64,000 nucleotides of DNA, taken from NCBI GenBank assembly GCA_046351215.1, contig JAXLYX010000009.1, positions 95,758 to 159,757 of the forward strand. The letters run 5' to 3'. The notes under the pieces are model-generated. The model had not been told where the DNA came from. It did not search any database and worked only from the letters and a program-made list of their open reading frames with translations. Both the position numbers and the translations under genes were made by a program. How positions within the stretch are numbered: position 1 is the first letter of the stretch; each line of letters opens with the position of its first letter. Source of the stretch: Polyangiales bacterium (GTDB lineage Bacteria > Myxococcota_A > Polyangia > Polyangiales > Houyiibacteriaceae). Shown here piece after piece: positions 1 to 64,000 of the stretch.

Positions 1-1463
1 TCCTGCTCGTAGCGCCGGAGCACGACGCGGATCGGCACGACCTCGCCGGGCAGGACCTCGCCGTCCTGGGTGGAGGCGGAGAGGAGCGTCAGCGCCGAGC
101 GCTCGAAGACGAGATCGAGCTCGACGTCCACGTCGAGGACGCGTGACTCGACGAAGGGGTTCCCGTACGCCGCCTCGAAGAGCGCGAAGGCCCGGAGCTG
201 CTGGAGGGGAGCCGCGTTGCCGGGACCCTGGGACATCACGCCGACGTCGACGAGCTCGATCGGGCCGATGCCCTCGAGCGTCACCCGCGTACGCGCACGG
301 TAGGTGACATCCGTCTGATCGCTCGCCGTCGCCTTGATCGCGTTCGCGATCGTCGCGAACGCGAGCGCGGGCGTGAGCGCACGATGGCTCGCGATGCGCA
401 CGTTCCACTCGGTCTTCCGGGCGCCGGGCACGCCGTTCAGCCGGATCCGGAGCGGGATGGTGGCCGGCTCGAGATCCTGGTCGATCACGATGCCGCTCGT
501 GCGGTCGTGGATCAGCGTCCCCCGCGGCGCGACGGCCTCGCCGATCTTGAAGGAGCGCTGCGAGCTCACGAGCACGTGGAGCACGCGCGAGGTCCACGAA
601 GGGAGCCCGATCTCGCCTTGATCCATCATCGGATGGCCGAACGCGAGGACGCGCCCGCCCTCGCCGACGTGCGTCACGGTGCCGACGGCGTTGAGCGAGA
701 TGTCCCCCGAGACGAGGGAGATCGCCATCGAGCCGCCGTCGACGTAGCGCGCCTCCGCCGCGTTCCCTCCGCCTCCGCCTCCGCCGGCCTGCACGGGCAC
801 GAGGCCGAAGGGGGCGAGCGTGGTCTCGAGCATGCGGGCCACGTCGTCGGTGACTCCGCCGAGCATCAGGGGCGTCTCGGCCGCCACCATGCCGAGCGGG
901 CCGTGCAGGGAGGCCTCCGTCCGCTCGCGCATCGACGCGAGCGCGGCGAAGGCGTCCGGCAGGCGACCGTCGCGGAAGAGCAGGGGACCGCCGGGACGGG
1001 AGAGGGCGGCCGCGGCTCCGCTCGGCGGGATCGGGCGCGCACCCGGGAAGGAGTCGGGGCGCGTCGGCCGCCGCATCTCCGCCAGCATGTTCGCGATCGG
1101 CGTGACGCCTCCGACCGGATCGGTCCCGAAGGGCCAGCCGTACGCGTAGGCGCCGGCGAGCTTGCCCTCGAGGTAGATCGGGCTGCCGCTCATCCCGCCC
1201 ACGATCCGGGCCCGCTCGAGCAGCGGATGCTCCACCCGCACGAGGATGAGGTCCTGGTCGGGACGGAAGCGCCGGAGCACGTCGATGACCTCGACGTCGA
1301 AGCGCTCGGGCTCGGTGCCGCGCAGGACGGTCAGACCGTAGCCCCGCATGCCGGGGCGGATCTCGTCCGTCGAGATCGTCACGACCTCCGGACGAGCCGC
1401 TGCCACCGTCCCGAGGAGGGCGAGAGCGGCAGCGAAGCAGAGGAACGAGAGGAAGCGTCGCAA
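1..1463 (-). CDS. SpoIVB-like peptidase S55 family serine protease; the C-terminus runs off the window start
   Basis: Absent from the ORF track because it is open at the window edge. Manual reverse translation from TTG 1463..1461 gives a signal-like N-terminus (RRFLSFLCFAAALALLGTVAAA). It continues ...LERARIVGGMSGSPIYLEGKLAGAYAYGWPF..., and GMSGSP matches the SpoIVB/S55 serine motif. GC3 bias is strong in this frame as far as position 3. The listed + ORF 384..1478 is R/G/H-rich shadow sequence. Confidence 0.6.
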   Translation of the reverse strand, partial: MRRFLSFLCFAAALALLGTVAAARPEVVTISTDEIRPGMRGYGLTVLRGTEPERFDVEVIDVLRRFRPDQDLILVRVEHPLLERARIVGGMSGSPIYLEGKLAGAYAYGWPFGTDPVGGVTPIANMLAEMRRPTRPDSFPGARPIPPSGAAAALSRPGGPLLFRDGRLPDAFAALASMRERTEASLHGPLGMVAAETPLMLGGVTDDVARMLETTLAPFGLVPVQAGGGGGGGNAAEARYVDGGSMAISLVSGDISLNAVGTVTHVGEGGRVLAFGHPMMDQGEIGLPSWTSRVLHVLVSSQRSFKIGEAVAPRGTLIHDRTSGIVIDQDLEPATIPLRIRLNGVPGARKTEWNVRIASHRALTPALAFATIANAIKATASDQTDVTYRARTRVTLEGIGPIELVDVGVMSQGPGNAAPLQQLRAFALFEAAYGNPFVESRVLDVDVELDLVFERSALTLLSASTQDGEVLPGEVVPIRVVLRRYEQ

Positions 1464-1512
1464 GGCGTGCCATCCTAGCGCGCACCCGGTCGGGCGCGGA
1501 ACCCGCTTCGTC

Positions 1513-2004
1513 TCAGCCTTCGAGGCCTTCCCTGCCGCTGCCCGAGACGTCGAGCGAGAGGACGAGCTCCTTCAGCGTCTCGAGCTGGAACGGTTTCACG
1601 AGGTAGGCGGAGACGCCGGCCGCGTTCGCGGCGTCGCCGACGCCGGGGCCGTCGTTGGCGAGGAGGATCACGGGGACGCCCGGCGCTCGCTCGCGCACGT
1701 GACGCGCGAGCTCGAGGCCGTCCATGCCGGGCAGATCCTCGGCGAGGAGCACGAGATCCACCGGCCACTCGGCGAGGAGGGCGAGCGCGCCGTCCGACGA
1801 GCTGGTCCCGACGACGCGATGGCCGAGGACCGTCAGCATGCGGGCGAGGCCCCATTGGAGGTCCGGATCGTTCTCGACCACGAGGACGCCGCGCATCCGC
1901 GGCGCCGCCTGCTTCGGGGGAAGCTTCGAGTCGCGCGTGGCGGGCGCGGGGATCGACGAATCCCGGCGCGTCCTGCCCACTTGTCGCTCGATCGGCTCCG
2001 TCAT
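1513..2004 (-). CDS. stand-alone response regulator receiver (CheY-like)
   Basis: This is the C-terminal part of track ORF 1513..2886: MRGVLVVENDPD...VDLVLLAEDLPGMDG...AYLVKPF. It shows the acidic pocket, the phospho-acceptor Asp and the conserved Lys. The rest of the 457-aa ORF is antisense to the HAD-like gene, so it was trimmed to ATG 2004, where the extension is GC3-rich. ATG 1896 is an alternative start. Confidence 0.8.
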   Translation of the reverse strand: MTEPIERQVGRTRRDSSIPAPATRDSKLPPKQAAPRMRGVLVVENDPDLQWGLARMLTVLGHRVVGTSSSDGALALLAEWPVDLVLLAEDLPGMDGLELARHVRERAPGVPVILLANDGPGVGDAANAAGVSAYLVKPFQLETLKELVLSLDVSGSGREGLEG

Positions 2005-2163
2005 CCCGACGTCCCGTCCCCCCGTTCCCTGGCCCAACGCCCACCATACGTGGCCGGGCCTCCCGAGGCAACGCCCCGGACTCGGCGAAACCATGACGGT
2101 TTCGCAAGGAAAGGCGGACGACCGGCGTTGCGGGGCCGGTCCCGCCCCTGGTAGGGTCGCTGC

Positions 2164-2904
2164 GTGCTGCCCCCGCCGCTGCCACGTCAGATCGAGGTCC
2201 TCCAATACGTCCTCGATCGGGTCGCCGTCGAATCCGCCGACGGCGGGCGACCGCCCGTCGTGGCCTTCGGTCTCGACGGAACGCTCCTCGACACCCGGAC
2301 CCGCACCCTCCACATCCTCCGCGAGCTCGCGGAGGAGATCCGGGGGGAAGCCGCGGACGTCGCCGAGGCCCTCGAGAGCCTCGTGCCCGCGGAGGTCCAC
2401 TCGCTCCTCGGCGAGACGCTGCGCGGCGTGGGCATCGTGCAGGCGCCCCTCGTGCGGCGCATCACGCAGTTCTGGCGGAGCCGCTTCTACGAGGAGGCGT
2501 ACCTCCCGCTCGACGTCGCCTGCCCGGGAGGCGTCGACTACGTGCGGCGGCTCCACGCCGCCGGGGCGCTCGTCGTCTACGTCTCGGGCCGCGACGTGCC
2601 CGGCATGCTGGCCGGCACGGTGGAGAGCCTGCGCGACCACGGCTTCCCGATCGTCGAGCTCGGCGTCTCCCTCGTGATGAAGCCCGACGCGACGCTCGGG
2701 GACGACGCGTTCTTCCGGAGCACGGTGCCCGCGCTCGAGCGGCTCGGGGACCTCGTCGCGCTCTTCGACTGCGATCCGGTCGTCTGCGAGCTGACGCGCG
2801 CCGTCCATCCGAACGCCGCGGTCGGCCTCGTCGATCACTGGCCCCCGAACCCGTACGAGGGGCTCGAGGGCGTCGACCGCATCCACGACTTCCGGATGGG
2901 CTGA
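2164..2904 (+). CDS. HAD-like hydrolase superfamily protein
   Basis: GTG start with high GC3. The motif-I-like string VVAFGLDGTLLDT has Gly where the nucleophilic Asp is expected. VVYVSGRD is motif-II-like and ALFDCDPVV is motif-IV-like. Confidence 0.6.
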   Translation: MLPPPLPRQIEVLQYVLDRVAVESADGGRPPVVAFGLDGTLLDTRTRTLHILRELAEEIRGEAADVAEALESLVPAEVHSLLGETLRGVGIVQAPLVRRITQFWRSRFYEEAYLPLDVACPGGVDYVRRLHAAGALVVYVSGRDVPGMLAGTVESLRDHGFPIVELGVSLVMKPDATLGDDAFFRSTVPALERLGDLVALFDCDPVVCELTRAVHPNAAVGLVDHWPPNPYEGLEGVDRIHDFRMG

Positions 2905-3011
2905 AGAGGCGTCGCCAAATCGCCCGTGAACGGCTTGCGTCCTCGCGCCGAACCTCGAAATACCGGCGTATTCCTTCGGCTCGGCGCTGCGGGCGCGCTC
3001 GCTCCCGGGCG

Positions 3012-3019
3012 ATTTTTCG
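3012..3019. repeat. target-site duplication, left copy (ATTTTTCG)
   Basis: This 8-mer abuts the IR and is identical to 4401..4408. An 8-bp TSD is the size expected for ISL3 elements. Confidence 0.85.
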
Positions 3020-3043
3020 GGCTCTCCTGACGGACCCGTGGGT
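3020..3043. repeat. ISL3 terminal inverted repeat, transposase 3' side
   Basis: GGCTCTCCTGACGGACCCGTGGGT matches the reverse complement of 4377..4400 at 22 of 24 positions. Confidence 0.9.
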
Positions 3044-4293
3044 CATTTCCTCCCCGGTAGCGGCGGGCAGAGTCCTCCGAGCTTGAGCATGGCGAGCGCG
3101 ATGAGGGGCTCGTGGGAGTGAAACCCGAAGGCCAGTCGGGTGAGGAGCCTGAGCTTGGTGTTTGCCGCCTCGACGCGGGCGTTCGAGAGCCGGAGCGTGA
3201 GCGTGGCGACGATGGTGTCGCGCTTGTCGCGAATCGAACGAGCGAGCTTCACGAAGGGGGCGAGCCTCGAGCGCGAGGCCCAGGCGACGAAGTAGTCGAG
3301 CATGTTCACGGCCTGCTGTCCCTGGTGCTTGAAGACGTCGCGCAGGTGCTCTTTGAGGAGGTAGGCACGGTAGAGGGGCCGGTTCTCCCGTTCGATGCTC
3401 ACGAGGCTGACGCGTTGTTCCCTCGTGAGGTCCTCGGGGTTCTTCCAGAGCGCCCAGCGGGCCCCCTTGAGCGACTTCGCGCTCGCCTTCTGACCGCCGC
3501 GCCGGAGGTCGTTCCACACCGAGCGTCGCACCTCGTCGAGGGCCTTCGTGGCCCACTGCACGACGTGGAACGGGTCCATGCAGAGCGTCGCGTTCGGGCA
3601 CCGTTCGCGGATGACGTTCGGAATCCACGAGGCCGCGTCCGCGCTGACGAGCTCGATCTTGCGGGAGCGTTCAGGACCGAGAGCATCGAAGAAGCGACCG
3701 AGGGTTGCCTCGTCCTTCCCAGGGCTCGCCCACAAGAGCCTGCCGGAATCGTGGTCGACGACGACTGTGAGGTAGCGATGCCCCTTGCGGTAGGAGACCT
3801 CGTCGATGCCGATGCGCGTGACGTTCGCGAAGGGGTCGAACGTCGCGCGCATGCTCTTCGCGACGCGTTCGAGAATCTTCCCGACGGTCCGCCACGCGAT
3901 GCGCAGCAGCGACGCGAGCGTGGTCTTGTCCGTGCGCACCGCGAGCCACGTGACCTGGTCCTCGAACGCGCGCGTGAACGAGCTCCCCGGTCGCGCCCAC
4001 GGTACGCGCTGCACGACGACGCCGTGCTCGGGACACCGCACACGCGGCGCCTCGGCCTCGATGCGCGTCTCCTGAAGCCCGAAGTCGAGCGACCGCCACG
4101 ACCGAACCCCGTCGCCGCGGTCGTACCCGGGACAGTGTCGACCGCACTGCGAGCACCGCCCCTCCTCCTTCCGAGTAGGGCGGACTCGGAGCACCAGGGC
4201 GGCGCCCTCCGGGCTCGCCCCCGACCACCGCACATCTTCCAGCACGGCGCGCTCGACACCGAACGCGCGAAGCAACATCCTCGCGTTGCGCAC
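3043..4293 (-). CDS. ISL3 family transposase
   Basis: 416 aa. It has an N-terminal Cys-rich zinc-finger region (CSQCGRHCPGY...RVRCPEHG) and a DDE region (IGIDEVSYRKGHRYLTVVVDHDSGRLLW...SADAASWI...DPFHVVQW). The C-terminal ...NARVEAANTKLRLLTRLAFGF is typical of ISL3 transposases. The stop codon lies inside the terminal IR. Confidence 0.92.
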   Translation of the reverse strand: MRNARMLLRAFGVERAVLEDVRWSGASPEGAALVLRVRPTRKEEGRCSQCGRHCPGYDRGDGVRSWRSLDFGLQETRIEAEAPRVRCPEHGVVVQRVPWARPGSSFTRAFEDQVTWLAVRTDKTTLASLLRIAWRTVGKILERVAKSMRATFDPFANVTRIGIDEVSYRKGHRYLTVVVDHDSGRLLWASPGKDEATLGRFFDALGPERSRKIELVSADAASWIPNVIRERCPNATLCMDPFHVVQWATKALDEVRRSVWNDLRRGGQKASAKSLKGARWALWKNPEDLTREQRVSLVSIERENRPLYRAYLLKEHLRDVFKHQGQQAVNMLDYFVAWASRSRLAPFVKLARSIRDKRDTIVATLTLRLSNARVEAANTKLRLLTRLAFGFHSHEPLIALAMLKLGGLCPPLPGRK

Positions 4294-4376
4294 TCCCCGC
4301 CACCTCTTGGTTCCGGCCTAGACAACCGAATCCTGCGGCGAACGGGGGGTGCGCGCTCGTTTCAGCCTCCGAGGCC

Positions 4377-4400
4377 ACCCACGGCTACGTCAGGAGAGCC
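4377..4400. repeat. ISL3 terminal inverted repeat, transposase 5' side
   Basis: The reverse complement is GGCTCTCCTGACGTAGCCGTGGGT, matching 3020..3043 at 22 of 24 positions. Confidence 0.9.
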
Positions 4401-4408
4401 ATTTTTCG
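4401..4408. repeat. target-site duplication, right copy (ATTTTTCG)
   Basis: Identical to 3012..3019 and directly abutting the other IR. Confidence 0.85.
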
Positions 4409-4436
4409 ACACCTCTCGTGCCCGGCGGGCTCCGCG

Positions 4437-5309
4437 TCAGACGCGGAAGGGCGTGCCGAGCTCGCGCGTCAATCCGACGAAGGCCTCGTCGATGCGCCGC
4501 ATCAACGGCCTCTCGCCGGTGCCGATCGTCACGCCGTCGAGCGTGGCGACCGGGACGATCCGCGCTCCCGTACCGGTCAGGAAGCACTCGTCGGCCTCGA
4601 GGAGATCGAAGCGCGAGAGCGAGGCCTCGCGGGCCGGGACGCCGAGCCTCGCGGCCAGCTCGAGGACGCTCCGCCGCGTGATGCCGCCGAGCGCGCCGTC
4701 GGTCGTCGGGGGCGTGAGCAGCTCGCCCCTCTGCGCGACGAAGACGTTCGCCACGGCCGCCTCGGCGACCAGGCCGCGCACGTTGAGGACCAGCGCCTCG
4801 TCCGCGCCGCGGAGCCGGCTCTCGCGCTTCGCGAGCACGCTGTTCAGGTAGTTGAGGCTCTTCACCCGCGGATCGAGCTGATCCGGCCCCGGCTTGCGGT
4901 TGCTCGCCGTGATCATGTCGAGGCCGCGTGCGCGCTTCTCGGCCGGGAAGAGCGTGATGTCCGAGACGATGCAGATCGTCACGGGATCCTTGCACGTCGT
5001 CGGATCGACGCCGAGCGGGCCCTCGCCGCGCGTCACGACCAGGCGGATGTAGGCGTCGTCGCGGCCGTGCGCGCGACAGGTCGAGAGCACGATCTCGCGC
5101 ATGCGGGCGACGCCGCCGGGGAGGGCGAGCCCGATCGCGGCGGCCCCGATCTCGAGTCGACGCAGGTGATCGTCCAGGCGGAATACGGCCCCGGCGTTCA
5201 CGCGGATGCCCTCGAAGACCCCGTCTCCGTAGAGGAGGCCGTGGTCGAGCACCGAGACCCGCGCTTCGTTCGCCGCGCAGATCCGCCCATCGATCGCGAT
5301 CGTCGTCAT
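4437..5309 (-). CDS. ilvE: branched-chain amino acid aminotransferase (fold type IV)
   Basis: Track ORF 4437..5489 trimmed to the internal start MTTIAIDGR (290 aa). Motifs include VLDHGLLYGDGVFEGIRV, DAYIRLVVTRGEG, KSLNYLNSVLAKRE and ECFLTGTGARIVPV. The upstream 60 aa are R/G-rich. Confidence 0.8.
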   Translation of the reverse strand: MTTIAIDGRICAANEARVSVLDHGLLYGDGVFEGIRVNAGAVFRLDDHLRRLEIGAAAIGLALPGGVARMREIVLSTCRAHGRDDAYIRLVVTRGEGPLGVDPTTCKDPVTICIVSDITLFPAEKRARGLDMITASNRKPGPDQLDPRVKSLNYLNSVLAKRESRLRGADEALVLNVRGLVAEAAVANVFVAQRGELLTPPTTDGALGGITRRSVLELAARLGVPAREASLSRFDLLEADECFLTGTGARIVPVATLDGVTIGTGERPLMRRIDEAFVGLTRELGTPFRV

Positions 5310-6091
5310 GTCCCTTTCCCTTCGAGCCGGCGCGCGATGCGCGCGGCGGCCTGTTCGAGCCGCTCGGCGAGCCGATCCCCGCCGAGCGCCGCGAAGCGCT
5401 CTTGCGCGCATGCCAGCGCGAGCGCTCCGACCATCGTCCCATCCGTCGTCCGGATCGCGGCCGAGACGACCGCGAGGCCCGGAACCCACTCGCTGACGTT
5501 CGTCGCGTGGCCGAGGCGTCTCGCGTCCTCGATGCGCGCTTCGAGCGTCTCCTTCGCGACCGGCGTGCGCTCCGTGAACGCCTCGAGCGGGTAGCGGGGC
5601 TTCTTAAGCTTGTCCGGCGCGAAGGCGAGGAAGAGCCGGCCCGCGGCCGTCGCGTGGACAGGCACCCGGGCGCCCACGGTCGGCGCGGCCCGGAGGAGAC
5701 CCGTGCCCTGCACCTCGTCGAGGACCACGAGCTCGCCCCCGCGCGCGCCGACGACGAAGAGGGTCTCGCCGACCGATTTCGCCTCCTCCTCGAGCACGGG
5801 GCGAGCGGCGGCCACGAGGGGATCCCGCGCGAGCACGCCGAGGCCGAGGGCGACGAGGGCCATGCCGGGGCGGTAGAGGCCGGCGTCGTCCTTCTCGACG
5901 AGGCCGCGACGGACGAGGACACCGAGCAGGCGATGCGCGGTCGATTTCGGCAACCCGAGCGCGCGCGCGATCGCGCTCACGCCGAGGGCGGAGCGCTCCT
6001 CGTGGAGATGGAAGAGCACGTCGAACGCCCGCTCGATCGCGGCCGTCCCTTCGCCCGTCGTTCCGCCATGTGGAACGCTGTTCCCTTCCAT
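5306..6091 (-). CDS. IclR family transcriptional regulator
   Basis: It has an N-terminal wHTH (AIERAFDVLFHL...LGVSAIARALGLPKSTAHRLLGVLVRRGLV) and an IclR-type effector domain (GARVPVHATAAGRLFLAF...GLAVVSAAI). Its stop overlaps the ilvE start as ATGA at 5306..5309. Confidence 0.88.
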   Translation of the reverse strand: MEGNSVPHGGTTGEGTAAIERAFDVLFHLHEERSALGVSAIARALGLPKSTAHRLLGVLVRRGLVEKDDAGLYRPGMALVALGLGVLARDPLVAAARPVLEEEAKSVGETLFVVGARGGELVVLDEVQGTGLLRAAPTVGARVPVHATAAGRLFLAFAPDKLKKPRYPLEAFTERTPVAKETLEARIEDARRLGHATNVSEWVPGLAVVSAAIRTTDGTMVGALALACAQERFAALGGDRLAERLEQAAARIARRLEGKGT

Positions 6092-6162
6092 GGAACGATG
6101 GTAGCGGTCGCAAGGAGGACGTCAAGGCAGGCGGGGGACCGCGCCCGTGGTAGGAATCCGCG

Positions 6163-7488
6163 ATGGGAGGGCCGATGGAGGAACGAACGAAGGGGCCTTG
6201 GTACCGCTCGGGGACCTTCTACATCTTCCTCGGGCTCGGGCTCGGCGTGGCGCTCGGGGGCTTCCTCCCGGCCGATCGCCATCCCGAGGCCTACCAGCTC
6301 TTCCGCTTCCTCTCGAAGGCCTTCGTCTCCCTGATCAAGGGCCTCATCGTGCCCCTCCTCGTCTCGACGATCGTGGTCGGCGTGGCGCAGACGGGCGACA
6401 TCAAGGCCGTCGGGCGGATGGGCGGCAAGGCGCTCCTCTACTTCGAGCTCGTCACGACGATCGCGCTCTTCGTCGGCCTCTTCGTCGCGAACGTGCTGCG
6501 GCCGGGCGACGGGCTGCCGCTCGACCGCGCGGCGACCGCGGAGGGCGTGATCCCGCAGCATCCGCCCTCGGGATGGGAGCTCGCCCTGCACCTCTTCCCT
6601 TCGAACGTCGTGGAGCACGCGGCGAAGGGCGAGATCCTGCAGGTCGTCGTCTTCTCCGTGCTCTTCGGCATCGCGCTCACGCGGGTCGGCGAGGTCGGAC
6701 GGCCGGTCGGCTCGTTCTTCGAGGGCGTGGCGAAGGTCATGTTCGCCTACACGGACATGATCATGAAGCTGACGCCGATCGGCGTCTTCGGCGCCATGGC
6801 CTACAACGTGAGCCACATGGCCGCCGGCCACGAGGTCGCGGGCGAGGTGATCCGCGGCTGGCCCGCGGTGCTCTACCTGCTCGGGCGGTACGCGCGCCTC
6901 GTCGGCAGCCTCTACCTCGCGCTCGGCCTGCTCTTCCTCTTCGTCTTCCTGCCCGTCCTCTTCCTCGTGCGGGTGCGTCCGCTCGACTTCTTCCGCGCGA
7001 TCCGCGAGCCGATGATCACGGCGTTCAGCACGGCCTCGAGCGAGGCCGCCCTGCCTCGGCTCCTCGAGGTGCTCGTCGACTTCGGCGTCCCCCGTCGCGT
7101 CGCGAGCTTCGTGCTGCCCGCCGGGTATTCGTTCAACCTCGACGGCTCGACGCTCTACCTCGTGCTCGCGAGCCTCACGATCGCGCAGGCCGCGGGCGTG
7201 GAGATGTCGATCGGGCAGCAGCTCGTGATGCTCTCGACCTTCCTCCTCACGTCGAAGGGAGTGGCCGGCGTGCCGCGCGCGACGCTCGTGATCATCGCGG
7301 GGACCTGCGCGGGCTTCGGGCTCCCGGGCGAGGCCGGCATCGCGATGATCCTCGCCGTCGACGAGGTGATGGACATGGCGCGCACCGTCACGAACGTCAC
7401 GGGCAACGCGCTCGCCTCCGTCGTCATCGCCCGCTGGGAGGGCGTGTTCGGCGTGCCCGACGAGGCGCCGCCTCCGGAGTCGGCCTGA
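6163..7488 (+). CDS. dicarboxylate/amino acid:cation symporter (DAACS, GltP/DctA-like)
   Basis: 441 aa, polytopic. Strings include FLSKAFVSLIKGLIVPLLVSTIVVGVA, FSTASSEAALP, GYSFNLDGSTLY and VAGVPRATLVIIA...DEVMDMARTVTNVTGN. Confidence 0.88.
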   Translation: MGGPMEERTKGPWYRSGTFYIFLGLGLGVALGGFLPADRHPEAYQLFRFLSKAFVSLIKGLIVPLLVSTIVVGVAQTGDIKAVGRMGGKALLYFELVTTIALFVGLFVANVLRPGDGLPLDRAATAEGVIPQHPPSGWELALHLFPSNVVEHAAKGEILQVVVFSVLFGIALTRVGEVGRPVGSFFEGVAKVMFAYTDMIMKLTPIGVFGAMAYNVSHMAAGHEVAGEVIRGWPAVLYLLGRYARLVGSLYLALGLLFLFVFLPVLFLVRVRPLDFFRAIREPMITAFSTASSEAALPRLLEVLVDFGVPRRVASFVLPAGYSFNLDGSTLYLVLASLTIAQAAGVEMSIGQQLVMLSTFLLTSKGVAGVPRATLVIIAGTCAGFGLPGEAGIAMILAVDEVMDMARTVTNVTGNALASVVIARWEGVFGVPDEAPPPESA

Positions 7489-8110
7489 GCTTCGCGTGCA
7501 CCATCTCGCGCAGGGCGCCGATCATCCGCGGGTAGCTGCGATCGCCGAGGAAGCTCGCATAGAGCGAGACGCCGGAGGTGAGCGCGAGCAGCAGGGTGAC
7601 GACGGCGTCGACGTCGGTCCCCGCGGGGAGCTCGCCGCGGGCCTCCGCCCGACGGAGGAGGTCCGAGAGGATCCGATCGGTCCGCACGGGGCAGCGCGCG
7701 ATCGCTCGCGCGAGCTCCTCGTCGCTCCGCATCTCGCGGGCCGTGCCGGCGAGGAAGACGAGCAGGCTCTCGTCCCGCTCGTGGAGAGCGAGCGAGCCGT
7801 CGAAGAGTGCGTCGAGCTGGGCGACGAGGCTGCCCGCCTTCGCGGCGGCCGCGTAGGTCTCGGCGAGCTCCCGCTCCGACGCCCGGAAGACCGTGACGTA
7901 GAGATCGAGCTTCGACTGGAAGTAGTGGTAGAGGGTCGCCGTCGTGACCTCGGCCTCGTCCGCGATCTGCCGGTTCCGGGCGTTCGCGTACCCCTGCTCG
8001 GCGAAGACCCTCCGCGCCGCGCGGACGATGCGGTCGTGCGTCTCCTCGGACGAGCCGCCCTTCGGCCGTCCCGGTCTCGCCTTCTCGCTCCCGGCTCGCG
8101 CTCTCGCCAT
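7424..8110 (-). CDS. TetR/AcrR family transcriptional regulator
   Basis: The N-terminal HTH reads HDRIVRAARRVFAEQGYANARNRQIADEAEVTTATLYHYFQSKLDLY. The R/P-rich C-terminal tail overlaps the 3' end of the convergent transporter gene by 65 bp. Confidence 0.85.
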   Translation of the reverse strand: MARARAGSEKARPGRPKGGSSEETHDRIVRAARRVFAEQGYANARNRQIADEAEVTTATLYHYFQSKLDLYVTVFRASERELAETYAAAAKAGSLVAQLDALFDGSLALHERDESLLVFLAGTAREMRSDEELARAIARCPVRTDRILSDLLRRAEARGELPAGTDVDAVVTLLLALTSGVSLYASFLGDRSYPRMIGALREMVHAKLRPTPEAAPRRARRTRPPSGR

Positions 8111-8208
8111 CGCTCCCGAACCTAACCGATCGGCGGATCGATTGTCGCCGTTGCCCCGGCGTCGTGGGTCGCCATCATGGACGGGTCCCCCGATCGAAAG
8201 GCCGACCG

Positions 8209-9081
8209 ATGCGGTTCTCCTACGCCGAAGCGATGTGCGATCCGAGCTACTACGTGCACCTGGCGAAGGCCGCCGAGGAGGCGGGGTACGACTCGATGAC
8301 GGTGCCCGACAGCATCTGCTACCCGGAGCACTCGGACGCCAAGTACCCGTACAACGGCACGGGGGAGCGGCAGTTCCTCGAGGACAAGCCGATCATCGAG
8401 CCGTTCACGCTGATCCCCGCGCTCGGCGCCGTGACCTCGCGCATCCGCTTCGCGACCTACGTCGTGAAGCTCCCGATCCGCTCGCCCGTCCTCGTCGCCA
8501 AGTCGGTGACCTCGGTCGCCGTGATGACGAACGACCGCTTCTCCTTCGGCGTCGGCACGAGCCCGTGGCCCGAGGACTTCCAGGTCTGCTTCCAGGACTG
8601 GAAGACCCGCGGCAAGCGCATGGACGAGATGATCGAGATCATCCGCGGCCTCGCGAAGGGCGGCTTCTACGAATTCCACAGCCCGCACTACGACATCCCG
8701 CGCATCAAGCTCTGCCCGGTGCCGAATCGGCCGGTGCCGATCCTGATCGGCGGTCATGCCGAGGCCGCGCTCGCCCGCGCCGCCCGCCTCGGCGACGGAT
8801 GGATGTTCGCCGGCGGCAAGACGGACGAGCTCGTCACCTGCCTCGCACGCCTCACGGAGCTGCGGAAGCAGCACGGCACCGAGAACCAGCCCTTCGAGGT
8901 CCACGCGGCCTCGATCGACGGCTTCACCCTCGACGGAGTGAAGCGGCTCGAGGATCTCGGAGTCACCGATCTCGTCGTCGGCTTCCGCAACGCCTACGCC
9001 GAGCAGCAGGACTCGCAGCCGCTCGACGTGAAGCTCGCGATGCTGCGGAAGTACGCGGACAAGATCATCGCGAAGCTGTGA
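8209..9081 (+). CDS. LLM-class (luciferase-like) flavin/F420-dependent oxidoreductase
   Basis: Track ORF 8164..9081 trimmed to MRFSYAEAM. Strings include AAEEAGYDSMTVPDS, RIRFATYVVKLPIRSPVLVAKSV.SVAVMTNDRFSFGVG and PILIGGHAEAALARAARLGDGW. Confidence 0.78.
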   Translation: MRFSYAEAMCDPSYYVHLAKAAEEAGYDSMTVPDSICYPEHSDAKYPYNGTGERQFLEDKPIIEPFTLIPALGAVTSRIRFATYVVKLPIRSPVLVAKSVTSVAVMTNDRFSFGVGTSPWPEDFQVCFQDWKTRGKRMDEMIEIIRGLAKGGFYEFHSPHYDIPRIKLCPVPNRPVPILIGGHAEAALARAARLGDGWMFAGGKTDELVTCLARLTELRKQHGTENQPFEVHAASIDGFTLDGVKRLEDLGVTDLVVGFRNAYAEQQDSQPLDVKLAMLRKYADKIIAKL

Positions 9082-9108
9082 GCGGGCCGCGACGCGGGCC
9101 CACGCTCA
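9079..9108. terminator. putative bidirectional hairpin between convergent genes
   Basis: The sequence is TGAGCGGGCCGCGACGCGGGCCCACGCTCA. It forms a 5+5 bp stem with a 2-nt bulge and an 8-nt loop. The outermost base pairs are the two stop codons, TGA at 9079 and the complement of TCA at 9106. There is no U-tract. Confidence 0.35.
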
Positions 9109-10623
9109 GGCGAGGAAGAGGCGGTACGCGGGATTCTCCGACTCCTGCGTGTGCTCGTATCCGAGCTCGACGAGGAATCGCTCGAACGCCTCGACTTCCT
9201 CGCCCGGCACCTGCAGCCCCGCGAGCACCCGGCCGTAGGCCGCTCCGTGGTTGCGGTAGTGGAAGAGGCTGATGTTCCAGCGGCCGGCGAGGCGGGTGAG
9301 GAAGTTGCTGAGCGCCCCCGGTCGCTCGGGGAATTCGAAGCGGACGATGCGCTCGTCTCGCAGGCCCGGGACCCGGCCTCCGACCATGAACCGCACGTGC
9401 AGGCCGGCGAGCTCGTTGCCCGTGAGGTCGACGACGGGGAAGCCCGCGCCCTCGAGCCGTCCGAGGACCTGATCGCGTCCGCGAAGCCCGTCGGGCAGGC
9501 CGATGCCGACGAAGACGTGGGCCAGCTTCGGATCGGCGTAGCGGTAGTTGAACTCGGTGATCGCGCGATCCCCGAGGCAGTGCAGGAACTCGAGGAAGCT
9601 GCCGGGGCGCTCGGGGATCTCGACGGCGAGGAGGGCCTCGCGGTGCTCGCCGATCTCGGCACGCTCGACCACGTGGCGGAGGCGATCGAAGTTCACGTTC
9701 GCCCCGGATTCGATGGCGACGAGGGTCTTGCCCGTCACGCCCCGCTCCTCGACCCACCGCTTGAGGCCGGCGACCGCGAGCGCGCCCGCCGGCTCCGCGA
9801 GCGTGCGCGTGGCCTCGAAGACGTCCTTCATCGCGCCGCAGATCTCGTCGGTCGAGACGAGGACGACCTCGTCGACGTAGGCGCGCGCGAGCTCGAAGGG
9901 CAGCTGGCCGACCTGCTTCACGGCGACGCCGTCGGCGAAGAGGCCCACGCGCTCGAGGACGGTGCGGCGTCCGTCGCGCAGCGCCGCGTGGAGGCAGGCC
10001 GCGTCGTCCGGCTCGACGCCGATCACGCGGACCTCCGGGTAGAGGGCCTTCACGTAGGCCGCGACGCCGGCGACGAGGCCGCCGCCACCGACGGGCACGA
10101 AGATCGCGTCGAGCGGACCCCGATGCTGGCGCAGGATCTCGAGGGCGACCGTGCCCTGGCCGGCGATCACGTCGAGGTCGTCGTAGGGGTGCACGAAGAC
10201 GAGGCCTTCGCTCTCGCCGATGCGTCGGGCCGCGGCGTAGGCGTCGTCGTAGGAATCGCCTTCGAGCACGACCTCGGCCCCGCGTGCCCGCACCGCCTCG
10301 ACCTTGATGCTCGGGGTCGTGCGCGGCATCGCGATCACCGCGCGCACGCCGAGCCGCTGGGCGGCGAGGGCGACGCCCTGCGCGTGGTTGCCGGCCGAGG
10401 CGGCGATGACCCCGCGGCCCCGCTCCTCCGGCGAGAGATGGGCCATGCGGTTGTACGCGCCCCGGATCTTGAACGAGAACACGCCGGGATGGGCGTCCTC
10501 GCGCTTCAGGAAGACCTCGTTGCCGAGCTCGCGCGAGAGCTTCGGCGCCGGATCGAGCGGGGTCTCCGAGACCACGTCGTAGACGCGGGCTTTCAGGATC
10601 CGCTCCAGCATTCGGTCGGCCAT
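9106..10623 (-). CDS. ilvA: biosynthetic threonine ammonia-lyase (threonine dehydratase)
   Basis: 505 aa. The PLP site reads FLKREDAHPGVFSFKIRGAYN, followed by ASAGNHAQGVALAA. There are two C-terminal ACT-like regulatory repeats (ALLAVEIPERPGSF.EF and IVRFEFPERPGALSNFL). Confidence 0.92.
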   Translation of the reverse strand: MADRMLERILKARVYDVVSETPLDPAPKLSRELGNEVFLKREDAHPGVFSFKIRGAYNRMAHLSPEERGRGVIAASAGNHAQGVALAAQRLGVRAVIAMPRTTPSIKVEAVRARGAEVVLEGDSYDDAYAAARRIGESEGLVFVHPYDDLDVIAGQGTVALEILRQHRGPLDAIFVPVGGGGLVAGVAAYVKALYPEVRVIGVEPDDAACLHAALRDGRRTVLERVGLFADGVAVKQVGQLPFELARAYVDEVVLVSTDEICGAMKDVFEATRTLAEPAGALAVAGLKRWVEERGVTGKTLVAIESGANVNFDRLRHVVERAEIGEHREALLAVEIPERPGSFLEFLHCLGDRAITEFNYRYADPKLAHVFVGIGLPDGLRGRDQVLGRLEGAGFPVVDLTGNELAGLHVRFMVGGRVPGLRDERIVRFEFPERPGALSNFLTRLAGRWNISLFHYRNHGAAYGRVLAGLQVPGEEVEAFERFLVELGYEHTQESENPAYRLFLA

Positions 10624-10678
10624 GGCCGAACGCTAGCAGGTCATCCGCGGCGCCGCCTTCCGTGGACGGAAGCGGAAC

Positions 10679-10707
10679 GGGCCGCCTCCCTCGGGGAGAT
10701 GCGGCCC
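10679..10707 (-). terminator. GC-rich hairpin downstream of the SulP gene and upstream of ilvA
   Basis: GGGCCGC (10679..10685) pairs with GCGGCCC (10701..10707), and there is an inner CTCC/GGAG stem. It lies 28-56 nt past the SulP stop. With no U-tract, it could be a terminator or an ilvA leader structure. Confidence 0.3.
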
Positions 10708-10734
10708 GTCGCGCGGCGCGGAGAGCTGCTCCGC

Positions 10735-12375
10735 TCAGGCGGCCGAGCCACCCGGGGCCGGAGCGGCGGAGAGGCGGCGCGCGGCGAGCTTGTGGCCCGA
10801 GACCGCCTCGTGCTTGTCGAGGCCCGCGAGCACGAGCGCGCGCCCCTGCGAGGCGAGCTCTTCCTGGAGGTCGTGGAGGCGCTCCATCGTCGTGTGGTCG
10901 ACGAGGGTCGTCTGCGACATGTCGAGCACCACGCGTTGAGTCGTCGTGCGCTGGATCTTGCCCTTGAGGTTCAGGTAGTTGCTGAAGATGAGGGCGCTCT
11001 CGAAGCGGAACGTGGTGGTGTCGCCCTCGACCTCCTGGGTCTCGGTCGTCGTGAAGAAGTGGGCGATGGGCACGCCGCGCGTCATGTGGACGAAGAACTT
11101 GAGCGCGATGCCCGCGAAGACGCCGACGAGGAGGTCCGTCGCCAGGGTGACGACCATCGTCGTGACGAAGATCATCAGCTGCTCGCGGCCGATCTCGAGG
11201 GTGTGCGCGAACTCCTTCGGCGAGGCGAGGCGCAGGCCGGTGTAGACGAGCATGCCGCCGAGCGCGGCGAGCGGGATCATCTGGAGGAGGCCCGGGATGA
11301 GGGCGACCGCGAGGAGCAGGAACGCGCCGTGGAAGAAGTTCGACCACTGGCTCCTCGCGCCGTTCGCGATGTTCGCCGAGCTACGGACGATCTCCGAGAT
11401 CATCGGCAGGCCACCGAGGCTCGCCGAGACGAGGTTGCCCACGCCCTGCGCGAGGAGGTCCTTGTTCATGTCCGCGCGGCGACGCATCGGATCGAGGGCG
11501 TCCACCGCCTTCGCGCTCGCGACCGACTCGATGCTGCCGATGAGGCAGAACATCACGATGTACTTGATCGAGGCGCCCGAGGTGATCGCCGAGAAGTCCG
11601 GGAAGACGATGGCGTCGAGGAGCTGGCCCGGGAGCTTCACGAGCAGCGAGGGCGCGACCGTGTAGTCGTGGCCGCTGAAGTGGATCGTGTGCTCGTGCGA
11701 GAAGCCGAAGTAGGTCGCGAGAGGCACCGAGACGAGCACGACCACCATCTGGGCGGGGAGCTTCTTGATCTTCGCGGTCGCCGGGATGTAGAGCCAGCCG
11801 AAGAGGATCACGAGCGCGAGCGCGCCGATGAGGGCGACCGGCGGGTTCAGGTGCTTGATCGCCTCGGGCATGCCGGCGATGAGCTCGAGCGGCTCCTTCA
11901 CCGTCGGGACGACGCCGACGACCGCGTAGAGCTGCTTCGAGAAGATGATGACGCCGATGGCCGCGAGCATCCCGTGGATCACCGAGGACGGGAAGAAGTC
12001 GGCGAGCTTGCCCGCCTTCACGAAGGCGAAGACGATCTGGATCAGGGCCGAGACGACGCCGACGGCCAGCATGCGCTTGTACCCGACGGCCGTGTCGCCC
12101 CCCTCCGGCGTGAGCTCCGTCACGGCGCCGAGGACGATCGCGATGAGGCCGGCGGCGGGGCCCTTGATCGTCAGCGGGGCGCTGCCGAGGTGGGAGGAGA
12201 GGATGCCGCCGACGATCGCCGTGATGATGCCGGCGATGGGCGGGCAGCCGCTCGCCTTGGCGATGCCCAGGCAGAGAGGAAGCGCGATCAGGAAGACGAG
12301 GAAGCCGGAGAGCAGATCCGACTTCCAGTTTTCCTGGAACGTGCCGTATCCGGACTGAGCGAGGGGGTTGGCCAT
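10735..12375 (-). CDS. SulP family inorganic anion transporter with C-terminal STAS domain
   Basis: 546 aa. The N-terminus DLLSGFLVFLIALPLCLGIAKASGCPPIAGIITAIVGG is the SulP signature region. The C-terminus TTFRFESALIFSNYLNLKG...VVLDMSQTTLVDHTTMERL is STAS-like. Confidence 0.9.
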   Translation of the reverse strand: MANPLAQSGYGTFQENWKSDLLSGFLVFLIALPLCLGIAKASGCPPIAGIITAIVGGILSSHLGSAPLTIKGPAAGLIAIVLGAVTELTPEGGDTAVGYKRMLAVGVVSALIQIVFAFVKAGKLADFFPSSVIHGMLAAIGVIIFSKQLYAVVGVVPTVKEPLELIAGMPEAIKHLNPPVALIGALALVILFGWLYIPATAKIKKLPAQMVVVLVSVPLATYFGFSHEHTIHFSGHDYTVAPSLLVKLPGQLLDAIVFPDFSAITSGASIKYIVMFCLIGSIESVASAKAVDALDPMRRRADMNKDLLAQGVGNLVSASLGGLPMISEIVRSSANIANGARSQWSNFFHGAFLLLAVALIPGLLQMIPLAALGGMLVYTGLRLASPKEFAHTLEIGREQLMIFVTTMVVTLATDLLVGVFAGIALKFFVHMTRGVPIAHFFTTTETQEVEGDTTTFRFESALIFSNYLNLKGKIQRTTTQRVVLDMSQTTLVDHTTMERLHDLQEELASQGRALVLAGLDKHEAVSGHKLAARRLSAAPAPGGSAA

Positions 12376-12606
12376 GAGGGGGTCCTGGGAGGTGCGTCGC
12401 CTCGCGACCTACGGCAAGCGCCTTCGGGGAGGGATCCAGGACCAAACCTAGGTAGAGGCTGGTTTCGCGGCAAATGACGTTATCGTAAGGAAGAATCGTC
12501 GAGAATCTTCGTATTTCCCGAACGTTTCGCCGCCATTTCGAAGGCGATCCGCGGCTCCGACGCAGGCGTCGGACCTCGGCTATGCTCGGGGCCGGAGTCG
12601 CTACCC

Positions 12607-13476
12607 ATGGATGTCGGATTCGTCGGCCTCGGTATCATGGGCCTCCCGATGGCGAGGAATCTCGCCCGTGGGGGTCATCGCCTTCACCTCTTCGCGCGTC
12701 GGCCCGAAGCGCTCGCCGCCTTCGAGGGCACGGATGCGGTCGCCCACGCGAGCCCTTCCGACGTGGGCCGCGCGGCGTCGATCGTCTTCACGATCCTCGG
12801 GGACACGCCCGACGTCGAGGCCGTCCTGCTCGGGCGCGACGGGGTCGCCGGAGGGATGGCCGAGGGCGGCCTCGTGATCGACATGACGACGGCTTCGCCC
12901 TCCGGCATCCGGAGCGTCGCTCGCGCGCTCGAGGAGCGGGGCATCGACTTCCTCGACGCGCCCGTCTCGGGAGGCCAGATCGGGGCCGAGCAGGGCACGC
13001 TCTCGATCATGATCGGCGGCTCGGGCTCCGCCGTCGAAAGGGCCCGACCGCTCTTCGAGCTCCTCGGCAAGAACGTCGTCCACGTCGGACCGAGCGGCGC
13101 CGGGCAGGTCGCGAAGGCCTGCAACCAGATCCTCGCGGCCGTGACCATCGAGGGCGTGGCCGAGGCCCTGACCTTCGCGGGGGCCCACGGCGTCGACGCG
13201 GCCAAGGTCCGCGAGGCGCTTCTCGGCGGCTTCGCCTACAGCAAGGTCCTCGAGATCCACGGCAAGCGGATGCTCGACGGGGCGTACGCGCCCGGCTTCA
13301 AGGCGAAGCTGCACGCGAAGGACATGCGCATCGTGCGCGCCTCCGCCGCCGAGGCCGGCCTCGACCTCCCCTGCGCCGAGGCCGCGAGCGAGCGCATCGA
13401 TCGGCTCGTCGCCGAAGGGAAGGGCGAGCTCGACTCGTCGGCCCTCGCCACCCTCTTCGAGCGCGGGAAGGCGTAG
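12607..13476 (+). CDS. NAD(P)-dependent 3-hydroxyisobutyrate / 2-hydroxy-3-oxopropionate reductase family dehydrogenase
   Basis: The Rossmann start is MDVGFVGLGIMGLPMARNL. Other strings are DAPVSGGQIGAEQGTLSIMIGG, GAGQVAKACNQIL and the catalytic-Lys region KDMRI. Confidence 0.88.
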   Translation: MDVGFVGLGIMGLPMARNLARGGHRLHLFARRPEALAAFEGTDAVAHASPSDVGRAASIVFTILGDTPDVEAVLLGRDGVAGGMAEGGLVIDMTTASPSGIRSVARALEERGIDFLDAPVSGGQIGAEQGTLSIMIGGSGSAVERARPLFELLGKNVVHVGPSGAGQVAKACNQILAAVTIEGVAEALTFAGAHGVDAAKVREALLGGFAYSKVLEIHGKRMLDGAYAPGFKAKLHAKDMRIVRASAAEAGLDLPCAEAASERIDRLVAEGKGELDSSALATLFERGKA

Positions 13477-13492
13477 CGATCGGCTTCCGAAG

Positions 13493-13514
13493 ACGCGTGA
13501 AACGCGTTCTAGAA
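13493..13514. promoter_or_regulatory. paired palindromes upstream of the FAD-oxidoreductase operon
   Basis: ACGCGT-GAA-ACGCGT (13493..13507) is fused to the perfect palindrome TTCTAGAA (13507..13514). It sits in the 64-bp gap between the dehydrogenase stop and ATG 13541. It could be an operator or a weak terminator. Confidence 0.3.
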
Positions 13515-13540
13515 CCGGCTAGGCTCCCTCGCACGGAGGC

Positions 13541-15211
13541 ATGACGATGGTCCTGCGCGGCGTGACGAGCTTCGATCGGGAGACGGACTTCGTGGTGATG
13601 GGGACGGGGGCCGGTGGGCTCCTCGCCGCGATCGCCGCCAAGGACCTCGGCGCGGACGTGATCGTCCTCGAGAAGGCCCCCGTCGTCGGCGGCACGACCG
13701 CGGTCTCGGGCGGGGTGATCTGGATCCCGACGAACCCTCACATGGCCGAGGTCGGCTGCACCGACGATCGGCAGACCGCGATCGACTACATCCTGCTCGT
13801 CGGCGCCGGACGCAGCGAGCGCGCGCTCGTCGAGCGCTACGTCGACGCCGGCCCCGAGATGGTGGAGTGGGTCGAGGCGAACACGAGCGTGCGCTTCGAG
13901 GCCCTGCCGACGTATCCCGACTACCACCCCGAGCTCCCGGGCGGGAAGAACGGCGGGCGCTCCCTCGACAACGGGCTCTTCGACACGAACGAGCTCGGCG
14001 AGTGGAAGGAGAAGCTGCGCAAGAACCCCGTGAACGGCCGCTCGCCGATCACGATCGCCGAGGCGATGCGCTGGGGCGTCTTCTACGATCCGACCGGCTT
14101 CCCGGTGAAGGAGATCATCGAGCGCGGGAAGAAGGGCATCGTCCACGGTGGGGCCTGCCTCTGCGGCAAGCTGCTCCGCGATCTGCTCGCGCGGGGCGTC
14201 GAGCCGATGCTCGAGACCGCGGGCGAAGAGCTCGTGCTCGGCGAGGACGAATCGGTGATCGGCCTCGTCGCGCGGCGCGGCGAGGAGAGGATCGCGATCC
14301 GCGCGAGGAAGGGCGTGCTGCTCGCGAGCGGCGGCTTCGAATGGGACGACGCGCTCCGCCGCGCGTTCCTGCCCATCGATGTCACCCATCCCGTGAGCCC
14401 TCGCTCGAACACGGGCGACGGATTGCGCATGGCGATGAGCATCGGCGCCGAGCTCGGGAACATGGGCGAGGCGTGGTGGACTCCCGCCGTCGTCGTGCCG
14501 GGCGAGCAGTACGACGGTGGCCAGCTCGCACGCAGCGAGTTCTCGGTCCGCTGCCTGCCCCACTCGATCATCGTGAACCGCTACGGCAGGCGCTTCACGA
14601 ACGAGTCTCACAACTACAACGACATGACGAAGCCCTTCTTCCACCACGATCCGACGACCTACGATCGTCCGAACATGCCCGCGTGGCTCGTGGTGGACTC
14701 GCAGTACCTCGAGAAGTACGCGCTGGTCACCGCCTTCCGCGGCCGTCCGATCCCCGACTACATCACGTCGGCCGAGACGCTCGAGGAGCTCGCGGCGAAG
14801 GTGGGCATCGATCCCGTCGGGCTCCGCGCCGAGGTGGACCGGTTCAACGGCTTCGCACGCGAAGGCGTCGACCGCGATTTCCGCCGCGGATGGAGCGCGT
14901 TCGACACGTACTACGGCGATCCGCGCAACGCACCGAGCCCGAGCCTCGGCACCCTCGAGAAGGGGCCCTTCCACGCGCTCCCGATCCATCCGGGGGCGAT
15001 GGGCACGAAGGGCGGCCCGAAGACGACGGTCGACGGCCAGGTGCTCCGCGTCGGCGGCGAGCCGGTGCGCGGCCTCTACGCCTGCGGCAACGCGATGTCG
15101 AGCGCGATGGGCCATGGCTATCCGGGGGCCGGCGCGACGATCGGCGCTTCGATGGTCTTCGGCTTCCTCGCGGCGCGCCACGCGGTGGGGACGGCGCGAG
15201 AGGGCGCGTGA
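13541..15211 (+). CDS. FAD-dependent oxidoreductase (KstD / fumarate-reductase flavoprotein-like)
   Basis: 556 aa. The N-terminal dinucleotide fold reads DFVVMGTGAGGLLAAIAAKDLGADVIVLEKAPVVGGTTAVSGGVIW. The C-terminus reads GLYACGNAMSS.MGHGYPGAGATIG. Confidence 0.85.
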   Translation: MTMVLRGVTSFDRETDFVVMGTGAGGLLAAIAAKDLGADVIVLEKAPVVGGTTAVSGGVIWIPTNPHMAEVGCTDDRQTAIDYILLVGAGRSERALVERYVDAGPEMVEWVEANTSVRFEALPTYPDYHPELPGGKNGGRSLDNGLFDTNELGEWKEKLRKNPVNGRSPITIAEAMRWGVFYDPTGFPVKEIIERGKKGIVHGGACLCGKLLRDLLARGVEPMLETAGEELVLGEDESVIGLVARRGEERIAIRARKGVLLASGGFEWDDALRRAFLPIDVTHPVSPRSNTGDGLRMAMSIGAELGNMGEAWWTPAVVVPGEQYDGGQLARSEFSVRCLPHSIIVNRYGRRFTNESHNYNDMTKPFFHHDPTTYDRPNMPAWLVVDSQYLEKYALVTAFRGRPIPDYITSAETLEELAAKVGIDPVGLRAEVDRFNGFAREGVDRDFRRGWSAFDTYYGDPRNAPSPSLGTLEKGPFHALPIHPGAMGTKGGPKTTVDGQVLRVGGEPVRGLYACGNAMSSAMGHGYPGAGATIGASMVFGFLAARHAVGTAREGA

Positions 15212-16188
15212 GCGAGAGGGAGCGCGTCCTGATCGTGGGCGAAGGCTGCGTCGGAGCCTACCTCGCACGCCAGCTCGCGCGCTCGGGGACCGGGCTCGAG
15301 GTCGTGCTCGCGGGGCGGCCGGGCCGGGTCGAGCCGCATCCGACCGTCGCAGGGATCGTCGCTCGCTACGGCCTCGCGCGCGTCGCCGGGCTCGAGCGTC
15401 TCGAGCAGCGCGCCTTCCGCTTCGTCGTGCTCGCGACGAAGACCTACCACCACGAGGCGGTCGCGGCGGATCTCGCACGCGCGGGCGTCACCGCCGAGCT
15501 CGTGGTCTCGCTGCACAACGGACTCACGCGCCCTCCGCGCACGCCCTGGCCCGCGCCGATGGTCCGCGTGATCACGCCCGGAGGCTACGCCTTCGATCCC
15601 TCGCTGCCCGACGGCCTCGAGCTGCACAACGAGGAGCTGCCCTGGAAGGTCGACGGCGACGGCGAGCGACCGCGTGCGGTCGCATCGTTCCTCTCGGCGC
15701 ACGGCCAGCCCTGCGAGCCGGATCCGCGCTTCGGCTACCAGCTCCTCCGCAAGTTCCACATCAACGATTGCGCGAACCTGCTCACGGTGATCCACGACAC
15801 CGACGTCGCGGGATTGCTCGACGTGCCCGAGCGGGTCGCACGGATGCACCGCATCTTCCACGAGACCTCCGCCGTCCTCGCCGAGACGCGCGAGGTGCCC
15901 GAGCTCGCACGTGTCCTGGACAGCGTCGATCTCGCGGCGCTCGAGGACGAGGTCTTCCGCGGGATCGAGACGTACCGGGCCCATTTCCCGAGCAGCCACC
16001 ACGACTTCCACGCCGGACGCCCGCTCGAGCTCGACGCGCTGAACGGCTACGTGGTCGCGGTCGCCGAGGCGCACGGGCGGCAAGCGCCCGAGAACGCCGC
16101 CGTCGTGCGCGAGACGCTCGAGGCCCTCGCGCGACGGGACGCCGTGGAAAGCGCTCGGCGGAACGCGGTACCCTCGCGGCTCCGATGA
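15208..16188 (+). CDS. ketopantoate reductase (ApbA/PanE) family oxidoreductase
   Basis: This is the C-terminal part of track ORF 13867..16188, starting at GTG 15208. The start overlaps the upstream stop as GTGA. Strings include RVLIVGEGCVGAYLARQLARSG, FVVLATKTYH and SSHHDFHAGRPLELDALNGYVV. Confidence 0.75.
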   Translation: MSERERVLIVGEGCVGAYLARQLARSGTGLEVVLAGRPGRVEPHPTVAGIVARYGLARVAGLERLEQRAFRFVVLATKTYHHEAVAADLARAGVTAELVVSLHNGLTRPPRTPWPAPMVRVITPGGYAFDPSLPDGLELHNEELPWKVDGDGERPRAVASFLSAHGQPCEPDPRFGYQLLRKFHINDCANLLTVIHDTDVAGLLDVPERVARMHRIFHETSAVLAETREVPELARVLDSVDLAALEDEVFRGIETYRAHFPSSHHDFHAGRPLELDALNGYVVAVAEAHGRQAPENAAVVRETLEALARRDAVESARRNAVPSRLR

Positions 16189-17540
16189 TCCGCGAAGCGC
16201 CTCGAGGCCAAGAAGCACCCGTCCTCGGCTCCCTGCCCTACCTGATGCGCGAGGGGATGGTCTCGTACATCGAGCGGAATTGGCGTGCGCGCGGCGACGT
16301 CTTCCGCGCACGCATCGGCTCCGCGGAGTGCCTCGTCACGGTGCATCCCGACGCGGCGCGCGACGTGCTCAAGACCAAGCGCGCCAACTACGTGAAGGGG
16401 CAGGCGTACGACAACTTCCGCCTGCTCGTGGGCAACGGCCTCGTGACGAGCGAGGGCGACGAATGGCAGCGGAACCGGCGCATCGCGCAGCCCGTCTTCG
16501 TGCCGCGGAACCTCGAGTCCTTCCTGCCCGTCATGGATCGCGCGGCGACGCGCATGCTCGCGCGCTGGCGGGCGCGCCCCGATCGCGGGGCGCCCTTCGA
16601 CGTCCACGCCGAGATGACGCAGGTCACGCTCGAGATCGTCGCGGAATCGCTCTTCGGCACCCAGACGGGCGCGGACGAGGTGCACGGCGGGGCCTTCGCG
16701 GACGCGCTCCACTTCCTCTCGGCCCGCGGTCTCCAGCCGATCCCGATCCCCCTGTGGATCCCGACGCCGACGAACCGCGGCGTGCGCTCGGCGCTCGCAC
16801 GGCTCGACGACGTCGTGTACCGGGTCATCCGCGAGGCGCGCTCCCGCGCCCCGAGCGGAGCCCGGAGCTTCCTCTCGCTGCTCGTCTCCGCGCGCGACGA
16901 GATCACGGGACAGGGCTTCGACGATCCGCAGCTCCGGGACGAGGTCATCACGATGTTCCTCGCGGGCCACGAGACCACGGCCCTGACGCTGACGTGGGGC
17001 CTCCTCCTCCTCGCGGACCATCCGGACGTCGTCGCGAGGATCCGCGAGGAGGCCGATGCCGTGCTCGGCTCGGGACCGCTCACGCAGGCCGAGCTCGATC
17101 GCCTCCCCTACACGTCGATGGTCCTCGACGAGATCCTGCGGTTGCGCTCGCCGGTCTGGTCGGTCGCCCGGAACGCGGCAGCGGACGACGAGATCCTCGG
17201 CTACCGGGTGAGGAAGGGCGACACGCTCTTCCTCCCCCAGCTGCTCGTGCACCGTCATCCGGAGTTCTGGGACGAGCCCGAGAGCTTCCGGCCGGAGCGG
17301 TTCGCACCCGGCGCGTCGGCGGGACGCCATCCCTACGCGTACTTCCCCTTCAGCGCGGGGCCGCGGGTCTGCATCGGCAACGTGTTCAGCCTGCTCGAAT
17401 CCCGCCTCCTGCTCGCGCGGATCCTCCGCGAGGTGACGTTCACCGCCGTGCCGGGGCCCGAGATCGTCCCCGTGGCCGAGATCTCGATGCGGCCGTCCGG
17501 GCCCGTGATCCTGAGGCCCGCGTTCCTTCGCGGCGGCTGA
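16185..17540 (+). CDS. cytochrome P450
   Basis: This is the C-terminal part of track ORF 15114..17540, starting at ATG 16185 with an ATGA overlap. The I-helix reads FLAGHETTA, the EXXR element reads LDEILRLRSP, and the heme loop reads FPFSAGPRVCIGNVF. Confidence 0.92.
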   Translation: MIREAPRGQEAPVLGSLPYLMREGMVSYIERNWRARGDVFRARIGSAECLVTVHPDAARDVLKTKRANYVKGQAYDNFRLLVGNGLVTSEGDEWQRNRRIAQPVFVPRNLESFLPVMDRAATRMLARWRARPDRGAPFDVHAEMTQVTLEIVAESLFGTQTGADEVHGGAFADALHFLSARGLQPIPIPLWIPTPTNRGVRSALARLDDVVYRVIREARSRAPSGARSFLSLLVSARDEITGQGFDDPQLRDEVITMFLAGHETTALTLTWGLLLLADHPDVVARIREEADAVLGSGPLTQAELDRLPYTSMVLDEILRLRSPVWSVARNAAADDEILGYRVRKGDTLFLPQLLVHRHPEFWDEPESFRPERFAPGASAGRHPYAYFPFSAGPRVCIGNVFSLLESRLLLARILREVTFTAVPGPEIVPVAEISMRPSGPVILRPAFLRGG

Positions 17541-17584
17541 CGGGATTTGCGATTATGCTCGCGGGCTCGGAGGTTCCCACCGCG

Positions 17585-18352
17585 ATGCATCCGCAGCGTT
17601 TCCTCGTCGTCCTCGCCACTCTCCTCTCGATCGCCCAGGGCTGCTCGATGGGCGAGCCGCCGCCGCCGCCCGCCGCCGCGCACACGCCCGAGCGCGCCGC
17701 GGCGCCGACCCCGCCGCCCGCGGCGCCCACGCCTCCGCCGGCCGCGGCGGCGCCTCCGGCCGCCCCGGCGACGCCGGCGCCGACGGACCAGCTCCTGCCC
17801 CCGCCTGCCGAGGACGAGCGTGCCCCGAACCGCTTCACGGTCGTGCTCGAGACCACGAAGGGGAACATCGAGCTCGACGTCCACCGCGATTGGTCGCCCC
17901 ACGGAGCCGACCGCTTCTACACGCTCGTGAAGCGCGGCTACTACACCGACGTCGCGTTCTTCCGCGTGATCCCGGGCTTCATGGCGCAGGTCGGCCTGCA
18001 CGGCGATCCCCGCGTCACCGTCGCGTGGCGCGAGCACACGATCCCGGACGACCCCGTCGTCGAGCACAACACGCGCGGCCGCGTGAGCTTCGCCACCGCG
18101 GGTCCGAACACGCGCACGACGCAATTCTTCGTCAACTACCGCGACAACTCCCGCCTCGACGGGATGGGCTTCTCGCCCTTCGCCGAGGTGCGTGACATGG
18201 CCGTCGTCGACGCGCTCTTCGGTGGGTACGGCGAGGGACAGCCGCGTGGCATGGGCCCCTCGCAGGGCCTGATCCACGACCAGGGCAACGCCTATCTGCG
18301 CGCGCAGTTCCCGAACCTCGACTACATCCGCAGCGCCCGCGTCGTGCAGTAG
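17585..18352 (+). CDS. cyclophilin-type peptidyl-prolyl isomerase lipoprotein
   Basis: The signal plus lipobox reads MHPQRFLVVLATLLSIAQGC and is followed by a P/A-rich tether. The cyclophilin core reads FTVVLETTKGNIELDV..DWSPHGADRFY.LVKRGYYTDVAFFRVIPGFMAQ.G...GRVSFATAGPNTRTTQFFVN. ATG 17555 is an alternative start. Confidence 0.88.
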   Translation: MHPQRFLVVLATLLSIAQGCSMGEPPPPPAAAHTPERAAAPTPPPAAPTPPPAAAAPPAAPATPAPTDQLLPPPAEDERAPNRFTVVLETTKGNIELDVHRDWSPHGADRFYTLVKRGYYTDVAFFRVIPGFMAQVGLHGDPRVTVAWREHTIPDDPVVEHNTRGRVSFATAGPNTRTTQFFVNYRDNSRLDGMGFSPFAEVRDMAVVDALFGGYGEGQPRGMGPSQGLIHDQGNAYLRAQFPNLDYIRSARVVQ

Positions 18353-18401
18353 GGACGCGCCCGAGAGACGGTCCGCCGGCCCGCTCTGCTACCTTCCTCC
18401 G

Positions 18402-18887
18402 ATGCGCACGAGCGATCCCGGATTCGAGCGGATCGAGGTCGACGGTCAGACCCTCTTCCTGCCCGACGAAGTCACGATCGCGCGCCTGCTCGCGGAGGGG
18501 CGCCTCGAGGGGCGTCCGATCGCGAGCCGCGGGATCTTCGCGCGCTACGTCGCGACGAGCCGACTCTGCCCGGGGCTCCGCGTCGCGCTCGGCGAGGAGC
18601 GCGAGCCGGACAAGCCCTTCATCGTCTACCACGTCGTGGAGACCGCCGACGGACCGTGCCGTGTGCTCGCCGAGGCCCAGGCCTGCTTCCACTGCGGCTT
18701 CCGCGGCGTGACGGCCAACCCCTGCGACTACCAGACGTTCGTCGGCACGGAGGATCCCCTCGCCGGCGTTCGCAGGGCGCGCTCACGGCCGAGCGTGCCC
18801 TGCCCCACCTGCGCCTCGCCCTTCGAGCGGCCCGCGGTGCGCGTCTGGTCGGCGGACGGGGCCGAGGCTCAGACGAGCCCGCGGTAG
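18402..18887 (+). CDS. hypothetical protein with two CxxC pairs (possible zinc ribbon)
   Basis: 161 aa with high GC3. It contains CFHC...C...CPTC. I recognise no family. Confidence 0.6.
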   Translation: MRTSDPGFERIEVDGQTLFLPDEVTIARLLAEGRLEGRPIASRGIFARYVATSRLCPGLRVALGEEREPDKPFIVYHVVETADGPCRVLAEAQACFHCGFRGVTANPCDYQTFVGTEDPLAGVRRARSRPSVPCPTCASPFERPAVRVWSADGAEAQTSPR

Positions 18888-19345
18888 GCGCCCGAGTAAT
18901 AGACGAGCGGCTCCTTGTCCGAGAGGTGCGCCGCGACGACCTCGCCGACGTAGATCGTGTGGCTTCCCTCGGCGTAGGCGCTCTTCACCTTGCACTCGAG
19001 CGCCGCGAGCACGCCGTCGAGCACGGGGGCCCCTCCCTCGCCGATGCGATGGGGAACTCCCTCGAAGCGCGAGCCCTCGGTCTTCGACGAGGAGAAACGG
19101 CCCGAGAGCTCCTGCTGGTCGGCCGCCAGGATGTTCACGCAGAACACGCCGCCCTTCTCGACGAGGGCGTTGGTCTTCGAGGCGCGGTTGCAGCAGACGA
19201 GGACGAGCGGGGGCTCCGCCGAGACGCTCGAGAAGGCCGAGACGGTCATCCCGTGGATCTCGTCCCCCGCCTTGGCGGTGACGATCGTGACGCCGCTGGC
19301 CCAGCGGCGGAGGCTCTGACGGAACGTATCGAGGTCGAGAGGCAT
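18869..19345 (-). CDS. flavin reductase family protein (FMN-binding split barrel)
   Basis: This is the C-terminal 158 aa of track ORF 18869..20914, starting at ATG 19345. Strings include FRQSLRRWASGVTIVTA...HGMTVSAFSSVSAEPPLVLVCCNRASKTNALVEKGGVFCVNILA and HTIYVGEVV. Confidence 0.85.
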   Translation of the reverse strand: MPLDLDTFRQSLRRWASGVTIVTAKAGDEIHGMTVSAFSSVSAEPPLVLVCCNRASKTNALVEKGGVFCVNILAADQQELSGRFSSSKTEGSRFEGVPHRIGEGGAPVLDGVLAALECKVKSAYAEGSHTIYVGEVVAAHLSDKEPLVYYSGAYRGLV

Positions 19346-19492
19346 GGCTCTCCGGTCTCCCTTGGGGGGCGAGCCGAACGGCCGGGCGTGGCCGTCGCGG
19401 CGGGTGCCCGTGTCTTTACCCGGGAGGGCGACCCTGTAAAGGGCGGGCGGCACGTGAAGCGGCCCCGGATCGCTGCTAGGGTGGCCCCCGCC

Positions 19493-20941
19493 ATGGCGGC
19501 ATCCACCTTCGAAACCGCAAGAGACGCCTATTGGAAGGCCGTCGGGCTCGCCGGGCCCCTGCCCGAGCTGCCCGAGGAGCCGTTCGACGCGTTCGTCGAG
19601 CTCCTGCACCTCACCTCCGAGGCCAAGGGGGCGTTCAAGCTCCTCGACCTGGTCGACGATCCCTACCCCGGGCTCGCCGTGGGGGATTCGCGCAAGCCCT
19701 GGCAGCTCCTCTGGGCCGTCCAGCTGGCCGAGCTCGAGCCCTTCCTCCTCCCGAGCGAGCCGGAGCTGCTCTTCCTCGCGGACTCCGTCCCCGATCCGAA
19801 GGGCAAGCACCGGGTCTACACCTACGTCGACGGCGTGCGCGGCATGCTCGAATTCCCGGACGTCGCCCATGCGCTCGCCTGGATGGCGGTGAGGGTGCAG
19901 AGGGCGCGCGACGAGCTCGGGGCGGCAGAGCTCGACCAGGCGACCGACGTCCACGCGGTCCCGCTCGACGATCCGCACGAGGACACCGCGAGCTCGGGCT
20001 TCTTCGTCTTCGAGACGCTGATCGACGCTCCCTTCGCCGAGGCCTGGGACGCCTATTCGCGTGGCGAGTGGCCCGTGATGGACCAGCCGATCGAGCCCTT
20101 CCGCCTGCAGAAGAAGGACGGCTGGCAGCGCCGGCTCTCGCTCTACCTCGTGCAGCGCTTCCTCGAGCGTCGCCTCGTCGACTTCCCGAAGTCGATCAAG
20201 CCGACCGAGCTCCACTCGGCCCATCGCATGCTCGCGAAGCAGCTCGCGGCGTTCGAGGAGTCGATCCACACGGGCCTCGTGCCCGAGGTGATCGACGACG
20301 TCGCCGTCGCTCCCGATCCGGTCCTCGCGAACCTCGCCAAGGCGTGGACCGAGCGTCACGACCGCTGGCGTCGCTCGGTGGATGCCGACGACGTCTCCCT
20401 CGACGAGGAGGCCGCGCCCGCGAAGGCGGCGCCCGCGTCCGAGACGAAGGCGAAGCCGGCGAAGAAGGCCAAGGGCAAGGCGGCGGCCGAGCCCGAGGAG
20501 ACGGCGGAGGCCGGCGGCACGAAGGCGGCCGCGAAGAAAGCCCCCGCGAAGAAGATGCCGGCCAAGAAGGTCGCGGCGAAGAAGCCGAAGGACGACGAGC
20601 TCGACGACGAGCTCGACGACCTCGACGACGACGAGCTCGAGGACGAGCGTCCGGCGCGTCCGGCCGCGCCCGATCCGAACGACACGCCCTTCCTCCGCAA
20701 GCTCCGCGTGGCCCTCACCGAGATCCTCGCGACGATGGAGCGGGACGAGCTGCTCGAGCTCGACGAGGGCAAGCGTCCGGCCCTCCTCGCGGAGCTCGTG
20801 GCCTCGGCGGCCGAGGCCCGCTCGCCCCAACACCTCCTGCGTCAGATCTCGACGACGCTCGTGCACTCCGAGAACATCGAGGAGGTCTACGCGAGCGACG
20901 AGGAGATCGAGCACTACCTGAAGAAGAAGCTCGCGGGCTGA
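19493..20941 (+). CDS. hypothetical protein with a histone-H1-like Lys/Ala tract and an adjacent acidic tract
   Basis: This is the C-terminal 482 aa of track ORF 18656..20941, starting at ATG 19493. The ~300-aa N-terminal domain is unrecognised. It is followed by KAKPAKKAKGKAAA...AAKKAPAKKMPAKKVAAKKPK and then DDELDDELDDLDDDELEDE. A conserved-looking C-terminal helical domain closes the protein. Confidence 0.7.
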   Translation: MAASTFETARDAYWKAVGLAGPLPELPEEPFDAFVELLHLTSEAKGAFKLLDLVDDPYPGLAVGDSRKPWQLLWAVQLAELEPFLLPSEPELLFLADSVPDPKGKHRVYTYVDGVRGMLEFPDVAHALAWMAVRVQRARDELGAAELDQATDVHAVPLDDPHEDTASSGFFVFETLIDAPFAEAWDAYSRGEWPVMDQPIEPFRLQKKDGWQRRLSLYLVQRFLERRLVDFPKSIKPTELHSAHRMLAKQLAAFEESIHTGLVPEVIDDVAVAPDPVLANLAKAWTERHDRWRRSVDADDVSLDEEAAPAKAAPASETKAKPAKKAKGKAAAEPEETAEAGGTKAAAKKAPAKKMPAKKVAAKKPKDDELDDELDDLDDDELEDERPARPAAPDPNDTPFLRKLRVALTEILATMERDELLELDEGKRPALLAELVASAAEARSPQHLLRQISTTLVHSENIEEVYASDEEIEHYLKKKLAG

Positions 20942-20989
20942 GGCGCGCGGAGGGGCCGTCCAGCGACGGCCCCGGGCCCGCGCCGAGCC

Positions 20990-23900
20990 TCAGGGCGCGA
21001 GCCCCGAGGCGCCGAGCGCGAGCTCCTTCACCCGCTGGTCGCGCGTGAGGCGGAGCTCCCGCGTCGTGATGCGCTCGTCGGGTCTCCCGGGGCGTTCGAC
21101 GACGACGAGCTCGGCCACGCTCTCCCGGAGGTCCTCGGTGTCCGGGCGCTCGATGCGGATGCGGTAGGTCCCGTCCTCGCGCTCGCGGATGCGGAACGCG
21201 TCGATGCCGAACGAGGGGCCTTCGACCTCGGCCGAGAGCATGGGCTCGGTCGCCGTCATCGTCGGCGTGGCGTAGCGCAGCACGAGCGCGTCGTCCGGAT
21301 GCCGGAAGACGAGGGCGACCCACGCGTCCGGAGGATCGCGGAGCGCGCCCGTCGCCCGTTCGCGCGCGTGGATCGCGGCCCGGAGGGAGGCGTCGCGCGC
21401 GGCGACCTTCATGCGGGCGAGCTGCACGGACGTGTGGAAGCGAGCGTAGGCCGCCGCGCCCTCGTCGACGTCGGCGTCGCTCTGCTCCGAGAGGCGCTGC
21501 TCGAGGCGGAGGGCCTCGTCCGTGCGCCCCGCGGCCTCCGCCGCCCTCGCGAGCAGGAGGAGCACGGCGGGCTCGTCCGGCACGAGCCGCGCGAGCGTCT
21601 CGTACTCGCGGTAGGCGTCGTCGGCGAGGCCGTGGGCCAGGTAGACGTCGCCGAGGCGTCTCCGCGCCCACGGGTCGAGCGGCGTGCGCTCGACGAGCTC
21701 GCTGACCGCGCGGCGTGCCTCGTCCGGCCGTCCCTGCCGCAGCCAGAATTCGGCGACGCGGGTACGGACGCGTGCGTCGGCGAGGGGATCCTCGCGCAGG
21801 CTCGCCGCCACCCGGCGGGCTTCGGGGAGCTTCCGGGTCTCCTCGAGCAGGCGGAGGAAGCGCAGGCGCAGATCGAAGTCGTCGGGCACGACCTCGAGCC
21901 ACCTCCGCACGAGCGCGAGCTTCGCGTCGGGCGTCGTCGCCTGGTTCCACATCCGCGCGAAGACCGACCACTCGACGCCGGCGTCGAGCCCGAGGCCGTT
22001 GCGCACGAGGATCACGTCCTCGGGCGTCCGGACCGCCCTCAGGATCGCCCGCTTGAGGTAGGCGGACACGACGGGATCGTTGACGAAGGCACGGTAGATC
22101 TCGATCTTCCGCGGCATCTCGCGCACGAAGCCGAGGATCATCGTCGCGAGCGCGCGTCGGGCGCCCCAATCCGGGAGCTCGCAGCGGCGCTCCGCGTCGC
22201 GGAAGACCTCGATGGCACCGTCGGTGCTCCCGCCGTACGCGTCGAGGCGCTCCCGCCACAGGCGCTTGCGGGTCGCGAGGTCGCGCTGGGACGCGCTGCT
22301 GCAGTGTCGCGTGATGCCGAGCTGGCGCGTCGGCACGAAGAACTCGAAGACGTGCGTCACGCGGACCGTGGCGCCGAGCGTCGCGGGGAAGCCGAGGCCA
22401 CGGACCTCGTCGAGGATGCAGGCGTCGACGTCGTCGACCCCGAGCGTCGAGGAGACGAGCATGACCGAGAGCACGCGTCCGTTCCCGTCGACCTGCACGT
22501 CGACCGTCACGCGGCCCTGGAGATCGGGACGCGTCGCGAGACGACGTTCGTAGCAGCCGCTCGGGCCACGCCCTCCGAGCGCGAGCACGCGCCGCACGGC
22601 CGCGAGGGCGAGGCCTCCGTCCCCCGTGCCGCCCGCGGCGGCGAGGACGTCGACGGGATGCGATTCCCACGTCGTCTCCGGGGCCGTCGCGACGAAGGGG
22701 CCGCTCTCGGCGCGCGCGCGCCAGCCGAGCGGCGCGCCGAGCTCGTCGCGCCGGAGACCGGGCCCGCGGCCGCCGACGTCCCACGCCGGCTCGTTCGGAT
22801 CCACGTCGAAGCCGCGCAGGAGCGGCACGGGGACGCTCGGCGTGCCTCCGACGACGCGCATCGTCCACGGCGTGAGCAAGGCGAAGCGGAGGCCGAGCTC
22901 CGCGATCGCCTCGCGGCCCTCGTCGTCGTCGAGGAGCTCGTCGAGCCGCCTCGAGCCCCAGCGACGCGGGATGTCGCCGCCGTCGTCGAGACGGGCCGAC
23001 TCGACCTCGAGGGTCTTCTCGACCGCGCGTCCGTCGCGCAGGCCGCGGATCCGCACGCGCTGCGGGAGCTCGCCCTGGAGGCGCGCCACGAGCCGGAGCG
23101 GCTCTCCCTCGGGCACGACCAGCGTGCCGCGCGGGAAGACTCGCTCCACCGTCGGACCGAGCGCGACCGTGACGCCGCGGAGGGTCGGACGGGCGGCGTC
23201 GGCGAGGAAGCGGAGGACGCGGCCGGTGGCCTCCGTGCGATCGCCGACCACCGACGTCGCCTCGCCGAAGACGGCGCGGAGGAGATCCACGTTGGCGTCC
23301 TCGCCGAGACCGAGGGCGAAGAGGCGGGGCGGAGCCTCGACCGAGTCGAGCGCCGCACGGATGGCGGTCGCCGACATCGCGCCCGTGGTGGGCACTCCAT
23401 CGCCGAGGTAGAGCAGCACGCCACGCGGCTTGCCCGCGACGACGGAAGCGGCGCTCCGCAGGCTCGTGGCGAGGTCGGTGGCGCCGGCGACGTCCATCCG
23501 TGCGACGGCCTCGAGGAGCGTGTCGCGCACCGCGGTCGAGGCGGTGGTCGGGGCCGCGGCCACGCCCTCGGGCGTTCGGCTCGCCACGTCCGAGAAGCGG
23601 AGCGTCACCCGATCCGTCGGGGAGAGGTGCCGGAGCACCGACTCGACGACCGAGCGGGCGAGCTCGAGGTCCTCCGGCTCCGTGCCGCCCGAGGTGTCGA
23701 CGACGAGCACGAGATCGAGGGGGTCCTTGGCCTTCGTGGCCTCGTCCGCGTCGAAGAGGCCGTCGGTCGGCACGTCGAAGAGGACGAAGACGTCCTCGCC
23801 CTCGCCGGTCGCACGCGGCCTCCGCGATTCGTAGGCCGCGACCTTCGTCGGCGAGTCGTCGTCGAAGAGATCGACGACGAAGTCGGCACGTGGGCGCGCG

Positions 23901-25087
23901 TCGCTCTGACGCAGCTCGACCGTCGTCCCGCGGATCGTGGCACCCATCCCGGCCCGCATCGTCTTCGCTCCGGAGTCCTTCGCGTCGACGTGGATGGCGA
24001 GCTCGCCGACGAGGGGAGCTTCGCCCTCGGCGCGCATCGGGAGCGCGTACGAGCGCATCGCGCCGCGGCGGACGAGCCACTCGGTGTAGCGGAGCCGCAC
24101 GCGGACGACGGCGCCCGGGGCGATCGGCTGGATCCGGGCGCGGACACGCCCGGGGCCGTCGTAGACGAGACGGCTCGTCGGGACGGAGACGTCGTCGAGG
24201 AAGACCGGCTGGTACACCTGGTTCTGCACGGGGACGACGGACGAGGGGACGTAGCCCGAGCCCGTGTCGACCTCGAAGCCGTCGACGATCGCGTGCTCGG
24301 GGAGACGCACCGCGTACTCGCCCACCACGTTCTCGCTCGCGCCGTTGAAGAAGGTCTGCTCGACGGTGGTCACGGCCAGGTCGCCGCGGATCGTCGCCGT
24401 GACCTCGTGGCCCCGGATGGCGAGCGGCTCGTAGGCCTCGCCGAGGGCCGAGAAGCCGCGTGCCGCGAGGATGCCGACGTGGGAGACGCTCGGCGTCCGC
24501 CGGGGCGTCGGATCCGCGAGCCCACCGGTCCAGTCGTCGAAGACCTCGGCGGGCTCGACCTTCGGGGCGCCCGGCCCGAGCACGAGCGTCTCGCCCTGCG
24601 CGAACCGATCGCTGCCGCGCGGGCTCCGGTACGTGACCTCGCCGGAGGCGCAATACGCTTCCACGCGTCCACCCGCGAGGCGGACGGAGAGCGTGGCCCC
24701 CTCCGCGACGAGCGAGCCGTTCGGCGTCTCGATCGTCGTCGCGTCCGCATCGGTCGCGTCGACGAAGATGCGTCCCTTCTCGAGCACGAGCGAGGCGAGG
24801 TCCGGCTTCACGACGGTGTCGCGATCGAGGAGCACGACGGCGCCCCGATCGAGGCGGAGGATCGCGCGGGCATCGGCCTCGGTGGAGACGCGCATGCCGC
24901 GTTCGACGCGCACGGGGGCGGCGATCGCGCGGCGGGCGCGATCGTTGCCGACGGAGGCTCCGCCGCGGACGAGCTCGGCTCGACCGACCGTGGGGCCGTG
25001 GGTCTCGCCGCCGCCGAAGAGGTCGCAGCCCTGCGTCGCGGGGGCGAGGAGCGCGAGCGCGAGGAAGAGGACGATCGAGCGGTTCAT
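20990..25087 (-). CDS. giant lipoprotein, paralogue 1: FecR-like / VIT / VWA / TonB-C-like / TPR / DUF2135-like (1365 aa)
   Basis: - Lipobox: LLAPATQGC.
- FecR-like beta region: aa ~35-160.
- VIT: LAIRGHEVTATIRGDLAVTTVEQTFFN..SENVVGEYAVRLPE.
- VWA: LDLVLVVDTSGGTE...LLYLGDGVPT.
- TonB-C/AgmX-like: QGRVTVDVQVDGNGRVLSVMLVSSTLGVDDVDACILDEVRGLGFP.
- TPR-like array: ARRRLGDVYLAHGLADDAYREYETLARL.
- A C-terminal beta domain closes the protein. Confidence 0.85.
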   Translation of the reverse strand: MNRSIVLFLALALLAPATQGCDLFGGGETHGPTVGRAELVRGGASVGNDRARRAIAAPVRVERGMRVSTEADARAILRLDRGAVVLLDRDTVVKPDLASLVLEKGRIFVDATDADATTIETPNGSLVAEGATLSVRLAGGRVEAYCASGEVTYRSPRGSDRFAQGETLVLGPGAPKVEPAEVFDDWTGGLADPTPRRTPSVSHVGILAARGFSALGEAYEPLAIRGHEVTATIRGDLAVTTVEQTFFNGASENVVGEYAVRLPEHAIVDGFEVDTGSGYVPSSVVPVQNQVYQPVFLDDVSVPTSRLVYDGPGRVRARIQPIAPGAVVRVRLRYTEWLVRRGAMRSYALPMRAEGEAPLVGELAIHVDAKDSGAKTMRAGMGATIRGTTVELRQSDARPRADFVVDLFDDDSPTKVAAYESRRPRATGEGEDVFVLFDVPTDGLFDADEATKAKDPLDLVLVVDTSGGTEPEDLELARSVVESVLRHLSPTDRVTLRFSDVASRTPEGVAAAPTTASTAVRDTLLEAVARMDVAGATDLATSLRSAASVVAGKPRGVLLYLGDGVPTTGAMSATAIRAALDSVEAPPRLFALGLGEDANVDLLRAVFGEATSVVGDRTEATGRVLRFLADAARPTLRGVTVALGPTVERVFPRGTLVVPEGEPLRLVARLQGELPQRVRIRGLRDGRAVEKTLEVESARLDDGGDIPRRWGSRRLDELLDDDEGREAIAELGLRFALLTPWTMRVVGGTPSVPVPLLRGFDVDPNEPAWDVGGRGPGLRRDELGAPLGWRARAESGPFVATAPETTWESHPVDVLAAAGGTGDGGLALAAVRRVLALGGRGPSGCYERRLATRPDLQGRVTVDVQVDGNGRVLSVMLVSSTLGVDDVDACILDEVRGLGFPATLGATVRVTHVFEFFVPTRQLGITRHCSSASQRDLATRKRLWRERLDAYGGSTDGAIEVFRDAERRCELPDWGARRALATMILGFVREMPRKIEIYRAFVNDPVVSAYLKRAILRAVRTPEDVILVRNGLGLDAGVEWSVFARMWNQATTPDAKLALVRRWLEVVPDDFDLRLRFLRLLEETRKLPEARRVAASLREDPLADARVRTRVAEFWLRQGRPDEARRAVSELVERTPLDPWARRRLGDVYLAHGLADDAYREYETLARLVPDEPAVLLLLARAAEAAGRTDEALRLEQRLSEQSDADVDEGAAAYARFHTSVQLARMKVAARDASLRAAIHARERATGALRDPPDAWVALVFRHPDDALVLRYATPTMTATEPMLSAEVEGPSFGIDAFRIREREDGTYRIRIERPDTEDLRESVAELVVVERPGRPDERITTRELRLTRDQRVKELALGASGLAP

Positions 25088-28000
25088 CGGCCGGCCTCCG
25101 GCTGCGTGGGGGTGGCGGTCCTTATCGCATCGCCCTCGACCGCGAAGGCGAAGCTCCGATGCGTCGCGTCGAATCGGAGCGGGAAGACGGCGATCCGCTC
25201 GTCGCGTGCGCCCTCGCGCAGCACGACGACCAGCTTCGCGTCGACCGAGCCGAGCGAGTCGTGGGCACCACGTCGCACCTCGAAGCGGTAGGTGCCGGGC
25301 TCCTGCTCGGCGACGTCGAAGGCCTCGAGCCCGAACTCCGGGGCGAGGTCTTCCGGGCGCGTGAGCGAGAGCCCGGGGTGCGAGGCGTAGAGCGCGAGGT
25401 CGGCGTCCGGATGGGCCCAGACGAGCGTGGCGCGGAGCGCGGACGCCTGGCGGAGCATGCCGCCCCGGCGCAGCGCGGCGAGGTAGGCGCGCACGCGTTC
25501 CGCGTCGTTCGCCTCGCGCGCCGTCTTGCGGAGCTCGGCGAGCCGCACCGACGACCAGAGCATCGCGGTCCGGGCCGCGCCCTCGGCGCCGCCGGGCGAG
25601 GCGGTCTCCGCGAGGCGCTGCTCGAGCCGGAGCGCCTCGTCGATGCGTCCCGCGCCGGCGGCCGCCTGCGCGAGCAGGAGGTTCACCGTCGGGTCGTCGG
25701 GGCGGATCGTCGCGAGCGTCTGGTACTGGCGGTACGCGTCGTCGTACCAGCCGTGGGCACGGTAGAGATCCCCGAGCCGGCGTCGCGCGAGCTCGTCGTT
25801 CGGCGCGAATTCGACGATCTCGCTGAAGACGCGGCGCGCCTCGGCCTCGTCGCCGAAGCGGAGGTACATCTCTCCGATCGCGGTCCGCACGCCGGCGTCC
25901 GCGAGGGGATTGCCGCGGAGCTGCTCGGCCACGCGCATCGCCTCGTCCTTGTGTCCCGCGTGCTCGAGCGCCGCGAGCAGCCGGAGCGCGAGGTCGAGGT
26001 CGAAGGAGAAGCGGGCGGCGAGCGCCCGGAGGATGCGGAGCTTCGAGGCCTCGTCGGTGGCGCGCGCGAGCTCGCCCTCGATCAGGGCCGCGTCCGCGGC
26101 GCCGGAGCCGAAGGCGTCACGTGCCGCGCGGAGATCGTCCGGCGTCCGCACGCGCGCCAGGATCGCGCGGCGGAGGTAGAGGCGTGCGCCCGCCTGCGAG
26201 AGCTCGCGGTACACGCCGATCATGCCGGGCACGTCGCCCGCGCGCGTCAGCACGAGGTCGAGGAGCACTCGCCGATCGCGCCAGGTCGGGGTCTCGCAGG
26301 CGCGCGTCGCGCGCTCGAAGACCTGCGCCTGATCGTAGGCGGAGTACGCGTTCGCGAGCCGCTCGCGCCAGAGCCCCTTGCGGGCGTCGAGGAGGAGCGG
26401 AGCCGCGTCGCTGCAGCGTCGCGTGTCGTGGCCGACGACGAGGACGGTCGTCGCGACGATCGCGGCGCTCGTCCCGGACGTCGGCGGAGGTGCGGCGCGT
26501 TCCCGCTCGTCGGCGTAGGGGTTCGCGTCGAGATCGTCGACCGCTCGGCGCGCCTCGCGGGAGCGCGTGGAGCGCATCGGAGCGACGCCTGCGCCCCGGC
26601 CGTAGCCGGAGCCACTCGCGGAGCCGGCGCCGTGGCCGATCGTGCCGATGCTGCCCATGCCGATGGAGTCCTCGCCCGTGCCGCCGCCACCGACGCCGGT
26701 GCCGCGGAGACCGAGGCCCCCGAAGCCCTGCGCGGGCGCGTCCGCGGTGGTCCCGTCCGCGCTCCCCGTCGCGGCGACGGGCGAAGCGGGCGCGGGCTCC
26801 GGCATGGGCGCCGCGGCCTGTGGCTGGTTCACGGCGGCGACGTTCGCCGCGCGATCGGCGGCCGCCTGTGCCTCGCTGCGTGCTTCCTCCGCCTCGGCGG
26901 GAGGCGCGGCCGCGGCCGGCGCGCCCGGCGTCGTCGTGCTCGTCGGTGCGACGGTCGACGGTGGGGCGGACGAGGCCTGGGCCTGCTCGGTCGGGCGCTC
27001 GGGCGCGGCGCTCTCGTTCGAGCAACCGGCGAGGCCGAGCAGACCCGCGAGCGGCCATTCGATCACCGCCGGCAGGCTCCACGGCATCGAGACCCGGGGC
27101 GCCTCCGCGAGCGCGCCGCGCTCGTAGAGCGGCCGTGCGCGAGGTCCGAGCTCCGTGAGCTCCGCGGCGCTCGGCACGTAGAACGAGGTGAACGGCGTGA
27201 TGATGCCGAAGCGCGTGCCGAGGTCGGCGACCTCCACCCGCTGCGCGCCCGAGAGGAGCAGCTGCTCGAGGCGCGCGCTCGCCCAGCGGAGGCGGAGATC
27301 GCCCTCGTCCTCGAGCGACTTCGTCTCGATCGTCACGCGCTGCTCGAAGGGCCGTCCGGCGAAGAGGCCGCGCACCTTCACCGAGCTCGGGACGGAGCCG
27401 CGCACGCGCCCGACGATGGGGAGCACGTCGCCGAGGACGACGTCGCGGGAGCCTCGCGGGTAGAGCCGATCGATACCCGCGCCGAGGTCGACCTCGACGC
27501 GCGAGACGACGGGACGGCTCGCGTGCGCGAAGAGGCGGAGCGCGGCCTCCGCCGCCTCGGCCCGCGTCTCGACGCGCTCGGCGAGGCCCCCTCCACGCAC
27601 GAGCGAGGAGAGCAGCTCGAGGTTCGCGTCCGCGCCGACGGCGAGGGCGTACGCGCGCAGCGGAGCGGGCAGGCGCGCGAGCCGCTCGAGCAGCGTGCCC
27701 GCGCCGAGCTCGCCGACCGTGGGGCTCCCGTCGCCGACGTAGACCACCGCGCCGGGCCGCGCGGGATCGAGGAGCCCCGCAGCCTCGACGAGCATGGCGC
27801 CGAGATCCGTCGCGCCGCCCGAGGGCATTCGCGAGAGGCCGTCGAGCAGGCGCGTGACCCGCTCGCGCGACGCGGGCCCGAGCCGCGCGTCCGACGCGCC
27901 CTGGACCGTGCGGATCGCGAGGTCGCCCGCGACGATCGCGATGCGATCCTCGGGGCGCAGCGTGGTCGAGAGGGCCTCGATCACGGTGCGACCGAGCTCG

Positions 28001-29418
28001 AGGTGCGAGCGATCCGTGCCCGCCGAGAGATCGGCGACCACGACGAGGTCGAGACCCCTCGCGCTCGGCGGCGGCGTCGGGGGGCTGATGCGGAGCGGCA
28101 GGAAGAAGTAGTCGCTCTCCTCCTCGGCCGGCGCGGGGCCCGCGCGCGGATCGCGAGGCGGGGGCGAGTGATCCGCGCGGTACGCGTAGGTCGACGTGCC
28201 CTCTCCCTCGAGCTCGAGCACGAAGTCCGCGCGGGGCTGGAAGTCGCTCCGCCGGAGCACGACCCGATCTCCGTCCACGCGCGCGCCGTGGCCCGCGCGC
28301 ACGGCGGTGGCATTCGAGCCTCCGAGCTCGGCGACGAGAGCGAGCTCCTGGATCGGCGGCAGGTCGTCGGAGCCCGCCATCCGGTAGCGATAGACACGAG
28401 GTCCTTCGGGCGTCGTGCGCGAGAGCCACTCGGAGTAGCGGATGGCGATGCGCCGCGACTCGCCCGCCTGGATCGGGTAGATGCGCGCGCGGTACCGACC
28501 GGGGGCGTCCCACTCGAGGAGCGCGGGATCGAGGGTCGAGCCCCGATAGACCTGTGCCTCGTACGCGCGCGCCGCCTGCTGCTTCTCGCGGACGTAGCCG
28601 TCGACCATCCGGCCGTTCCGATCCACCGCGAAGCGGTGCAGCACGGCCTCGTCGGGGACGGCGATCCGGTAGATCCCCTCGACGGTCTCGCTCGCGGGGT
28701 TGAAGAAGACCTGCTCCACCTCGGTGATCGCGAGGTCGCCGACCACGCGCACCGTCACGCGCATGTCGCGGATCACGAGCGGCCAGCGCGCTTCGCCGAT
28801 GGCGTCCGGCACTCGGCCTTCGAGCACGCCGACTCCCTCGGCGGCTCGCGAGGCACGGGGTCCCGGCTCGGCGAGCCCGCCCGTCCAATCCGCCCAGAGC
28901 TGCTCGGCCCGCTCGGTCGCACGTCCGCCCTCGAGCCTCAGCTCTTCGCCCGCCCGTGCGACGCCGCGCGCTCCGCGGGCGACGTAGGCGACCTCGCCGC
29001 GGATCACGTGCACGACGGTCGCGGCGCCGGCGAGCTCGAGCGAGGCCTCGGCCGCCGAGAGGCGGAGGGTCCCCTGCGGGGTCTCGACGACGAGGGGAGA
29101 GCGCCCGCGCGCCCTCGCGTACACGCGTCCGGCCTCGAGCTTCAGCGAGGCATCGCCCGTCGGAACGAGGCGCGCGCCGCCGTCGACGAGGAGATCCCCG
29201 CCGTCGTCGAGGGTGACGCGCGCGAGGCCGCCCGACTCGACCCGCAGCGCGTCGTCGCGACCGGCCCGTGCGAACCGTGTCACCGCCGCGCCGTCGACCG
29301 TCGCGCGACCGCGGATCGACGCGACGGATGCGAGCGTCGCCCCGACGTCCTCCCCGATCGACCCCACGCATCCCGAGAGCGCGAGGACCAAGACAAGCCC
29401 CGTTCCGATGCGTCGCAT
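25084..29418 (-). CDS. giant lipoprotein, paralogue 2: FecR-like / VIT / VWA / low-complexity linker / TPR / DUF2135-like (1444 aa)
   Basis: - Lipobox: LVLALSGC. A GGAGGG Shine-Dalgarno sequence precedes ATG 29418.
- VIT: LVIRDMRVTVRVVGDLAITEVEQVFFNPASETVEGIYRIAVPDEA...YVREKQQAARAYEAQV.
- VWA: LDLVVVADLSAGTD...VVYVGDGSPT.
- A P/A/G/S-rich linker follows.
- TPR-like array: ARRRLGDLYRAHGWYDDAYRQYQTLATI.
- The stop overlaps the start of paralogue 1 as ATGA at 25084..25087. Confidence 0.85.
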   Translation of the reverse strand: MRRIGTGLVLVLALSGCVGSIGEDVGATLASVASIRGRATVDGAAVTRFARAGRDDALRVESGGLARVTLDDGGDLLVDGGARLVPTGDASLKLEAGRVYARARGRSPLVVETPQGTLRLSAAEASLELAGAATVVHVIRGEVAYVARGARGVARAGEELRLEGGRATERAEQLWADWTGGLAEPGPRASRAAEGVGVLEGRVPDAIGEARWPLVIRDMRVTVRVVGDLAITEVEQVFFNPASETVEGIYRIAVPDEAVLHRFAVDRNGRMVDGYVREKQQAARAYEAQVYRGSTLDPALLEWDAPGRYRARIYPIQAGESRRIAIRYSEWLSRTTPEGPRVYRYRMAGSDDLPPIQELALVAELGGSNATAVRAGHGARVDGDRVVLRRSDFQPRADFVLELEGEGTSTYAYRADHSPPPRDPRAGPAPAEEESDYFFLPLRISPPTPPPSARGLDLVVVADLSAGTDRSHLELGRTVIEALSTTLRPEDRIAIVAGDLAIRTVQGASDARLGPASRERVTRLLDGLSRMPSGGATDLGAMLVEAAGLLDPARPGAVVYVGDGSPTVGELGAGTLLERLARLPAPLRAYALAVGADANLELLSSLVRGGGLAERVETRAEAAEAALRLFAHASRPVVSRVEVDLGAGIDRLYPRGSRDVVLGDVLPIVGRVRGSVPSSVKVRGLFAGRPFEQRVTIETKSLEDEGDLRLRWASARLEQLLLSGAQRVEVADLGTRFGIITPFTSFYVPSAAELTELGPRARPLYERGALAEAPRVSMPWSLPAVIEWPLAGLLGLAGCSNESAAPERPTEQAQASSAPPSTVAPTSTTTPGAPAAAAPPAEAEEARSEAQAAADRAANVAAVNQPQAAAPMPEPAPASPVAATGSADGTTADAPAQGFGGLGLRGTGVGGGGTGEDSIGMGSIGTIGHGAGSASGSGYGRGAGVAPMRSTRSREARRAVDDLDANPYADERERAAPPPTSGTSAAIVATTVLVVGHDTRRCSDAAPLLLDARKGLWRERLANAYSAYDQAQVFERATRACETPTWRDRRVLLDLVLTRAGDVPGMIGVYRELSQAGARLYLRRAILARVRTPDDLRAARDAFGSGAADAALIEGELARATDEASKLRILRALAARFSFDLDLALRLLAALEHAGHKDEAMRVAEQLRGNPLADAGVRTAIGEMYLRFGDEAEARRVFSEIVEFAPNDELARRRLGDLYRAHGWYDDAYRQYQTLATIRPDDPTVNLLLAQAAAGAGRIDEALRLEQRLAETASPGGAEGAARTAMLWSSVRLAELRKTAREANDAERVRAYLAALRRGGMLRQASALRATLVWAHPDADLALYASHPGLSLTRPEDLAPEFGLEAFDVAEQEPGTYRFEVRRGAHDSLGSVDAKLVVVLREGARDERIAVFPLRFDATHRSFAFAVEGDAIRTATPTQPEAGR

Positions 29419-29609
29419 GCGAACGTCCCTCCCCGTGCCGCGTCATGTACGCGCGCGCCCCTGCCGGGGCACGGGCACTAGACGCCCGAAGCCGCCGGAA
29501 GTTCTGCCTGCCCCACCGAGTCCCGTTCCGGGTATCACGAGCGGCGCATCACGGTCGAGAGCCGGAGCGCATCCTCGCGCCCGGAGGGTCGGGGGTGTAG
29601 ATCGCTGGC

Positions 29610-30533
29610 ATGGGGAAGGGGGTCCGTGTCGCACCCGAGAGCACCTTGCGGGTCGCCGTCGAGGCGGCGATGCCGGCCATGCTCGCTGCGGTGCTCGCGC
29701 ACGAGGACGCGGCCCGCCGAGGGGAGGTCGAGGCGGGGATCCACGACATGCGGGTCGCCACCAAGCGGCTCCGAGAGGTCTTCCGGGTCTTCGCGCCCGC
29801 CTTCGAGCCCGAGGCCCATGCGAAGCGGCTCGCGCGCCTCGAGGGCCTCAACGATTCGCTCGGCCGGGTCCGGGACCTCGACGTGATGAGGGAGCGGCTC
29901 GGGGCCCTGCGCTCGCCGGCCGCCCGGCTCGTGCGCGAGAGCCTCGGACCCGAGCGGGACGAGGCCCATCGCGCCTTCGTCCGGATCCTCGACGCCTTCC
30001 ACCTCGACGGGGAGCCGGCGGCCCTCGGCGGGCTCGCCGAGCGGGCGGGGAAGAAGTCCCGTCTCGGGCCGGACGCACCGGTCACCGAGCTCGCGCGCCT
30101 CGCGATCGCGCGCCGGCTCGAGGTGCTCGGCTCGCGGCTCGAGGCCGTCGCCGAGGCGCCGAGCGAGCGCGCCCTCCACGAGCTCAGGATCGCGTCGAAG
30201 CGCATGCGCTACGCACTCGAGCCCTTCCGGAAGCTCCTGCCCGAGCCCCTGCGCGAGCTCCGCGCGCGGGTGGAGGAGCTCCAGGACGAGCTCGGCGAGC
30301 TGCACGACGACGACGTGCTCCGGGTGAGGGTCCTCCGAGCCACGCTCGCCGCCCGCCCGGACGCGAGGGAGCCCTACCTGCGCCTCCTCGCCTCCCTCGA
30401 CGCCACGAGGCGCTCGCGTCTCCCCACCGTCCTCGCGACCCTCGATCGCCTGAGGGGTCGGCGTGGCATCCTGCGCTACCGATCGTATATCCGGCGTGTG
30501 GGTTCGGGCTCCCGCCGGGGGCCGAAGCCCTAG
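29610..30533 (+). CDS. CHAD domain-containing protein
   Basis: It carries repeated conserved-His helices: GIHDMRVATKRLREVFRVF and LHELRIASKRMRYALEPF. It is transcribed divergently from the giant lipoprotein pair. Confidence 0.85.
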   Translation: MGKGVRVAPESTLRVAVEAAMPAMLAAVLAHEDAARRGEVEAGIHDMRVATKRLREVFRVFAPAFEPEAHAKRLARLEGLNDSLGRVRDLDVMRERLGALRSPAARLVRESLGPERDEAHRAFVRILDAFHLDGEPAALGGLAERAGKKSRLGPDAPVTELARLAIARRLEVLGSRLEAVAEAPSERALHELRIASKRMRYALEPFRKLLPEPLRELRARVEELQDELGELHDDDVLRVRVLRATLAARPDAREPYLRLLASLDATRRSRLPTVLATLDRLRGRRGILRYRSYIRRVGSGSRRGPKP

Positions 30534-30563
30534 TATGCTCCCCGGCCGACGAGGCAAGCGACG

Positions 30564-31832
30564 ATGGGATTCTTCCGCAAGCTCCTGGGCATGGAATCTG
30601 CCGCGGAGATCGAGACCGAGGCGAACGGGCTCTTCGAGAAGGGCGAGTTCGGGCTCGCGAAGCTCCGCTACGAGAACGTGCTCGACAAGCTCGGTGCGGA
30701 AGCGTCCGACGCCGATCGCGAGCGCGTGAAGGGGCGAATCACCGCGGCCCGCAACGCGATCGCGGATCAGCGCCTCGTCGAGGGCGAGCGTCTCCTCGTC
30801 CACGGCCGGCCGGACCTGGCCGAGCACGAGGTCCGCGGCGCCCTCGAGGTGGCGGTCGACGAGGCCCTCCTCGCCCGCGGCGACGAGCTGCTCACGCGGA
30901 TCGAGGCCTACGAGGCCTACGCGCAGGAGCAGGATCCCGCCGACCTCTCGGACGAGGATCGCCTCGCCCTCATCACCGGCGAGTACACGGACGACCAGCA
31001 GATCGAGTACGCCGAGCTCGGCGACGAGGCCTTCGACGCCGCGCTCGAGCTCCACAAGGGGCATTTCGTGCGCGCCCGCGAGCTCCTCGAGGGGCTCGTC
31101 GAGACGGCCGACTCCCCGCGCTGGCTCTACCGCGACCTCGCGCGGGCGAGGCTCCACGTCGGCGACGGCGAGGGCGCCGAGCAGGCCTACCGCGAGTTCC
31201 TCGAGCGCGTCGGCGCGGACATCACGCCCGAGGCCCGGCTCGAGGCCCACGTCGAGCGCGTGCGTCTCCTCGACGCGCGCGGCGACTTCGAGGGTGCGAT
31301 GGCCGAGCTCGAGCGCGCCATCGACTCGGCCGGCGACGATCCGCGTCCGTTCATCACGCTCGGTCAGTATTTGCGCCTCCAAGGACATCCGCGCGAGGCC
31401 ATCGAGGTCCAGCGCGTGGCCCAGCGCCTGACGGGCGAGCGCGTCGACTGGCTCATCCTCCAGGAGCTCGGTCTCTGCCTCCTCGACGCCGGCGACGAGG
31501 CCGGAGGTCAGCAGGTGCTCGAAGAGGTGGAGAAGCTCTTCACCGCCCAGGGAAGGTTCGATCTCCCGGTCGACACGGGCGTCGCGCTCGCGAAGCTGCA
31601 CGAGAGGCACGGTCGTTTCGAGCGCGCGGCGGATCTCTACCGACTGCTCTCGCGCGGAAGCGATGCCGCGCGCCGTCCCGTCTACTGCAGCGAGGCGGCG
31701 CGGCTCCTCGTCGAGTGCGGGCTGCCCGACGAAGCGCGGAAGATGCTCCGCCAGGCGATCTCGCTCGTCGCCGACGATGCCGACGCGAAGGCCTCGCTCG
31801 AGGCGAGGCTGGCTTCGATCGAGGCGGACTGA
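30564..31832 (+). CDS. TPR-like repeat protein
   Basis: 422 aa, acidic and all-helical in appearance. It has repeated 34-aa-like units (FEKGEFGLAKLRYENVL, ARGDFEGAMAELERAI, HERHGRFERAADLYRLL, ECGLPDEARKMLRQAI). Confidence 0.72.
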   Translation: MGFFRKLLGMESAAEIETEANGLFEKGEFGLAKLRYENVLDKLGAEASDADRERVKGRITAARNAIADQRLVEGERLLVHGRPDLAEHEVRGALEVAVDEALLARGDELLTRIEAYEAYAQEQDPADLSDEDRLALITGEYTDDQQIEYAELGDEAFDAALELHKGHFVRARELLEGLVETADSPRWLYRDLARARLHVGDGEGAEQAYREFLERVGADITPEARLEAHVERVRLLDARGDFEGAMAELERAIDSAGDDPRPFITLGQYLRLQGHPREAIEVQRVAQRLTGERVDWLILQELGLCLLDAGDEAGGQQVLEEVEKLFTAQGRFDLPVDTGVALAKLHERHGRFERAADLYRLLSRGSDAARRPVYCSEAARLLVECGLPDEARKMLRQAISLVADDADAKASLEARLASIEAD

Positions 31833-31839
31833 CGGCCGC

Positions 31840-32349
31840 CTAGTGCGGCCCGAGCGAGGACACGTCGGTCGCCCTCGCCAGCGTCTCGGGATCGAGCATC
31901 CACTGGAAGCGGCCGCGCTGACGGGCTCGCTCGTACTCGATGAGGCAGGCGCCGGCCGTCTGGAAGCCGGGGAAGCCCCGGAGGCCCGAGAGGTGACCCG
32001 CGAGCACGCGGATCTTCGGCTCGTGCGTCACGAGGACGAGTAGGTCGTCATCGCCCGCGTGATCGAGGGGAGAGAGCGCCTGGGCCGTCGTGCCCCGCTC
32101 GAGGGCGAGCGGCTCGTGCACCTCGAGCGGACCGGTGAACCCCGTCGTGTCGGCGAGGATCTCGGCCGTCTGCACGGCTCGCACGAGTGGGCTCGTGTAG
32201 ATGCAGGTGATCGGCAGCCCGAGCTCCGAGAGGGCGCGGCCGACGCGTCGCGCCGTGGCGCGACCGTCCGTCGTGAGCCATCGGACTTCGTCGGAGGAGC
32301 AGGCCACCTGGGCGATGGCGGCGGCATGGCGGACGAGCAGCACGCGCAT
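31840..32349 (-). CDS. histidine phosphatase family protein (SixA-like)
   Basis: The MRVLLVRHAAA start carries the RHA/G motif. IYTSPLVRAVQTAEIL and LLVLVTHEP supply the second catalytic His region. Confidence 0.82.
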   Translation of the reverse strand: MRVLLVRHAAAIAQVACSSDEVRWLTTDGRATARRVGRALSELGLPITCIYTSPLVRAVQTAEILADTTGFTGPLEVHEPLALERGTTAQALSPLDHAGDDDLLVLVTHEPKIRVLAGHLSGLRGFPGFQTAGACLIEYERARQRGRFQWMLDPETLARATDVSSLGPH

Positions 32350-32456
32350 GCCTGGAACCTACCAAGACACGTGGGCCTTGTCGCGTCGCCTCCCTCGCGC
32401 CCGCCCCGAAAGGTGCGGCGGCCCATCGGCGTCTGTTACCCTCTTCGAGGAGCCGA

Positions 32457-34343
32457 TTGGACGAAGTCGCGAAACACGCGTCGTTCCTCCCCGAGCCGCC
32501 CGCATCGGGCGCTTCCGAGGCGGTGACGCGCCCATCGGTCTACAGGCCCGCGCCCGCCCCCCCGGACCGCACCGGACTCCGGTTCACGAGGCGCTTCCAC
32601 CACGCGAACCCGCTCGGAACGCCGAGGGCGATCAGCTGGTTCGGCTTCCGCTCCTTCTGGGGTCATCTCCGCCACTTCATGGCGAGCGCCATCGCCACCG
32701 ACGACGTCGACACGCGCGATTGGATGGAGCCGACTCCCCCCCCGCAGTTCGCCGCCAAGATCTCGAACGAGCTCGGCGCCGAGCCCATGCATCCCACGCT
32801 CGTCGAGAACCTCGGTCGGGATCTCTTCGTCGACTTCGTCGCCGACACGGGCGACGACGGCATGGTCTCGTACGCGGTCGGAAAGATGCTGTTCCAACCG
32901 TATCGCCTCCCGGACCCGCGCGATCCCTCGCGCGAGATCGTCGCCGAGCGGGGCGACCTCCTCGTGCACGGCGGCGATCTCGCCTACCCCGTCGGCACCG
33001 CGAACCAGATCCAGGATCGCCTGCTCGCCCCGTGGAACGCGGCGCTGAAGACGCTCCCCGACGACGGTCGGCCGCGCGTGATGCTCGGCATCCCCGGCAA
33101 CCACGATTGGTACGACGGCATCGACGGCTACGCGCGCACGTTCCGCGAGCGCCACTTCAGCGAGGAGCCCGAGGCGCGCACCGAGACGACGGATGTCTCC
33201 TGGCTCGACACGAGCCTCCGCTTCGTCGGCAACCTGATCGCCGGTCAGACGATGCACCGCGCCCACGCGCTCGTGCTCCACGGGTACCGCACGGTGCAGC
33301 GCGCGAGCTACTTCGTGCTCCCGCTCCTGCCGAACCTCCATCTCTACGCGGCGGATCGACATCTCCGCAGCATCGACTACCGGCAGAAGCGCTTCTTCCT
33401 CGACTGGTGGAACCGCCACCCCGAGGCGGCGCGGCTCGTCGTGCTGCACGATCCCGTCCTGCCCTTCGGACGGCCGAGCCGCGACGGGCTGAAGGTGATC
33501 CACTCGCTGCGTCTCTCGCCGCAGTCCGAGAGCCACATGGTCCTCGCCGGCGACATCCACCACTACCGACGCGAGCGCGTCGGACAGGGCATCCACGTCA
33601 CGGCAGGTGGCGGCGGCGCGTTCCTCCATCCTTCTCCGATCAAGGCGGACGGCGGGCATCCGGCCGAGGTGCAATGGCCCGGTCCGAAGCAGTCGAAGCG
33701 CCTCCTCTCCGGAGTCCCGCTCCACGTGGCGCTCGGGCGCTCGGGGCACATCCCGCACGCCGTGATGACCGCGATCTCCGTGCCGATGCTCGGTCTCGGG
33801 GGCTACGAGCTCGGAGAGGTCGGGCTCGTCATCGCCTCGATCGTCTCGGGGCTGCTCGCCGCCGTCGTGATGGCGTTCATCGGAGGCGTCCGGAAGGGAC
33901 CGGCCTGGAAGATCGCGTTGCTCTCGGTCGCGGCCGGGCTCGCGACCGGCGCCGTGCCCGGGCTCGTCCTCGCGATCGTCGGGCGCCTCTTCGCCACGCT
34001 CTCGCTCGAGGCGAACACCTGGTTCTGGGGAGCCATCGCGCTCGTCAGCGCCGTCGGAACGGGAGGCTTCGTCTTCGGCACCTTCCTCGCGATGCTCACG
34101 TACCTCGGCTACGAGAACACGCAGGCCTTCACGGCCCTCGCGCATCCGGGCTTCCGGCACTTCGTGCGTCTCCGCGTGCGAGAGGACCAGAGCGGAGTCG
34201 ACGCGTGGTGCATCGGCCTCGAGGATCCCCTCGATCCCGAGAGCAAGCCGGTGGTCGTCGACTCGTTCGCCTGGGAGCTGCCGGGGAAGGGCGAGATGGC
34301 GAGACGGCTCTCGATCCCGCCGGCCGCGAGGCCGCCGGGCTAG
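32457..34343 (+). CDS. metallophosphoesterase with a C-terminal polytopic membrane domain
   Basis: The TTG start is uncertain. MPE motifs are FVADTGDDG, LLVHGGDLAYP, GIPGNHDWYDG and LAGDIHHYRR. After these come about four hydrophobic segments (VIASIVSGLLAAVVMAFIGG, IALLSVAAGLATGAVPGLVLAIVG, FWGAIALVSAVGTGGFVFGTFLAML). Confidence 0.8.
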   Translation: MDEVAKHASFLPEPPASGASEAVTRPSVYRPAPAPPDRTGLRFTRRFHHANPLGTPRAISWFGFRSFWGHLRHFMASAIATDDVDTRDWMEPTPPPQFAAKISNELGAEPMHPTLVENLGRDLFVDFVADTGDDGMVSYAVGKMLFQPYRLPDPRDPSREIVAERGDLLVHGGDLAYPVGTANQIQDRLLAPWNAALKTLPDDGRPRVMLGIPGNHDWYDGIDGYARTFRERHFSEEPEARTETTDVSWLDTSLRFVGNLIAGQTMHRAHALVLHGYRTVQRASYFVLPLLPNLHLYAADRHLRSIDYRQKRFFLDWWNRHPEAARLVVLHDPVLPFGRPSRDGLKVIHSLRLSPQSESHMVLAGDIHHYRRERVGQGIHVTAGGGGAFLHPSPIKADGGHPAEVQWPGPKQSKRLLSGVPLHVALGRSGHIPHAVMTAISVPMLGLGGYELGEVGLVIASIVSGLLAAVVMAFIGGVRKGPAWKIALLSVAAGLATGAVPGLVLAIVGRLFATLSLEANTWFWGAIALVSAVGTGGFVFGTFLAMLTYLGYENTQAFTALAHPGFRHFVRLRVREDQSGVDAWCIGLEDPLDPESKPVVVDSFAWELPGKGEMARRLSIPPAARPPG

Positions 34344-34346
34344 CGC

Positions 34347-34458
34347 GCGCGTGCACGAAGGGCGTGCACGTGGACGATGGGCCGTTCACGTGCACGTTCG
34401 GCCGTGCACGTGCGCGTGCACGAAGGGCGTGCACGTGGACGATGGGCCGTGCACGTGC
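34347..34458. repeat. intergenic tandem repeat carrying seven copies of the palindrome CGTGCACG
   Basis: A 39-bp unit, GCGCGTGCACGAAGGGCGTGCACGTGGACGATGGGCCGT, is identical at 34347..34385 and 34412..34450, a 65-bp period. The match extends to about 47 bp with one mismatch. CGTGCACG starts at 34350, 34363, 34389, 34403, 34415, 34428 and 34448. Confidence 0.9.
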
Positions 34459-34494
34459 TCGTCGGCTCGGCGCCTTCCTGCTACCTTCCGCCCG

Positions 34495-34911
34495 ATGGAG
34501 TCCACGGGGGGAGAACGTCGGTACTTCGTGCCGCGTTGGTACGTGAAGGCGGCGTACGCCGCGGCGGCGCTGCAGGTCGCGCTCGCGGGCATCGCGTACG
34601 CGGCGGGCGTCGGTCACCTCGCCCTCGTCTTCCTCGTCGGCGCGGGTCTCGTCGGGTACCAGGGTTACTGGACCGCGACGACGCCGATCGCACGCCTCGA
34701 CGACGAGGGGATCGAGCTCCGGCCCGCGCTGCTCGCGAAACCTAGGCACATCCGCTTCTCGGAGATCCGCTCGGTCTCGACCGTCGACGGGCTCTTCCTG
34801 CAATTCGATCTCGGTACCGATCGCGATCCGCGGATCCCGCTCACGGCGCTCTCGGAGCGTGACGCGCGCGAGCTCCTCGCGACGCTCCGCGAGAAGATCG
34901 GCGCGGGCTGA
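34495..34911 (+). CDS. small membrane protein with a possible bacterial PH-like C-terminal domain
   Basis: Track ORF 34351..34911 trimmed to MESTGGERRYF, because the upstream part only translates the repeat array. There are two hydrophobic helices (AAYAAAALQVALAGIAYAA and LALVFLVGAGLVGY). They are followed by IARLDDEGIELRP...IRFSEIRSVSTVDGLFLQFDLG. The PH-like call is tentative. Confidence 0.6.
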   Translation: MESTGGERRYFVPRWYVKAAYAAAALQVALAGIAYAAGVGHLALVFLVGAGLVGYQGYWTATTPIARLDDEGIELRPALLAKPRHIRFSEIRSVSTVDGLFLQFDLGTDRDPRIPLTALSERDARELLATLREKIGAG

Positions 34912-34959
34912 GGCACGGCGCATCGCGAAAGGTGCCTGCCGAGGGGTGGTCGCGGTCCG

Positions 34960-35670
34960 TCAGCTCGTCTGGCGAGCCGCCTCGATCGATCGTCGGATGC
35001 GCTCCTCGAGCCACTCGGCGCGCGCGTAGTTGTCGACGCTGCCCGGGAGGTGGCCTGGGAGGGCTTCGACGAAATCGGGGGTGTCGAGCCATTCGACGAA
35101 GGATTCCGCGAGGAATGCCCGGAGCTCGGCGCCGGCAGCTCGGATCTCGTCGAGGAGCTCGAGCCGACCGTCGAGGATGGCCACGATGTCCTCGATGTCC
35201 TTGCTCGCCAGGAAGTCACCGCCACCTCGACCCCGAAACGCCTCGATCTTGGTGGCCACGAAGTGCGGAGCATCGACGACCGGCACGCGGGCGCCGTTCG
35301 GGAGCTCCACCGACGACGCGGAAGCGAGGGCCGCTTCGTACCAGCGGTTCGCGAAGCCGAGCACGCGCGCGTCGGTGGGCATGATGTCGATGACGACCCC
35401 CTCGAGCGTCCAGCGGCAGAGGGGAGCGCCTTCGGAATCGTCCTCGCGTGCGCCGAGGCGGCGTAGCTCGGGCCCGAGAGACGTCGCATAGTCGGACATG
35501 TCTCGCACTTCCACGATGAGGTCGAGGTCGAGAGTCGCTCGCGGAGGCGCTGCGGCGGGATCGGTGACGAGCAGCCCCGTGGTCGCACCTCCGACGAAAG
35601 CGATTCGTCGGGGGAGGCTCGTGAGGCGTGCACTCACCGCCATGAGCATGTCGATCGAGTCGCGTGTCAT
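34960..35670 (-). CDS. pol-beta-superfamily nucleotidyltransferase, AbiEii/DUF1814-like
   Basis: This is the C-terminal 236 aa of track ORF 34960..36114, starting at ATG 35670. The NTase motif IAFVGGATTGLLV...RATLDLDLIV fits hGG...DxD. A second motif, ATKIEAFRGRGGGDFLASKDIEDIVAIL, resembles the K..A..R....[RK]D..D element of AbiEii toxins. Confidence 0.65.
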   Translation of the reverse strand: MTRDSIDMLMAVSARLTSLPRRIAFVGGATTGLLVTDPAAAPPRATLDLDLIVEVRDMSDYATSLGPELRRLGAREDDSEGAPLCRWTLEGVVIDIMPTDARVLGFANRWYEAALASASSVELPNGARVPVVDAPHFVATKIEAFRGRGGGDFLASKDIEDIVAILDGRLELLDEIRAAGAELRAFLAESFVEWLDTPDFVEALPGHLPGSVDNYARAEWLEERIRRSIEAARQTS

Positions 35671-36173
35671 GCGGCGAGCAGCTCGCGGAGCGCCGAGGCC
35701 GCGACGTCGCGTTCGCGCGCCGAACCGGCTCGGAGGGCATCCGTGACGGCCAGCAGGGCGTAGAGCTTCGGGTCGCGCGAAGCGGCCTTGGGCGCGCCCG
35801 GATACATCGGCTCGAGCGACTCGCCACGAACGGTTCCGGTGCGGTCGGGCCAGACCAGGGGGATCGCATCCCGAGACACGAGCCGGTCTGCGAGCGGAGG
35901 TGCGGAGGTTCCGGTGGGGAGCCCGCGGGCCATGGCGCCTCGCCTCGCAGGGAAGGCGTACCTCGCCCCGTGGACCAGGAACTCGAGGAGCGCGGCACGA
36001 ACGGGCCTGCGCGCGTCCGGCGTGAGCAGGCCGGACTCGATCGCGCGCTGGGCGCTCTCGTGTACGCCGGAGGCGCTCATCCCCAAGCTGGCGGCGAGGC
36101 CTGCGTAGGTCCACGGCTCGCCCGCCAAGGTCGCGACCTTGAGGGCGACGACGACGTCCTGGGGCTTGAGCAT
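35667..36173 (-). CDS. winged-helix DNA-binding protein, putative cognate antitoxin/regulator
   Basis: 168 aa. The N-terminus MLKPQDVVVALKVATLAGEPWTYAGLAASLGMSASGVHESAQRAIESGLL looks wHTH-like. Its stop overlaps the NTase start as ATGA at 35667..35670. Confidence 0.65.
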   Translation of the reverse strand: MLKPQDVVVALKVATLAGEPWTYAGLAASLGMSASGVHESAQRAIESGLLTPDARRPVRAALLEFLVHGARYAFPARRGAMARGLPTGTSAPPLADRLVSRDAIPLVWPDRTGTVRGESLEPMYPGAPKAASRDPKLYALLAVTDALRAGSARERDVAASALRELLAA

Positions 36174-36184
36174 GGAATCAGGCT

Positions 36185-36201
36185 ATTCGCAATTCGCGAA
36201 T
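36185..36201. promoter_or_regulatory. palindromic operator candidate upstream of the wHTH/NTase pair
   Basis: ATTCGC (36185..36190) is followed by the perfect 10-bp palindrome ATTCGCGAAT (36192..36201). It lies 12-28 nt upstream of the wHTH start codon at 36173, in a locally AT-richer stretch. Confidence 0.45.
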
Positions 36202-36293
36202 GGCGCAACAGGGGCCTCCCCTCGTCCGATGGCATGGCGTGGCACCGCGCCCCTGGCAGGCCCCGAGCCTCCGTGCGCGCTCGAGGCGTTCCG

Positions 36294-37268
36294 TCAGGCC
36301 GCCACGACCATCTCGGCCGTCGGCACTCCCTCGGGCGCCTCGGCGCCGACCTGGAGGCTCTGGGCGAGACGGCGCTCGACCGCGAGGCGATCGGCGACGG
36401 CGGGCGCGAGCGCGCGGCCGACGGCGCGTGCGCTCGGGAAGCGGTGATCCTTCTCGCGGCGGAGGAGGCCGGCGACGACCTCGTCGAGCACGCGGGGGAT
36501 GCCCGCCATGCGGTGCGAGACGCGCGGCGCCTCCTCGCGGAGGATGCGGCGGAGCAGGGCCGAGACGCTCGAGGCGCTGAACGGGAGCTCGCCCGTCAAC
36601 GATTCGTAGAGCGTGACGCCGAGGCCGTAGAGATCGGCGCGTGCGTCGACGTCGGGATTGCCTCCGGCCTGCTCGGGGGAGACGTAGCTCGGGGTGCCGA
36701 AGACGCGGCCGCGCTCGCGGTCCTTCTCGTCGAGCGGCGCCGACTCGGAGGCACAGACGCCGAAGTCGAGGACGGAGACGCGGAGCGCGCCGCCCTCCGT
36801 ACGGTCGAGGAGCACGTGCTCCGGCTTGAGGTCCCGATGGACGTAGCCGGCCTGGTGGACGCTGTGGAGGATCGACGCGAGCCGGAGGCCGATCGCCGCC
36901 GCCTCGTCGGGCTCGAGCAGCCCGCGCCGACGGAGCAGGCGCGAGAGGCTCTCGGAGTGCATCCGCTCGAGCACGATGTAGGGCGAGCCGTCGGGCAGGA
37001 GACCGACGTCGCGCACCGGCACGATGCCGGGATGCGGCACGCGGCGGGCGACCTCGGCTTCGCGCCGGAGCCGGCGCTCGAGGTCCGCGTGATGGGCGAA
37101 CATGGGCCGGAGGGTCTTCACGACGACCGTCGCCCCGTCGGTCAGCCGTGTCGACTCGAAGACCACGCTGGTGCCCCCGACCCCGATGGCCGGACCGATG
37201 CGGTACAGGCCGTCGAGCACGGTGCCACGCAGCTCGGAGCGTTCGTCCGTCGACATGGCACCGGACAT
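36294..37268 (-). CDS. Hanks-type serine/threonine protein kinase (kinase domain plus short tail)
   Basis: The Gly loop is IGVGGTSVVF and the catalytic Lys is in VVVKTL. The catalytic loop is YVHRDLKPEHVLL, followed by DFG (LDFGVC) and the GTPSYVSPEQ activation segment. Confidence 0.9.
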   Translation of the reverse strand: MSGAMSTDERSELRGTVLDGLYRIGPAIGVGGTSVVFESTRLTDGATVVVKTLRPMFAHHADLERRLRREAEVARRVPHPGIVPVRDVGLLPDGSPYIVLERMHSESLSRLLRRRGLLEPDEAAAIGLRLASILHSVHQAGYVHRDLKPEHVLLDRTEGGALRVSVLDFGVCASESAPLDEKDRERGRVFGTPSYVSPEQAGGNPDVDARADLYGLGVTLYESLTGELPFSASSVSALLRRILREEAPRVSHRMAGIPRVLDEVVAGLLRREKDHRFPSARAVGRALAPAVADRLAVERRLAQSLQVGAEAPEGVPTAEMVVAA

Positions 37269-37376
37269 TCGTCGAGGTGCGATCGGGCGTCAAAAAACCG
37301 TACACCGCGACCCGGGGGGCCGCGGTGTGGGTGGGGAGGCTCCGTCAGGGGCGGGGCCCTCGGGCCCCAGCCGGGA

Positions 37377-37895
37377 TCACTGGAAGCCGCCGGCGTCGAT
37401 GAAGGCCTTGAGCTGCGTGAGCAGCGCCGGCGGGATCGCGCCGACGCGGAGCGTCTCGTCCGTGATCGCCGTCCCGTCGCAGCCCGGATGACCCGGATAC
37501 GAGAAGCCCGCCCGGACCGTCGGATCGAAGATCGCGACGATCAGGCTCTGGCTCGAGGTCGGGCCGACGAGGGGCACGCCGTTGCAGGCGGCGAAATTCC
37601 CGACGAGGCCCGCCGCGTTGCCCTTCAGCGTCGTGAACGCGGTCGTGCTCGTGGTCCAGTTCTGGGTCGTCTCGGTCCCGACGGTGAAGCCGGGGGCGCC
37701 GGGCGCGTGGCAGTCCTTGCACATCTGGAACGTCGTCGAGGCGTAGATCGACTGGAACTCGGCGGGCACGCCGGAGTCCGAGCCCATGCCGCCGTCGGTG
37801 ACGGTGGTGCCCGTGTCGAAACAGCCCGCGGGGAAGAGGGCGAGGGCTCCGAGGGTCGTGGAGACGAGGAGGTTCCGGAGGACGTTCCGCTTCAT
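37377..37895 (-). CDS. small lipoprotein with a single CxxCH heme-c motif
   Basis: This is the C-terminal 172 aa of track ORF 37377..41924, starting at ATG 37895. The lipobox reads LALFPAGC and is followed by SIYASTTFQMCKDCHAPGAPG. The start overlaps the upstream stop as ATGA at 37892..37895. Confidence 0.65.
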   Translation of the reverse strand: MKRNVLRNLLVSTTLGALALFPAGCFDTGTTVTDGGMGSDSGVPAEFQSIYASTTFQMCKDCHAPGAPGFTVGTETTQNWTTSTTAFTTLKGNAAGLVGNFAACNGVPLVGPTSSQSLIVAIFDPTVRAGFSYPGHPGCDGTAITDETLRVGAIPPALLTQLKAFIDAGGFQ

Positions 37896-40800
37896 CGTGG
37901 GCTCCCGGGGGATGCGTTCGGGGTCGGTGCTCCGGATCGTAGCATCGTCAGGTAGATTTCGAAGCGCATCCGGTCTTCCCGGGTCCGCGGGCTCGGAAAA
38001 CGCGCCATGAAGTCGTAGGCGGCGGCGAGGTCGGCCTCGAGGTCCCGGTGGAGCGACGAGCGTGCGACGGATCCGTCGAGGACCAGGGCCGCGAGGACCC
38101 GGAGCAGGCGCAGGCTCGTCTCCGTCACGCCGCTCCCCGTCCGCTCGTTGAAGTCGTCGATGCGGGCGAGCCCGCCCTCGGCGAAGCGGAGGGCCTCCGT
38201 CCCCTGGCCGGCGGACGCTGCGACCTCGGCCCGCCGGAGCTCGACCTGGGCGAGGGCGAGGAGGTCCTCGTCCGCCTCGCTCGCCTCGAAGAAGCCCCGG
38301 AGGGCCTGCTCGCGCGCGGCGAGCGCGGTCTCGGCCTCGGGGTATCGGCGGAGGGCGACGAGCGCCTCGGCGCGCAGGCCGAGCAGGAGCGCCGCGTAGC
38401 GGGCGTGGGAGTAGACGTAGTGCTCGACGAGCGAGCCCGAGCCCCTCGCCTCGAGCCCGGGGTTCGCACGGAGGAGCGCTTCGGCCCGCTCGACCGCCGC
38501 GAGCGCGGCCGCCGCCTCGCCGGCCGAGAGGCTCGAGGAGGCGAGGCCGATCTCCGCCTTCAGCCGATCGATCGGCGAATCGTCCGGGCCCGAGAGCGTG
38601 CGCAGGAGCTCTTCGTAGCGGGCCGAGGCCTTCACGAATTCCCCGGCCGCCACGTGCGAGAACGCGAGACGATCGAGCGCCGCCGCACGGAAGGGCGCGA
38701 GCGAGGGGGTGCGATCGACGAGCGCGAGCGCGAGCTCCGCCGAGGCGCGAGCCTGCTCCGGCTCGCGGGCGTGGAAGAAGCTGCGCGAGCGCGCGAGGTC
38801 GAAGGCGAGCTCGGACTCGGGGCTCGTGAACGGAAGACGAGCACGGAGCTCGAAGTGCTCGAGCGCACGGCGGTGGTTGCCGAGCGAGGCCTGCAGCGTG
38901 CCGGCGGCCTCGAGGAGGGCGGCGCGCGCCCGGGGCCGGTCCCGCGCAAGATCGAGCGCGAGGAGGTAGTGCGCGTTGGCCGAGCCGGCGTCCTCGCGCG
39001 AGCCCGTCTCGAGCGCGGCCCGGTGCAGCGTGAAGCCCCAGAGGTGATGCACCTCGACACGCCTCGGCCAGGCGGCGTCGACACGGCGGAGCAGCTCGAC
39101 CACGCGCGCGACGATCTGGGCGTGGCGTTCGGGGTCGCTCACGCCGGGGAGCGTCCGCGCGGCGAGGTAGGCCTTCGCGAAGAGGTAGCCCGGATCGTCG
39201 GGATTCGAGGCGAAGCGCTGGTCGTAGAAAGCCTCGAGATCCTCGGGGCCCCGCGCGAGGCGGGCCTCGATGAAGCCGATGTGTGCGTCGAGCGCCGCGG
39301 CGTTGCGGCTCGCCTGGAAGAAGTAGCCGGCCGCTTCTTGGAGATCGCCCTGCCCGAGCTCGCCGTACGCGCGCTCGACCACGATGGCGCGGTAGAGCTC
39401 CTCGGCGTAGCGACGCTGCGGATCGTCGGGACGCACGCTGCTCGCCCATGTCGTGGCGAACTGGTACTGGAGGAATTCGTTGCCCGTACGCGAGGCCGTA
39501 CGCACCGTGCGGAGCGCGATCGCGCGCCTCCGCTCCGCGTCCGGCTCCGATCGGTAGAGCTCGAAGATGCGCGCGCGCACTTCCTCCTGGTTCGCGTCGT
39601 TCAGCGTGGCGAGCGGTCGCTCGACGTCGAGGAGCAGGGCGAGCTCCGAGCCGTCCGCGGCCCGCGCGCGCGCCGCGTCGATGGCGGCGATGCGCGCTTC
39701 CCGGCCGCGGCCTCGCACGAGCTCGGCGACGTAGTCGCTCGCCTGCTCGAGACGATCGGAGAGCGAGAGCGCGGGATGCCCGGCGAGCTTCGCGCGCACG
39801 TCGAGGAGCGCCTCGCGATCGCCGAGGAGCGCATCGACGTGCTCCGCCCGATCGCCGACCAGGTGGAGCGTGTAGGGATCGGAGAGCGTCGAGACGTCGA
39901 CGGCCCGGAGCTCGGCGAGCGCGTCGCTCTTCTGGCCGAGGTCGTCGAGGATCTCGCTCGCCACGAGCCGTGCGAGCGCCGCGAGGTCCGCGGCGGACGG
40001 TCCCGTGCCCCCGCCCGGCGCGGGCGCTCCGAGGCCCCGCACCTCGGCGAGCCTCGCGCGCTCCTGCTCGACGTACGCACGGCTCAGCTGGCCGCGCGCG
40101 AGGGCGAGATCGGCGCGACGATGGCTCGCGAGCTCGGTGAAGAGCCTCGCCCAGCGTCCGCGCGCGGAGTCGGCACCCGCCTGGGTCGCGATGCGATCGG
40201 CGTAGTAGAGCGCGGACTCGTATTCGCGCAGCTCGAGGTGGAGCCAGACGACCTGCTCGAGCACGTCGAGCCGCGCGTCGCTCGCCGGCAGGCGTTCCGC
40301 GAGCCGGCTCGCGAGGAGGAGCTTCGCCCAGAGATCGCGGGCGACCGCGAGCTCGGCGCGCAGCCGATCTTCGCTCCAATCGGCCGGGACGACGCCGTCG
40401 AGGGGGAGCGAGTAGATGTCGAGCGAGCCGCCGTGCGAGCACGTCATCAGCAACGACTCGCGCGTCGGCGCAGGGTAGTGGCAATTCCAGCGCGAGCTCG
40501 TGAGCTGCTCGACCCTCTGGCCCTCGAAGGGATTCGTCTTCGTCGCGTCGAAGCCCACGCGGACGAGGACGCTGTTGTCCTCGCCGTCGATCGTCCCGTC
40601 GCGGTTCGTGTCGTTCAGGTACTGCGAGAAGTAGAGGTAGCGGCCGTCGGCCGAGAACGCCGGGAAGCCCGAGAGCCCGGGCAGCTCGGGCTCGAAGACG
40701 ACGGGCGAGCCCTCGGGGCCGCGGCTGCCCATGCGCTCCACGCGGAGCCCACGTCCCACGCGGCTCGCGAACGTCACCCCGACGTCGCCCCGCCTCGCCT

Positions 40801-41428
40801 CGATCGCGACGTACGCGAGGTAGCGGCCGTCCGCGGAGCGCGAGAGGCCGATCATGTCGCGCTCGACGAGGACCTCGGAGCGCCCCCCCGAGATCGGATG
40901 GCTCGAGAGCGAGAAGCCGGAGTGCAGCGCCGAGCGGGAGAGCACGCCGAGATGGGAGCCCTCGTCGAGCCAGAGCACCTCGAGCTCGGCCGTCTCCGGG
41001 CCCGTGAGGCAACGTTCGCTCCCGCCCCGGACTTTGCGCACGCACGCGTCGCCCGTCGCATCGCGGACGTAGGAGATGTACGCGACGTGACGCCCGTCGG
41101 GGCTGACCCTCGGGAACGCGTGATCGCCGAGCGCGTCGAAGAGAGGCCGCGCGCCGCTCGAGATCGGCGACTGCACGAGGACCTCGGTCGTGCCGTGCTC
41201 GTCCCCGATGAAGAAGAGCGACTGGCCGTCGGGCGTCGCGACGCCCATCAGGTGGTCCGAGGGCCCGGCCGTGAGCCGCACCGGGATCCGGACGGCGAGC
41301 TCGTCCTCGGGGCCGTCGGCGGAATCGGAGGGTTGCGCGCGCACGGCGGAGGGAGCGGCGAGCGCCATCGCGCCCGCGAGCCCGAGAGCGGCGAGCCTCG
41401 TCCTCGGGTCGGGCTTCAGTCCGCGCAC
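37892..41428 (-). CDS. secreted TolB-like beta-propeller (PD40 repeats) fused to a long TPR/alpha-solenoid region (~1178 aa)
   Basis: Track ORF 37892..41965 trimmed to GTG 41428, which gives the signal peptide VRGLKPDPRTRLAALGLAGAMALAAPSAVRA|Q. PD40-like repeats are TPDGQSLFF, SPDGRHVAYIS, SADGRYLAYVA and SADGRYLYFS. A DTNRDGTIDGED string looks like a Ca-binding motif. About 750 aa of helical repeats follow. Confidence 0.78.
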   Translation of the reverse strand: MRGLKPDPRTRLAALGLAGAMALAAPSAVRAQPSDSADGPEDELAVRIPVRLTAGPSDHLMGVATPDGQSLFFIGDEHGTTEVLVQSPISSGARPLFDALGDHAFPRVSPDGRHVAYISYVRDATGDACVRKVRGGSERCLTGPETAELEVLWLDEGSHLGVLSRSALHSGFSLSSHPISGGRSEVLVERDMIGLSRSADGRYLAYVAIEARRGDVGVTFASRVGRGLRVERMGSRGPEGSPVVFEPELPGLSGFPAFSADGRYLYFSQYLNDTNRDGTIDGEDNSVLVRVGFDATKTNPFEGQRVEQLTSSRWNCHYPAPTRESLLMTCSHGGSLDIYSLPLDGVVPADWSEDRLRAELAVARDLWAKLLLASRLAERLPASDARLDVLEQVVWLHLELREYESALYYADRIATQAGADSARGRWARLFTELASHRRADLALARGQLSRAYVEQERARLAEVRGLGAPAPGGGTGPSAADLAALARLVASEILDDLGQKSDALAELRAVDVSTLSDPYTLHLVGDRAEHVDALLGDREALLDVRAKLAGHPALSLSDRLEQASDYVAELVRGRGREARIAAIDAARARAADGSELALLLDVERPLATLNDANQEEVRARIFELYRSEPDAERRRAIALRTVRTASRTGNEFLQYQFATTWASSVRPDDPQRRYAEELYRAIVVERAYGELGQGDLQEAAGYFFQASRNAAALDAHIGFIEARLARGPEDLEAFYDQRFASNPDDPGYLFAKAYLAARTLPGVSDPERHAQIVARVVELLRRVDAAWPRRVEVHHLWGFTLHRAALETGSREDAGSANAHYLLALDLARDRPRARAALLEAAGTLQASLGNHRRALEHFELRARLPFTSPESELAFDLARSRSFFHAREPEQARASAELALALVDRTPSLAPFRAAALDRLAFSHVAAGEFVKASARYEELLRTLSGPDDSPIDRLKAEIGLASSSLSAGEAAAALAAVERAEALLRANPGLEARGSGSLVEHYVYSHARYAALLLGLRAEALVALRRYPEAETALAAREQALRGFFEASEADEDLLALAQVELRRAEVAASAGQGTEALRFAEGGLARIDDFNERTGSGVTETSLRLLRVLAALVLDGSVARSSLHRDLEADLAAAYDFMARFPSPRTREDRMRFEIYLTMLRSGAPTPNASPGSPR

Positions 41429-42009
41429 GGCTTCGGCTCCCAGCGACCGGCCTCGTCCTGGACCTGCGCGCCGCAGACGACGCGCTGCATGTGCAGCACG
41501 ATCCAGCGGTCGCGCGCCTGATCCTCCGTGGTGTTCGGGCTCTGGGCCGCGACGTACGTCCAGATCTGGCGTCGGTGCACGTTGATGCGTCCGACGAGGC
41601 GTGCGACCTCGGTCGCGTCGACGTCCTGCTGGCAGCTCTCGCTCGTGACCTCGACGAGCCCCGTGCGCGCCTCTCCGACGCAGCGGGCCACGAGCAGCGC
41701 GTCGAGCCGCTCCTCGTCGGGCTCGGCGCGCGCCACCATCTCGTCGACCACGCCGAGCCCGTTCGACTCGCCGCCGCTCGCGAGCTGCTCCCGCGGGATC
41801 GGGGCCGGAGCCGGGGAGATCGCCGCGTTCGAGAGCTCGGTCCGTCGCTCCGGATACTCGCCCGCCGCCTGGCGTTCGAGCGCCGTGTGTTGGCTGACGA
41901 CGGCGACCTCGGGGGCGCGGACACAGCCTCCCGCGAGCACGAGCCCGGAGAGGGCCAGGCGCCACGGAAGGCGTCGGTTCGGAGCGTGGAGTCGAGCGGG
42001 CACGGTCAT
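41416..42009 (-). CDS. DUF1318/YdbL-like periplasmic lipoprotein
   Basis: This is the C-terminal 197 aa of track ORF 41416..44871, starting at ATG 42009. The lipobox reads LSGLVLAGGC. The C-terminus VARLVGRINVHRRQIWTYVAAQ...GAQVQDEAGRWEPK fits the YdbL pattern (N..R...Y..A...G.W.Q...G.W..K). The start overlaps the upstream stop as ATGA at 42006..42009. Confidence 0.65.
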   Translation of the reverse strand: MTVPARLHAPNRRLPWRLALSGLVLAGGCVRAPEVAVVSQHTALERQAAGEYPERRTELSNAAISPAPAPIPREQLASGGESNGLGVVDEMVARAEPDEERLDALLVARCVGEARTGLVEVTSESCQQDVDATEVARLVGRINVHRRQIWTYVAAQSPNTTEDQARDRWIVLHMQRVVCGAQVQDEAGRWEPKPCAD

Positions 42010-45000
42010 GGGGCGGTTCCTCGGGGGCTTTCGCTCGGGGCCGCGGCCTCGGGGCCGGCGACGTGGGGACGATCCCGCGGGAAGAGCGTCTCCACCAGCG
42101 GGGCGGCGTATTCGTCGAGAAGCGGCGCGATCGGGATCGCGCGGATCGCGTCGATGCGGATGGCGCTCGCGAGGCCTCCGAGCGCGACCTCGAAGTCGAG
42201 CAGGCCCTCCGAGGCCACGAGCCGCGCGAAGCGCGGATAGCCGAGGCGCAGCACGGAGCGGACCGTGTTGAGATCCGTGTTCTCGTGGTAGGGGTCGAGC
42301 GCGTCGATGAGCTCGCGCAGGTGCTCGCGGCTCATCCGCACGAGGTGCATCGAGCCGTCGAGGGCGAGGGTCTCCGGCACGAAGCGGATCGCCATGTTGG
42401 CGTCGAGGACCTCGTCCCCTCCGTGCTCCGTGTGGATGCCGGTCGCGTTCCCGCGGAAGGCGATGTGCGAGGACCCCGGCATGAGATCGAGCTCGAGCTG
42501 CCCCGTCAGCTCGCCGCCGCGGTAGCCGATCTGGAGACGATCGATCCGCACGGTCGTTCCGGCGATGCGCACGTTGCCCGCGAGGGGCCCGAGGGTGCTC
42601 CCCTGCCACACGATCCGTTGGGACGTGACGAACGCGTCGGTATTCAAGAAGGGCTGGACGTCGGGGAACCGCGCCCGGGACATCGGGGCCACGCCAACGC
42701 CGGGATCGAGGACGGGGCCGCCCGCGATCAGGGTCAGGGTCTCCTCGATGGGGATCTCCCCGTTCAGGCCTTCGACCGTGAGGCTCCCGTCGGGATTCAC
42801 GAATTCGACGGCCTCGGCCACGAGCCGGGCGAGGGCGCGGTAGCTCTGGAGGTCGCCGGACTGGATCTCGAAGGGGATGCGGAGCCGGCCGCTCGCCCGG
42901 CGTGCGAAGTCGCCCCCGGCGAGCGGCGCGAGGTCCTGCTCCACCGTGCCGCTGAGAGAGAGCGCCTGCCGGCCGTCGATCGCGGCCTCGGAGCGGGCGG
43001 CCCGGCTCGTCATCGAGCCGTCGACGTCGCTCTCGTAGGCCCCGGTCATGCGGATCGAGCCGTGTCCGCCCCCGTTCACGAGCACGAGCTCGCGGATCGT
43101 CAACGCCGACGGATCGGAGTCGATGGCGGCGGTGAGCCGCACGTTCGTGACCGGATAGCCGGGGACGATCGCCTGCTCGACGCGCGCGAGCGCGACGTCC
43201 GCCGTGATCGAGGCGACCTCGGGCACGTCGGCGTCGGGCATCCGGATCTCCACGTGGGGGCGGAAGCCGTGGAGCACGAGCTCGTCGTTGCCGCTCTTCA
43301 CGCGCGCCTCTCCGGCCTCGCCGCCGAGCTCGATCTCCGCGCCCTCGTCGCGCTGCACGAAGTCGAGCGAGAGGGAGACGCGCGGCGTCTCGAGCTCGGT
43401 CCCGTCCTCCCGCGTCGCGTGCAGGCCTTCCACCACGAGCGAGCCGTGCTCTTCGCCGCGCAGACGTGCGAGGACGACGTCCGCGAGCGTCGGGACCTCG
43501 CCGGCGCGGGGAACGCGCGTGAAGACGCCGGCGAGCTTCCCATGGGTCTCGAGCCGCACACCCGAGAGATCGGCCCGCGTGCCCTCGGGGAGGAAGCGCG
43601 CGAGCTCGGGCGCGATGCGCTCGGCGGTGAGGGAGACGCGGTGGTCGAGCGCGCCCGTGGCCGGCTCGATCGTCCCGTGCAGGCTGGCGTCGAGCCTCGG
43701 CGAATCGCCGCTCGAATCGGCGCCGAGGTGCGCCTCGAGATCGTAGACGTGGCGACGGAGGTCGGCCCGGCCCGAGAGCGCGAGGCGGTGCTCGCCCTCG
43801 AAGCGTCCGCTCGAGGTCTCGAGGTCGGTGACGGTGGCCTCGCCCGAGAGCGCGTACGCGCCGCCCTCGCCCACGAGCTCGAGGCGGACGCGCGGGAGGG
43901 CCATCGCGTTCCCGCTCGCGCGAACGTGGCCGATCGGGCCTTCGACGAGCAGGTGGCCTCGGGCGCTCGGGGGGGCGAGGGTCGTCGGCGAGCTCGTCGA
44001 GATCCGCAGCTGGGCGCGCGAGAGCGCGAGCGACTCCTCGCCCGCCGAGCGGACCGAGAGGGCTCCGAAGGGCAGGCTCCCTTCGACGGTGCCGCGATCG
44101 AAATCCGCCTCGAGCGCGGGAGCGAAGCCGGACACGCGCGCGACCTGGCCCGCGCTCGACACGGTGCCCGTCGTCGCGAGGCGGATCGAGGCGCGGCCGC
44201 CGAGCCCGAAGAGGCCGGCCGGATTCCGGAGGAACGCGTGCAGCTCGGTCGAGAGCGAGACGGGCGCGAGGTTCGCGGAGTCGCCCCCGCTCCGCGCTTC
44301 GAGCCGCTCGGCCTCGAGCGAGACGCGGCCTTCGGCGGCCGTGTTCGCCGTCATCGCGCCGACGAGCCCCGCTCCTTCCGCGTGGAGCCTCGGGTGCGCG
44401 AGGCGGGCCGAGGTGCTCGTGCCCTCGGCGAGCGCGAGCCCGTCGAAGGCCACGTCGAGGACGTCCGGTTCGCGCGCGGAGCCCTCCCCGCCGAGGCTCG
44501 TCGGTCCCGAGGGCGCGAGGACGAGGCCGGGCCCGACGAGGGAGGCGACGAGCCCGGTCCCTTCGAGGGACGTCCCGGCCGTCGCGTCCGAGGCCCGGAG
44601 CGAGCGCGAGCGCACGTCGAGACGGAGCTGCACGAGGCGCGGATCGCTGCCGGGGGTCGAGCCTTCCGCGTCGAGGGGAACGTTCGCCTGCGTCGCGAGC
44701 GAGAGCTCGAGGCCCTCGACCCCCGCGGCCTGCCCCTCTTCGGCATAGGACGCTCGCTCCGCCGATGCTCGGAGGTCCAAACGACCCTTCGCACCGTGCG
44801 GGGACAGCTCGGCCTCGTCGAGCACGAGCGTGCCCCGCACGCCTTGCGCGTCGATCCCCGAGGGCAGCCACGCGGCGGTGTCGAAGCGGAGCTCCGCGCC
44901 GCCGCTCGCGCGGGCGAGCGTGGAAGGGCGCGCGTCCTCCACCGTGCCGTCGAGCCGTGCCGTGAGAACGTCGCCGAGGAGGCCCAGGCGGCGGAGCGAG

Positions 45001-45956
45001 ACGCGCGTCGTCCCGGCCCGTGCATCGAAGGCGATGCCGAGGTCGAGCGCCGTGGCGAGCGGATCCCCCGCGGGCACGGGGAGCCCCCTCGACTCGAGCA
45101 CGCGGAGAGCGAGGCGGAGCTCGAGGGACTCGCGGATCGCGAGCGTTCCCTCGACCGCCACGCGCCCGTCGCCACGGATCGCCTCGCGCGCGGGGATCGT
45201 CCCGTCCGCGTTCGCCGCCCGACCCTCCTGCGCGAGCCGAAGCGCGGCTCCGCGTGCCGGCTCGTCCGCGCCGAGGGTCACACCGACGTCGAGTCGGCCG
45301 GCGTTCTCGTGGAATCGCGCTTCGAGCGCGAGCTCCGCGAGCCGCGCGCGGCGGACGACACGCCCGCCCTCGAGCTCGACGTAGGCGACCGCGGCGCCGG
45401 GCGCCCGCGCCTTCGTCAGATCGACGCCGAGCCCCCGGAGGGAGTCGAGCGAATGCGAGAGAGGCGCGACCGGCTCGCTCGGATCCGTGGGGAAGAGGAG
45501 GGTGAAGCTATCCGTCGTCTCGTCGGCGACGTACGTGAGCTCGAGCCCGGCGAGCGTCGCGTCGGCGATGCGCACCTCGCCCGAGAGCAGGGGCCGCACG
45601 GCGAGCGAGACGTCCGCCTCGCGCAGGACGAGGAAGGGGGCGGCCTTGCCCCGGAAGCGCGACGGCTGCGCGACCTCGAGGCCCTCGGCGTGGAGCGTTC
45701 CGCTCGCGAGCGAGAAGGAGAGCGCGCGGTAGTCGAGCTCGAGGTCGAGGGCCTCGTCGAGCGTGCGCACGACCGTCGGCTTCACCCACGGATGCTCGAG
45801 ATGACCGAGCACGAAGAGCGCCGCGGCCGCGAGCAGGACGGCGAGCGCGAGCAGCGAGGCGGCGGCTCCGAGCAGGATCCTCCGTACGCGATGCGCTCGG
45901 CCCGGCCGGGCGGCCGTGCCGGAGGACGGAGGCGGGCTGTCGGTGTCGGCACCCAT
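42006..45956 (-). CDS. AsmA-like / YdbH-like giant inner-membrane-anchored protein (1316 aa)
   Basis: The N-terminal anchor is ILLGAAASLLALAVLLAAAALFVLG. About 1200 aa of repetitive beta-rich sequence follow, without low-complexity junk. The C-terminus reads LDGSMHLVRMSREHLRELIDALDPY...LLDFEVALGGL. A DUF1318 lipoprotein gene lies immediately downstream, as in ydbH-ynbE-ydbL. Confidence 0.7.
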   Translation of the reverse strand: MGADTDSPPPSSGTAARPGRAHRVRRILLGAAASLLALAVLLAAAALFVLGHLEHPWVKPTVVRTLDEALDLELDYRALSFSLASGTLHAEGLEVAQPSRFRGKAAPFLVLREADVSLAVRPLLSGEVRIADATLAGLELTYVADETTDSFTLLFPTDPSEPVAPLSHSLDSLRGLGVDLTKARAPGAAVAYVELEGGRVVRRARLAELALEARFHENAGRLDVGVTLGADEPARGAALRLAQEGRAANADGTIPAREAIRGDGRVAVEGTLAIRESLELRLALRVLESRGLPVPAGDPLATALDLGIAFDARAGTTRVSLRRLGLLGDVLTARLDGTVEDARPSTLARASGGAELRFDTAAWLPSGIDAQGVRGTLVLDEAELSPHGAKGRLDLRASAERASYAEEGQAAGVEGLELSLATQANVPLDAEGSTPGSDPRLVQLRLDVRSRSLRASDATAGTSLEGTGLVASLVGPGLVLAPSGPTSLGGEGSAREPDVLDVAFDGLALAEGTSTSARLAHPRLHAEGAGLVGAMTANTAAEGRVSLEAERLEARSGGDSANLAPVSLSTELHAFLRNPAGLFGLGGRASIRLATTGTVSSAGQVARVSGFAPALEADFDRGTVEGSLPFGALSVRSAGEESLALSRAQLRISTSSPTTLAPPSARGHLLVEGPIGHVRASGNAMALPRVRLELVGEGGAYALSGEATVTDLETSSGRFEGEHRLALSGRADLRRHVYDLEAHLGADSSGDSPRLDASLHGTIEPATGALDHRVSLTAERIAPELARFLPEGTRADLSGVRLETHGKLAGVFTRVPRAGEVPTLADVVLARLRGEEHGSLVVEGLHATREDGTELETPRVSLSLDFVQRDEGAEIELGGEAGEARVKSGNDELVLHGFRPHVEIRMPDADVPEVASITADVALARVEQAIVPGYPVTNVRLTAAIDSDPSALTIRELVLVNGGGHGSIRMTGAYESDVDGSMTSRAARSEAAIDGRQALSLSGTVEQDLAPLAGGDFARRASGRLRIPFEIQSGDLQSYRALARLVAEAVEFVNPDGSLTVEGLNGEIPIEETLTLIAGGPVLDPGVGVAPMSRARFPDVQPFLNTDAFVTSQRIVWQGSTLGPLAGNVRIAGTTVRIDRLQIGYRGGELTGQLELDLMPGSSHIAFRGNATGIHTEHGGDEVLDANMAIRFVPETLALDGSMHLVRMSREHLRELIDALDPYHENTDLNTVRSVLRLGYPRFARLVASEGLLDFEVALGGLASAIRIDAIRAIPIAPLLDEYAAPLVETLFPRDRPHVAGPEAAAPSESPRGTAP

Positions 45957-46073
45957 GAAGAAAGCTCTCCCCAGGGTTCGTTTACACCGTGGACGGCCCT
46001 TCGTCCCGGGGACTCGTTCCGATCCTCGGGGGGAGCGTTCCCCGGGGCCGGGCGTCCGCGCTCCCGAGCCGCG

Positions 46074-46694
46074 TCAGAGGCGCAGGGCGAGGCCGACGCG
46101 GAAGGTCAGCTGACCGCCGTTGGCGAAGGTCCGGTGCTCGCCCCCGGACTGGAATTCCTGCCAGGTGAACCGGTGCTGCCAGCCGAGCTCGCCGATCATC
46201 ATCGTGCGCGGGCCGAGGAAGTACGTGAGGCCGGCGAACCCGCCCGTGTAGAAGCCGGCGCCGCCCGCCATGACGTCCCACTGCGTCGAGGGAGCGAAGA
46301 AGGTGATCCCGAGCGGCACCATGAGGTAGGGCTCGAGGTACTTCCCGCTGTCGAGCGGGATCGGGTAGCGCAGCTTCCAGACGCTGCCCACGTCGGCGTA
46401 GGTGCCGCGGCCGATCCCGGCCGCATCGAGGCTTTCGGCGTTGAAGCGGCTGAAGCCGACCTCGCCGCCGGCTACGAGGTAACGCGCCACGGCCGTGTCG
46501 ATGCGCGCGAGGAAGCCGTACGAGAACTGGTAGCTCCCGGGGTTCGCCGCCGAGTCCGAGAAGTGCAGCTTTCCGAGGAACCCGCCCTGGAACGCGAGCT
46601 GGATTCGCGCCCCGGCGTCGGCGGCCGGCTGGGCCTGGGCGATACCGGGGAGGGCGAGGAGGAGCGCGACGAGGACGGCGGGGCGCAGGGACAT
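46074..46694 (-). CDS. outer-membrane beta-barrel protein (OmpW/OmpA-beta-barrel-like)
   Basis: The signal peptide is MSLRPAVLVALLLALPGIAQA. Alternating aromatic/Gly beta-strand patterns run through the protein, and the terminal strand is QLTFRVGLALRL. Confidence 0.78.
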   Translation of the reverse strand: MSLRPAVLVALLLALPGIAQAQPAADAGARIQLAFQGGFLGKLHFSDSAANPGSYQFSYGFLARIDTAVARYLVAGGEVGFSRFNAESLDAAGIGRGTYADVGSVWKLRYPIPLDSGKYLEPYLMVPLGITFFAPSTQWDVMAGGAGFYTGGFAGLTYFLGPRTMMIGELGWQHRFTWQEFQSGGEHRTFANGGQLTFRVGLALRL

Positions 46695-46727
46695 GGCCCG
46701 CTTGGTTCCACCAAAAGCCGCGGAATG

Positions 46728-47912
46728 TCAACCGTTCGAGGCGGGCCGCCCGTAGGTCAGGCGCCGCCAGAGGGCCTCGAGGGGGCCCTGCTCCCATCGA
46801 TCCAGCCAGGCCCGGGCGAAGAGGAGCTGAGCCCCGTAGGTCAGGGCGACGAAGCCGAGCAGGGCGAGGGGGCGGACGCGGCCGTAGAGGCCGAGGCCGA
46901 AGGAGAAGAAGACCAGGTTCATGACCACCGATTGGCCCACGTACTGCGTGAGGGAGAGCCGGCCCATCCGCGCGAGCGCCGAGGCCATCCGGGGGAGCCG
47001 CCCCGACCGAGCGAAGAGGAGCACGCTGGCCGCGTAGGCGAGGGCGAGCCCCGGTTCGGCCCCGTAGGCCGAGAGGCTCATCGCCGGGAAGACCCAGAGG
47101 TCGCGGGGCCCGTGGTCCTTGAAGTGCAGGAAGGCGGAGGCGTGCACCGCCGCGAGCGGGAGCCCGACCCCGAGCCCGAGCCGACGGATCCGGCGCAGGG
47201 CGTCGAGGCTCGAGGGGAGGTCGCGAACGAGCTCGGCCGCGCGTTGGGTGTGCCCGAGCGTCAGGGTCGCGAGCATCACCCAGCCCGAGTAGCTCGCGAA
47301 CCAACCGTAGTAGCCGGCGAGATCCTTCGCCCGCCGGGCGAAGAGCGTCGCGAGATCGCCCCGGCCGTACGCCGCGATCATCGGCTCCGCCGGGGGCAGC
47401 CTCCCGAAGGTCTTCACGAGGGCGCCGGTCGCGAGGAGCCGGAGCACGATCAGGACGGGGACGGCCAGCGAGACGAGCGCGATCGCGACGAGCGTCCGGT
47501 CGCGGAGCTTCCGGAAGAGCGGGAGGAGCAGCCCGAGGAGCGCGTACTGCACGAGGATGTCGATCGTCGACAAGAGGGCCGCGTGCACGAGCCCGATCGC
47601 GAAGAGCCCCGCCATGCGGCGCGCGAAGAAGCGCCCGGGCGAGCCTCCCCGGGCCTCGATCGCGTCGAGCTGCAGGCGCGCCGAGACCCCGAAGAGCAAT
47701 CCGAAGAGCGGGAAGAACTTGCTGGCGAAGAGCGCGTCCGTGACGGCGTAGACCATCCGATCGACGCCGTGGTTCCACGGATCCGGCTGGGCCCACGGGA
47801 AGGGGCCGCCGAACGTCTGCACGTTCACGACCAGGATCCCGAAGAGCGCGAAGCCCCGGGCGACGTCGATGCCCTCGATGCGGACGCGGGCGGGTGCGAG
47901 CGGCTCTTCCAT
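46728..47912 (-). CDS. DUF418 (YeiB-like) polytopic membrane protein
   Basis: Strings include RIEGIDVARGFALFGILVVN, FFPLFGLLFGVS and the C-terminal GRLSLTQYVGQSVVMNLVFF...GPLEALWRRLTYG. Confidence 0.82.
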   Translation of the reverse strand: MEEPLAPARVRIEGIDVARGFALFGILVVNVQTFGGPFPWAQPDPWNHGVDRMVYAVTDALFASKFFPLFGLLFGVSARLQLDAIEARGGSPGRFFARRMAGLFAIGLVHAALLSTIDILVQYALLGLLLPLFRKLRDRTLVAIALVSLAVPVLIVLRLLATGALVKTFGRLPPAEPMIAAYGRGDLATLFARRAKDLAGYYGWFASYSGWVMLATLTLGHTQRAAELVRDLPSSLDALRRIRRLGLGVGLPLAAVHASAFLHFKDHGPRDLWVFPAMSLSAYGAEPGLALAYAASVLLFARSGRLPRMASALARMGRLSLTQYVGQSVVMNLVFFSFGLGLYGRVRPLALLGFVALTYGAQLLFARAWLDRWEQGPLEALWRRLTYGRPASNG

Positions 47913-47918
47913 CCGCGC

Positions 47919-48713
47919 TCAGCGCTTGTACTTCTGGCTCGCGGCGATCTGGCTCGCGACGCGCTCCCCTCCCGCGATCCGCTGCGCCTTGTTCACGAGG
48001 TCCGGGAAGAAATGCGCGATCCACGCGCCCGCCCGCTGCTCGAGCGCGGCCACGTCGATCTCGGCCGGGTTCGTGTGGACGGCGCGGACGACCGCGTTCG
48101 CCACGTCCTCCGGGCTGCGCGTCCCGCCGCCCGGAGGGAGGTCGACGCCCGCGTTCGCGAACATGCCGGCGTCGCGGATGAAGCCGGGGAAGATCGTCGT
48201 CACGCCGACGCCGTGCGGACGGAGATCCTCGCGCAGGCCGAGCGAGAAGCCCCGCAGACCGAACTTCGTCGCCGAGTACATCGAGGTGCCCTGCGTCGCG
48301 ACCTTGCCCGAGATCGACGAGATGAAGACGATGTGGCCGCGACCTCGTTCCGCCATCGCCTCGCTCGCCGCGCGCGCCATGACGATCGGGGCCCGGAGGT
48401 TCACGTCGAGGGCCCGATCGATCTGATCGGTCTCGTACTCGTGCAGATGGCCGCTCGCGGGCAGGGCGGCGTTCAGCACGAGCACGTCGACCTCGCGTGC
48501 GGCCTCCGCGAGCCGCTCGGTGTCCTCCCGGAGCGAGAGGTCCGCGAGCGCGACCTCGGCCGCGAGCTCCTTCGCCAGGTCCTCGACCGTCTCGGGGCGG
48601 CGCGCGGCGAGGACCACTCTCGCCCCCTGTCGGGAGAGCGCGCGGGCGATGGCGCGGCCGAGGCCGCCGTTCGCACCCGTGACCATGGCGCGCGTGTTCG
48701 GGCTGATCTTCAT
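47919..48713 (-). CDS. SDR family oxidoreductase
   Basis: Track ORF 47919..48797 trimmed to MKISPNTRAMVTGANGGLGRAIARAL, which carries TGxxxGxG. The catalytic YSATK is present, along with IVFISSISG. Confidence 0.88.
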   Translation of the reverse strand: MKISPNTRAMVTGANGGLGRAIARALSRQGARVVLAARRPETVEDLAKELAAEVALADLSLREDTERLAEAAREVDVLVLNAALPASGHLHEYETDQIDRALDVNLRAPIVMARAASEAMAERGRGHIVFISSISGKVATQGTSMYSATKFGLRGFSLGLREDLRPHGVGVTTIFPGFIRDAGMFANAGVDLPPGGGTRSPEDVANAVVRAVHTNPAEIDVAALEQRAGAWIAHFFPDLVNKAQRIAGGERVASQIAASQKYKR

Positions 48714-48811
48714 CTTTCCTCCGGAGCTCGTCGCTCCCCCGTCGGGGGACGGCCCCCCAGCGTTACGGCCCCTCGGTCCCCCGGGCGCCTCCGCCATGCT
48801 AGCGTTCGTCC

Positions 48812-49522
48812 ATGACGTCGCGCTGCCCCGGAGCCGGAATCGGCCGTCGCGATGCGCTCGCGCGCATCGTCCGGCTCGCCGCGGCGCCGTTCGCCGTCGG
48901 ACCGCTGCTCTCCTTCGCGGGCCGCGCCGACGCCCAGACCTGGGCGACGTCGCTCGAGCTCTCCTCGCGGGTCTCGGACGGCCGGATCGAGGCGAGCTCG
49001 GTGGAGCGGCCCTCCGGCGTCGCGGCCGGCAAGGCGCTCGGCCTGGTCGACGCGCCCTTCGCGGACGTGATGCGGGTCCTCGTCGACTTCCCCCGGTACG
49101 GGCATTTCCTCCCGCTGCGCGAGGTCCGGGTGACCGAGCGCGAGCGGGGGCGGGCCAAGCTCGCCGTGACGGGGCGGGCCCGACTCGTGCGTCGGTTCTC
49201 GGCCGAGCTCGACGTGCGCATCGAGGGCCGGGAGGACGGCACGCACGTCATCTCGGCCCGGAAGATCACCTCGGACCTCGACGCGCTCGAGGCCCGCTTC
49301 CAGCTCGTCTCCACCCCGAGCCGGAGGCGTAGCCTCGTCTCGCTCGAGCTCCTCGTCGATCCCGGCCTCTTCCTTCCCGACACCGTCCTCGAGCGGGCGA
49401 ACGTCGACGCGGCCGTCGTGGCCCTCGCCCGGCTGCGCAAGCGCATGCGCGAGCTGCGGGCGGCCGAGGCCGCCGTGGTCGCGGCCACGGGCGGGGCGGA
49501 CGCGGGCGTTCCGGCCCCCTAG
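48812..49522 (+). CDS. SRPBCC (START/polyketide-cyclase-like) family protein with a Tat-like signal
   Basis: The N-terminus is GIGRRDALARIVRLAAAPFAV...ADAQ. Further strings are FADVMRVLVDFPRYGHFLP and LDVRIEGRE...LEARFQL. The family call is tentative. Confidence 0.6.
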   Translation: MTSRCPGAGIGRRDALARIVRLAAAPFAVGPLLSFAGRADAQTWATSLELSSRVSDGRIEASSVERPSGVAAGKALGLVDAPFADVMRVLVDFPRYGHFLPLREVRVTERERGRAKLAVTGRARLVRRFSAELDVRIEGREDGTHVISARKITSDLDALEARFQLVSTPSRRRSLVSLELLVDPGLFLPDTVLERANVDAAVVALARLRKRMRELRAAEAAVVAATGGADAGVPAP

Positions 49523-49611
49523 GTCCGGGCGCCCCCTCCGCGTCTCCGCACCGGCGCATCCGGTCATGCCTCGGCGAGCGACGACCCTCGGAAGGGGACG
49601 CCGGGCCGGGT

Positions 49612-50961
49612 ATGATGCGGCTCGTCATGGACACCCGCTCGCTCGTCTCCCTGCCCTCCTTCGTCCTCGTCGCCCTCGCCCTCGTCGCCTCGCCCGCGTC
49701 GGCCGACACCACGATCTGCGGGACGATCACCACCTGCCAGACCCAGCTCGTCGAGCTCGAGCGCCACGGTACGCGGGGGCGCGCCCAGGTGGGGCCGATC
49801 CGGGCCCTCTACGCCGACGCCCAGCACGGCGGTCGAGAGGAGCGCCAGCGTGCGCAGGAGCACACGAACGTCGCGCTCCGCTACGTGCGCCTCTGCACCG
49901 AGGGCATCCGGGCCCAGGATGCGCGCACGGGCGTCACGCCGCAGCAGCTCGAGCGCTGCGTCCAGGTCGAGGACCTCTGCGCCGTCGCGACCGCCTCCGA
50001 CGCGCCGATCGGCATCGAGTCGCTCCGGCCGGAATGCGAGCAGTACGCGGGCGCGAACCAGGAGCGCGCGGCCCGCGAGGCGGCGCGTCGTCGGGACCTC
50101 GAGCGGGACGAAGCCCGTGCGCCCTGCCTCACCGGCACCTGTGATTTCGGCGGCGTGTGCCGGAGGTTCCCCGAGCTCGGGAACGACTCGCAGTTCGTCG
50201 TGGCCTGGGCCGCTTGGGTCGTGCTGCAGAAGACCGACCTCTCGCACGCGGCCCAGGGCGTGCTCGAGGCCTACCAGGAGCTCGCCACCCATCCGCAGGC
50301 GCGCGCCTACCTGACCGACGCCTGGCTGCGCACGCTCCAGGGTTGGGCCGCGACCGAGCCCGCGCGTCTCGTCGAGGGCGACGGCGCGCAGATCGACAAC
50401 TTCCTCGCGTTCACCGGCGACACCGAGCACGAGATGGAGGTGCAGCGCATGCGCATGACGGCCGTGTCCTGGGCCTGCCGCAACCTCGCGCGCCCGGACG
50501 GGATGATCTGGGCCTACGTCGTCGCCTATCCGGGCTCCGCGGGCTCGCTCCGCAGCTGCCAGGCGACCGACGCCGTGCTGCGGCGCACGGTCAGCGAGCG
50601 TATCGCGACCGTCTCGTCGTACGTGCAGGCCGAGGCCGCGCGCACCGACGCGACGCCCGAGACGGTGGCCGCGTTCCGCGCCGAGCTCGCCACGCGCATC
50701 GCGACGCTGCGACGCGACGTCTGCCAGAAGGTCGTCGGCGTCCCCGTCCACACGCAATGCGAAGCCGGGGCGAGCGAGCTCGCCACGCGCGGCGAGGCCG
50801 TCGCGGCCCAGGCGCTCCGCCACAGCGCCGACGCTGCACGTCGGGCCGAGTGCGAGCGCGCGCGCGACTCCGATGCGCAGACCTGCGTCGCCGGATGCTC
50901 GGGCAGCGCGAGCTGCGAGACCCGCTGCCGCCAGCGCGCCTCGCGTCGCCGCTGTCGCTGA
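49612..50961 (+). CDS. secreted cysteine-rich hypothetical protein
   Basis: The signal peptide is SLVSLPSFVLVALALVASPASA. The mature part has about 19 Cys, with a C-terminal cluster CVAGCSGSASCETRCRQRASRRRCR. I recognise no family. Confidence 0.6.
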   Translation: MMRLVMDTRSLVSLPSFVLVALALVASPASADTTICGTITTCQTQLVELERHGTRGRAQVGPIRALYADAQHGGREERQRAQEHTNVALRYVRLCTEGIRAQDARTGVTPQQLERCVQVEDLCAVATASDAPIGIESLRPECEQYAGANQERAAREAARRRDLERDEARAPCLTGTCDFGGVCRRFPELGNDSQFVVAWAAWVVLQKTDLSHAAQGVLEAYQELATHPQARAYLTDAWLRTLQGWAATEPARLVEGDGAQIDNFLAFTGDTEHEMEVQRMRMTAVSWACRNLARPDGMIWAYVVAYPGSAGSLRSCQATDAVLRRTVSERIATVSSYVQAEAARTDATPETVAAFRAELATRIATLRRDVCQKVVGVPVHTQCEAGASELATRGEAVAAQALRHSADAARRAECERARDSDAQTCVAGCSGSASCETRCRQRASRRRCR

Positions 50962-51021
50962 GCCGCCTTGCCGGCCCGGTCGAGGGCGCGCAGGCTGCTC
51001 GGGACCCGAGGAGTCCCGCCC

Positions 51022-51630
51022 ATGAAGCTCTACGACTACGGCCGCGCGCCGAATCCGCGTCGCGTGCGGATCTTCCTCGCCGAGAAGGGGCTCGAGATCC
51101 CGAAGACCGCGATCGACATCGCGACCCGCGAGAACCTCGGTCCGGACTACCGCTCGAAGAATCCGCTCGGCTACGTCCCCGCGCTCGAGCTCGACGACGG
51201 CACCGTGCTCTGCGAGTCGATGGCGATCTGCCGCTACCTCGAGGAGCTCCATCCCGAGCCGAACCTCTTCGGGCGCACGGCGCTCGAGAAGGCCCTCGTC
51301 GAGCAATGGAGCCGGCACGCCGAGCTCGAGCTCTACTGGCCGATCGCCCACGCGTTCCGCAACACCAACGCCTTCTGGGCGGGGCGGATCCCCCAGGTCC
51401 CCGAGTTCGGCGAGGTCAGCCGCGAGCAGGCGATCGAGCGTCTCGCGTTCTTCGACGGCGCCCTCCGCGACCGGCCCTACCTCGCGGGAGACCGCTTCAC
51501 CGTCGCCGACATCACGGGCTACGTGGCGCTCGATTTCGGTCGCGTCGCGAACGTGCGCGTGGGGGACGACCATCCGAACCTGAAGCGCTGGTACGAGGAG
51601 ATCGGTGCGCGACCGAGCGCTCGCCTCTGA
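51022..51630 (+). CDS. glutathione S-transferase
   Basis: Track ORF 50968..51630 trimmed to MKLYDYGRAPNPRRVRIFLAEKG, with GGAG 10 nt upstream. Strings include NPLGYVPALELDDGTVLCESMAICRYL and the C-terminal helix domain FTVADITGYVAL. Confidence 0.88.
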   Translation: MKLYDYGRAPNPRRVRIFLAEKGLEIPKTAIDIATRENLGPDYRSKNPLGYVPALELDDGTVLCESMAICRYLEELHPEPNLFGRTALEKALVEQWSRHAELELYWPIAHAFRNTNAFWAGRIPQVPEFGEVSREQAIERLAFFDGALRDRPYLAGDRFTVADITGYVALDFGRVANVRVGDDHPNLKRWYEEIGARPSARL

Positions 51631-52768
51631 GCTCCTCGCGCTCCTCGTCGCGCTCGCGCTCGGCTGCGGGCACGAGGACGTGAGGCCCCTCCCGCCGTCC
51701 CCGCCGCGCAAGCCGGACTCGGCGCGCTTCTACACGGCCTCCCACGTGGCCGTCCGCTACGAGGGGAGGATCGACGCGCGCGATCCCGACGCGCCTCGCT
51801 TCGCGTGGCCGGCGTCCGGCTTCCGCCTGCGCTTCCGCGGCACGCGGCTCGTGCTCCGCTTCCGCGACGTGCCGTACACCGACGAGATCCACGACACGGA
51901 CCTCCTCGCCGCCTACGTCGACTCGCGCGCCCCCGTGACCATCCCCCTCGTCGAGGGCGTCCGCGACTATCCGATCGTCGAGGGGCTCCCGGACGGGGTG
52001 CACGAGGTCCGCATCCTGAAGCGCACCGAGGCGGAAGCGGGGACCGTCACCTTCCTCGGCGCCGACGTCGCGCCGGGCCAGCGCTTCCTCGAGCCTCCGC
52101 CGCCGTTCCGTCGCCGCATCCTCGCCGTCGGCGATTCGATCACGGCCGGCTACGGCATCGACGGTCCCGACGCGAATTGCCACTTCAGCGCGGGCACGGA
52201 GAACGCCACTCGCTCCTACGCCTTCCTCGCGGCGAAGACGCTCGAGGCGGGCTACCAGGCGATCGCGTGGTCCGGGCGCGGCGTGTACCGGAACTACGAT
52301 CCGGGGCATCCGGAGACGATCCCGAGCGTCTACGACCGCGTCATCCCGACCGAGCCCGAGCCGCTCTACGATCCCGCCGCGTTCGATCCGCAGGCCGTCG
52401 TCCTGAACCTCGGCACGAACGACCTCTTCCGGCCGCATCCCGATCGGGCCGCGTTCGTCGCGGCGTACGCGGGGCTCCTCGATCGCATCCGTCGCGACCA
52501 TCCGCGCGCCCATCTCGTGCTCGTCGTCGGTCCGATGCTCGCCGACGACTACCCTCCGCACTCGCACGCCCTCTCGAAGGCCCTCCAATGGGTCGGTGGT
52601 CTGGTCGACGCGCGGCGGCGCGCGGGCGATCGACGGATCTCCTTCCTCCAGCTCTACGGTGCCGATCCCGCCGACGGCTACGGTTGTGACTACCATCCGA
52701 GCTTCACCACGCATCGGAAGATGGCCGAGGCGCTCGTCGCGCACCTCCGGGCCCGCGCGGGGTTCTGA
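51605..52768 (+). CDS. SGNH/GDSL hydrolase lipoprotein with an N-terminal beta-sandwich (CE2-like)
   Basis: The lipobox is LLVALALGC. Block I is RILAVGDSITAGYG, block III is VLNLGTNDL, and block V is GCDYHPS. Confidence 0.8.
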   Translation: MRDRALASELLALLVALALGCGHEDVRPLPPSPPRKPDSARFYTASHVAVRYEGRIDARDPDAPRFAWPASGFRLRFRGTRLVLRFRDVPYTDEIHDTDLLAAYVDSRAPVTIPLVEGVRDYPIVEGLPDGVHEVRILKRTEAEAGTVTFLGADVAPGQRFLEPPPPFRRRILAVGDSITAGYGIDGPDANCHFSAGTENATRSYAFLAAKTLEAGYQAIAWSGRGVYRNYDPGHPETIPSVYDRVIPTEPEPLYDPAAFDPQAVVLNLGTNDLFRPHPDRAAFVAAYAGLLDRIRRDHPRAHLVLVVGPMLADDYPPHSHALSKALQWVGGLVDARRRAGDRRISFLQLYGADPADGYGCDYHPSFTTHRKMAEALVAHLRARAGF

Positions 52769-52769
52769 C

Positions 52770-55109
52770 GTGCTGCCGATCCACGCGATCCGCGCCGACT
52801 TCGAGGCGGCGCTCGACGAGGGGCCGGTCGTCGTCTCGTCGCCCACGGGCTCCGGCAAGTCGACGGAGATCCCTCGCTGGGCGATGCGGAGGAAGGGGCG
52901 CGTGCTCGTCGTCGAGCCCCGCCGGGTGGCCTGCCAGAGCCTCGCGGTGCGCGTCGCCGAGCTCGAGGGCACGCCGCTCGGGAGCACCGTCGGCTATTCC
53001 GTGCGCGACGACGCCGTCACGAGCGACGCGACGCGGATCCTCTTCGCGACCCCCGGCATCGTGCTCCGGGCGCGCTCGCTCGTGGAGTCGTTCGACGTCG
53101 TCGTCCTCGACGAGTTCCACGAGCGCAGCCTCGACCTCGATCTCCTCCTCGCGCTCTTCGCGAAGGGGAGAGGCCCGCGTCTCGTGGTCATGTCCGCGAC
53201 GATCGAGGGCGACCGCGTGGCCTCGCACGTCGGCGGACGTCACCTCGAGGCGAGCGGTCGAACGCATCCCGTCGACGTCCGCTACCTCGAGTCGGGCTCG
53301 CCCCTACCCGATCCCTCGGACATCGTCCCCCGCGTCACGCGGGCCGTCGCCGCGGCGGCCTCGGATCCGGGGGACATCCTCGTCTTCCTCCCCGGCAAGG
53401 CCGAGATCGAGGCCTGCGCACGTGCGCTCCGCGGCGGACCCGACGAGCTCCTCCCCCTGCACGGCGGGCTCTCCCTGGCCGAGCAGCGTCGGCCCTTCGA
53501 GCCGTCGACGCGGCGTCGCGTGATCCTCGCGACGAACGTCGCCGAGACGTCGATCACGCTCCCGAACGTCGGCGTGGTGATCGACACCGGGCTCGTGCGG
53601 CAGACCCGCTACCACGAGGGAAGGGCCTTCCTCTCCCTCGTGCCGATCGCCGAGGATTCGGCGGCGCAGCGCGCCGGCCGCGCCGGGCGAACGGGGCCGG
53701 GCATCGCGTATCGGCTCTTCAGCCGGGCGGCGAAGCTCGCCAAGACCACCCCTCCCGAGGTCCATCGCGAGTCGCTCGTCCCGCTCGTGCTCTCGGCCGC
53801 CATGTGGGGCGAGCGCGTCGAAGCGCTCCCGCTCCTCGACCCTCCGAAGGCCTACGCGCTCGAGTCGGCGCGCGAGGAGCTCGTCGCCCTCGGCGCGCTC
53901 GACGCCGGAGGACGGGCGACCGAGCGCGGGAAGGAGCTCCACGGGCTCCCGCTCGATGCCCCGCTCGCGCGTCTCCTCGTCGAGGCCCGCGACACCGGGG
54001 CCCTCGAGGACGCGATCGATCTCGTCTCCGTCCTCTCGGTCGGGCGGCCGCTCTTCGTGGGCACCGGCTCCGACGACTCGACGCTCCGGGAGGGGGATTG
54101 CGACGCGAGCGCGCTCGTCCGTACGCTCCGCGCCTCGAACGGAACGGAGCCCTTCGTCTCTCCCTTCGTGCTCGCGGAGGCGCGCCGCATCCGCGCCCGT
54201 CTGCGCCGGGCCCACGGCCTGGCCGAGACGGGCGCGGATGCAGCGAGCGCCGAGCTCGATCGCGACCGTCTGCTGCGCACGGCGATCGCCGCGGACCCCC
54301 GCTCCGTCCACGTCGCCCGCGTCCGCGGTCGCCAGATCGCCTTCTCGAACGGGGGCACGGAGCTCGAGCTCGCGCGGGAGAGCCGCGTGCGGAACGCGAG
54401 GGACCTCGAGGCGATCGTGGTCTTCGAGTCGCGGGCCCTCGGCTCGGGCCAGGACGCCCGCATCCTCGTGACCTGCGCGAGCCCCGTCTCGCTCGCGGCG
54501 ATCCTCCGTGCCGGTCTCGGCCGGGACCGGCTCGAGGGCGTCTCGCTCGAGAAGAAGAAGGTCGTAGCGCGCATCGAGCGGGTCTACGCGAAGCGCGTCC
54601 TCGGGACGCGCGAGGAGGTGCCGACCGGAGCTCTCGCGCGCGAGGCGATCGCCACGCTCTTCCTCCGCGGGAGCCTCTTCCGGGAGTCGCTCGCGACGAC
54701 GAAGGAGCGGCTCGCGCTCGTCGGCCTCGCCTCGAGGCTCGGCAAGGACGTGCTCGGCGAGGAGCCCCCGCCCGCGCCGCCCTCGCTCGAGGACTTCGTG
54801 CTCGGCCGGCTCCTCGTGCTCGGCATCGAGAGCGGCGAGGACCTCGAGCTGCTCTCTCCGAAGGACCTCCTCGCTCCCGATCTGCCGTTCCACCTGCGGA
54901 CGACGATCGAGCGCGACTACCCGCGCACGGTCTCGGTCGGCGATGCGACCTACGAGGCGGACTACGACCTCGAGAAGCGGATGGTCACGCTCTCGCTCGT
55001 GCGCGGCCAGCGGAAGGAGCCGCCTCCGCTAGCCTACCTTCCGCGGTTCGAAGGCTTCGGCATCACCGTCGTCGGACCGCGGGGCGCGACCGTGCTCCGG
55101 CGGCGCTGA
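52770..55109 (+). CDS. hrpB: ATP-dependent DEAH-box RNA helicase HrpB
   Basis: Track ORF 52596..55109 trimmed to GTG 52770. The Walker A is SSPTGSGKSTEIP, the DEAH variant is LDEFHERS, followed by SAT (MSATI). Other motifs are ILATNVAETSITLP and QRAGRAGR. HA2/OB-like and HrpB-type C-terminal regions are present. Confidence 0.88.
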   Translation: MLPIHAIRADFEAALDEGPVVVSSPTGSGKSTEIPRWAMRRKGRVLVVEPRRVACQSLAVRVAELEGTPLGSTVGYSVRDDAVTSDATRILFATPGIVLRARSLVESFDVVVLDEFHERSLDLDLLLALFAKGRGPRLVVMSATIEGDRVASHVGGRHLEASGRTHPVDVRYLESGSPLPDPSDIVPRVTRAVAAAASDPGDILVFLPGKAEIEACARALRGGPDELLPLHGGLSLAEQRRPFEPSTRRRVILATNVAETSITLPNVGVVIDTGLVRQTRYHEGRAFLSLVPIAEDSAAQRAGRAGRTGPGIAYRLFSRAAKLAKTTPPEVHRESLVPLVLSAAMWGERVEALPLLDPPKAYALESAREELVALGALDAGGRATERGKELHGLPLDAPLARLLVEARDTGALEDAIDLVSVLSVGRPLFVGTGSDDSTLREGDCDASALVRTLRASNGTEPFVSPFVLAEARRIRARLRRAHGLAETGADAASAELDRDRLLRTAIAADPRSVHVARVRGRQIAFSNGGTELELARESRVRNARDLEAIVVFESRALGSGQDARILVTCASPVSLAAILRAGLGRDRLEGVSLEKKKVVARIERVYAKRVLGTREEVPTGALAREAIATLFLRGSLFRESLATTKERLALVGLASRLGKDVLGEEPPPAPPSLEDFVLGRLLVLGIESGEDLELLSPKDLLAPDLPFHLRTTIERDYPRTVSVGDATYEADYDLEKRMVTLSLVRGQRKEPPPLAYLPRFEGFGITVVGPRGATVLRRR

Positions 55110-56582
55110 GGGCGGGTTCGTCTCGAGGGCGCGAGGCGGGAACGAGCTCCTCCGCTCCGAGCCGGTCGGTCCGCGTCCCCAGCAGAGGAGCTCGACCTTC
55201 GGCTCGTCGGTCGTGAAGTCCGCCACGAGGTAGTTCCGGTAGCCCGGCACGAGCCGATCGTCCTCGAGCTTGCGCATGATCGGCGCCCACGTCCCCGTGT
55301 CGACGAAGGAGAGGCCGCCGTCGAGCGGGATCACACGCGGCTTGTGCGTGTGGCCGAACGTGACGACGCGCACGGGGAGGAGCTCGCCGATCGCGCGGGC
55401 GCACTCGGGGAGGCGGTGCTCGATCGTGAAGATGTCCTCCCCCTTCACGATCTCCTCGTACACGAAGAAGACGAGCGGGAAGACCGTCAGCGGGACCATC
55501 AGCTTGATCCAGAGCGGGATCGGCACGAGCTCGAGCACGACGCCGATCACGATCATGAGGAGGAGCATCACGACGCGGTCGATCCAGAGCTCGCGCACGA
55601 TGCCGAAGAATCGTTGGGTGATCGGAGGGCGCCAGAGCCGGGCGAGCGCCTTCACGGTCTCGCGCGGCAGACCGGAGCGCTGCGTCACGGCCTCGAATTC
55701 CTCCGACTGCTCGGGCGGCTCGACGAGAAGCCGCCGCTTGAGGTCGAGGAGCTCGGTCATCACGCGGAAGCTCCCGAGGAGCCAGGGGATCGCGAGCGCC
55801 CGCTTCGAGAAGACGTAGTGGCGGAACCAATGCGCCACGTACCGGTAGACGTTGAGGATGTAGTCGGAGGCGTGGGGATTGAAGAACCCCATCCGGTTGA
55901 TGAGGTGACGGTTCGAGAGGTTGCCCATCGGCAGGGCGAGCATGCTCTCCCCGTGCATCTTCACGACGGGCCAGAGCGCGTACCGGAACGAGGTGTAGTG
56001 GTCGTATTGGTTCCCGTGCTCGACGTAGATCTCGCCGGGGACGTAGTGGAACCACGGCTCGAAGCGGACGGCCTCCTCGTCGAAGGCGAGTCCCTCCTCG
56101 AGAGCGGCGTCGCGGAGCGCCGAGACGAACGCCGTCTTCACCTCGGGGAAGTGGAATTCGCGGTCGTGGTTCCCGAGCACGTAGACCAGTCGGTGGCCGC
56201 CACCGACGAAGTGGGCGAGCGTCCTCACGAGCTCTCCGTGGAACGAGAGCATGTGCTGGAGCTTGAAGACGGATTTCGCGGCCGTCGGATCGAGCCCGTT
56301 GACCCGCTCCGCGTGACGCACGGGCCACGGTGGATCCACCGGCACCGCCGTCACGAGATCGAAGTCGAAGACGTCTCCGTTCAGGACGAGCACGGGCTCG
56401 GCGTCGTCCGGCGTGGTCTCGAGGAAGCGCTCGACGAGGGCCGAGACGTCGCGATCGAAGAGATACTTCTCGCGCTTGTACGCCTTCCACCCGTCGGCGT
56501 GCTCTTCCACGTCGCAGAGGTGCAGGTCGGAGAGGACGAGATACCGGTTCCCCATGGCGGTCGTCGTCCGACGATCGACCAT
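55029..56582 (-). CDS. metallophosphoesterase with an internal membrane-spanning insertion
   Basis: MPE motifs in order are LVLSDLHL, VLNGDVFDFD, VLGNHDRE and VEHGNQYD. The last motif, TFGHTHKP, comes only after more than 200 aa that include IDRVVMLLLMIVIGVVLELVPIPLWIKLMVPLTVFPLVFFVY. ATG 56555 is an alternative start. The C-terminal tail overlaps the hrpB 3' end by 81 bp. Confidence 0.8.
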   Translation of the reverse strand: MVDRRTTTAMGNRYLVLSDLHLCDVEEHADGWKAYKREKYLFDRDVSALVERFLETTPDDAEPVLVLNGDVFDFDLVTAVPVDPPWPVRHAERVNGLDPTAAKSVFKLQHMLSFHGELVRTLAHFVGGGHRLVYVLGNHDREFHFPEVKTAFVSALRDAALEEGLAFDEEAVRFEPWFHYVPGEIYVEHGNQYDHYTSFRYALWPVVKMHGESMLALPMGNLSNRHLINRMGFFNPHASDYILNVYRYVAHWFRHYVFSKRALAIPWLLGSFRVMTELLDLKRRLLVEPPEQSEEFEAVTQRSGLPRETVKALARLWRPPITQRFFGIVRELWIDRVVMLLLMIVIGVVLELVPIPLWIKLMVPLTVFPLVFFVYEEIVKGEDIFTIEHRLPECARAIGELLPVRVVTFGHTHKPRVIPLDGGLSFVDTGTWAPIMRKLEDDRLVPGYRNYLVADFTTDEPKVELLCWGRGPTGSERRSSFPPRALETNPPSAPPEHGRAPRSDDGDAEAFEPRKVG

Positions 56583-56657
56583 CCGGCGGCCCGTGTAAAG
56601 CCGGCCACGGCGCCTCGGCGCTGCTACGCGTTCCAGTCGACGTCGGGCGGGAGGGCG

Positions 56658-57764
56658 CTAGCCGCCCGCGGCCCCGACCCGATCCTTCGCGATCAGGTCG
56701 AAGGTCCGACGGACCTCGTCCGGATCGACGACGAAGCCCTCGCCCTCGGGCTTGCCGACCACGTACGCGAAGCCGTGGCCGTCGCGGTCGGCGTAGTCCT
56801 TGTAGACGGTGCAGAAGCGGTCGGGAGGTTGCAGCACGAAATAGTGCGCGCCCTCGTCGAGGAGCGGCATGCCGTGCATGAGGCCGCTCCCCTCGACGCC
56901 CATCAGGACCGAGGCGCCCGCGCAGGCGCGGACGATCTGGTCGACGCTGCTCTTCAGCGGGTCGAGCACCCGCAGTCCGAGCTCCGAGGCGGCGAGCTCC
57001 GCGATCTCGAGCTCGTTCCGGAGCAGCCGGAGATCGCCGGCCGTCCCGCGGAGGAGGAAGACCCCGGGATGACGTCGCGCGCTCGTGCCGCCGAGCAGTC
57101 GCTCGCGCATCTCGACGATCCGCGCTCGCTTGCTCTCGTTGTGCCCGACGTCGTCGAAGAAGACCGCGTGGCGGATCCACGCGGCGCTCTCGCGGCGCGG
57201 TCTCATGCCGAGCCGCTCCTCGTACTCGCGCTGATGCCCCTTCGGAGCGCCCGGTCGGGCCGAGGTGAAGGGCTCCGCTTCCTTCTCGGCGAGGAGGTAC
57301 GCGGGGCAATCGTCCGCGAGCCACATGCCGAACCAGCGGTGGCCGTTCCAGCTGCAATAGCTCGACGCACGATCGAGCGTGGTCTCGACCTTCAGCGTCG
57401 GAACGCGCTTCGTGCGGCCGTGGAGATGGCGCGTCGCCGAGCCCTTGTAGAGCACGCCGTCGAGGAGGACGACGTCGCGGAGCTCGTAGGCCACCGTCGG
57501 CGCGTCGTTCACCGTCTCACCCGCGAGGCTACGGCGCTGCCCGGCCTCGTCCCGGAAGACCCAGCCCGTCACACGGTCGAGCTGTCCCTCGAGGGCCAAC
57601 GCCGGCTTCGTGCGCCGCTCGCCTCCGGGCGAGATCACCCGTTTCCGGAGCGCCACCTCCTGCAATGCAGGCGATGGCTTCCGGAGGACCTTCGACCTCA
57701 CGACGCTCGTGAGGGGCAAGAGACTCCACACCCGCGCACCTCCACGACCCGACCGCCGACGCAT
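56658..57764 (-). CDS. glycosyltransferase family 61 / DUF563-like protein
   Basis: Track ORF 56658..57968 trimmed to ATG 57764, because the upstream stretch contains AT-richer sequence that looks non-coding. Strings include HRWFGMWLADDCPAYLL, GVFLLRG..GDLR.L.NE.EIAE.L...G and VLMGVEGSGLMHGMPL. The family call is tentative. Confidence 0.55.
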   Translation of the reverse strand: MRRRSGRGGARVWSLLPLTSVVRSKVLRKPSPALQEVALRKRVISPGGERRTKPALALEGQLDRVTGWVFRDEAGQRRSLAGETVNDAPTVAYELRDVVLLDGVLYKGSATRHLHGRTKRVPTLKVETTLDRASSYCSWNGHRWFGMWLADDCPAYLLAEKEAEPFTSARPGAPKGHQREYEERLGMRPRRESAAWIRHAVFFDDVGHNESKRARIVEMRERLLGGTSARRHPGVFLLRGTAGDLRLLRNELEIAELAASELGLRVLDPLKSSVDQIVRACAGASVLMGVEGSGLMHGMPLLDEGAHYFVLQPPDRFCTVYKDYADRDGHGFAYVVGKPEGEGFVVDPDEVRRTFDLIAKDRVGAAGG

Positions 57765-58001
57765 GTCGGTGGCCGCGCTCGAACCCGGACGAGTTGTAGC
57801 GCGCGGGCGGGGCCCGATCAGCGGGTCTTCGCGCGGGAGGATTCGAAAAAGCCGACGGGGCGGGCCGGATGCGGCCGGATCGGACGGGAAATCCAGCGGG
57901 CTGGGCCGTCCGGCGTAGGAGGCGCTTTTCCGTGATGGATCCATCCCCCGTCCCCCGAGCGAGGGCATGGGCGGCTTCGCCGCACCGACGGAGGTTTGGG
58001 A

Positions 58002-58430
58002 ATGGCACGGACGAATCGCATCGCGGCGCTCTCTCTCGTCGCAGGCTCGGCGCTCTTCGGGAGCGGCTGCAAGGACACGGTCTCGGCGCTCTCGGAGGCC
58101 GTCTCGCCGCCCGCCGCCGCGTCGGGACCCATCGTGCCCGGCCAGATCGGCGGCCGCTGGGGCACGCGGTGGGGAGGCAGCCAGGTCTGCAACCTCGTGC
58201 TGACCCAGGACGGAACGCAGGTGACGGGGCAGTTCACGAGCACGGGCTCGCCTCCCGGGACCGTGACGGGCACGTTCGAGAACGACGTGCTCACGGGCAC
58301 GTGGAGCGATCAGGGCGGAGGCGGCGGCAAGCTCGTGCTCACGTTCGCGCCCGACAGCCGCTCGTTCACGGGCACGTGGGGAAGCGGGGACTCGGCCACG
58401 AACGGCGGGAGCTGGACCGGCAACCGCTGA
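58002..58430 (+). CDS. small Gly/Thr-rich lipoprotein, hypothetical
   Basis: ATG 58002 is preceded by GGAGG at a 7-nt spacing. The track start, TTG 57996, is less likely. The lipobox is SALFGSGC. It has repeated GTW/GTF beta-like units (VTGQFTSTG, VTGTFENDVLTGTWSD, FTGTWGSG). Confidence 0.7.
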   Translation: MARTNRIAALSLVAGSALFGSGCKDTVSALSEAVSPPAAASGPIVPGQIGGRWGTRWGGSQVCNLVLTQDGTQVTGQFTSTGSPPGTVTGTFENDVLTGTWSDQGGGGGKLVLTFAPDSRSFTGTWGSGDSATNGGSWTGNR

Positions 58431-58461
58431 GCCCCGGAGGAGCCCGTGCCGGAACGGAGTC

Positions 58462-58743
58462 TCAGCGGGGCGCCATCGCGTAGGCGAGGAGCCCGACCTG
58501 GGCGAGGACGAGCACGGGCACTCCGACGGAGAAGAGCGGCTTCCGCGTCTTGTGCCTCGCGAGGCGCATGCCGACGAGGGCTCCGATCGCGCCGAACGCG
58601 GCCGCGAGCGTCATCAGCGTGCGTTCCGGCACGCGTCGGCGATCGAGCCGTGCCTGCCGCTTGTCGTAGGCGAAGACGAGCGCGACGAGGGCGTTGTAGA
58701 CGAGGGCGAGGAGCGAGAGCGGCGGGAGGATCGACTCGACCAC
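58462..58743 (-). CDS. DUF1294 family small membrane protein
   Basis: This is the C-terminal 93 aa of junk track ORF 58462..62064, starting at GTG 58743. Strings include LVYNALVALVFAYDKRQARLDRRRVPERTLMTLAAAFGAIGALVGMRLARHKTRKPLF. Confidence 0.72.
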   Translation of the reverse strand: MVESILPPLSLLALVYNALVALVFAYDKRQARLDRRRVPERTLMTLAAAFGAIGALVGMRLARHKTRKPLFSVGVPVLVLAQVGLLAYAMAPR

Positions 58744-58769
58744 GGGGGCACGAACCTCCGCCTTCGCGC

Positions 58770-59963
58770 TCAGGCCTTCGCGAGCGCCACGAGGTGCTCG
58801 CGGCGATCCGCCTTGCCCGTGAAATCGGGCCGCTCCTCGGAGGCGGCCGCGATCGCACGGAGGCCGGCGCTCGGGGCGAGCTCGGCGAGGTGATCGGCGG
58901 CGTCGATGCGCTGGCCGGCGACGTCGCCGTCGCCGACGAGCAGGATCGCCATCCCGTTCCGCGAGAGCACGTCGGCGATCGACTGCAGGGTCCCGCGCGT
59001 CTCGCGATCCCAGCGCTCGACGGCGCCCGGGCCCTGCGAGCGGCGACGGGCGCCGATCTCGCCGCGGTCGAAGTCCGCGGCATCGATGCCGAGCCAGGGA
59101 TAGCGGCGCGCGTGGTGCTGCACGTAGTCGTAGGTCCCGCCGTAGGGGGGCGACGTGAGCACGAGATCCGCGTGGAAGCCCCGGGGCAGGGCGTGGCGGA
59201 GATTCCGGACGTCGCCCTCGACGATGCGAGCCTCGCGGACGTGGGGCGGCACGGCGGCGCGGAGCTGGTGCCAACGCTCGGCGAGCTCCTCGCCCTTGCG
59301 CACGAAGAACTCGGTCGGCAGGCCCTTCCGGATCCGCTTCGGCACGTGGCCCTCGGACGTGTCGGCCTTCTGCTTCGAGAACTTCACGACGATCGCCGAG
59401 AGGAGCAGGAGGAACGCCTCGCGATCGCGCGGGTCCTCGACCGTGAGGATCTCCTCCCGCAGGCCGGCGAGCTCCTTCAGCGTGTGGCCCTCGTAGTGAC
59501 GGACCTCCTCGGGCGGGATCGGAGCGCGCGAGGCCACGCGCGCACGCACGCGCTCCTCGGAGCGATCGCCGAGCTCGCGCAGCGTGCGGAGGAAGCCGTA
59601 GAGGCTGTCCGTGTCGCGGAGCTGGCACTTCACGCGTGCGAGCCGGACGGCCAGCGGATTCAGATCGACGCCGTGCGCCTCGCGGCCGGCGACCATCGCC
59701 TCGATCGCGACCGTGCCGCTCCCCGAGAAGGGATCGAGGACGGTTCCCCGATCCCCGGTCAGCTCCTTCACGAGCACGTAGGGGATCGCCGGGTGCATGC
59801 GCGCCGGGTAGGCGTGGAAGCCGTGCGTGAGCGTGTCCCGATCCTCGCTCGCGGCGGCGCGATGCGCCTCGGCGAGGAGCTCGCCGAGCTTGCGATCGCC
59901 GCGGATCTCGAGGGGGCCGCCGAGGTGCGCGAGGGGGCGGCGCATGGGGGGGGACTGCGTCAC
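58770..59963 (-). CDS. SAM-dependent N-methyltransferase with a DNA N4/N6-type SPPY motif
   Basis: Motif I is VLDPFSGSGTVAIEA. Motif IV, LVLTSPPYGG, lies about 190 aa downstream, so a target-recognition-sized insert separates them in an alpha-like order. No nuclease gene is adjacent. Confidence 0.7.
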   Translation of the reverse strand: MTQSPPMRRPLAHLGGPLEIRGDRKLGELLAEAHRAAASEDRDTLTHGFHAYPARMHPAIPYVLVKELTGDRGTVLDPFSGSGTVAIEAMVAGREAHGVDLNPLAVRLARVKCQLRDTDSLYGFLRTLRELGDRSEERVRARVASRAPIPPEEVRHYEGHTLKELAGLREEILTVEDPRDREAFLLLLSAIVVKFSKQKADTSEGHVPKRIRKGLPTEFFVRKGEELAERWHQLRAAVPPHVREARIVEGDVRNLRHALPRGFHADLVLTSPPYGGTYDYVQHHARRYPWLGIDAADFDRGEIGARRRSQGPGAVERWDRETRGTLQSIADVLSRNGMAILLVGDGDVAGQRIDAADHLAELAPSAGLRAIAAASEERPDFTGKADRREHLVALAKA

Positions 59964-60074
59964 GGGACCCCCTCCTTGGACCGGAGGGGCCCGGGGCGCA
60001 AGGCGGGAGGACGGAACGACGAAGCCCGGGTCCCCGAACGGCGACCCGGGCTCCTCGCGTCCGCTCGCGCGGGC

Positions 60075-61535
60075 TCAGGTGATCTCGAGCAGCTTCGTGA
60101 AGCCGTCGAGCATCTTCTTCACCTTCGGCGTGTACGGCGGGTAGAAGAACTCGAGGGCGCTCACGCGACCCTGCGTGACCACGGCGCGCTCGTGCGAGAA
60201 GCACTTGAAGCCGTAGATGCCGTGGTAGTTGCCGAGGCCGCTCTCGCCGACGCCGCCGAACGGCAGCTCCGGGTTCGCGACGTGGAGCAGCACGTTGTTG
60301 ATCACCGTGCCGCCGGCCGTCGTGTTCTTCAGGATGCGCTCCTGGTTGTACGTGCTCTCGCTGAAGACGTAGAGCGCGAGCGGCTTGCCACGCGAGTGGA
60401 TCGCGCGGAAGACCTCGTCGAGGCCGCGGTACTTCAGGATCGGGAGCACGGGGCCGAAGATCTCGAACTCCATCGCCGGCGAGTCCTCGGTCACGTTCGA
60501 GAGGACGGTCGGCTCGAGGTACCGCTCCGAGTTGTCGGCCTCTCCGCCGATCTCGAGGCGCGCGCCCTTCGAGACCGAGTCGTCGATCATGACCTTCAGC
60601 TTCTTCTGGCTGTTGGCATCGACGATGCGGCAGAAGTCGTCGCTGCGCTTGCGGGCCTCGGAGCTCGTGCCGTAGCGTGCCTCGATCACGCGGCGAGCCG
60701 CCGCGACGAAGGCGTCGTGACGCGACTCGTGCACGTAGATGTGGTCCGGCGCGACGCAGGTCTGACCACCGTTCAGGTACTTGCCCCAGACGATGCGCTC
60801 CGCCGCCTTCTCCACGTCCGCCGTCTCGTCGACGATGACGGGCGACTTGCCGCCGAGCTCGAGCGTGCAGCTCGCGAGGTGCTTCGCGGCGGCGGCCATC
60901 ACCTGGCGGCCGACGTTGGGGCTGCCCGTGAAGAAGATGTGGTCGAAGGGCAGCTCGAGCATGATGTTCGCGATGTACGAGGGGCCCGTGAAGACCGCCA
61001 CCTCGTTCGCCGGGAAGGCTTCGCGGATGATCGCGTCGATCACCTTGCTCGTCGCCTTCACCTTGTCCGAGGGCCGCATCATGCAGACGTTGCCGGCGGA
61101 GATCGCCGCGACGAGCGGGCTCGCGAAGAGGAAGAACGGATAGTTCCACGGCGCGAGGATCAGGCAGACGCCCTTCGGCTCGTGACGGACCACGCTCTTC
61201 GTGCCGATCAGCGTCGGCGGCGCCTTGTGCGGCACCGGCTTCATCCACTGCTTGAGGTGGCTGATCGTGTGGTTGATCTCGACGAGGGTCGGCTGGATCT
61301 CCGTGAGCTCGACCTCGGACGCGGGCTTGTGGAAGTCCTGCCACATCGCCTGCTTCAGGTCCTCGCGCCGCGAGAGGATCACCTGCTTGAGCCGCTTCAG
61401 CTTCGCGATCCGCTCGTCCGCCGTCGTCTGCGCGACGCTCCAGCGGTTCTCCCTGAGTCGTTCGAAGGCGGCTCCGATGCGCTCCCGCATCTCCTCCTTC
61501 GGATCCTTCGCATCGAGCGGCGTCGTGTCGGCCAT
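60075..61535 (-). CDS. aldehyde dehydrogenase family protein (class 3 / fatty-aldehyde type)
   Basis: Track ORF 60075..61871 trimmed to MADTTPLD (ATG 61535), with GGGAGGA upstream. Strings include APWNYPF, FTGSPNVGR, the catalytic Glu in LELGGKSP, the catalytic Cys in GQTCVAPDH, and PFGGVGESG. Confidence 0.9.
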   Translation of the reverse strand: MADTTPLDAKDPKEEMRERIGAAFERLRENRWSVAQTTADERIAKLKRLKQVILSRREDLKQAMWQDFHKPASEVELTEIQPTLVEINHTISHLKQWMKPVPHKAPPTLIGTKSVVRHEPKGVCLILAPWNYPFFLFASPLVAAISAGNVCMMRPSDKVKATSKVIDAIIREAFPANEVAVFTGPSYIANIMLELPFDHIFFTGSPNVGRQVMAAAAKHLASCTLELGGKSPVIVDETADVEKAAERIVWGKYLNGGQTCVAPDHIYVHESRHDAFVAAARRVIEARYGTSSEARKRSDDFCRIVDANSQKKLKVMIDDSVSKGARLEIGGEADNSERYLEPTVLSNVTEDSPAMEFEIFGPVLPILKYRGLDEVFRAIHSRGKPLALYVFSESTYNQERILKNTTAGGTVINNVLLHVANPELPFGGVGESGLGNYHGIYGFKCFSHERAVVTQGRVSALEFFYPPYTPKVKKMLDGFTKLLEIT

Positions 61536-61783
61536 GGGTTCCTCCCTCGGGTCTGGGGCGCGAATTGCGAACGGTAATTGAACGAGCGTCAACGTGAAAC
61601 GGGTCGGGCGCCCACACCAGCGCCGATCGAGGGCCCTCGGGGAGTTTCGGTCGCACGTCGCCCGGATGGGCGAAGCGGTCCCCGGGGACCCTTGCGGGGA
61701 CCGCGGCCTCTTGCAGACTGGGAGCTCGGGGTTTCGCCGGGGGGGCGCACGGGAGCGGCTCGACCTCGCGGCTCCGGGGACCG

Positions 61784-62350
61784 ATGGACTCACCTCCGAC
61801 GCACGCGCGCACGAAGCCGACCTGGCGGTCGTCCCTGCCATGGCTGCTCGCCCTCCTCCTGCTTCTCGCACAGGCGAGCGGAGCCCACGCGCAGACGGCG
61901 GGAGCGGGCGACGAGGAAGCCGCGGGCGCGAGCGAGCCGACCGGGACGACGACGAGCGCGCCCGCAGCCGTCCCCACGCCCGCCGCCGTCGCCGAGGGTG
62001 AATCCTCGGGCGCGCAGGGCTCGCCCGTCGGCTGGTTCGTCGGGGCCGGAGCGGCGGGCGTCACGATGATCGTCGGCGTCGCCTACTGGCTGAACCGCGA
62101 CAACGCGCTCGAGGACTGCCGACAGGCGATCGCCGACGGCCTCGCCTGCAGCGACGAGGACTCCCTGCGACGCCAACGGAACGCGGGCATCTCGCTCGCC
62201 GCGATCGGCGGGGCCGCCTTGCCGGCCCTGATCGTCATGGGGGCGCTGCGCGCGCGGGACCGCGAGCCCGACGACGCCGACATGGTGTGGCTCCCGGCGG
62301 TCGATCCGACCACGCGGAGCGCCTCGCTCGGTGTGTCCGGACGATTCTGA
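61784..62350 (+). CDS. hypothetical secreted/membrane protein
   Basis: The signal peptide is LPWLLALLLLLAQASGAHA, followed by a T/A/P-rich linker. There are two hydrophobic segments (WFVGAGAAGVTMIVGVAYWL and LAAIGGAALPALIVMGAL). Confidence 0.6.
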   Translation: MDSPPTHARTKPTWRSSLPWLLALLLLLAQASGAHAQTAGAGDEEAAGASEPTGTTTSAPAAVPTPAAVAEGESSGAQGSPVGWFVGAGAAGVTMIVGVAYWLNRDNALEDCRQAIADGLACSDEDSLRRQRNAGISLAAIGGAALPALIVMGALRARDREPDDADMVWLPAVDPTTRSASLGVSGRF

Positions 62351-62368
62351 GGCGCCTCCGCGAGGTCC

Positions 62369-64000
62369 TCAGCCCGGCCCGCCTCCGAGCTTCGTGATCG
62401 TCACCGGCACGCCGCTCATGAACGCCTGGTTGCTGAGCTTCTCGTAGCTCCCGGGCCCGTGGGGGAGGATGGCGTTCACGTTCACGCCCGGATGCTCCCG
62501 GGCGACGCGCATCCCGGGCGTCCTCGCGTTGCCCCAGCCGTGCGTCATCGCGACGACGCCCGGACGCAGGCTCGCGTCCCTCTCGACCGTCGTCACGAGG
62601 CTCCCGTAGCCGCTGTCGACCGTCACCTTCGCTCCCTCGTCGAGGCCGAGGGCGTCGAGGTCCTCGGGGCTCACGTGGAGTCCGTGCGCGCCGTTCCGGC
62701 CCCGCTTCAGCTTCTCCACGTTCTGGAACCAGCCGTTGTGCATGTGGATGTGACGGAGGTTGACGAGACGGAACCGCGGTGGCGCGGAGCGGAGCTCCTC
62801 GAAGAGGCGATGGGCGGTCGCGATCGCCTCGACGAAGAGCTCGGGGCAGCAATCGACGCGCCGATCGTCGGTCTGGACGAAGTCGGTGTAGAAGCGCCCG
62901 AACGAGCGCCTCGGGAGGACCGCCGTCTGCGACGGAAGGGCGCGCAGCGCGTCCACCGAGAGCTCGCTCCGCGAGAGCATGCGGTCGAGGCGGGCGAAGG
63001 GCTTCGGAGGCTCCTGGTCGAGGAGCGAGGGCATCCCGAGGCGCTTCTGCAGCTCGGCGAAGATCCACCACTCCTCGCGTCGCTCGCCGGCCGGAGGCAC
63101 GACGGCGTCGGTGAGCTGGACGAAGGGCTCGTATTGCATGCCTAGGCCGCAGAGGCTCAGGTCGGGACGCTCGAGCATGTCCGCCGACGGGAGCACGAAG
63201 TGCGCGTGCTCGGCGGTCGCGTTGCGGAAGAGATCGATCACGACCACGAGCTCGAGCGTGTCGAGGGCCTCGCGCCACCGCGCCTCGCCGCCGACGCTGA
63301 GGACGGGATTGCCGGCGACGACGATCAACGCGCGGACCGGCTTCGATTCGTGGAGCATCAGGTCGGGCGCGAGCACGCCCGGCAGCGCCCCGCGCACGTG
63401 GCGCAGCTCGCCGAAGGGCGAGGGGAAGAAGGGGCTCCCGGAGCCGCGCTTCCCGGACTTCGTGGCCGGATAGAAGCCCTCGCCGTAGAACGAGCCTCCC
63501 GGCACGTCGAGGTTGCCCGTCACGAAGACGAGCATCTGCAGGAGCCAGTAGGCGAGCGTCCCCTGGCGCCCCATGTTCACGCCCGTCGACATGTGGGCCG
63601 TGGCGCGCTTCGCGGCGCTGAAGGTGTCGGCGAGCGCGCGGATCGTCTCCGCGGGCACGCCGACGACGCCGGCGACGGCCTCGGCCGAGTACGGCGCGAC
63701 GAAGGCGCGCAGGCCCTCGACGTTCTTCCCGTGCGCCTCGAGCACGTCCGTACGGAAGCGTCCGAGCGCATCGATCTCGTGGAGCAGGGCCGCGAGGAGG
63801 TAGACGTCCGTGTCCGGGAGGATCGGGATCACCTCGCCCGTGTCGGGACCGGCGGACTCGATCCTCCGCGGGTTCACGAAGAAGACCTTCGCGCCCCGGG
63901 CCTTCGCCGCCCGGATCTTCGCCATCGGGTCGGCGATCGAGACGAAGCTCATGTGCGAGACGCGGGGGTTCTCGCCGAAGAGGAGGAGACAATCGGTCTC
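62369..64000 (-). CDS. molybdopterin-dependent oxidoreductase (DMSO reductase/formate dehydrogenase superfamily); the N-terminus lies beyond the window end
   Basis: The frame stays open to position 64000. Strings include KVFFVNPRR, NPVLSVGG...LELVVVIDLFRNATAEHAHFVLPSADMLERPD and the C-terminal molybdopterin-dinucleotide-binding region LHVSPEDLDALGLDEGAKVTV.S..GS....V......RPGVVAMTHGWG. Confidence 0.85.
   Translation of the reverse strand, partial: ETDCLLLFGENPRVSHMSFVSIADPMAKIRAAKARGAKVFFVNPRRIESAGPDTGEVIPILPDTDVYLLAALLHEIDALGRFRTDVLEAHGKNVEGLRAFVAPYSAEAVAGVVGVPAETIRALADTFSAAKRATAHMSTGVNMGRQGTLAYWLLQMLVFVTGNLDVPGGSFYGEGFYPATKSGKRGSGSPFFPSPFGELRHVRGALPGVLAPDLMLHESKPVRALIVVAGNPVLSVGGEARWREALDTLELVVVIDLFRNATAEHAHFVLPSADMLERPDLSLCGLGMQYEPFVQLTDAVVPPAGERREEWWIFAELQKRLGMPSLLDQEPPKPFARLDRMLSRSELSVDALRALPSQTAVLPRRSFGRFYTDFVQTDDRRVDCCPELFVEAIATAHRLFEELRSAPPRFRLVNLRHIHMHNGWFQNVEKLKRGRNGAHGLHVSPEDLDALGLDEGAKVTVDSGYGSLVTTVERDASLRPGVVAMTHGWGNARTPGMRVAREHPGVNVNAILPHGPGSYEKLSNQAFMSGVPVTITKLGGGPG

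Follow-up and report, generated by a model that had tools for sequence, protein, structure and literature searches.

The DNA analysed here is a window of 64 kb with a GC content of 72%, whose genes were mapped by GC3 analysis combined with Pfam searches. A metallophosphoesterase gene of 628 aa with a calcineurin-like domain (32457..34343, + strand; PF00149, 23.5 bits), homologues of which are annotated in Polyangiaceae MAGs, is followed on the same strand by a small gene of 138 aa (34495..34911), its partner in all relatives examined. The phosphoesterase homologues and the GC content point to a member of the Polyangia (Myxococcota) as the most likely source of the DNA. The small protein gave no match in Pfam or PADLOC, and its homologues amounted to only three clusters in 5.8 billion proteins (E <= 0.001). 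In the window, as in L133, L149, L150 and L151, the phosphoesterase and the small gene (138-147 aa) form a conserved and often translationally coupled pair, which has a histidine phosphatase gene, giant FecR/VIT/TPR proteins and a Ser/Thr kinase as neighbours. The intergenic gap between the two genes (34344-34494) measures 151 bp, as reported previously, and contains an array of short palindromes.

Downstream of the small gene lie two genes on the - strand, PDC-M21B (34960-35670; PADLOC E = 1e-59) and the winged-helix gene PDC-M21A (35667-36173; PADLOC E = 9e-43), and then the Ser/Thr kinase gene (36294-37268, - strand). The original prediction described the pair as AbiE-like; what is left of that likeness is a weak, sub-threshold resemblance to AbiEii, the strong match being to the PADLOC candidate defence system PDC-M21. 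The pair is missing between the small gene and the kinase gene in L133, L150 and L151, and L149 carries a different gene, of 459 aa, at that position, so that the small gene/kinase junction is an insertion hot spot. The array had also been taken for the possible edge of an AbiE-like accessory island. It is not the edge of the insertion, since the conserved small gene separates it from the PDC-M21 pair, whose insertion site is on the far side of that gene. For its part, PDC-M21A is preceded, about 12-30 nt upstream of its start, by an AT-rich sequence in a genome of 72% GC (ATTCGCAATTCGCGAAT, 36185-36201); this sequence contains a perfect 10-bp palindrome (ATTCGCGAAT, 36192-36201), and the region is a candidate autoregulatory operator of the winged-helix gene.

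The whole array (34344..34462, + strand) comprises seven copies of the octamer CGTGCACG together with the degenerate versions CGTGGACG, CGTTCACG, CGTGCGCG and CGTGCTCG, arranged as arms of 8-14 nt, each of them self-complementary, and loops of 4-6 nt. It begins 3 nt past the metallophosphoesterase stop codon and ends 37 nt upstream of the ATG of the small gene. The seven octamers start at 34350, 34363, 34389, 34403, 34415, 34428 and 34448 (range 34350-34455), in agreement with the number first counted, and their start-to-start spacings of 13, 26, 14, 12, 13 and 20 bp span the 12 to 26 bp initially given. An exact 39-bp unit, GCGCGTGCACGAAGGGCGTGCACGTGGACGATGGGCCGT, occurs at 34347..34385 and again at 34412..34450 (both + strand), with the 65-bp offset that had been described. 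The identity extends no further on either side; when mismatches are allowed, the similarity covers 54 nt at 94%. Between the two copies there is a middle segment of 26 bp (TCACGTGCACGTTCGGCCGTGCACGT, 34386..34411, + strand), which is present only in the two-unit form of the spacer. Five CACGTG motifs were found interleaved in the array, as predicted. It also includes a perfectly alternating pyrimidine-purine, self-complementary tract of 20 nt (CGTGCACGTGCGCGTGCACG, 34403..34422), the longest such run in the window, and a second alternating run of 15 nt.

Tandem Repeats Finder assigned periods of 6, 13 and 20 to the array, and the octamer corresponds to two overlapping CGTGCA hexamers of the period-6 or period-20 repeat. 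The array reads as several stretches of CGTGCA-like hexamers (CGTGCA, CGTGGA, CGTTCA, CGTGCG and CGTGCT), with the loops AAGGG, ATGGGC, TTCGGC and TGCG in between. Three of the seven octamers stem from the 65-bp duplication. Because of this duplication and of the overlapping hexamers, the seven copies are not independent events. Despite this, the cluster is far beyond chance. The window contains 11 copies of CGTGCACG in total, compared with 1.89 +/- 1.21 in dinucleotide shuffles, none of 100 shuffles reaching 11, and the chance expectation is approximately 0.003 copies per 106 bp.

The four remaining copies of the octamer in the window (29007, 32963, 47582 and 60728) are single and isolated, with no surrounding repeat. 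Outside the array, no further match to the 39-bp unit was found in the 64 kb at up to three mismatches, nor was any comparable tandem or inverted repeat found elsewhere in the window. A scan of the window for period-6 CG patterns was uninformative, since coding DNA at 72% GC yields many such runs. Repeats of other kinds include a GC-rich tandem repeat at 17656-17782 (periods 18-45, score up to 119), within a region (15211-18656) where the GC3-based call gave no clear gene, and the longest inverted repeat of the window (54180-54248; 33-nt arms, 85% complementary, 3-nt loop), located inside an ORF on the + strand (52596-55109).

The array is noncoding. The open reading frames beginning at 34351 and 34377 exist mechanically, as had been stated, and the one that starts at GTG 34351 runs on into the small gene. 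A coding reading of this frame was considered and rejected: the hexamer phase is broken by inserts of 1-2 nt, the 65-bp difference between two forms of the spacer (see below) is not a multiple of 3, and in the sister species no other start codon precedes the conserved ATG within the spacer. In the window this conserved start is ATG 34495. The sequence between the array and this codon (34463..34494, + strand; ..CCTTCCTGCTACC.TTC.GCCCG ahead of the ATG) is likewise conserved in the sister species, and no Shine-Dalgarno-like run was found in it. From its position 7 nt before the ATG, the hexamer TACCTT could be the -10 box of a leaderless transcript.

When both strands were folded as RNA, one of the checks proposed at the outset, the + strand of 34330-34500 reached -108.7 kcal/mol (z = -5.8), a value that none of 200 shuffles equalled, and the - strand of the same region reached -89.8 kcal/mol (z = -3.6). 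The difference of 19 kcal/mol is due to G-U pairs on the sense strand only, such as those of CGTGGACG opposite CGTTCACG; on the - strand these positions would be A-C mismatches. The strongest single hairpin (34360..34399, + strand) has the loop AUGGGC and a stem of 17 bp, including one G-U pair that exists on the + strand only, with -33.7 kcal/mol for 34344-34400. Since the arms are self-complementary pairs of CGTGCA-type hexamers, each of them can pair with either neighbour, and the transcript of the array is predicted to form two to three stacked hairpins, starting 3 nt after the stop codon. Two similar arrays from other loci (L141 and L147, see below) each give two or three hairpins in tandem, with loops of 5 nt. 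Among 13 co-directional arrays, the sense strand gave the better fold in 8 and the poorer one in 2, with a tie (within 1 kcal/mol) in the other 3, so that the bias towards the sense strand (8 of the 10 differing cases) is a weak trend.

Known signals were searched for around these hairpins. A consensus scan found no canonical terminator-like sites in 33800-35200. No U-tract is present behind the array hairpins, where the sequence reads UCGGCUCGG, and the array thus falls outside the canonical definition of an intrinsic terminator. The other genes in the window end in simple GC-rich GGGCC...GGCCC hairpins, unlike the array. In mycobacteria, hairpins without a U-tract did not terminate efficiently (PMC3993855), which makes real termination at the array doubtful given that it has no such tract. 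The attenuator proposed earlier found no support either, as there was no sign of a leader peptide, a U-tract or a conserved alternative pairing. A consensus scan detected no sigma-70-like promoter near the array. The Rfam 15 scan of the window yielded no match at gathering thresholds, the sub-threshold hits being only hairpin look-alikes far below the cutoff (E up to 10). The 16-bp parS palindrome TGTTTCACGTGAAACA gave no match with up to 3 mismatches, and the parS half-site-like sequence CGTTCACGTG occurred once.

The same locus was then compared among relatives. An identical 138-aa protein is encoded on nine metagenome contigs. The 151-bp spacer is identical on five ENA contigs and one JGI contig, and also on the NCBI contig L137, whose protein is 99% identical. 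Two Logan contigs (L001 and L009) have a spacer of 86 bp, in which precisely one 39-bp copy and the middle segment of 26 bp (65 bp together) are missing, and a third Logan contig (L006) starts inside the repeat. The 86-bp form was seen only in two short-k-mer assemblies (Logan, k = 31); it may possibly be a one-unit allele generated by recombination between the 39-bp copies, or a collapse of the repeat at k = 31.

The sister species, represented by four independent samples, has a small protein 90% identical and a phosphoesterase 92% identical to those of the window. Its spacer is 56 bp long (TAGCGCGCGCGTCCGCCGCGTGCTCGTCCCC...) and has no octamer, just a short GC palindrome after the stop codon; the final ~30 nt before the ATG are largely conserved between the two species. 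In four more distant relatives, with the same synteny and 43-60% protein identity, the spacer is -4 nt (that is, an overlap; L149), 7 nt (L150), 9 nt (L133) or 40 nt (L151), also with no octamer. Thus, the comparison of relatives that had been suggested revealed that the octamer array is absent from the sister species and from the four distant relatives, and the orthologous-promoter conservation expected of an operator of the flanking genes was not observed. The tightly coupled two-gene operon is thus ancestral and the array a recent addition in one lineage. On this comparative evidence the array is young and lineage-specific, located inside the spacer of an old two-gene operon. Its lineage specificity makes a conserved operator or attenuator unlikely, and any function that it has is not needed by the flanking genes, since all the relatives lack it. 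Compared with the empty site of the sister species, there was no insertion footprint, that is, no target-site duplication and no clean boundary, and the motif is already present in the sequence flanking the additional DNA. Altogether, the octamer array is neither a conserved regulatory site of the flanking genes nor the boundary of a defence-gene insertion.

To place the array in a wider context, similar arrays were sought in other genomes. When 185,579 species genomes were scanned for three octamers separated by short gaps, at least 119 loci were obtained, the chance expectation of such matches being about 0.00025 per 10-Mb genome. Among the matches listed, most were ordinary tandem repeats containing the octamer by happenstance. 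Also among the matches listed was a distinct hexamer-phased group, in which CGTGCA is mixed with CGAGGA, CGTCCT, CGTGGA and CGTACA, and which recurs within genomes. Polyangia MAG 3_bin.16 has at least five octamer-array loci, a Sandaracinaceae MAG and one uncultured deltaproteobacterial MAG have at least three each, and a second uncultured deltaproteobacterial MAG and a Longimicrobiales MAG have at least two each, some of these loci not being strictly hexamer-phased. In one intergenic region of MAG 3_bin.16 (L122:2960-3400), CCCCTG, GGCTCC, CGTGCA/CGAGGA and GGGCAC microsatellites adjoin one another, which suggests that hexanucleotide repeats may be generally common in Polyangia spacers.

In metagenomes, a scan for CGTGCACG-N5-CGTGCACGTGGACG returned 11 loci, only one of which was the locus studied here. 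The arrays at L141, L143, L146 and L147 contain 4-9 octamers (overlaps counted) and have the same build of arm, 5-nt loop and arm as the window array, with which L141 also has the 18-mer GGGCCGTTCACGTGCACG in common. Moreover, a 27-nt palindrome, CGTGCACGTGACACGTGCACGTGGACG, is common to four soil-metagenome loci with unrelated flanks (L138:190-216, L140:253-279, L142:973-999 and L145:1846-1872); in L142 two convergent genes have their stop codons at a distance of 9-10 nt from it.

The gene context of 21 arrays was convergent in 9 cases, co-directional in 11 and divergent in 1 (P about 0.01 for the scarcity of divergent cases), with strand calls at the foreign loci made by a crude GC3 method. 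These loci were picked by octamer patterns, so that the definition of the class is partly circular. Arrays with callable ORFs were found at no more than about 100 nt from a stop codon; this distance is 3 nt for the window array and 6-37 nt for those of L141, L142 and L147. A location behind stop codons and at convergent junctions fits transcript-end or REP-type elements, not operators. Arrays of this kind are spread across soil Myxococcota and a small number of other GC-rich groups; the copy described here is the only one in its 64 kb. Literature searches for the octamer retrieved nothing but primers and unrelated papers, and no description of REP elements in myxobacteria was found in full-text literature.

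Our favoured explanation, to which we give roughly an even chance, is that the array is a REP/BIME-like 3'-end hairpin cluster that grew locally in the operon spacer and acts as an RNA stem-loop barrier on the transcript. REP/BIME elements are intergenic clusters of palindromes to which functions in attenuating transcription and in mRNA stability are ascribed (PMC8266576). Behind the stop codon, a short palindrome rich in GC, like the one still visible in the sister species, would have been extended by slippage or template switching, and a segment of roughly 65 bp would next have been duplicated; recombination between the 39-bp copies would then lead to the loss of one unit. By analogy with REP/BIME elements inside operons, the stem-loops of the operon transcript might form a 3' barrier protecting the upstream phosphoesterase message, and they might attenuate or uncouple the expression of the small gene. 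The effect of the array may be small, and the element is dispensable. The stable fold and the look-alike arrays 3' of genes thus favour the REP/MITE or alternative-hairpin reading of the original prediction, from which the finding departs in that the 64 kb hold no other copy and the site bears no insertion footprint.

A broader proposal, which we put forward as speculative and probably wrong as it stands, is that the array belongs to a REP-like class of Myxococcota (Polyangia, Sandaracinaceae and Kofleriaceae/Haliangiales) not yet described. Such a class would consist of CGTGCA hairpin clusters behind stop codons or between convergent genes, functioning as U-tract-independent (bidirectional) transcript-end or topological elements, and would be spread or renewed by a copying mechanism new to the phylum. 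In very GC-rich myxobacterial genomes, hairpin arrays based on CGTGCA do seem to recur at the ends of genes. To our knowledge, how transcripts end in such genomes, with their few canonical U-tract terminators, is still poorly understood. The relatives without the array, together with the 86-bp and 151-bp spacers of this species, make up a natural allelic series, which would allow a direct measure of the effect of the array on read-through and mRNA stability.

Among the alternatives to a local hairpin barrier, the one that survives best, tentative but a good deal more credible than the others, is that the array is a neutral by-product, namely, a self-complementary hexamer micro-/minisatellite produced by slippage and hairpin-templated synthesis, functionless and tolerated in the spacer. 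Its absence from all relatives, sister species included, its period-6 and period-20 tandem structure and the possible copy-number polymorphism (86 versus 151 bp) are in concordance with such an origin. So are the unrelated hexamer microsatellites found side by side in Polyangia spacers, as in L122, and the many octamer-scan matches listed that are plain tandem repeats. However, similar arrays prefer the 3' ends of genes and convergent junctions (9 convergent versus 1 divergent, P about 0.01), one and the same palindrome of 27 nt is found at the unrelated loci L138, L140, L142 and L145, and the 39-bp copies have remained identical between diverged flanks, all of which argue against mere neutrality.

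We consider improbable the multi-site operator of the original prediction, in which a dimeric protein would bind the 8-bp palindromes cooperatively and control the promoter of the small gene. There are seven perfect 8-bp palindromes, and the window encodes possible regulators in a TetR gene (7424-8110), an IclR gene (5306-6091) and the winged-helix gene PDC-M21A, although the last of these has its own, different AT-rich palindrome upstream. With the last CGTGCACG copy ending 37 nt before the ATG and the possible -10 box TACCTT 7 nt before it, the promoter would have to overlap the array; the sigma-70-like scan, however, found none there. The sites are absent from the sister species and from the four relatives with the same gene pair, and no other octamer cluster exists in the 64 kb, at any promoter region of the window or elsewhere. 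In addition, the spacings of 12-26 bp are irregular, with no helical phasing, and comparable arrays are located at 3' ends rather than in divergent promoter regions.

An action at the DNA level is equally hard to credit: the alternating pyrimidine-purine tracts would form cruciforms or Z-DNA under supercoiling and serve, by analogy, as a topological sink or gyrase site between transcription units, a role proposed for BIME-2 in E. coli. The array holds the longest alternating run of the window (20 nt) and the further run of 15 nt, every arm is self-complementary, and related arrays occur preferentially between convergent genes, a site of supercoil accumulation. The functions listed for REPs also include the cleavage of BIME-2 by gyrase (PMC8266576). 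Nevertheless, an alternating run of 19 nt is also present at 59535, so that the run in the array is not exceptional, and the G-U pairs specific to the + strand favour a reading at the level of RNA or single strands.

Least probable of all, and very unlikely, is a true mobile copy of a REP/REPIN or MITE family inserted by a transposase, since arrays of the same build at other loci of a sister metagenome assembly (L141, L143 and L147, with the 18-mer match in L141) and the multiple arrays per genome in several Polyangia MAGs are outweighed by the failure to find a second copy in the 64 kb, the absence of GTAG/CTAC adjoining any arm here or in L141, L143, L146 and L147, the empty site of the sister species, with no target-site duplication and with the motif already in the flanks, and the absence of a tyrosine transposase among the roughly 25 window proteins scanned.

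REPs are defined as small palindromes of 20-50 nt preceded by a conserved tetranucleotide, mostly GTAG (PMC8266576). They are high-copy and intergenic, are arranged in inverse-oriented pairs with linkers, often in consecutive tandem copies, and are associated with a single-copy tyrosine transposase (TnpA-REP / RAYT) that is flanked by REPs (PMC8266576). In the array, the arm-loop-arm units measure 21-40 nt and have stems of 8-17 bp, each arm (8-14 nt) being itself palindromic, in contrast to REPs. The arms pair over linkers of 4-6 nt and the 65-bp unit is tandemly duplicated, in accordance with the inverse pairs and tandem copies of REPs. On the other hand, the GTAG head is lacking, with no GTAG or CTAC in the array or in L141, L143, L146 and L147, and GTGG occurs in these arrays only within CGTGGACG, inside the arms; the Pfam scan of roughly 25 window proteins, as mentioned above, revealed no tyrosine transposase. 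The array should therefore not be filed as a REP, and is REP-like in its working at most.

Tandem palindromic operators are exemplified by the met-boxes of MetJ and the heptads of the omega repressor. The array resembles these in having multiple short palindromes close together, but its spacing is irregular, it is not conserved across relatives, and neither a cognate regulator nor regulon sites were found for it. According to Higgins et al. in 1988, intercistronic stem-loops reportedly set differential operon expression, as with the malE-malF REP of E. coli. The array is comparable in lying between co-transcribed genes, directly after the stop codon, and in its large negative folding energy, and a similar role might be proposed for it by analogy; unlike in that system, the relatives of the locus have translationally coupled genes and no stem-loop. 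The hairpin-only ('I-shaped') or bidirectional terminators proposed for high-GC bacteria are also GC-rich hairpins without a U-tract behind genes, and the look-alikes of the array between convergent genes fit this picture. The array, however, consists of several stacked hairpins instead of one, simple hairpins of the GGGCC..GGCCC type are what the window's other genes use, and U-tract-less hairpins terminate poorly, at least with the mycobacterial polymerase (PMC3993855).

The closest parallel is with the REP/BIME elements of Enterobacteria, Pseudomonas and Stenotrophomonas. The array differs from these in having no conserved GTAG/GTGG head before its palindromes, in its arms of only 8-14 nt, each fully self-complementary, and in its single copy in 64 kb, compared with roughly one per 8-10 kb for REP. 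It is also found in a myxobacterium, no tyrosine transposase was found with it among the window proteins scanned, and it has apparently grown in place rather than being inserted. Nevertheless, it shares with REP/BIME elements its construction from intergenic imperfect palindromes with an alternating pairing register and short linkers, its location just past a stop codon inside an operon, with look-alikes that favour convergent junctions, the very stable stem-loops of its transcript, and a presence that varies among close relatives.

Follow-up and report, generated by a model that had tools for sequence, protein, structure and literature searches.

A Two-Gene Toxin–Antitoxin-Like Module of Probable MenT/AbiEii (DUF1814) Kind with a Conserved Promoter Operator

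The Locus and Its Two Genes

The window (the whole 64-kb stretch of DNA that was analysed) carries on its minus strand two overlapping genes, here termed A and B, preceded by an inverted repeat that lies within a promoter-like region. The features are as follows.

36173..35667, minus strand: gene A, 168 aa, starting MLKPQDVVVALK...; predicted winged-helix (wHTH) repressor and putative antitoxin, PADLOC PDC-M21A family
Gene A domains: wHTH, residues ~1–58; conserved α/β C-terminal domain, residues ~59–168 (from AlphaFold and Foldseek)
35670..34960, minus strand: gene B, 236 aa, starting MTRDSIDM...; nucleotidyltransferase (NTase) of the DUF1814 superfamily and putative toxin, PADLOC PDC-M21B
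Gene B motifs: G27G28; R44-x-T46-x-D48-x-D50; D95; K141IEAFRGR148; K157DIED161
35670..35667, minus strand: ATGA overlap of A and B, the start of B lying inside the end of A
36201..36185, minus strand: operator, 17-bp inverted repeat ATTCGC-GAATT-GCGAAT (ATTCGCGAATTGCGAAT), 11 nt upstream of A
36192..36201: 10-bp palindrome ATTCGCGAAT inside the operator
36203..36208, minus strand: −35-like hexamer TTGCGC, inferred from relatives
36180..36185, minus strand: −10-like hexamer TAGCCT, 6 nt before the ATG, inferred

The layout described in an earlier sequence-only reading of this DNA (a 168-aa wHTH gene, a 236-aa NTase gene and their ATGA overlap) was recovered in every feature. Homologues are numerous (1073 for B and 663 for A, with 3577 representatives of 50%-identity clusters for A), and both are therefore taken to be real genes. 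Their neighbours in the window are ordinary-looking chromosomal genes (CHAD, TPR, histidine phosphatase, Ser/Thr kinase, PD40, and AsmA), and around the module there is no deviation in GC content and no nearby tRNA or integrase; the idea of a horizontally acquired island was dropped on these grounds. The gene 3′ of B runs towards it and is not matched by PADLOC. On the strand of A, 120 bp upstream, is a Ser/Thr kinase gene (36294..37268); a functional tie to it was dropped because the adjacency is not kept in relatives. The strong PADLOC PD-T4-6 matches of this kinase are generic kinase-domain matches. A 628-aa Metallophos protein (32457..34343) was likewise considered as an in-operon phosphatase and set aside, being on the opposite strand, two genes off, and without similarity to the phosphoesterase found beside the pair in Legionella (see below). 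For the source genome, the module is one solitary, intact two-gene unit and no new kind of system.

Gene B Encodes a DUF1814-Type Nucleotidyltransferase

The NTase signatures that had been read from the letters alone, FVGGATTGLLVTD...RATLDLDLIV and KIEAFRGRGGGDFLASKDIEDI, are present in B as described. When the four DUF1814 motifs (defined in Dy et al., 2014) were mapped onto B, motifs I and II (hG[GS]-x(n)-DhD, RxTxDxD) were found as F25-V-G27-G28 ... R44-A-T46-L-D48-L-D50, motif III (KLxAaxxR, with the Lys in a hydrophobic context) as K141-I-E-A-F-R-G-R148, and motif IV (the +DxxD pentad) as K157-D158-I-E-D161. Across 200 family sequences D48, D50, D95, K141, and R148 are 100% conserved, and the putative phospho-acceptor T46 is Thr in 199 and Ser in one. 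The motif III flanks are nearly as constant (A144 in 199/200, F145 in 197/200), as is motif IV (D158 in 199/200, D161 in 198/200; His, Lys, or Arg at position 157 in 189/200).

In profile searches the AbiEii match of B is weak. Window B scores 19.3 bits against Pfam AbiEii (PF08843; E 1.2e-3), under the gathering cut-off of 22.5, while the same model matches 25 of 36 B-family members at E ≤ 1 (best E 2.5e-8) and some homologues carry a precomputed PF08843 assignment. Some homologues bear the PGAP label "AbiEii/AbiGii toxin family protein." The PADLOC model PDC-M21B matches B at E 1.1e-59, compared with merely E 0.049 for the AbiEii models. The Pfam families NTP_transf_2 and Polbeta gave no match to B, NCBIfam gave none for A or B, single-sequence PDB searches with A and B returned nothing significant, and a phage genome collection searched with B held no homologue.

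The AlphaFold model of B (pLDDT 94) is closest to the Mycobacterium tuberculosis toxin MenT1: the top Foldseek matches are MenT1 chains 8AN5, 8RR5, and 8AN4 (E 6e-7 to 9e-6), with a best value of E 5.6e-7 and TM scores of 0.52/0.64, followed by JHP933 and ANT(2″)-Ia (E 1e-3 to 3e-4). A profile of B also matches the MenT1 sequence (E 3.9e-4), and in the alignment R44, T46, D48, D50, and K141 of B correspond to R37, T39, D41, D43, and K137 of MenT1. The description of B as a pol-β-fold, AbiEii/DUF1814-like NTase is thereby borne out by the four motifs, the Pfam matches within the family and the nearest fold; B is nearer to MenT1 and to the COG4849 type of motif III than to Streptococcus agalactiae AbiEii.

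Gene A Belongs to a Distinct wHTH Family

The family alignment of A has 22 invariant columns, and the AlphaFold model (pLDDT 95) divides into an N-terminal wHTH, which Foldseek matches to DtxR/MarR-type repressors and also to AsnC, and a C-terminal domain for which Foldseek found no match. Some homologues are labelled "MarR family" by PGAP; PHROGs returned only a marginal HTH match. PADLOC assigns A to PDC-M21A (E 8.6e-43). No AbiEi family is among the Pfam families listed for 34 A members, a profile of A compared with PDB sequences at E ≤ 10 returned no AbiEi or Rv2827c chain, and the top 50 Foldseek matches include no AbiEi. Beyond a generic wHTH, A is not detectably related to AbiEi/COG5340, as the sequence-only reading had suspected. 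Its further remark that A is much shorter than AbiEi was overstated, since S. agalactiae AbiEi has 195 aa (PDB 6Y8Q) and SanaA and SdenA have 136 and 174 aa, respectively. Its proposal of an uncharacterised or new antitoxin class holds insofar as nothing matches AbiEi, but the pair already matches PADLOC PDC-M21A and PDC-M21B. Most likely, judging from these sequence comparisons, A represents an antitoxin family distinct from those of AbiE and MenAT.

The A module is also found away from B. The whole module, again with this operator, also occurs joined to an MntA-type minimal NTase in a fusion encoded 5′ of a HepT toxin gene, and further in unannotated proteins of 1000–1470 aa. The A-MNT fusions retain the C-terminal domain of A in the absence of a DUF1814 toxin; this domain may therefore have a dimerisation or sensor role instead of neutralising the toxin.

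A Conserved Operator Lies Within the Inferred Promoter

The palindrome ATTCGCGAAT and the ATTCGC half-site that had been noticed upstream of A are both present and together form the inverted repeat ATTCGC-N5-GCGAAT, which occupies the whole 17-nt interval separating the −35-like from the −10-like hexamer. In the window alone ATTCGCGAAT is unremarkable (one exact match, with 1.48 expected by chance at ≤1 mismatch). Across related loci, however, 36 of 78 have it 5′ of gene A, against a single match in 753 kb of flanking DNA. The exact ATTCGC-N5-GCGAAT is found 5′ of A in 35/78 loci and the generic form ATTCNN-N5-NNGAAT in 62/78, compared with 16 in the background, an enrichment upstream of A of about 1000-fold or more; in 47 of 60 loci the operator lies 20–31 nt before the conserved Lys3 codon, and in some loci it is doubled and overlapping. 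The operator is judged genuine because it is conserved in related loci, not from window statistics. What had been claimed as an autoregulatory inverted repeat is thus an operator conserved across phyla, through which A is predicted to repress its own operon.

A σ70 consensus and terminator scanner called neither promoter nor terminator at the locus, and the promoter was therefore inferred solely from alignment with relatives. TTGCGC or TTGCAC stands directly 5′ of the operator in many of them (loci L003, L009, L024, L039, L044, and L100), and TATAAT occupies the place of the window's −10-like hexamer, 6–7 nt before the ATG, in others (L014, L035, L044, L061, L073, L077, and L080). A −10-like element 6 nt before the start codon suggests that the mRNA is probably leaderless or near-leaderless, and in 42 of 60 loci the stretch from the operator to the conserved Lys codon contains no Shine-Dalgarno-like tetramer.

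Residue 36 of the recognition helix covaries with the centre of the operator. Of 44 loci with ATTCGCGAAT, 43 have Glu at this position, and all 12 loci with ATTC(TA/TG/CA)GAAT have Gln or Arg (Glu vs. Gln/Arg, Fisher p = 2e-11), the Gln/Arg types falling in at least six separate places in a rough NJ tree. Two other helix variants pair with other half-sites (LYPSEVY with ATTCAA, SRFEAH with ATATGC). Window A has Gly at position 36, where most ATTCGCGAAT-type relatives have Glu.

Distribution and Relationship to PDC-M21

All 80 genome loci have gene A directly 5′ of B and in the same orientation; these loci span Myxococcota, Acidobacteriota, Thermodesulfobacteriota, Zeta-, Beta-, and Gammaproteobacteria, Cyanobacteriota, and Bacteroidota. 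The antitoxin-first order with a 4-bp overlap pointed out in the sequence-only reading is the modal arrangement of the family (spacing −4 in 32/81 loci, −8 in 12/81). The family is carried on 115–122 plasmids, mostly conjugative or mobilizable, and relatives adjoin type I, type IIG, and other restriction-modification (R-M) genes, a TIR gene, integrases, and transposases. A housekeeping role is rejected, given the patchy, plasmid-borne distribution.

In the PADLOC scan the window genes are an adjacent, co-oriented PDC-M21A and PDC-M21B, and the pair is thus already known as a family, the phage-defence candidate PDC-M21. Payne et al. arrived at this candidate through genes located within BREX, DISARM, and type I R-M systems. 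It is explicitly of candidate status only and has a PP2C phosphatase gene besides A and B (three genes in all; 166 instances); the two-gene A-B cassette (713 instances) was curated as "Reject" with no reason given (bioRxiv 10.1101/2024.01.29.577857). A full-text search for "PDC-M21" found the name in a supplementary table and in no main text. Window A and B are of the same family as their PDC-M21 counterparts, but the window holds the two-gene form, without the third, PP2C gene: tblastn of the 64-kb window with two PDC-M21C proteins and the Legionella metallophosphoesterase returned nothing even at E ≤ 10.

In Agrobacterium, Rhizobium, Pseudomonas, and Acinetobacter plasmids B is overlapped at its 3′ end by the PP2C gene (PDC-M21C, E 2e-87 to 8e-93), and in Legionellaceae a non-homologous metallophosphoesterase gene takes its place. 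The addition of phosphatase genes in other clades supports a putative control of B by phosphorylation.

Comparison with Known Systems

MenAT1 of M. tuberculosis (MenT1 Rv0078A, MenA1 Rv0078B) offers in MenT1 the best solved structural match for B and shares the antitoxin-first gene order; MenT1 has been put in the COG4849 branch, whose motif III, KLxAaxxR, is matched by KIEAFRGR of B. However, MenA1 is a 7.4-kDa single helix with no wHTH and no autoregulation, whereas A is a 168-aa protein with a wHTH, a C-terminal domain, and a conserved operator, and B is ~40 aa longer than MenT1 and only ~20% identical to it. The COG4861-COG4849 pair (Kim et al., 2005; Dy et al., 2014) consists of a predicted wHTH gene followed by a DUF1814 NTase with the KLxAaxxR motif III, a comparison that rests on gene order, motif III type, and the reported COG4849 assignment of MenT1.

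With AbiE (S. agalactiae, Lactococcus lactis) and MenAT3 the module shares a bicistronic overlapping operon, a two-domain wHTH antitoxin (putative in A) with a DUF1814 NTase, promoter inverted repeats for autoregulation (DNA binding by A being predicted), and the RxTxDxD, K...R, and +DxxD motifs. It differs from AbiE in its compact operator, where AbiE has two separate inverted repeats (IR1 and IR2), in the lack of a detectable relation of A to AbiEi/COG5340, and in the position of window B under the Pfam AbiEii threshold. The hallmarks of type IV AbiEi/AbiEii loci that had been claimed for the module therefore stand as regards operon layout and repeat, but the label "type IV" is no longer current: recent descriptions treat AbiE, MenAT1, and MenAT3 as systems of antitoxin-induced auto-phosphorylation (type VII; PMC11375011; bioRxiv 10.64898/2026.01.19.700257). 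Against 32 coliphages, the homologous AbiE system of S. agalactiae was not protective.

HepT-MntA is linked to the module by the fusions described above, in which the A module and its operator stand 5′ of hepT. Window B, however, is of DUF1814 type rather than a minimal MNT and has no adjacent HEPN gene, and the NTase is the antitoxin in HepT-MntA but the presumed toxin in the A-B pair.

Proposed Function and Alternative Explanations

We consider it likely, with appreciable room for doubt, that A and B form an autoregulated two-gene module of toxin–antitoxin or abortive-infection type and of the MenT/AbiEii (DUF1814) kind, the two-gene form of PDC-M21. A would be a dimeric wHTH protein that represses the A-B operon by binding ATTCGC-N5-GCGAAT at its own promoter, in the stretch flanked by the −35-like and −10-like elements. 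The mRNA would probably be leaderless, with B translationally coupled to A through the ATGA overlap. By analogy with MenT1, MenT3, and AbiEii, B would be an active pol-β-fold NTase that, unrestrained, adds nucleotides to tRNA 3′ ends and arrests translation. Within the operon, A alone is a candidate for neutralising B, and its putative binding of B would most likely induce auto-phosphorylation of the active-site Thr46, a step with precedent in MenA1/MenT1, MenA3/MenT3, and AbiEi/AbiEii. An antitoxin-side role for A also agrees with the place of its module on the antitoxin side of a HepT-MntA-type locus. Ser/Thr phosphatases, encoded in the operon in other clades and presumably supplied by the host in the window, would reactivate B. 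Any role in phage defence is likewise putative.

That the pair is no toxin–antitoxin system at all, with B a benign small-molecule- or RNA-modifying NTase (e.g., ANT(2″)-like) and A a ligand-responsive MarR-like repressor, is unlikely. The resemblance of the B fold to ANT(2″)-Ia and JHP933, the likeness of the A N-terminus to MarR, AsnC, and DtxR repressors (with the PGAP label on some homologues), and the non-defence chromosomal context in the window would fit such a reading, but the strict conservation of T46 in RxTxDxD and of the DUF1814-specific motifs III and IV, the recurrent Ser/Thr phosphatase genes in the operon, a best fold match that is a proven toxin, the HepT-MntA connection of the A module, and a patchy, mobile distribution embedded beside R-M systems all speak against it. 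It is rather improbable that the locus represents a sequence-divergent but otherwise canonical type IV abortive-infection system of the AbiE (AbiEi/AbiEii) kind: the lack of an AbiEi (COG5340) signal for A among the listed Pfam families, PDB chains at E ≤ 10, and top 50 Foldseek matches, the disparity between the PADLOC AbiEii and PDC-M21B matches to B, and the closeness of B to MenT1 and the COG4849-type motif III weigh more than the regulator-first bicistronic operon with overlapping genes and promoter inverted repeat, the weak Pfam AbiEii match and the PGAP toxin label on some homologues, and the type IV (non-interacting) model has itself since been revised.

Very improbable, finally, is an arrangement of more than two genes in which A is an autoregulator only and B is inactivated by host kinases (e.g., the upstream Ser/Thr kinase) and freed by phosphatases. 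The kinase gene upstream of A, a kinase gene 73 nt 3′ of B in one locus (L064), the phosphatases in third position in other clades, and the C-terminal domain that A-MNT fusions keep without a DUF1814 toxin are all compatible with it. Kinase adjacency is absent, however, in the nearest relatives examined (L094, L081) and in most of the 80 loci, and myxobacterial genomes encode very large numbers of such Ser/Thr kinases; moreover, the characterised phosphorylation of MenT/AbiEii toxins is autocatalytic, antitoxin-induced, and kinase-independent.

Beyond the favoured toxin–antitoxin reading, a broader one is offered tentatively, as possible but doubtful: the A family may be an independent antitoxin class for DUF1814 NTases, unrelated to AbiEi, MenA1, and MenA2, that joins an operator-repressor cassette to control through a Thr46 phospho-switch and acts as a general regulatory head. 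A would then be a portable cassette with an evolvable read-out (Glu36 for a CG centre, Gln/Arg36 for TA, TG, or CA). An in-operon PP2C or metallophosphoesterase would be the trigger or reset in three-gene variants, a part played by host phosphatases or kinases in two-gene variants, and the A module, serving also MntA-HepT systems and the 1000–1470-aa proteins, would be a regulatory head for NTase-based toxin and defence systems.

Significance

Systems built on DUF1814 NTases, such as AbiE and MenAT, rank among the most abundant toxin–antitoxin and defence modules, and antitoxin-induced auto-phosphorylation has recently been proposed as their unifying control. The A-B family, with its strict Thr and its differing antitoxin family, provides an independent comparative-genomic test of that control. 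The fact that different clades have recruited non-homologous Ser/Thr phosphatases, of two types, into the operon also bears on it. The covariation of Glu36 with CG and of Gln/Arg36 with TA, TG, or CA is unusually clean and could be used to study or engineer the DNA-binding specificity of wHTH proteins.

The gene pair and its upstream DNA

An overlap between a winged-helix gene (A, putative repressor and antitoxin) and a nucleotidyltransferase gene (B, putative toxin) was described in the sequence-only reading, as was a palindrome just upstream of A. Both are present, and the palindrome is part of a 17-bp inverted repeat.

Features of the A-B locus
36173..35667, minus strand: gene A, 168 aa (MLKPQDVVVALK...)
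35670..34960, minus strand: gene B, 236 aa (MTRDSIDM...)
35670..35667, minus strand: ATGA common to the A stop and the B start
36201..36192, minus strand: 10-bp palindrome ATTCGCGAAT
36201..36185, minus strand: inverted repeat ATTCGC-N5-GCGAAT, 17 bp
36208..36203, minus strand: −35-like TTGCGC, read from sequence
36185..36180, minus strand: −10-like TAGCCT; 17-nt spacer to the −35-like hexamer, 6 nt to the ATG

In gene orientation, the DNA upstream of A reads TTGCGC-c-ATTCGCGAAT-t-GCGAA-TAGCCT-gattcc-ATG. Proteins identical to the pair are U0230_11905 and U0230_11910, in a Polyangiales MAG. The 10-bp palindrome by itself has no significance within the 64-kb window (G+C, 72%), and a generic promoter scanner called no promoter at the locus; operator and promoter were therefore judged by comparison with related loci.

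B homologues were found in at least 591 species (one genome scanned per species). Among the 80 best loci of these, which come from eight or more phyla or classes, A lies directly upstream of B on the same strand in all 80. A 4-bp overlap is the commonest spacing (32/81 loci), followed by an 8-bp overlap (12/81).

The nucleotidyltransferase

The AbiEii-like character proposed for B holds at the level of motifs. B carries the full set of four DUF1814 motifs of Dy et al. (2014; PMC3985639): G27G28; R44-x-T46-x-D48-x-D50, the counterpart of AbiEii R63/T65/D67/D69; K141IEAFRGR148, which fits KLxAaxxR; and K157DIED161, which fits +DxxD. The Pfam AbiEii model matches B itself weakly (19.3 bits; cut-off 22.5) and matches 25 of 36 aligned homologues (best E 2.5e-8); the PADLOC model PDC-M21B, part of a phage defence candidate, matches at E 1.1e-59. 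A B-family profile matches MenT1, a DUF1814 toxin of M. tuberculosis, at E 3.9e-4, pairing T46, D48, D50, and K141 with MenT1 T39 (the phospho-acceptor), D41 and D43 (metal ligands), and K137 (the catalytic lysine; PMC11375011). Across 200 family sequences, D48, D50, C85, D95, K141, and R148 are invariant, and residue 46 is Thr in 199 and Ser in one. The closest fold to the AlphaFold model of B (pLDDT 94) by Foldseek is MenT1 (E 5.6e-7), followed by JHP933 and ANT(2'')-Ia, all three listed in the literature as DUF1814 superfamily members. By its motifs and predicted structure, B belongs to the DUF1814/AbiEii-MenT superfamily, on its MenT1/COG4849-like side.

The winged-helix protein

The doubt, voiced from the sequence, that the antitoxin is a typical AbiEi was borne out. 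PDC-M21A of PADLOC matches A at E 8.6e-43, and its other Pfam matches are generic winged-helix families (e.g., MarR_2, HTH_24, AsnC-type); no dedicated Pfam or NCBIfam model for the family was matched, and the family comprises 3577 representatives of 50%-identity clusters. An A-family profile retrieved no AbiEi from PDB sequences at E ≤ 10. The predicted structure (pLDDT 95) consists of a winged helix-turn-helix at about residues 1–58 and an alpha/beta C-terminal domain. The 50 Foldseek matches listed cover the winged helix-turn-helix (DtxR-, IdeR-, and MarR-type repressors), include no AbiEi, and leave the C-terminal domain uncovered.

The whole A module also occurs fused to an MntA-type minimal nucleotidyltransferase, followed by an overlapping gene for a HepT (HEPN) toxin (related locus L100, 114-971 and 961-1320; protein P0173, also P0324 and P0327), behind the same operator and promoter (TTGCGC-TATTCGTGATTCGCGAATA). 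By this arrangement, the A module belongs with the antitoxin half of toxin-antitoxin systems. Since the module is shared with an MntA-type enzyme, the C-terminal domain could possibly serve dimerization or the binding of NTase folds in general, and not be a neutralizer specific to DUF1814 enzymes. The module is also N-terminal in six large proteins (P0262, P0294, P0310, P0326, and P0378, 1020–1468 aa; P0383, 556 aa), the rest of which (about 400–1300 residues) has no Pfam match.

The operator

The inverted repeat proposed to serve autoregulation is conserved upstream of A in related loci. ATTCGCGAAT occurs in 36 of 78 upstream regions vs. one match in 753 kb of flanks, and the generic ATTCNN-N5-NNGAAT in 62 of 78 vs. 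16 in the background. ATTCGC-N5-GCGAAT is found in 35 of 78, six of which carry two overlapping sites (e.g., cATTCGCtATTCGCGAATaGCGAATg). The operator lies 20–31 nt ahead of a conserved Lys3 codon in 47/60 loci, is followed in several loci by TATAAT-N6-7-ATG, and a Shine-Dalgarno-like tetramer is absent in 42/60; this placement suggests that the A-B mRNA is likely leaderless, the operator covering the promoter core.

Operator centers covary with the recognition helix of A. Loci with a CG center encode S-x-S-E-V-H in 43/44 cases, and those with a TA, TG, or CA center encode Gln or Arg in place of the Glu in 12/12 (Fisher p = 2e-11), the Gln/Arg forms occurring at six or more separate positions in a rough neighbor-joining tree. 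Helix LYPSEVY pairs with ATTCAA-type palindromes and SRFEAH with ATATGC-type ones. Such covariation is strong, if indirect, evidence that A binds its operator through helix 3. The clade of the window has Gly at A residue 36 (SASGVHES; codon at about 36068-36066); Glu occupies this position (SxSEVH) in 43/44 relatives that share the ATTCGCGAAT operator. A Glu in the next helix turn of the window's A may have shifted there in compensation.

Phosphatase genes

PDC-M21 was described as a three-gene cassette (FAM_01665>>FAM_00091>>FAM_01402; 166 RefSeq instances), and a two-gene cassette (713 instances) was curated as "Reject," the reason not being stated (bioRxiv 10.1101/2024.01.29.577857, supplementary table 8). 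The third gene, PDC-M21C (E about 1e-87 to 1e-93), encodes a PP2C phosphatase and, on plasmids from Agrobacterium, Rhizobium, Pseudomonas, and Acinetobacter, overlaps B at its 3' end (L087 6671-7408; L088 5686-6402; L092 5114-5785; L093 5139-5849). In Legionellaceae, the third position is held by a calcineurin-like metallophosphoesterase that is non-homologous to PP2C and has no PADLOC match (L089 5683-6501; L021 6697-7512; L059 about 1642-2256); it looks like a non-homologous replacement. PP2C (PPM) and calcineurin-like (PPP) enzymes have Ser/Thr-phosphate hydrolysis in common. This shared activity and the near-invariant T46 fit a published model in which antitoxin-induced auto-phosphorylation at the equivalent residue switches off MenT1, MenT3, and AbiEii and can be undone by a PP2C-type phosphatase (PMC11375011; bioRxiv 10.64898/2026.01.19.700257).

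Neither the operon nor the rest of the 64-kb window carries such a phosphatase gene. The gene 120 bp upstream of A (36294-37268, minus strand) encodes a Ser/Thr protein kinase; because it is not kept beside the A-B pairs of the nearest relatives, the adjacency is probably coincidental, though the phospho-switch model makes it worth noting. At L064, a kinase with Sel1 repeats is encoded 73 nt downstream of B (6757-8787).

Mobility and neighbors

The family is present on 115–122 plasmids, mostly conjugative or mobilizable, and no member was found in a phage collection. Neighbors at related loci include integrases and transposases, together with:
L047, L070: type I HsdM
L039: MmeI-type enzyme
L007: SNF2 helicase and DNA methylase
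L086: DNA methyltransferase, IS3 transposase, and integron integrase
L084: TIR protein
L087: PIN, Fic, PLD, AAA-ATPase, and UvrD genes

At L007, from a Kofleriaceae MAG, the NTase frame continues into the SNF2-family helicase (6001-9600; 1199 aa in total), with an N6/N4 DNA methylase gene next (9603-11321); the long frame is either a genuine fusion or reflects loss of a stop codon or a mistake in assembly.

In the window, the neighbors are chromosomal genes of ordinary appearance, and no compositional anomaly, tRNA, or integrase was found around the pair. The gap between the gene for a 628-aa metallophosphoesterase-like protein and the ORF that follows, some 500 bp from B's 3' end, contains two copies of a 54-nt unit (34344-34462) that are 65 nt apart, share 94% identity, and have many GTGCACGTG-type palindromes. 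The products of two adjacent, overlapping minus-strand genes (20990-25087 and 25084-29418) are giant paralogs (1365 and 1444 aa) with FecR, VIT, and TPR domains, one of which has a VWA domain as well.

Proposed mechanism and relation to known systems

In the best-supported reading, A, probably as a dimer, would repress the operon from ATTCGC-N5-GCGAAT, the site that separates the −35 and −10 elements, and translational coupling would yield B; both steps are suggested by sequence, covariation, and conservation. By homology with characterized systems and by the phosphatase linkage, active B would, like MenT enzymes, extend tRNA 3' ends and block translation; A would restrain it, most likely by binding and promoting auto-phosphorylation at T46; and loss of A or dephosphorylation would free B. 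The fusions of the A module to an MntA-type NTase are a caveat to the proposed restraint of B by A.

Of the AbiEi/AbiEii assignment first proposed, membership of the NTase in the DUF1814 superfamily stands and AbiE in the strict sense does not, because A was no AbiEi by any test applied here. The pair makes up genes A and B of PDC-M21, the C gene being absent; MenT1 is the nearest solved fold to B, with corresponding active-site residues, and the pair may be an instance of the COG4861-COG4849 pairing predicted long ago. The toxin type and the operon logic are known, and they go together with an uncharacterized antitoxin family that has a well-defined operator; in this genome the pair is a single, solitary module.
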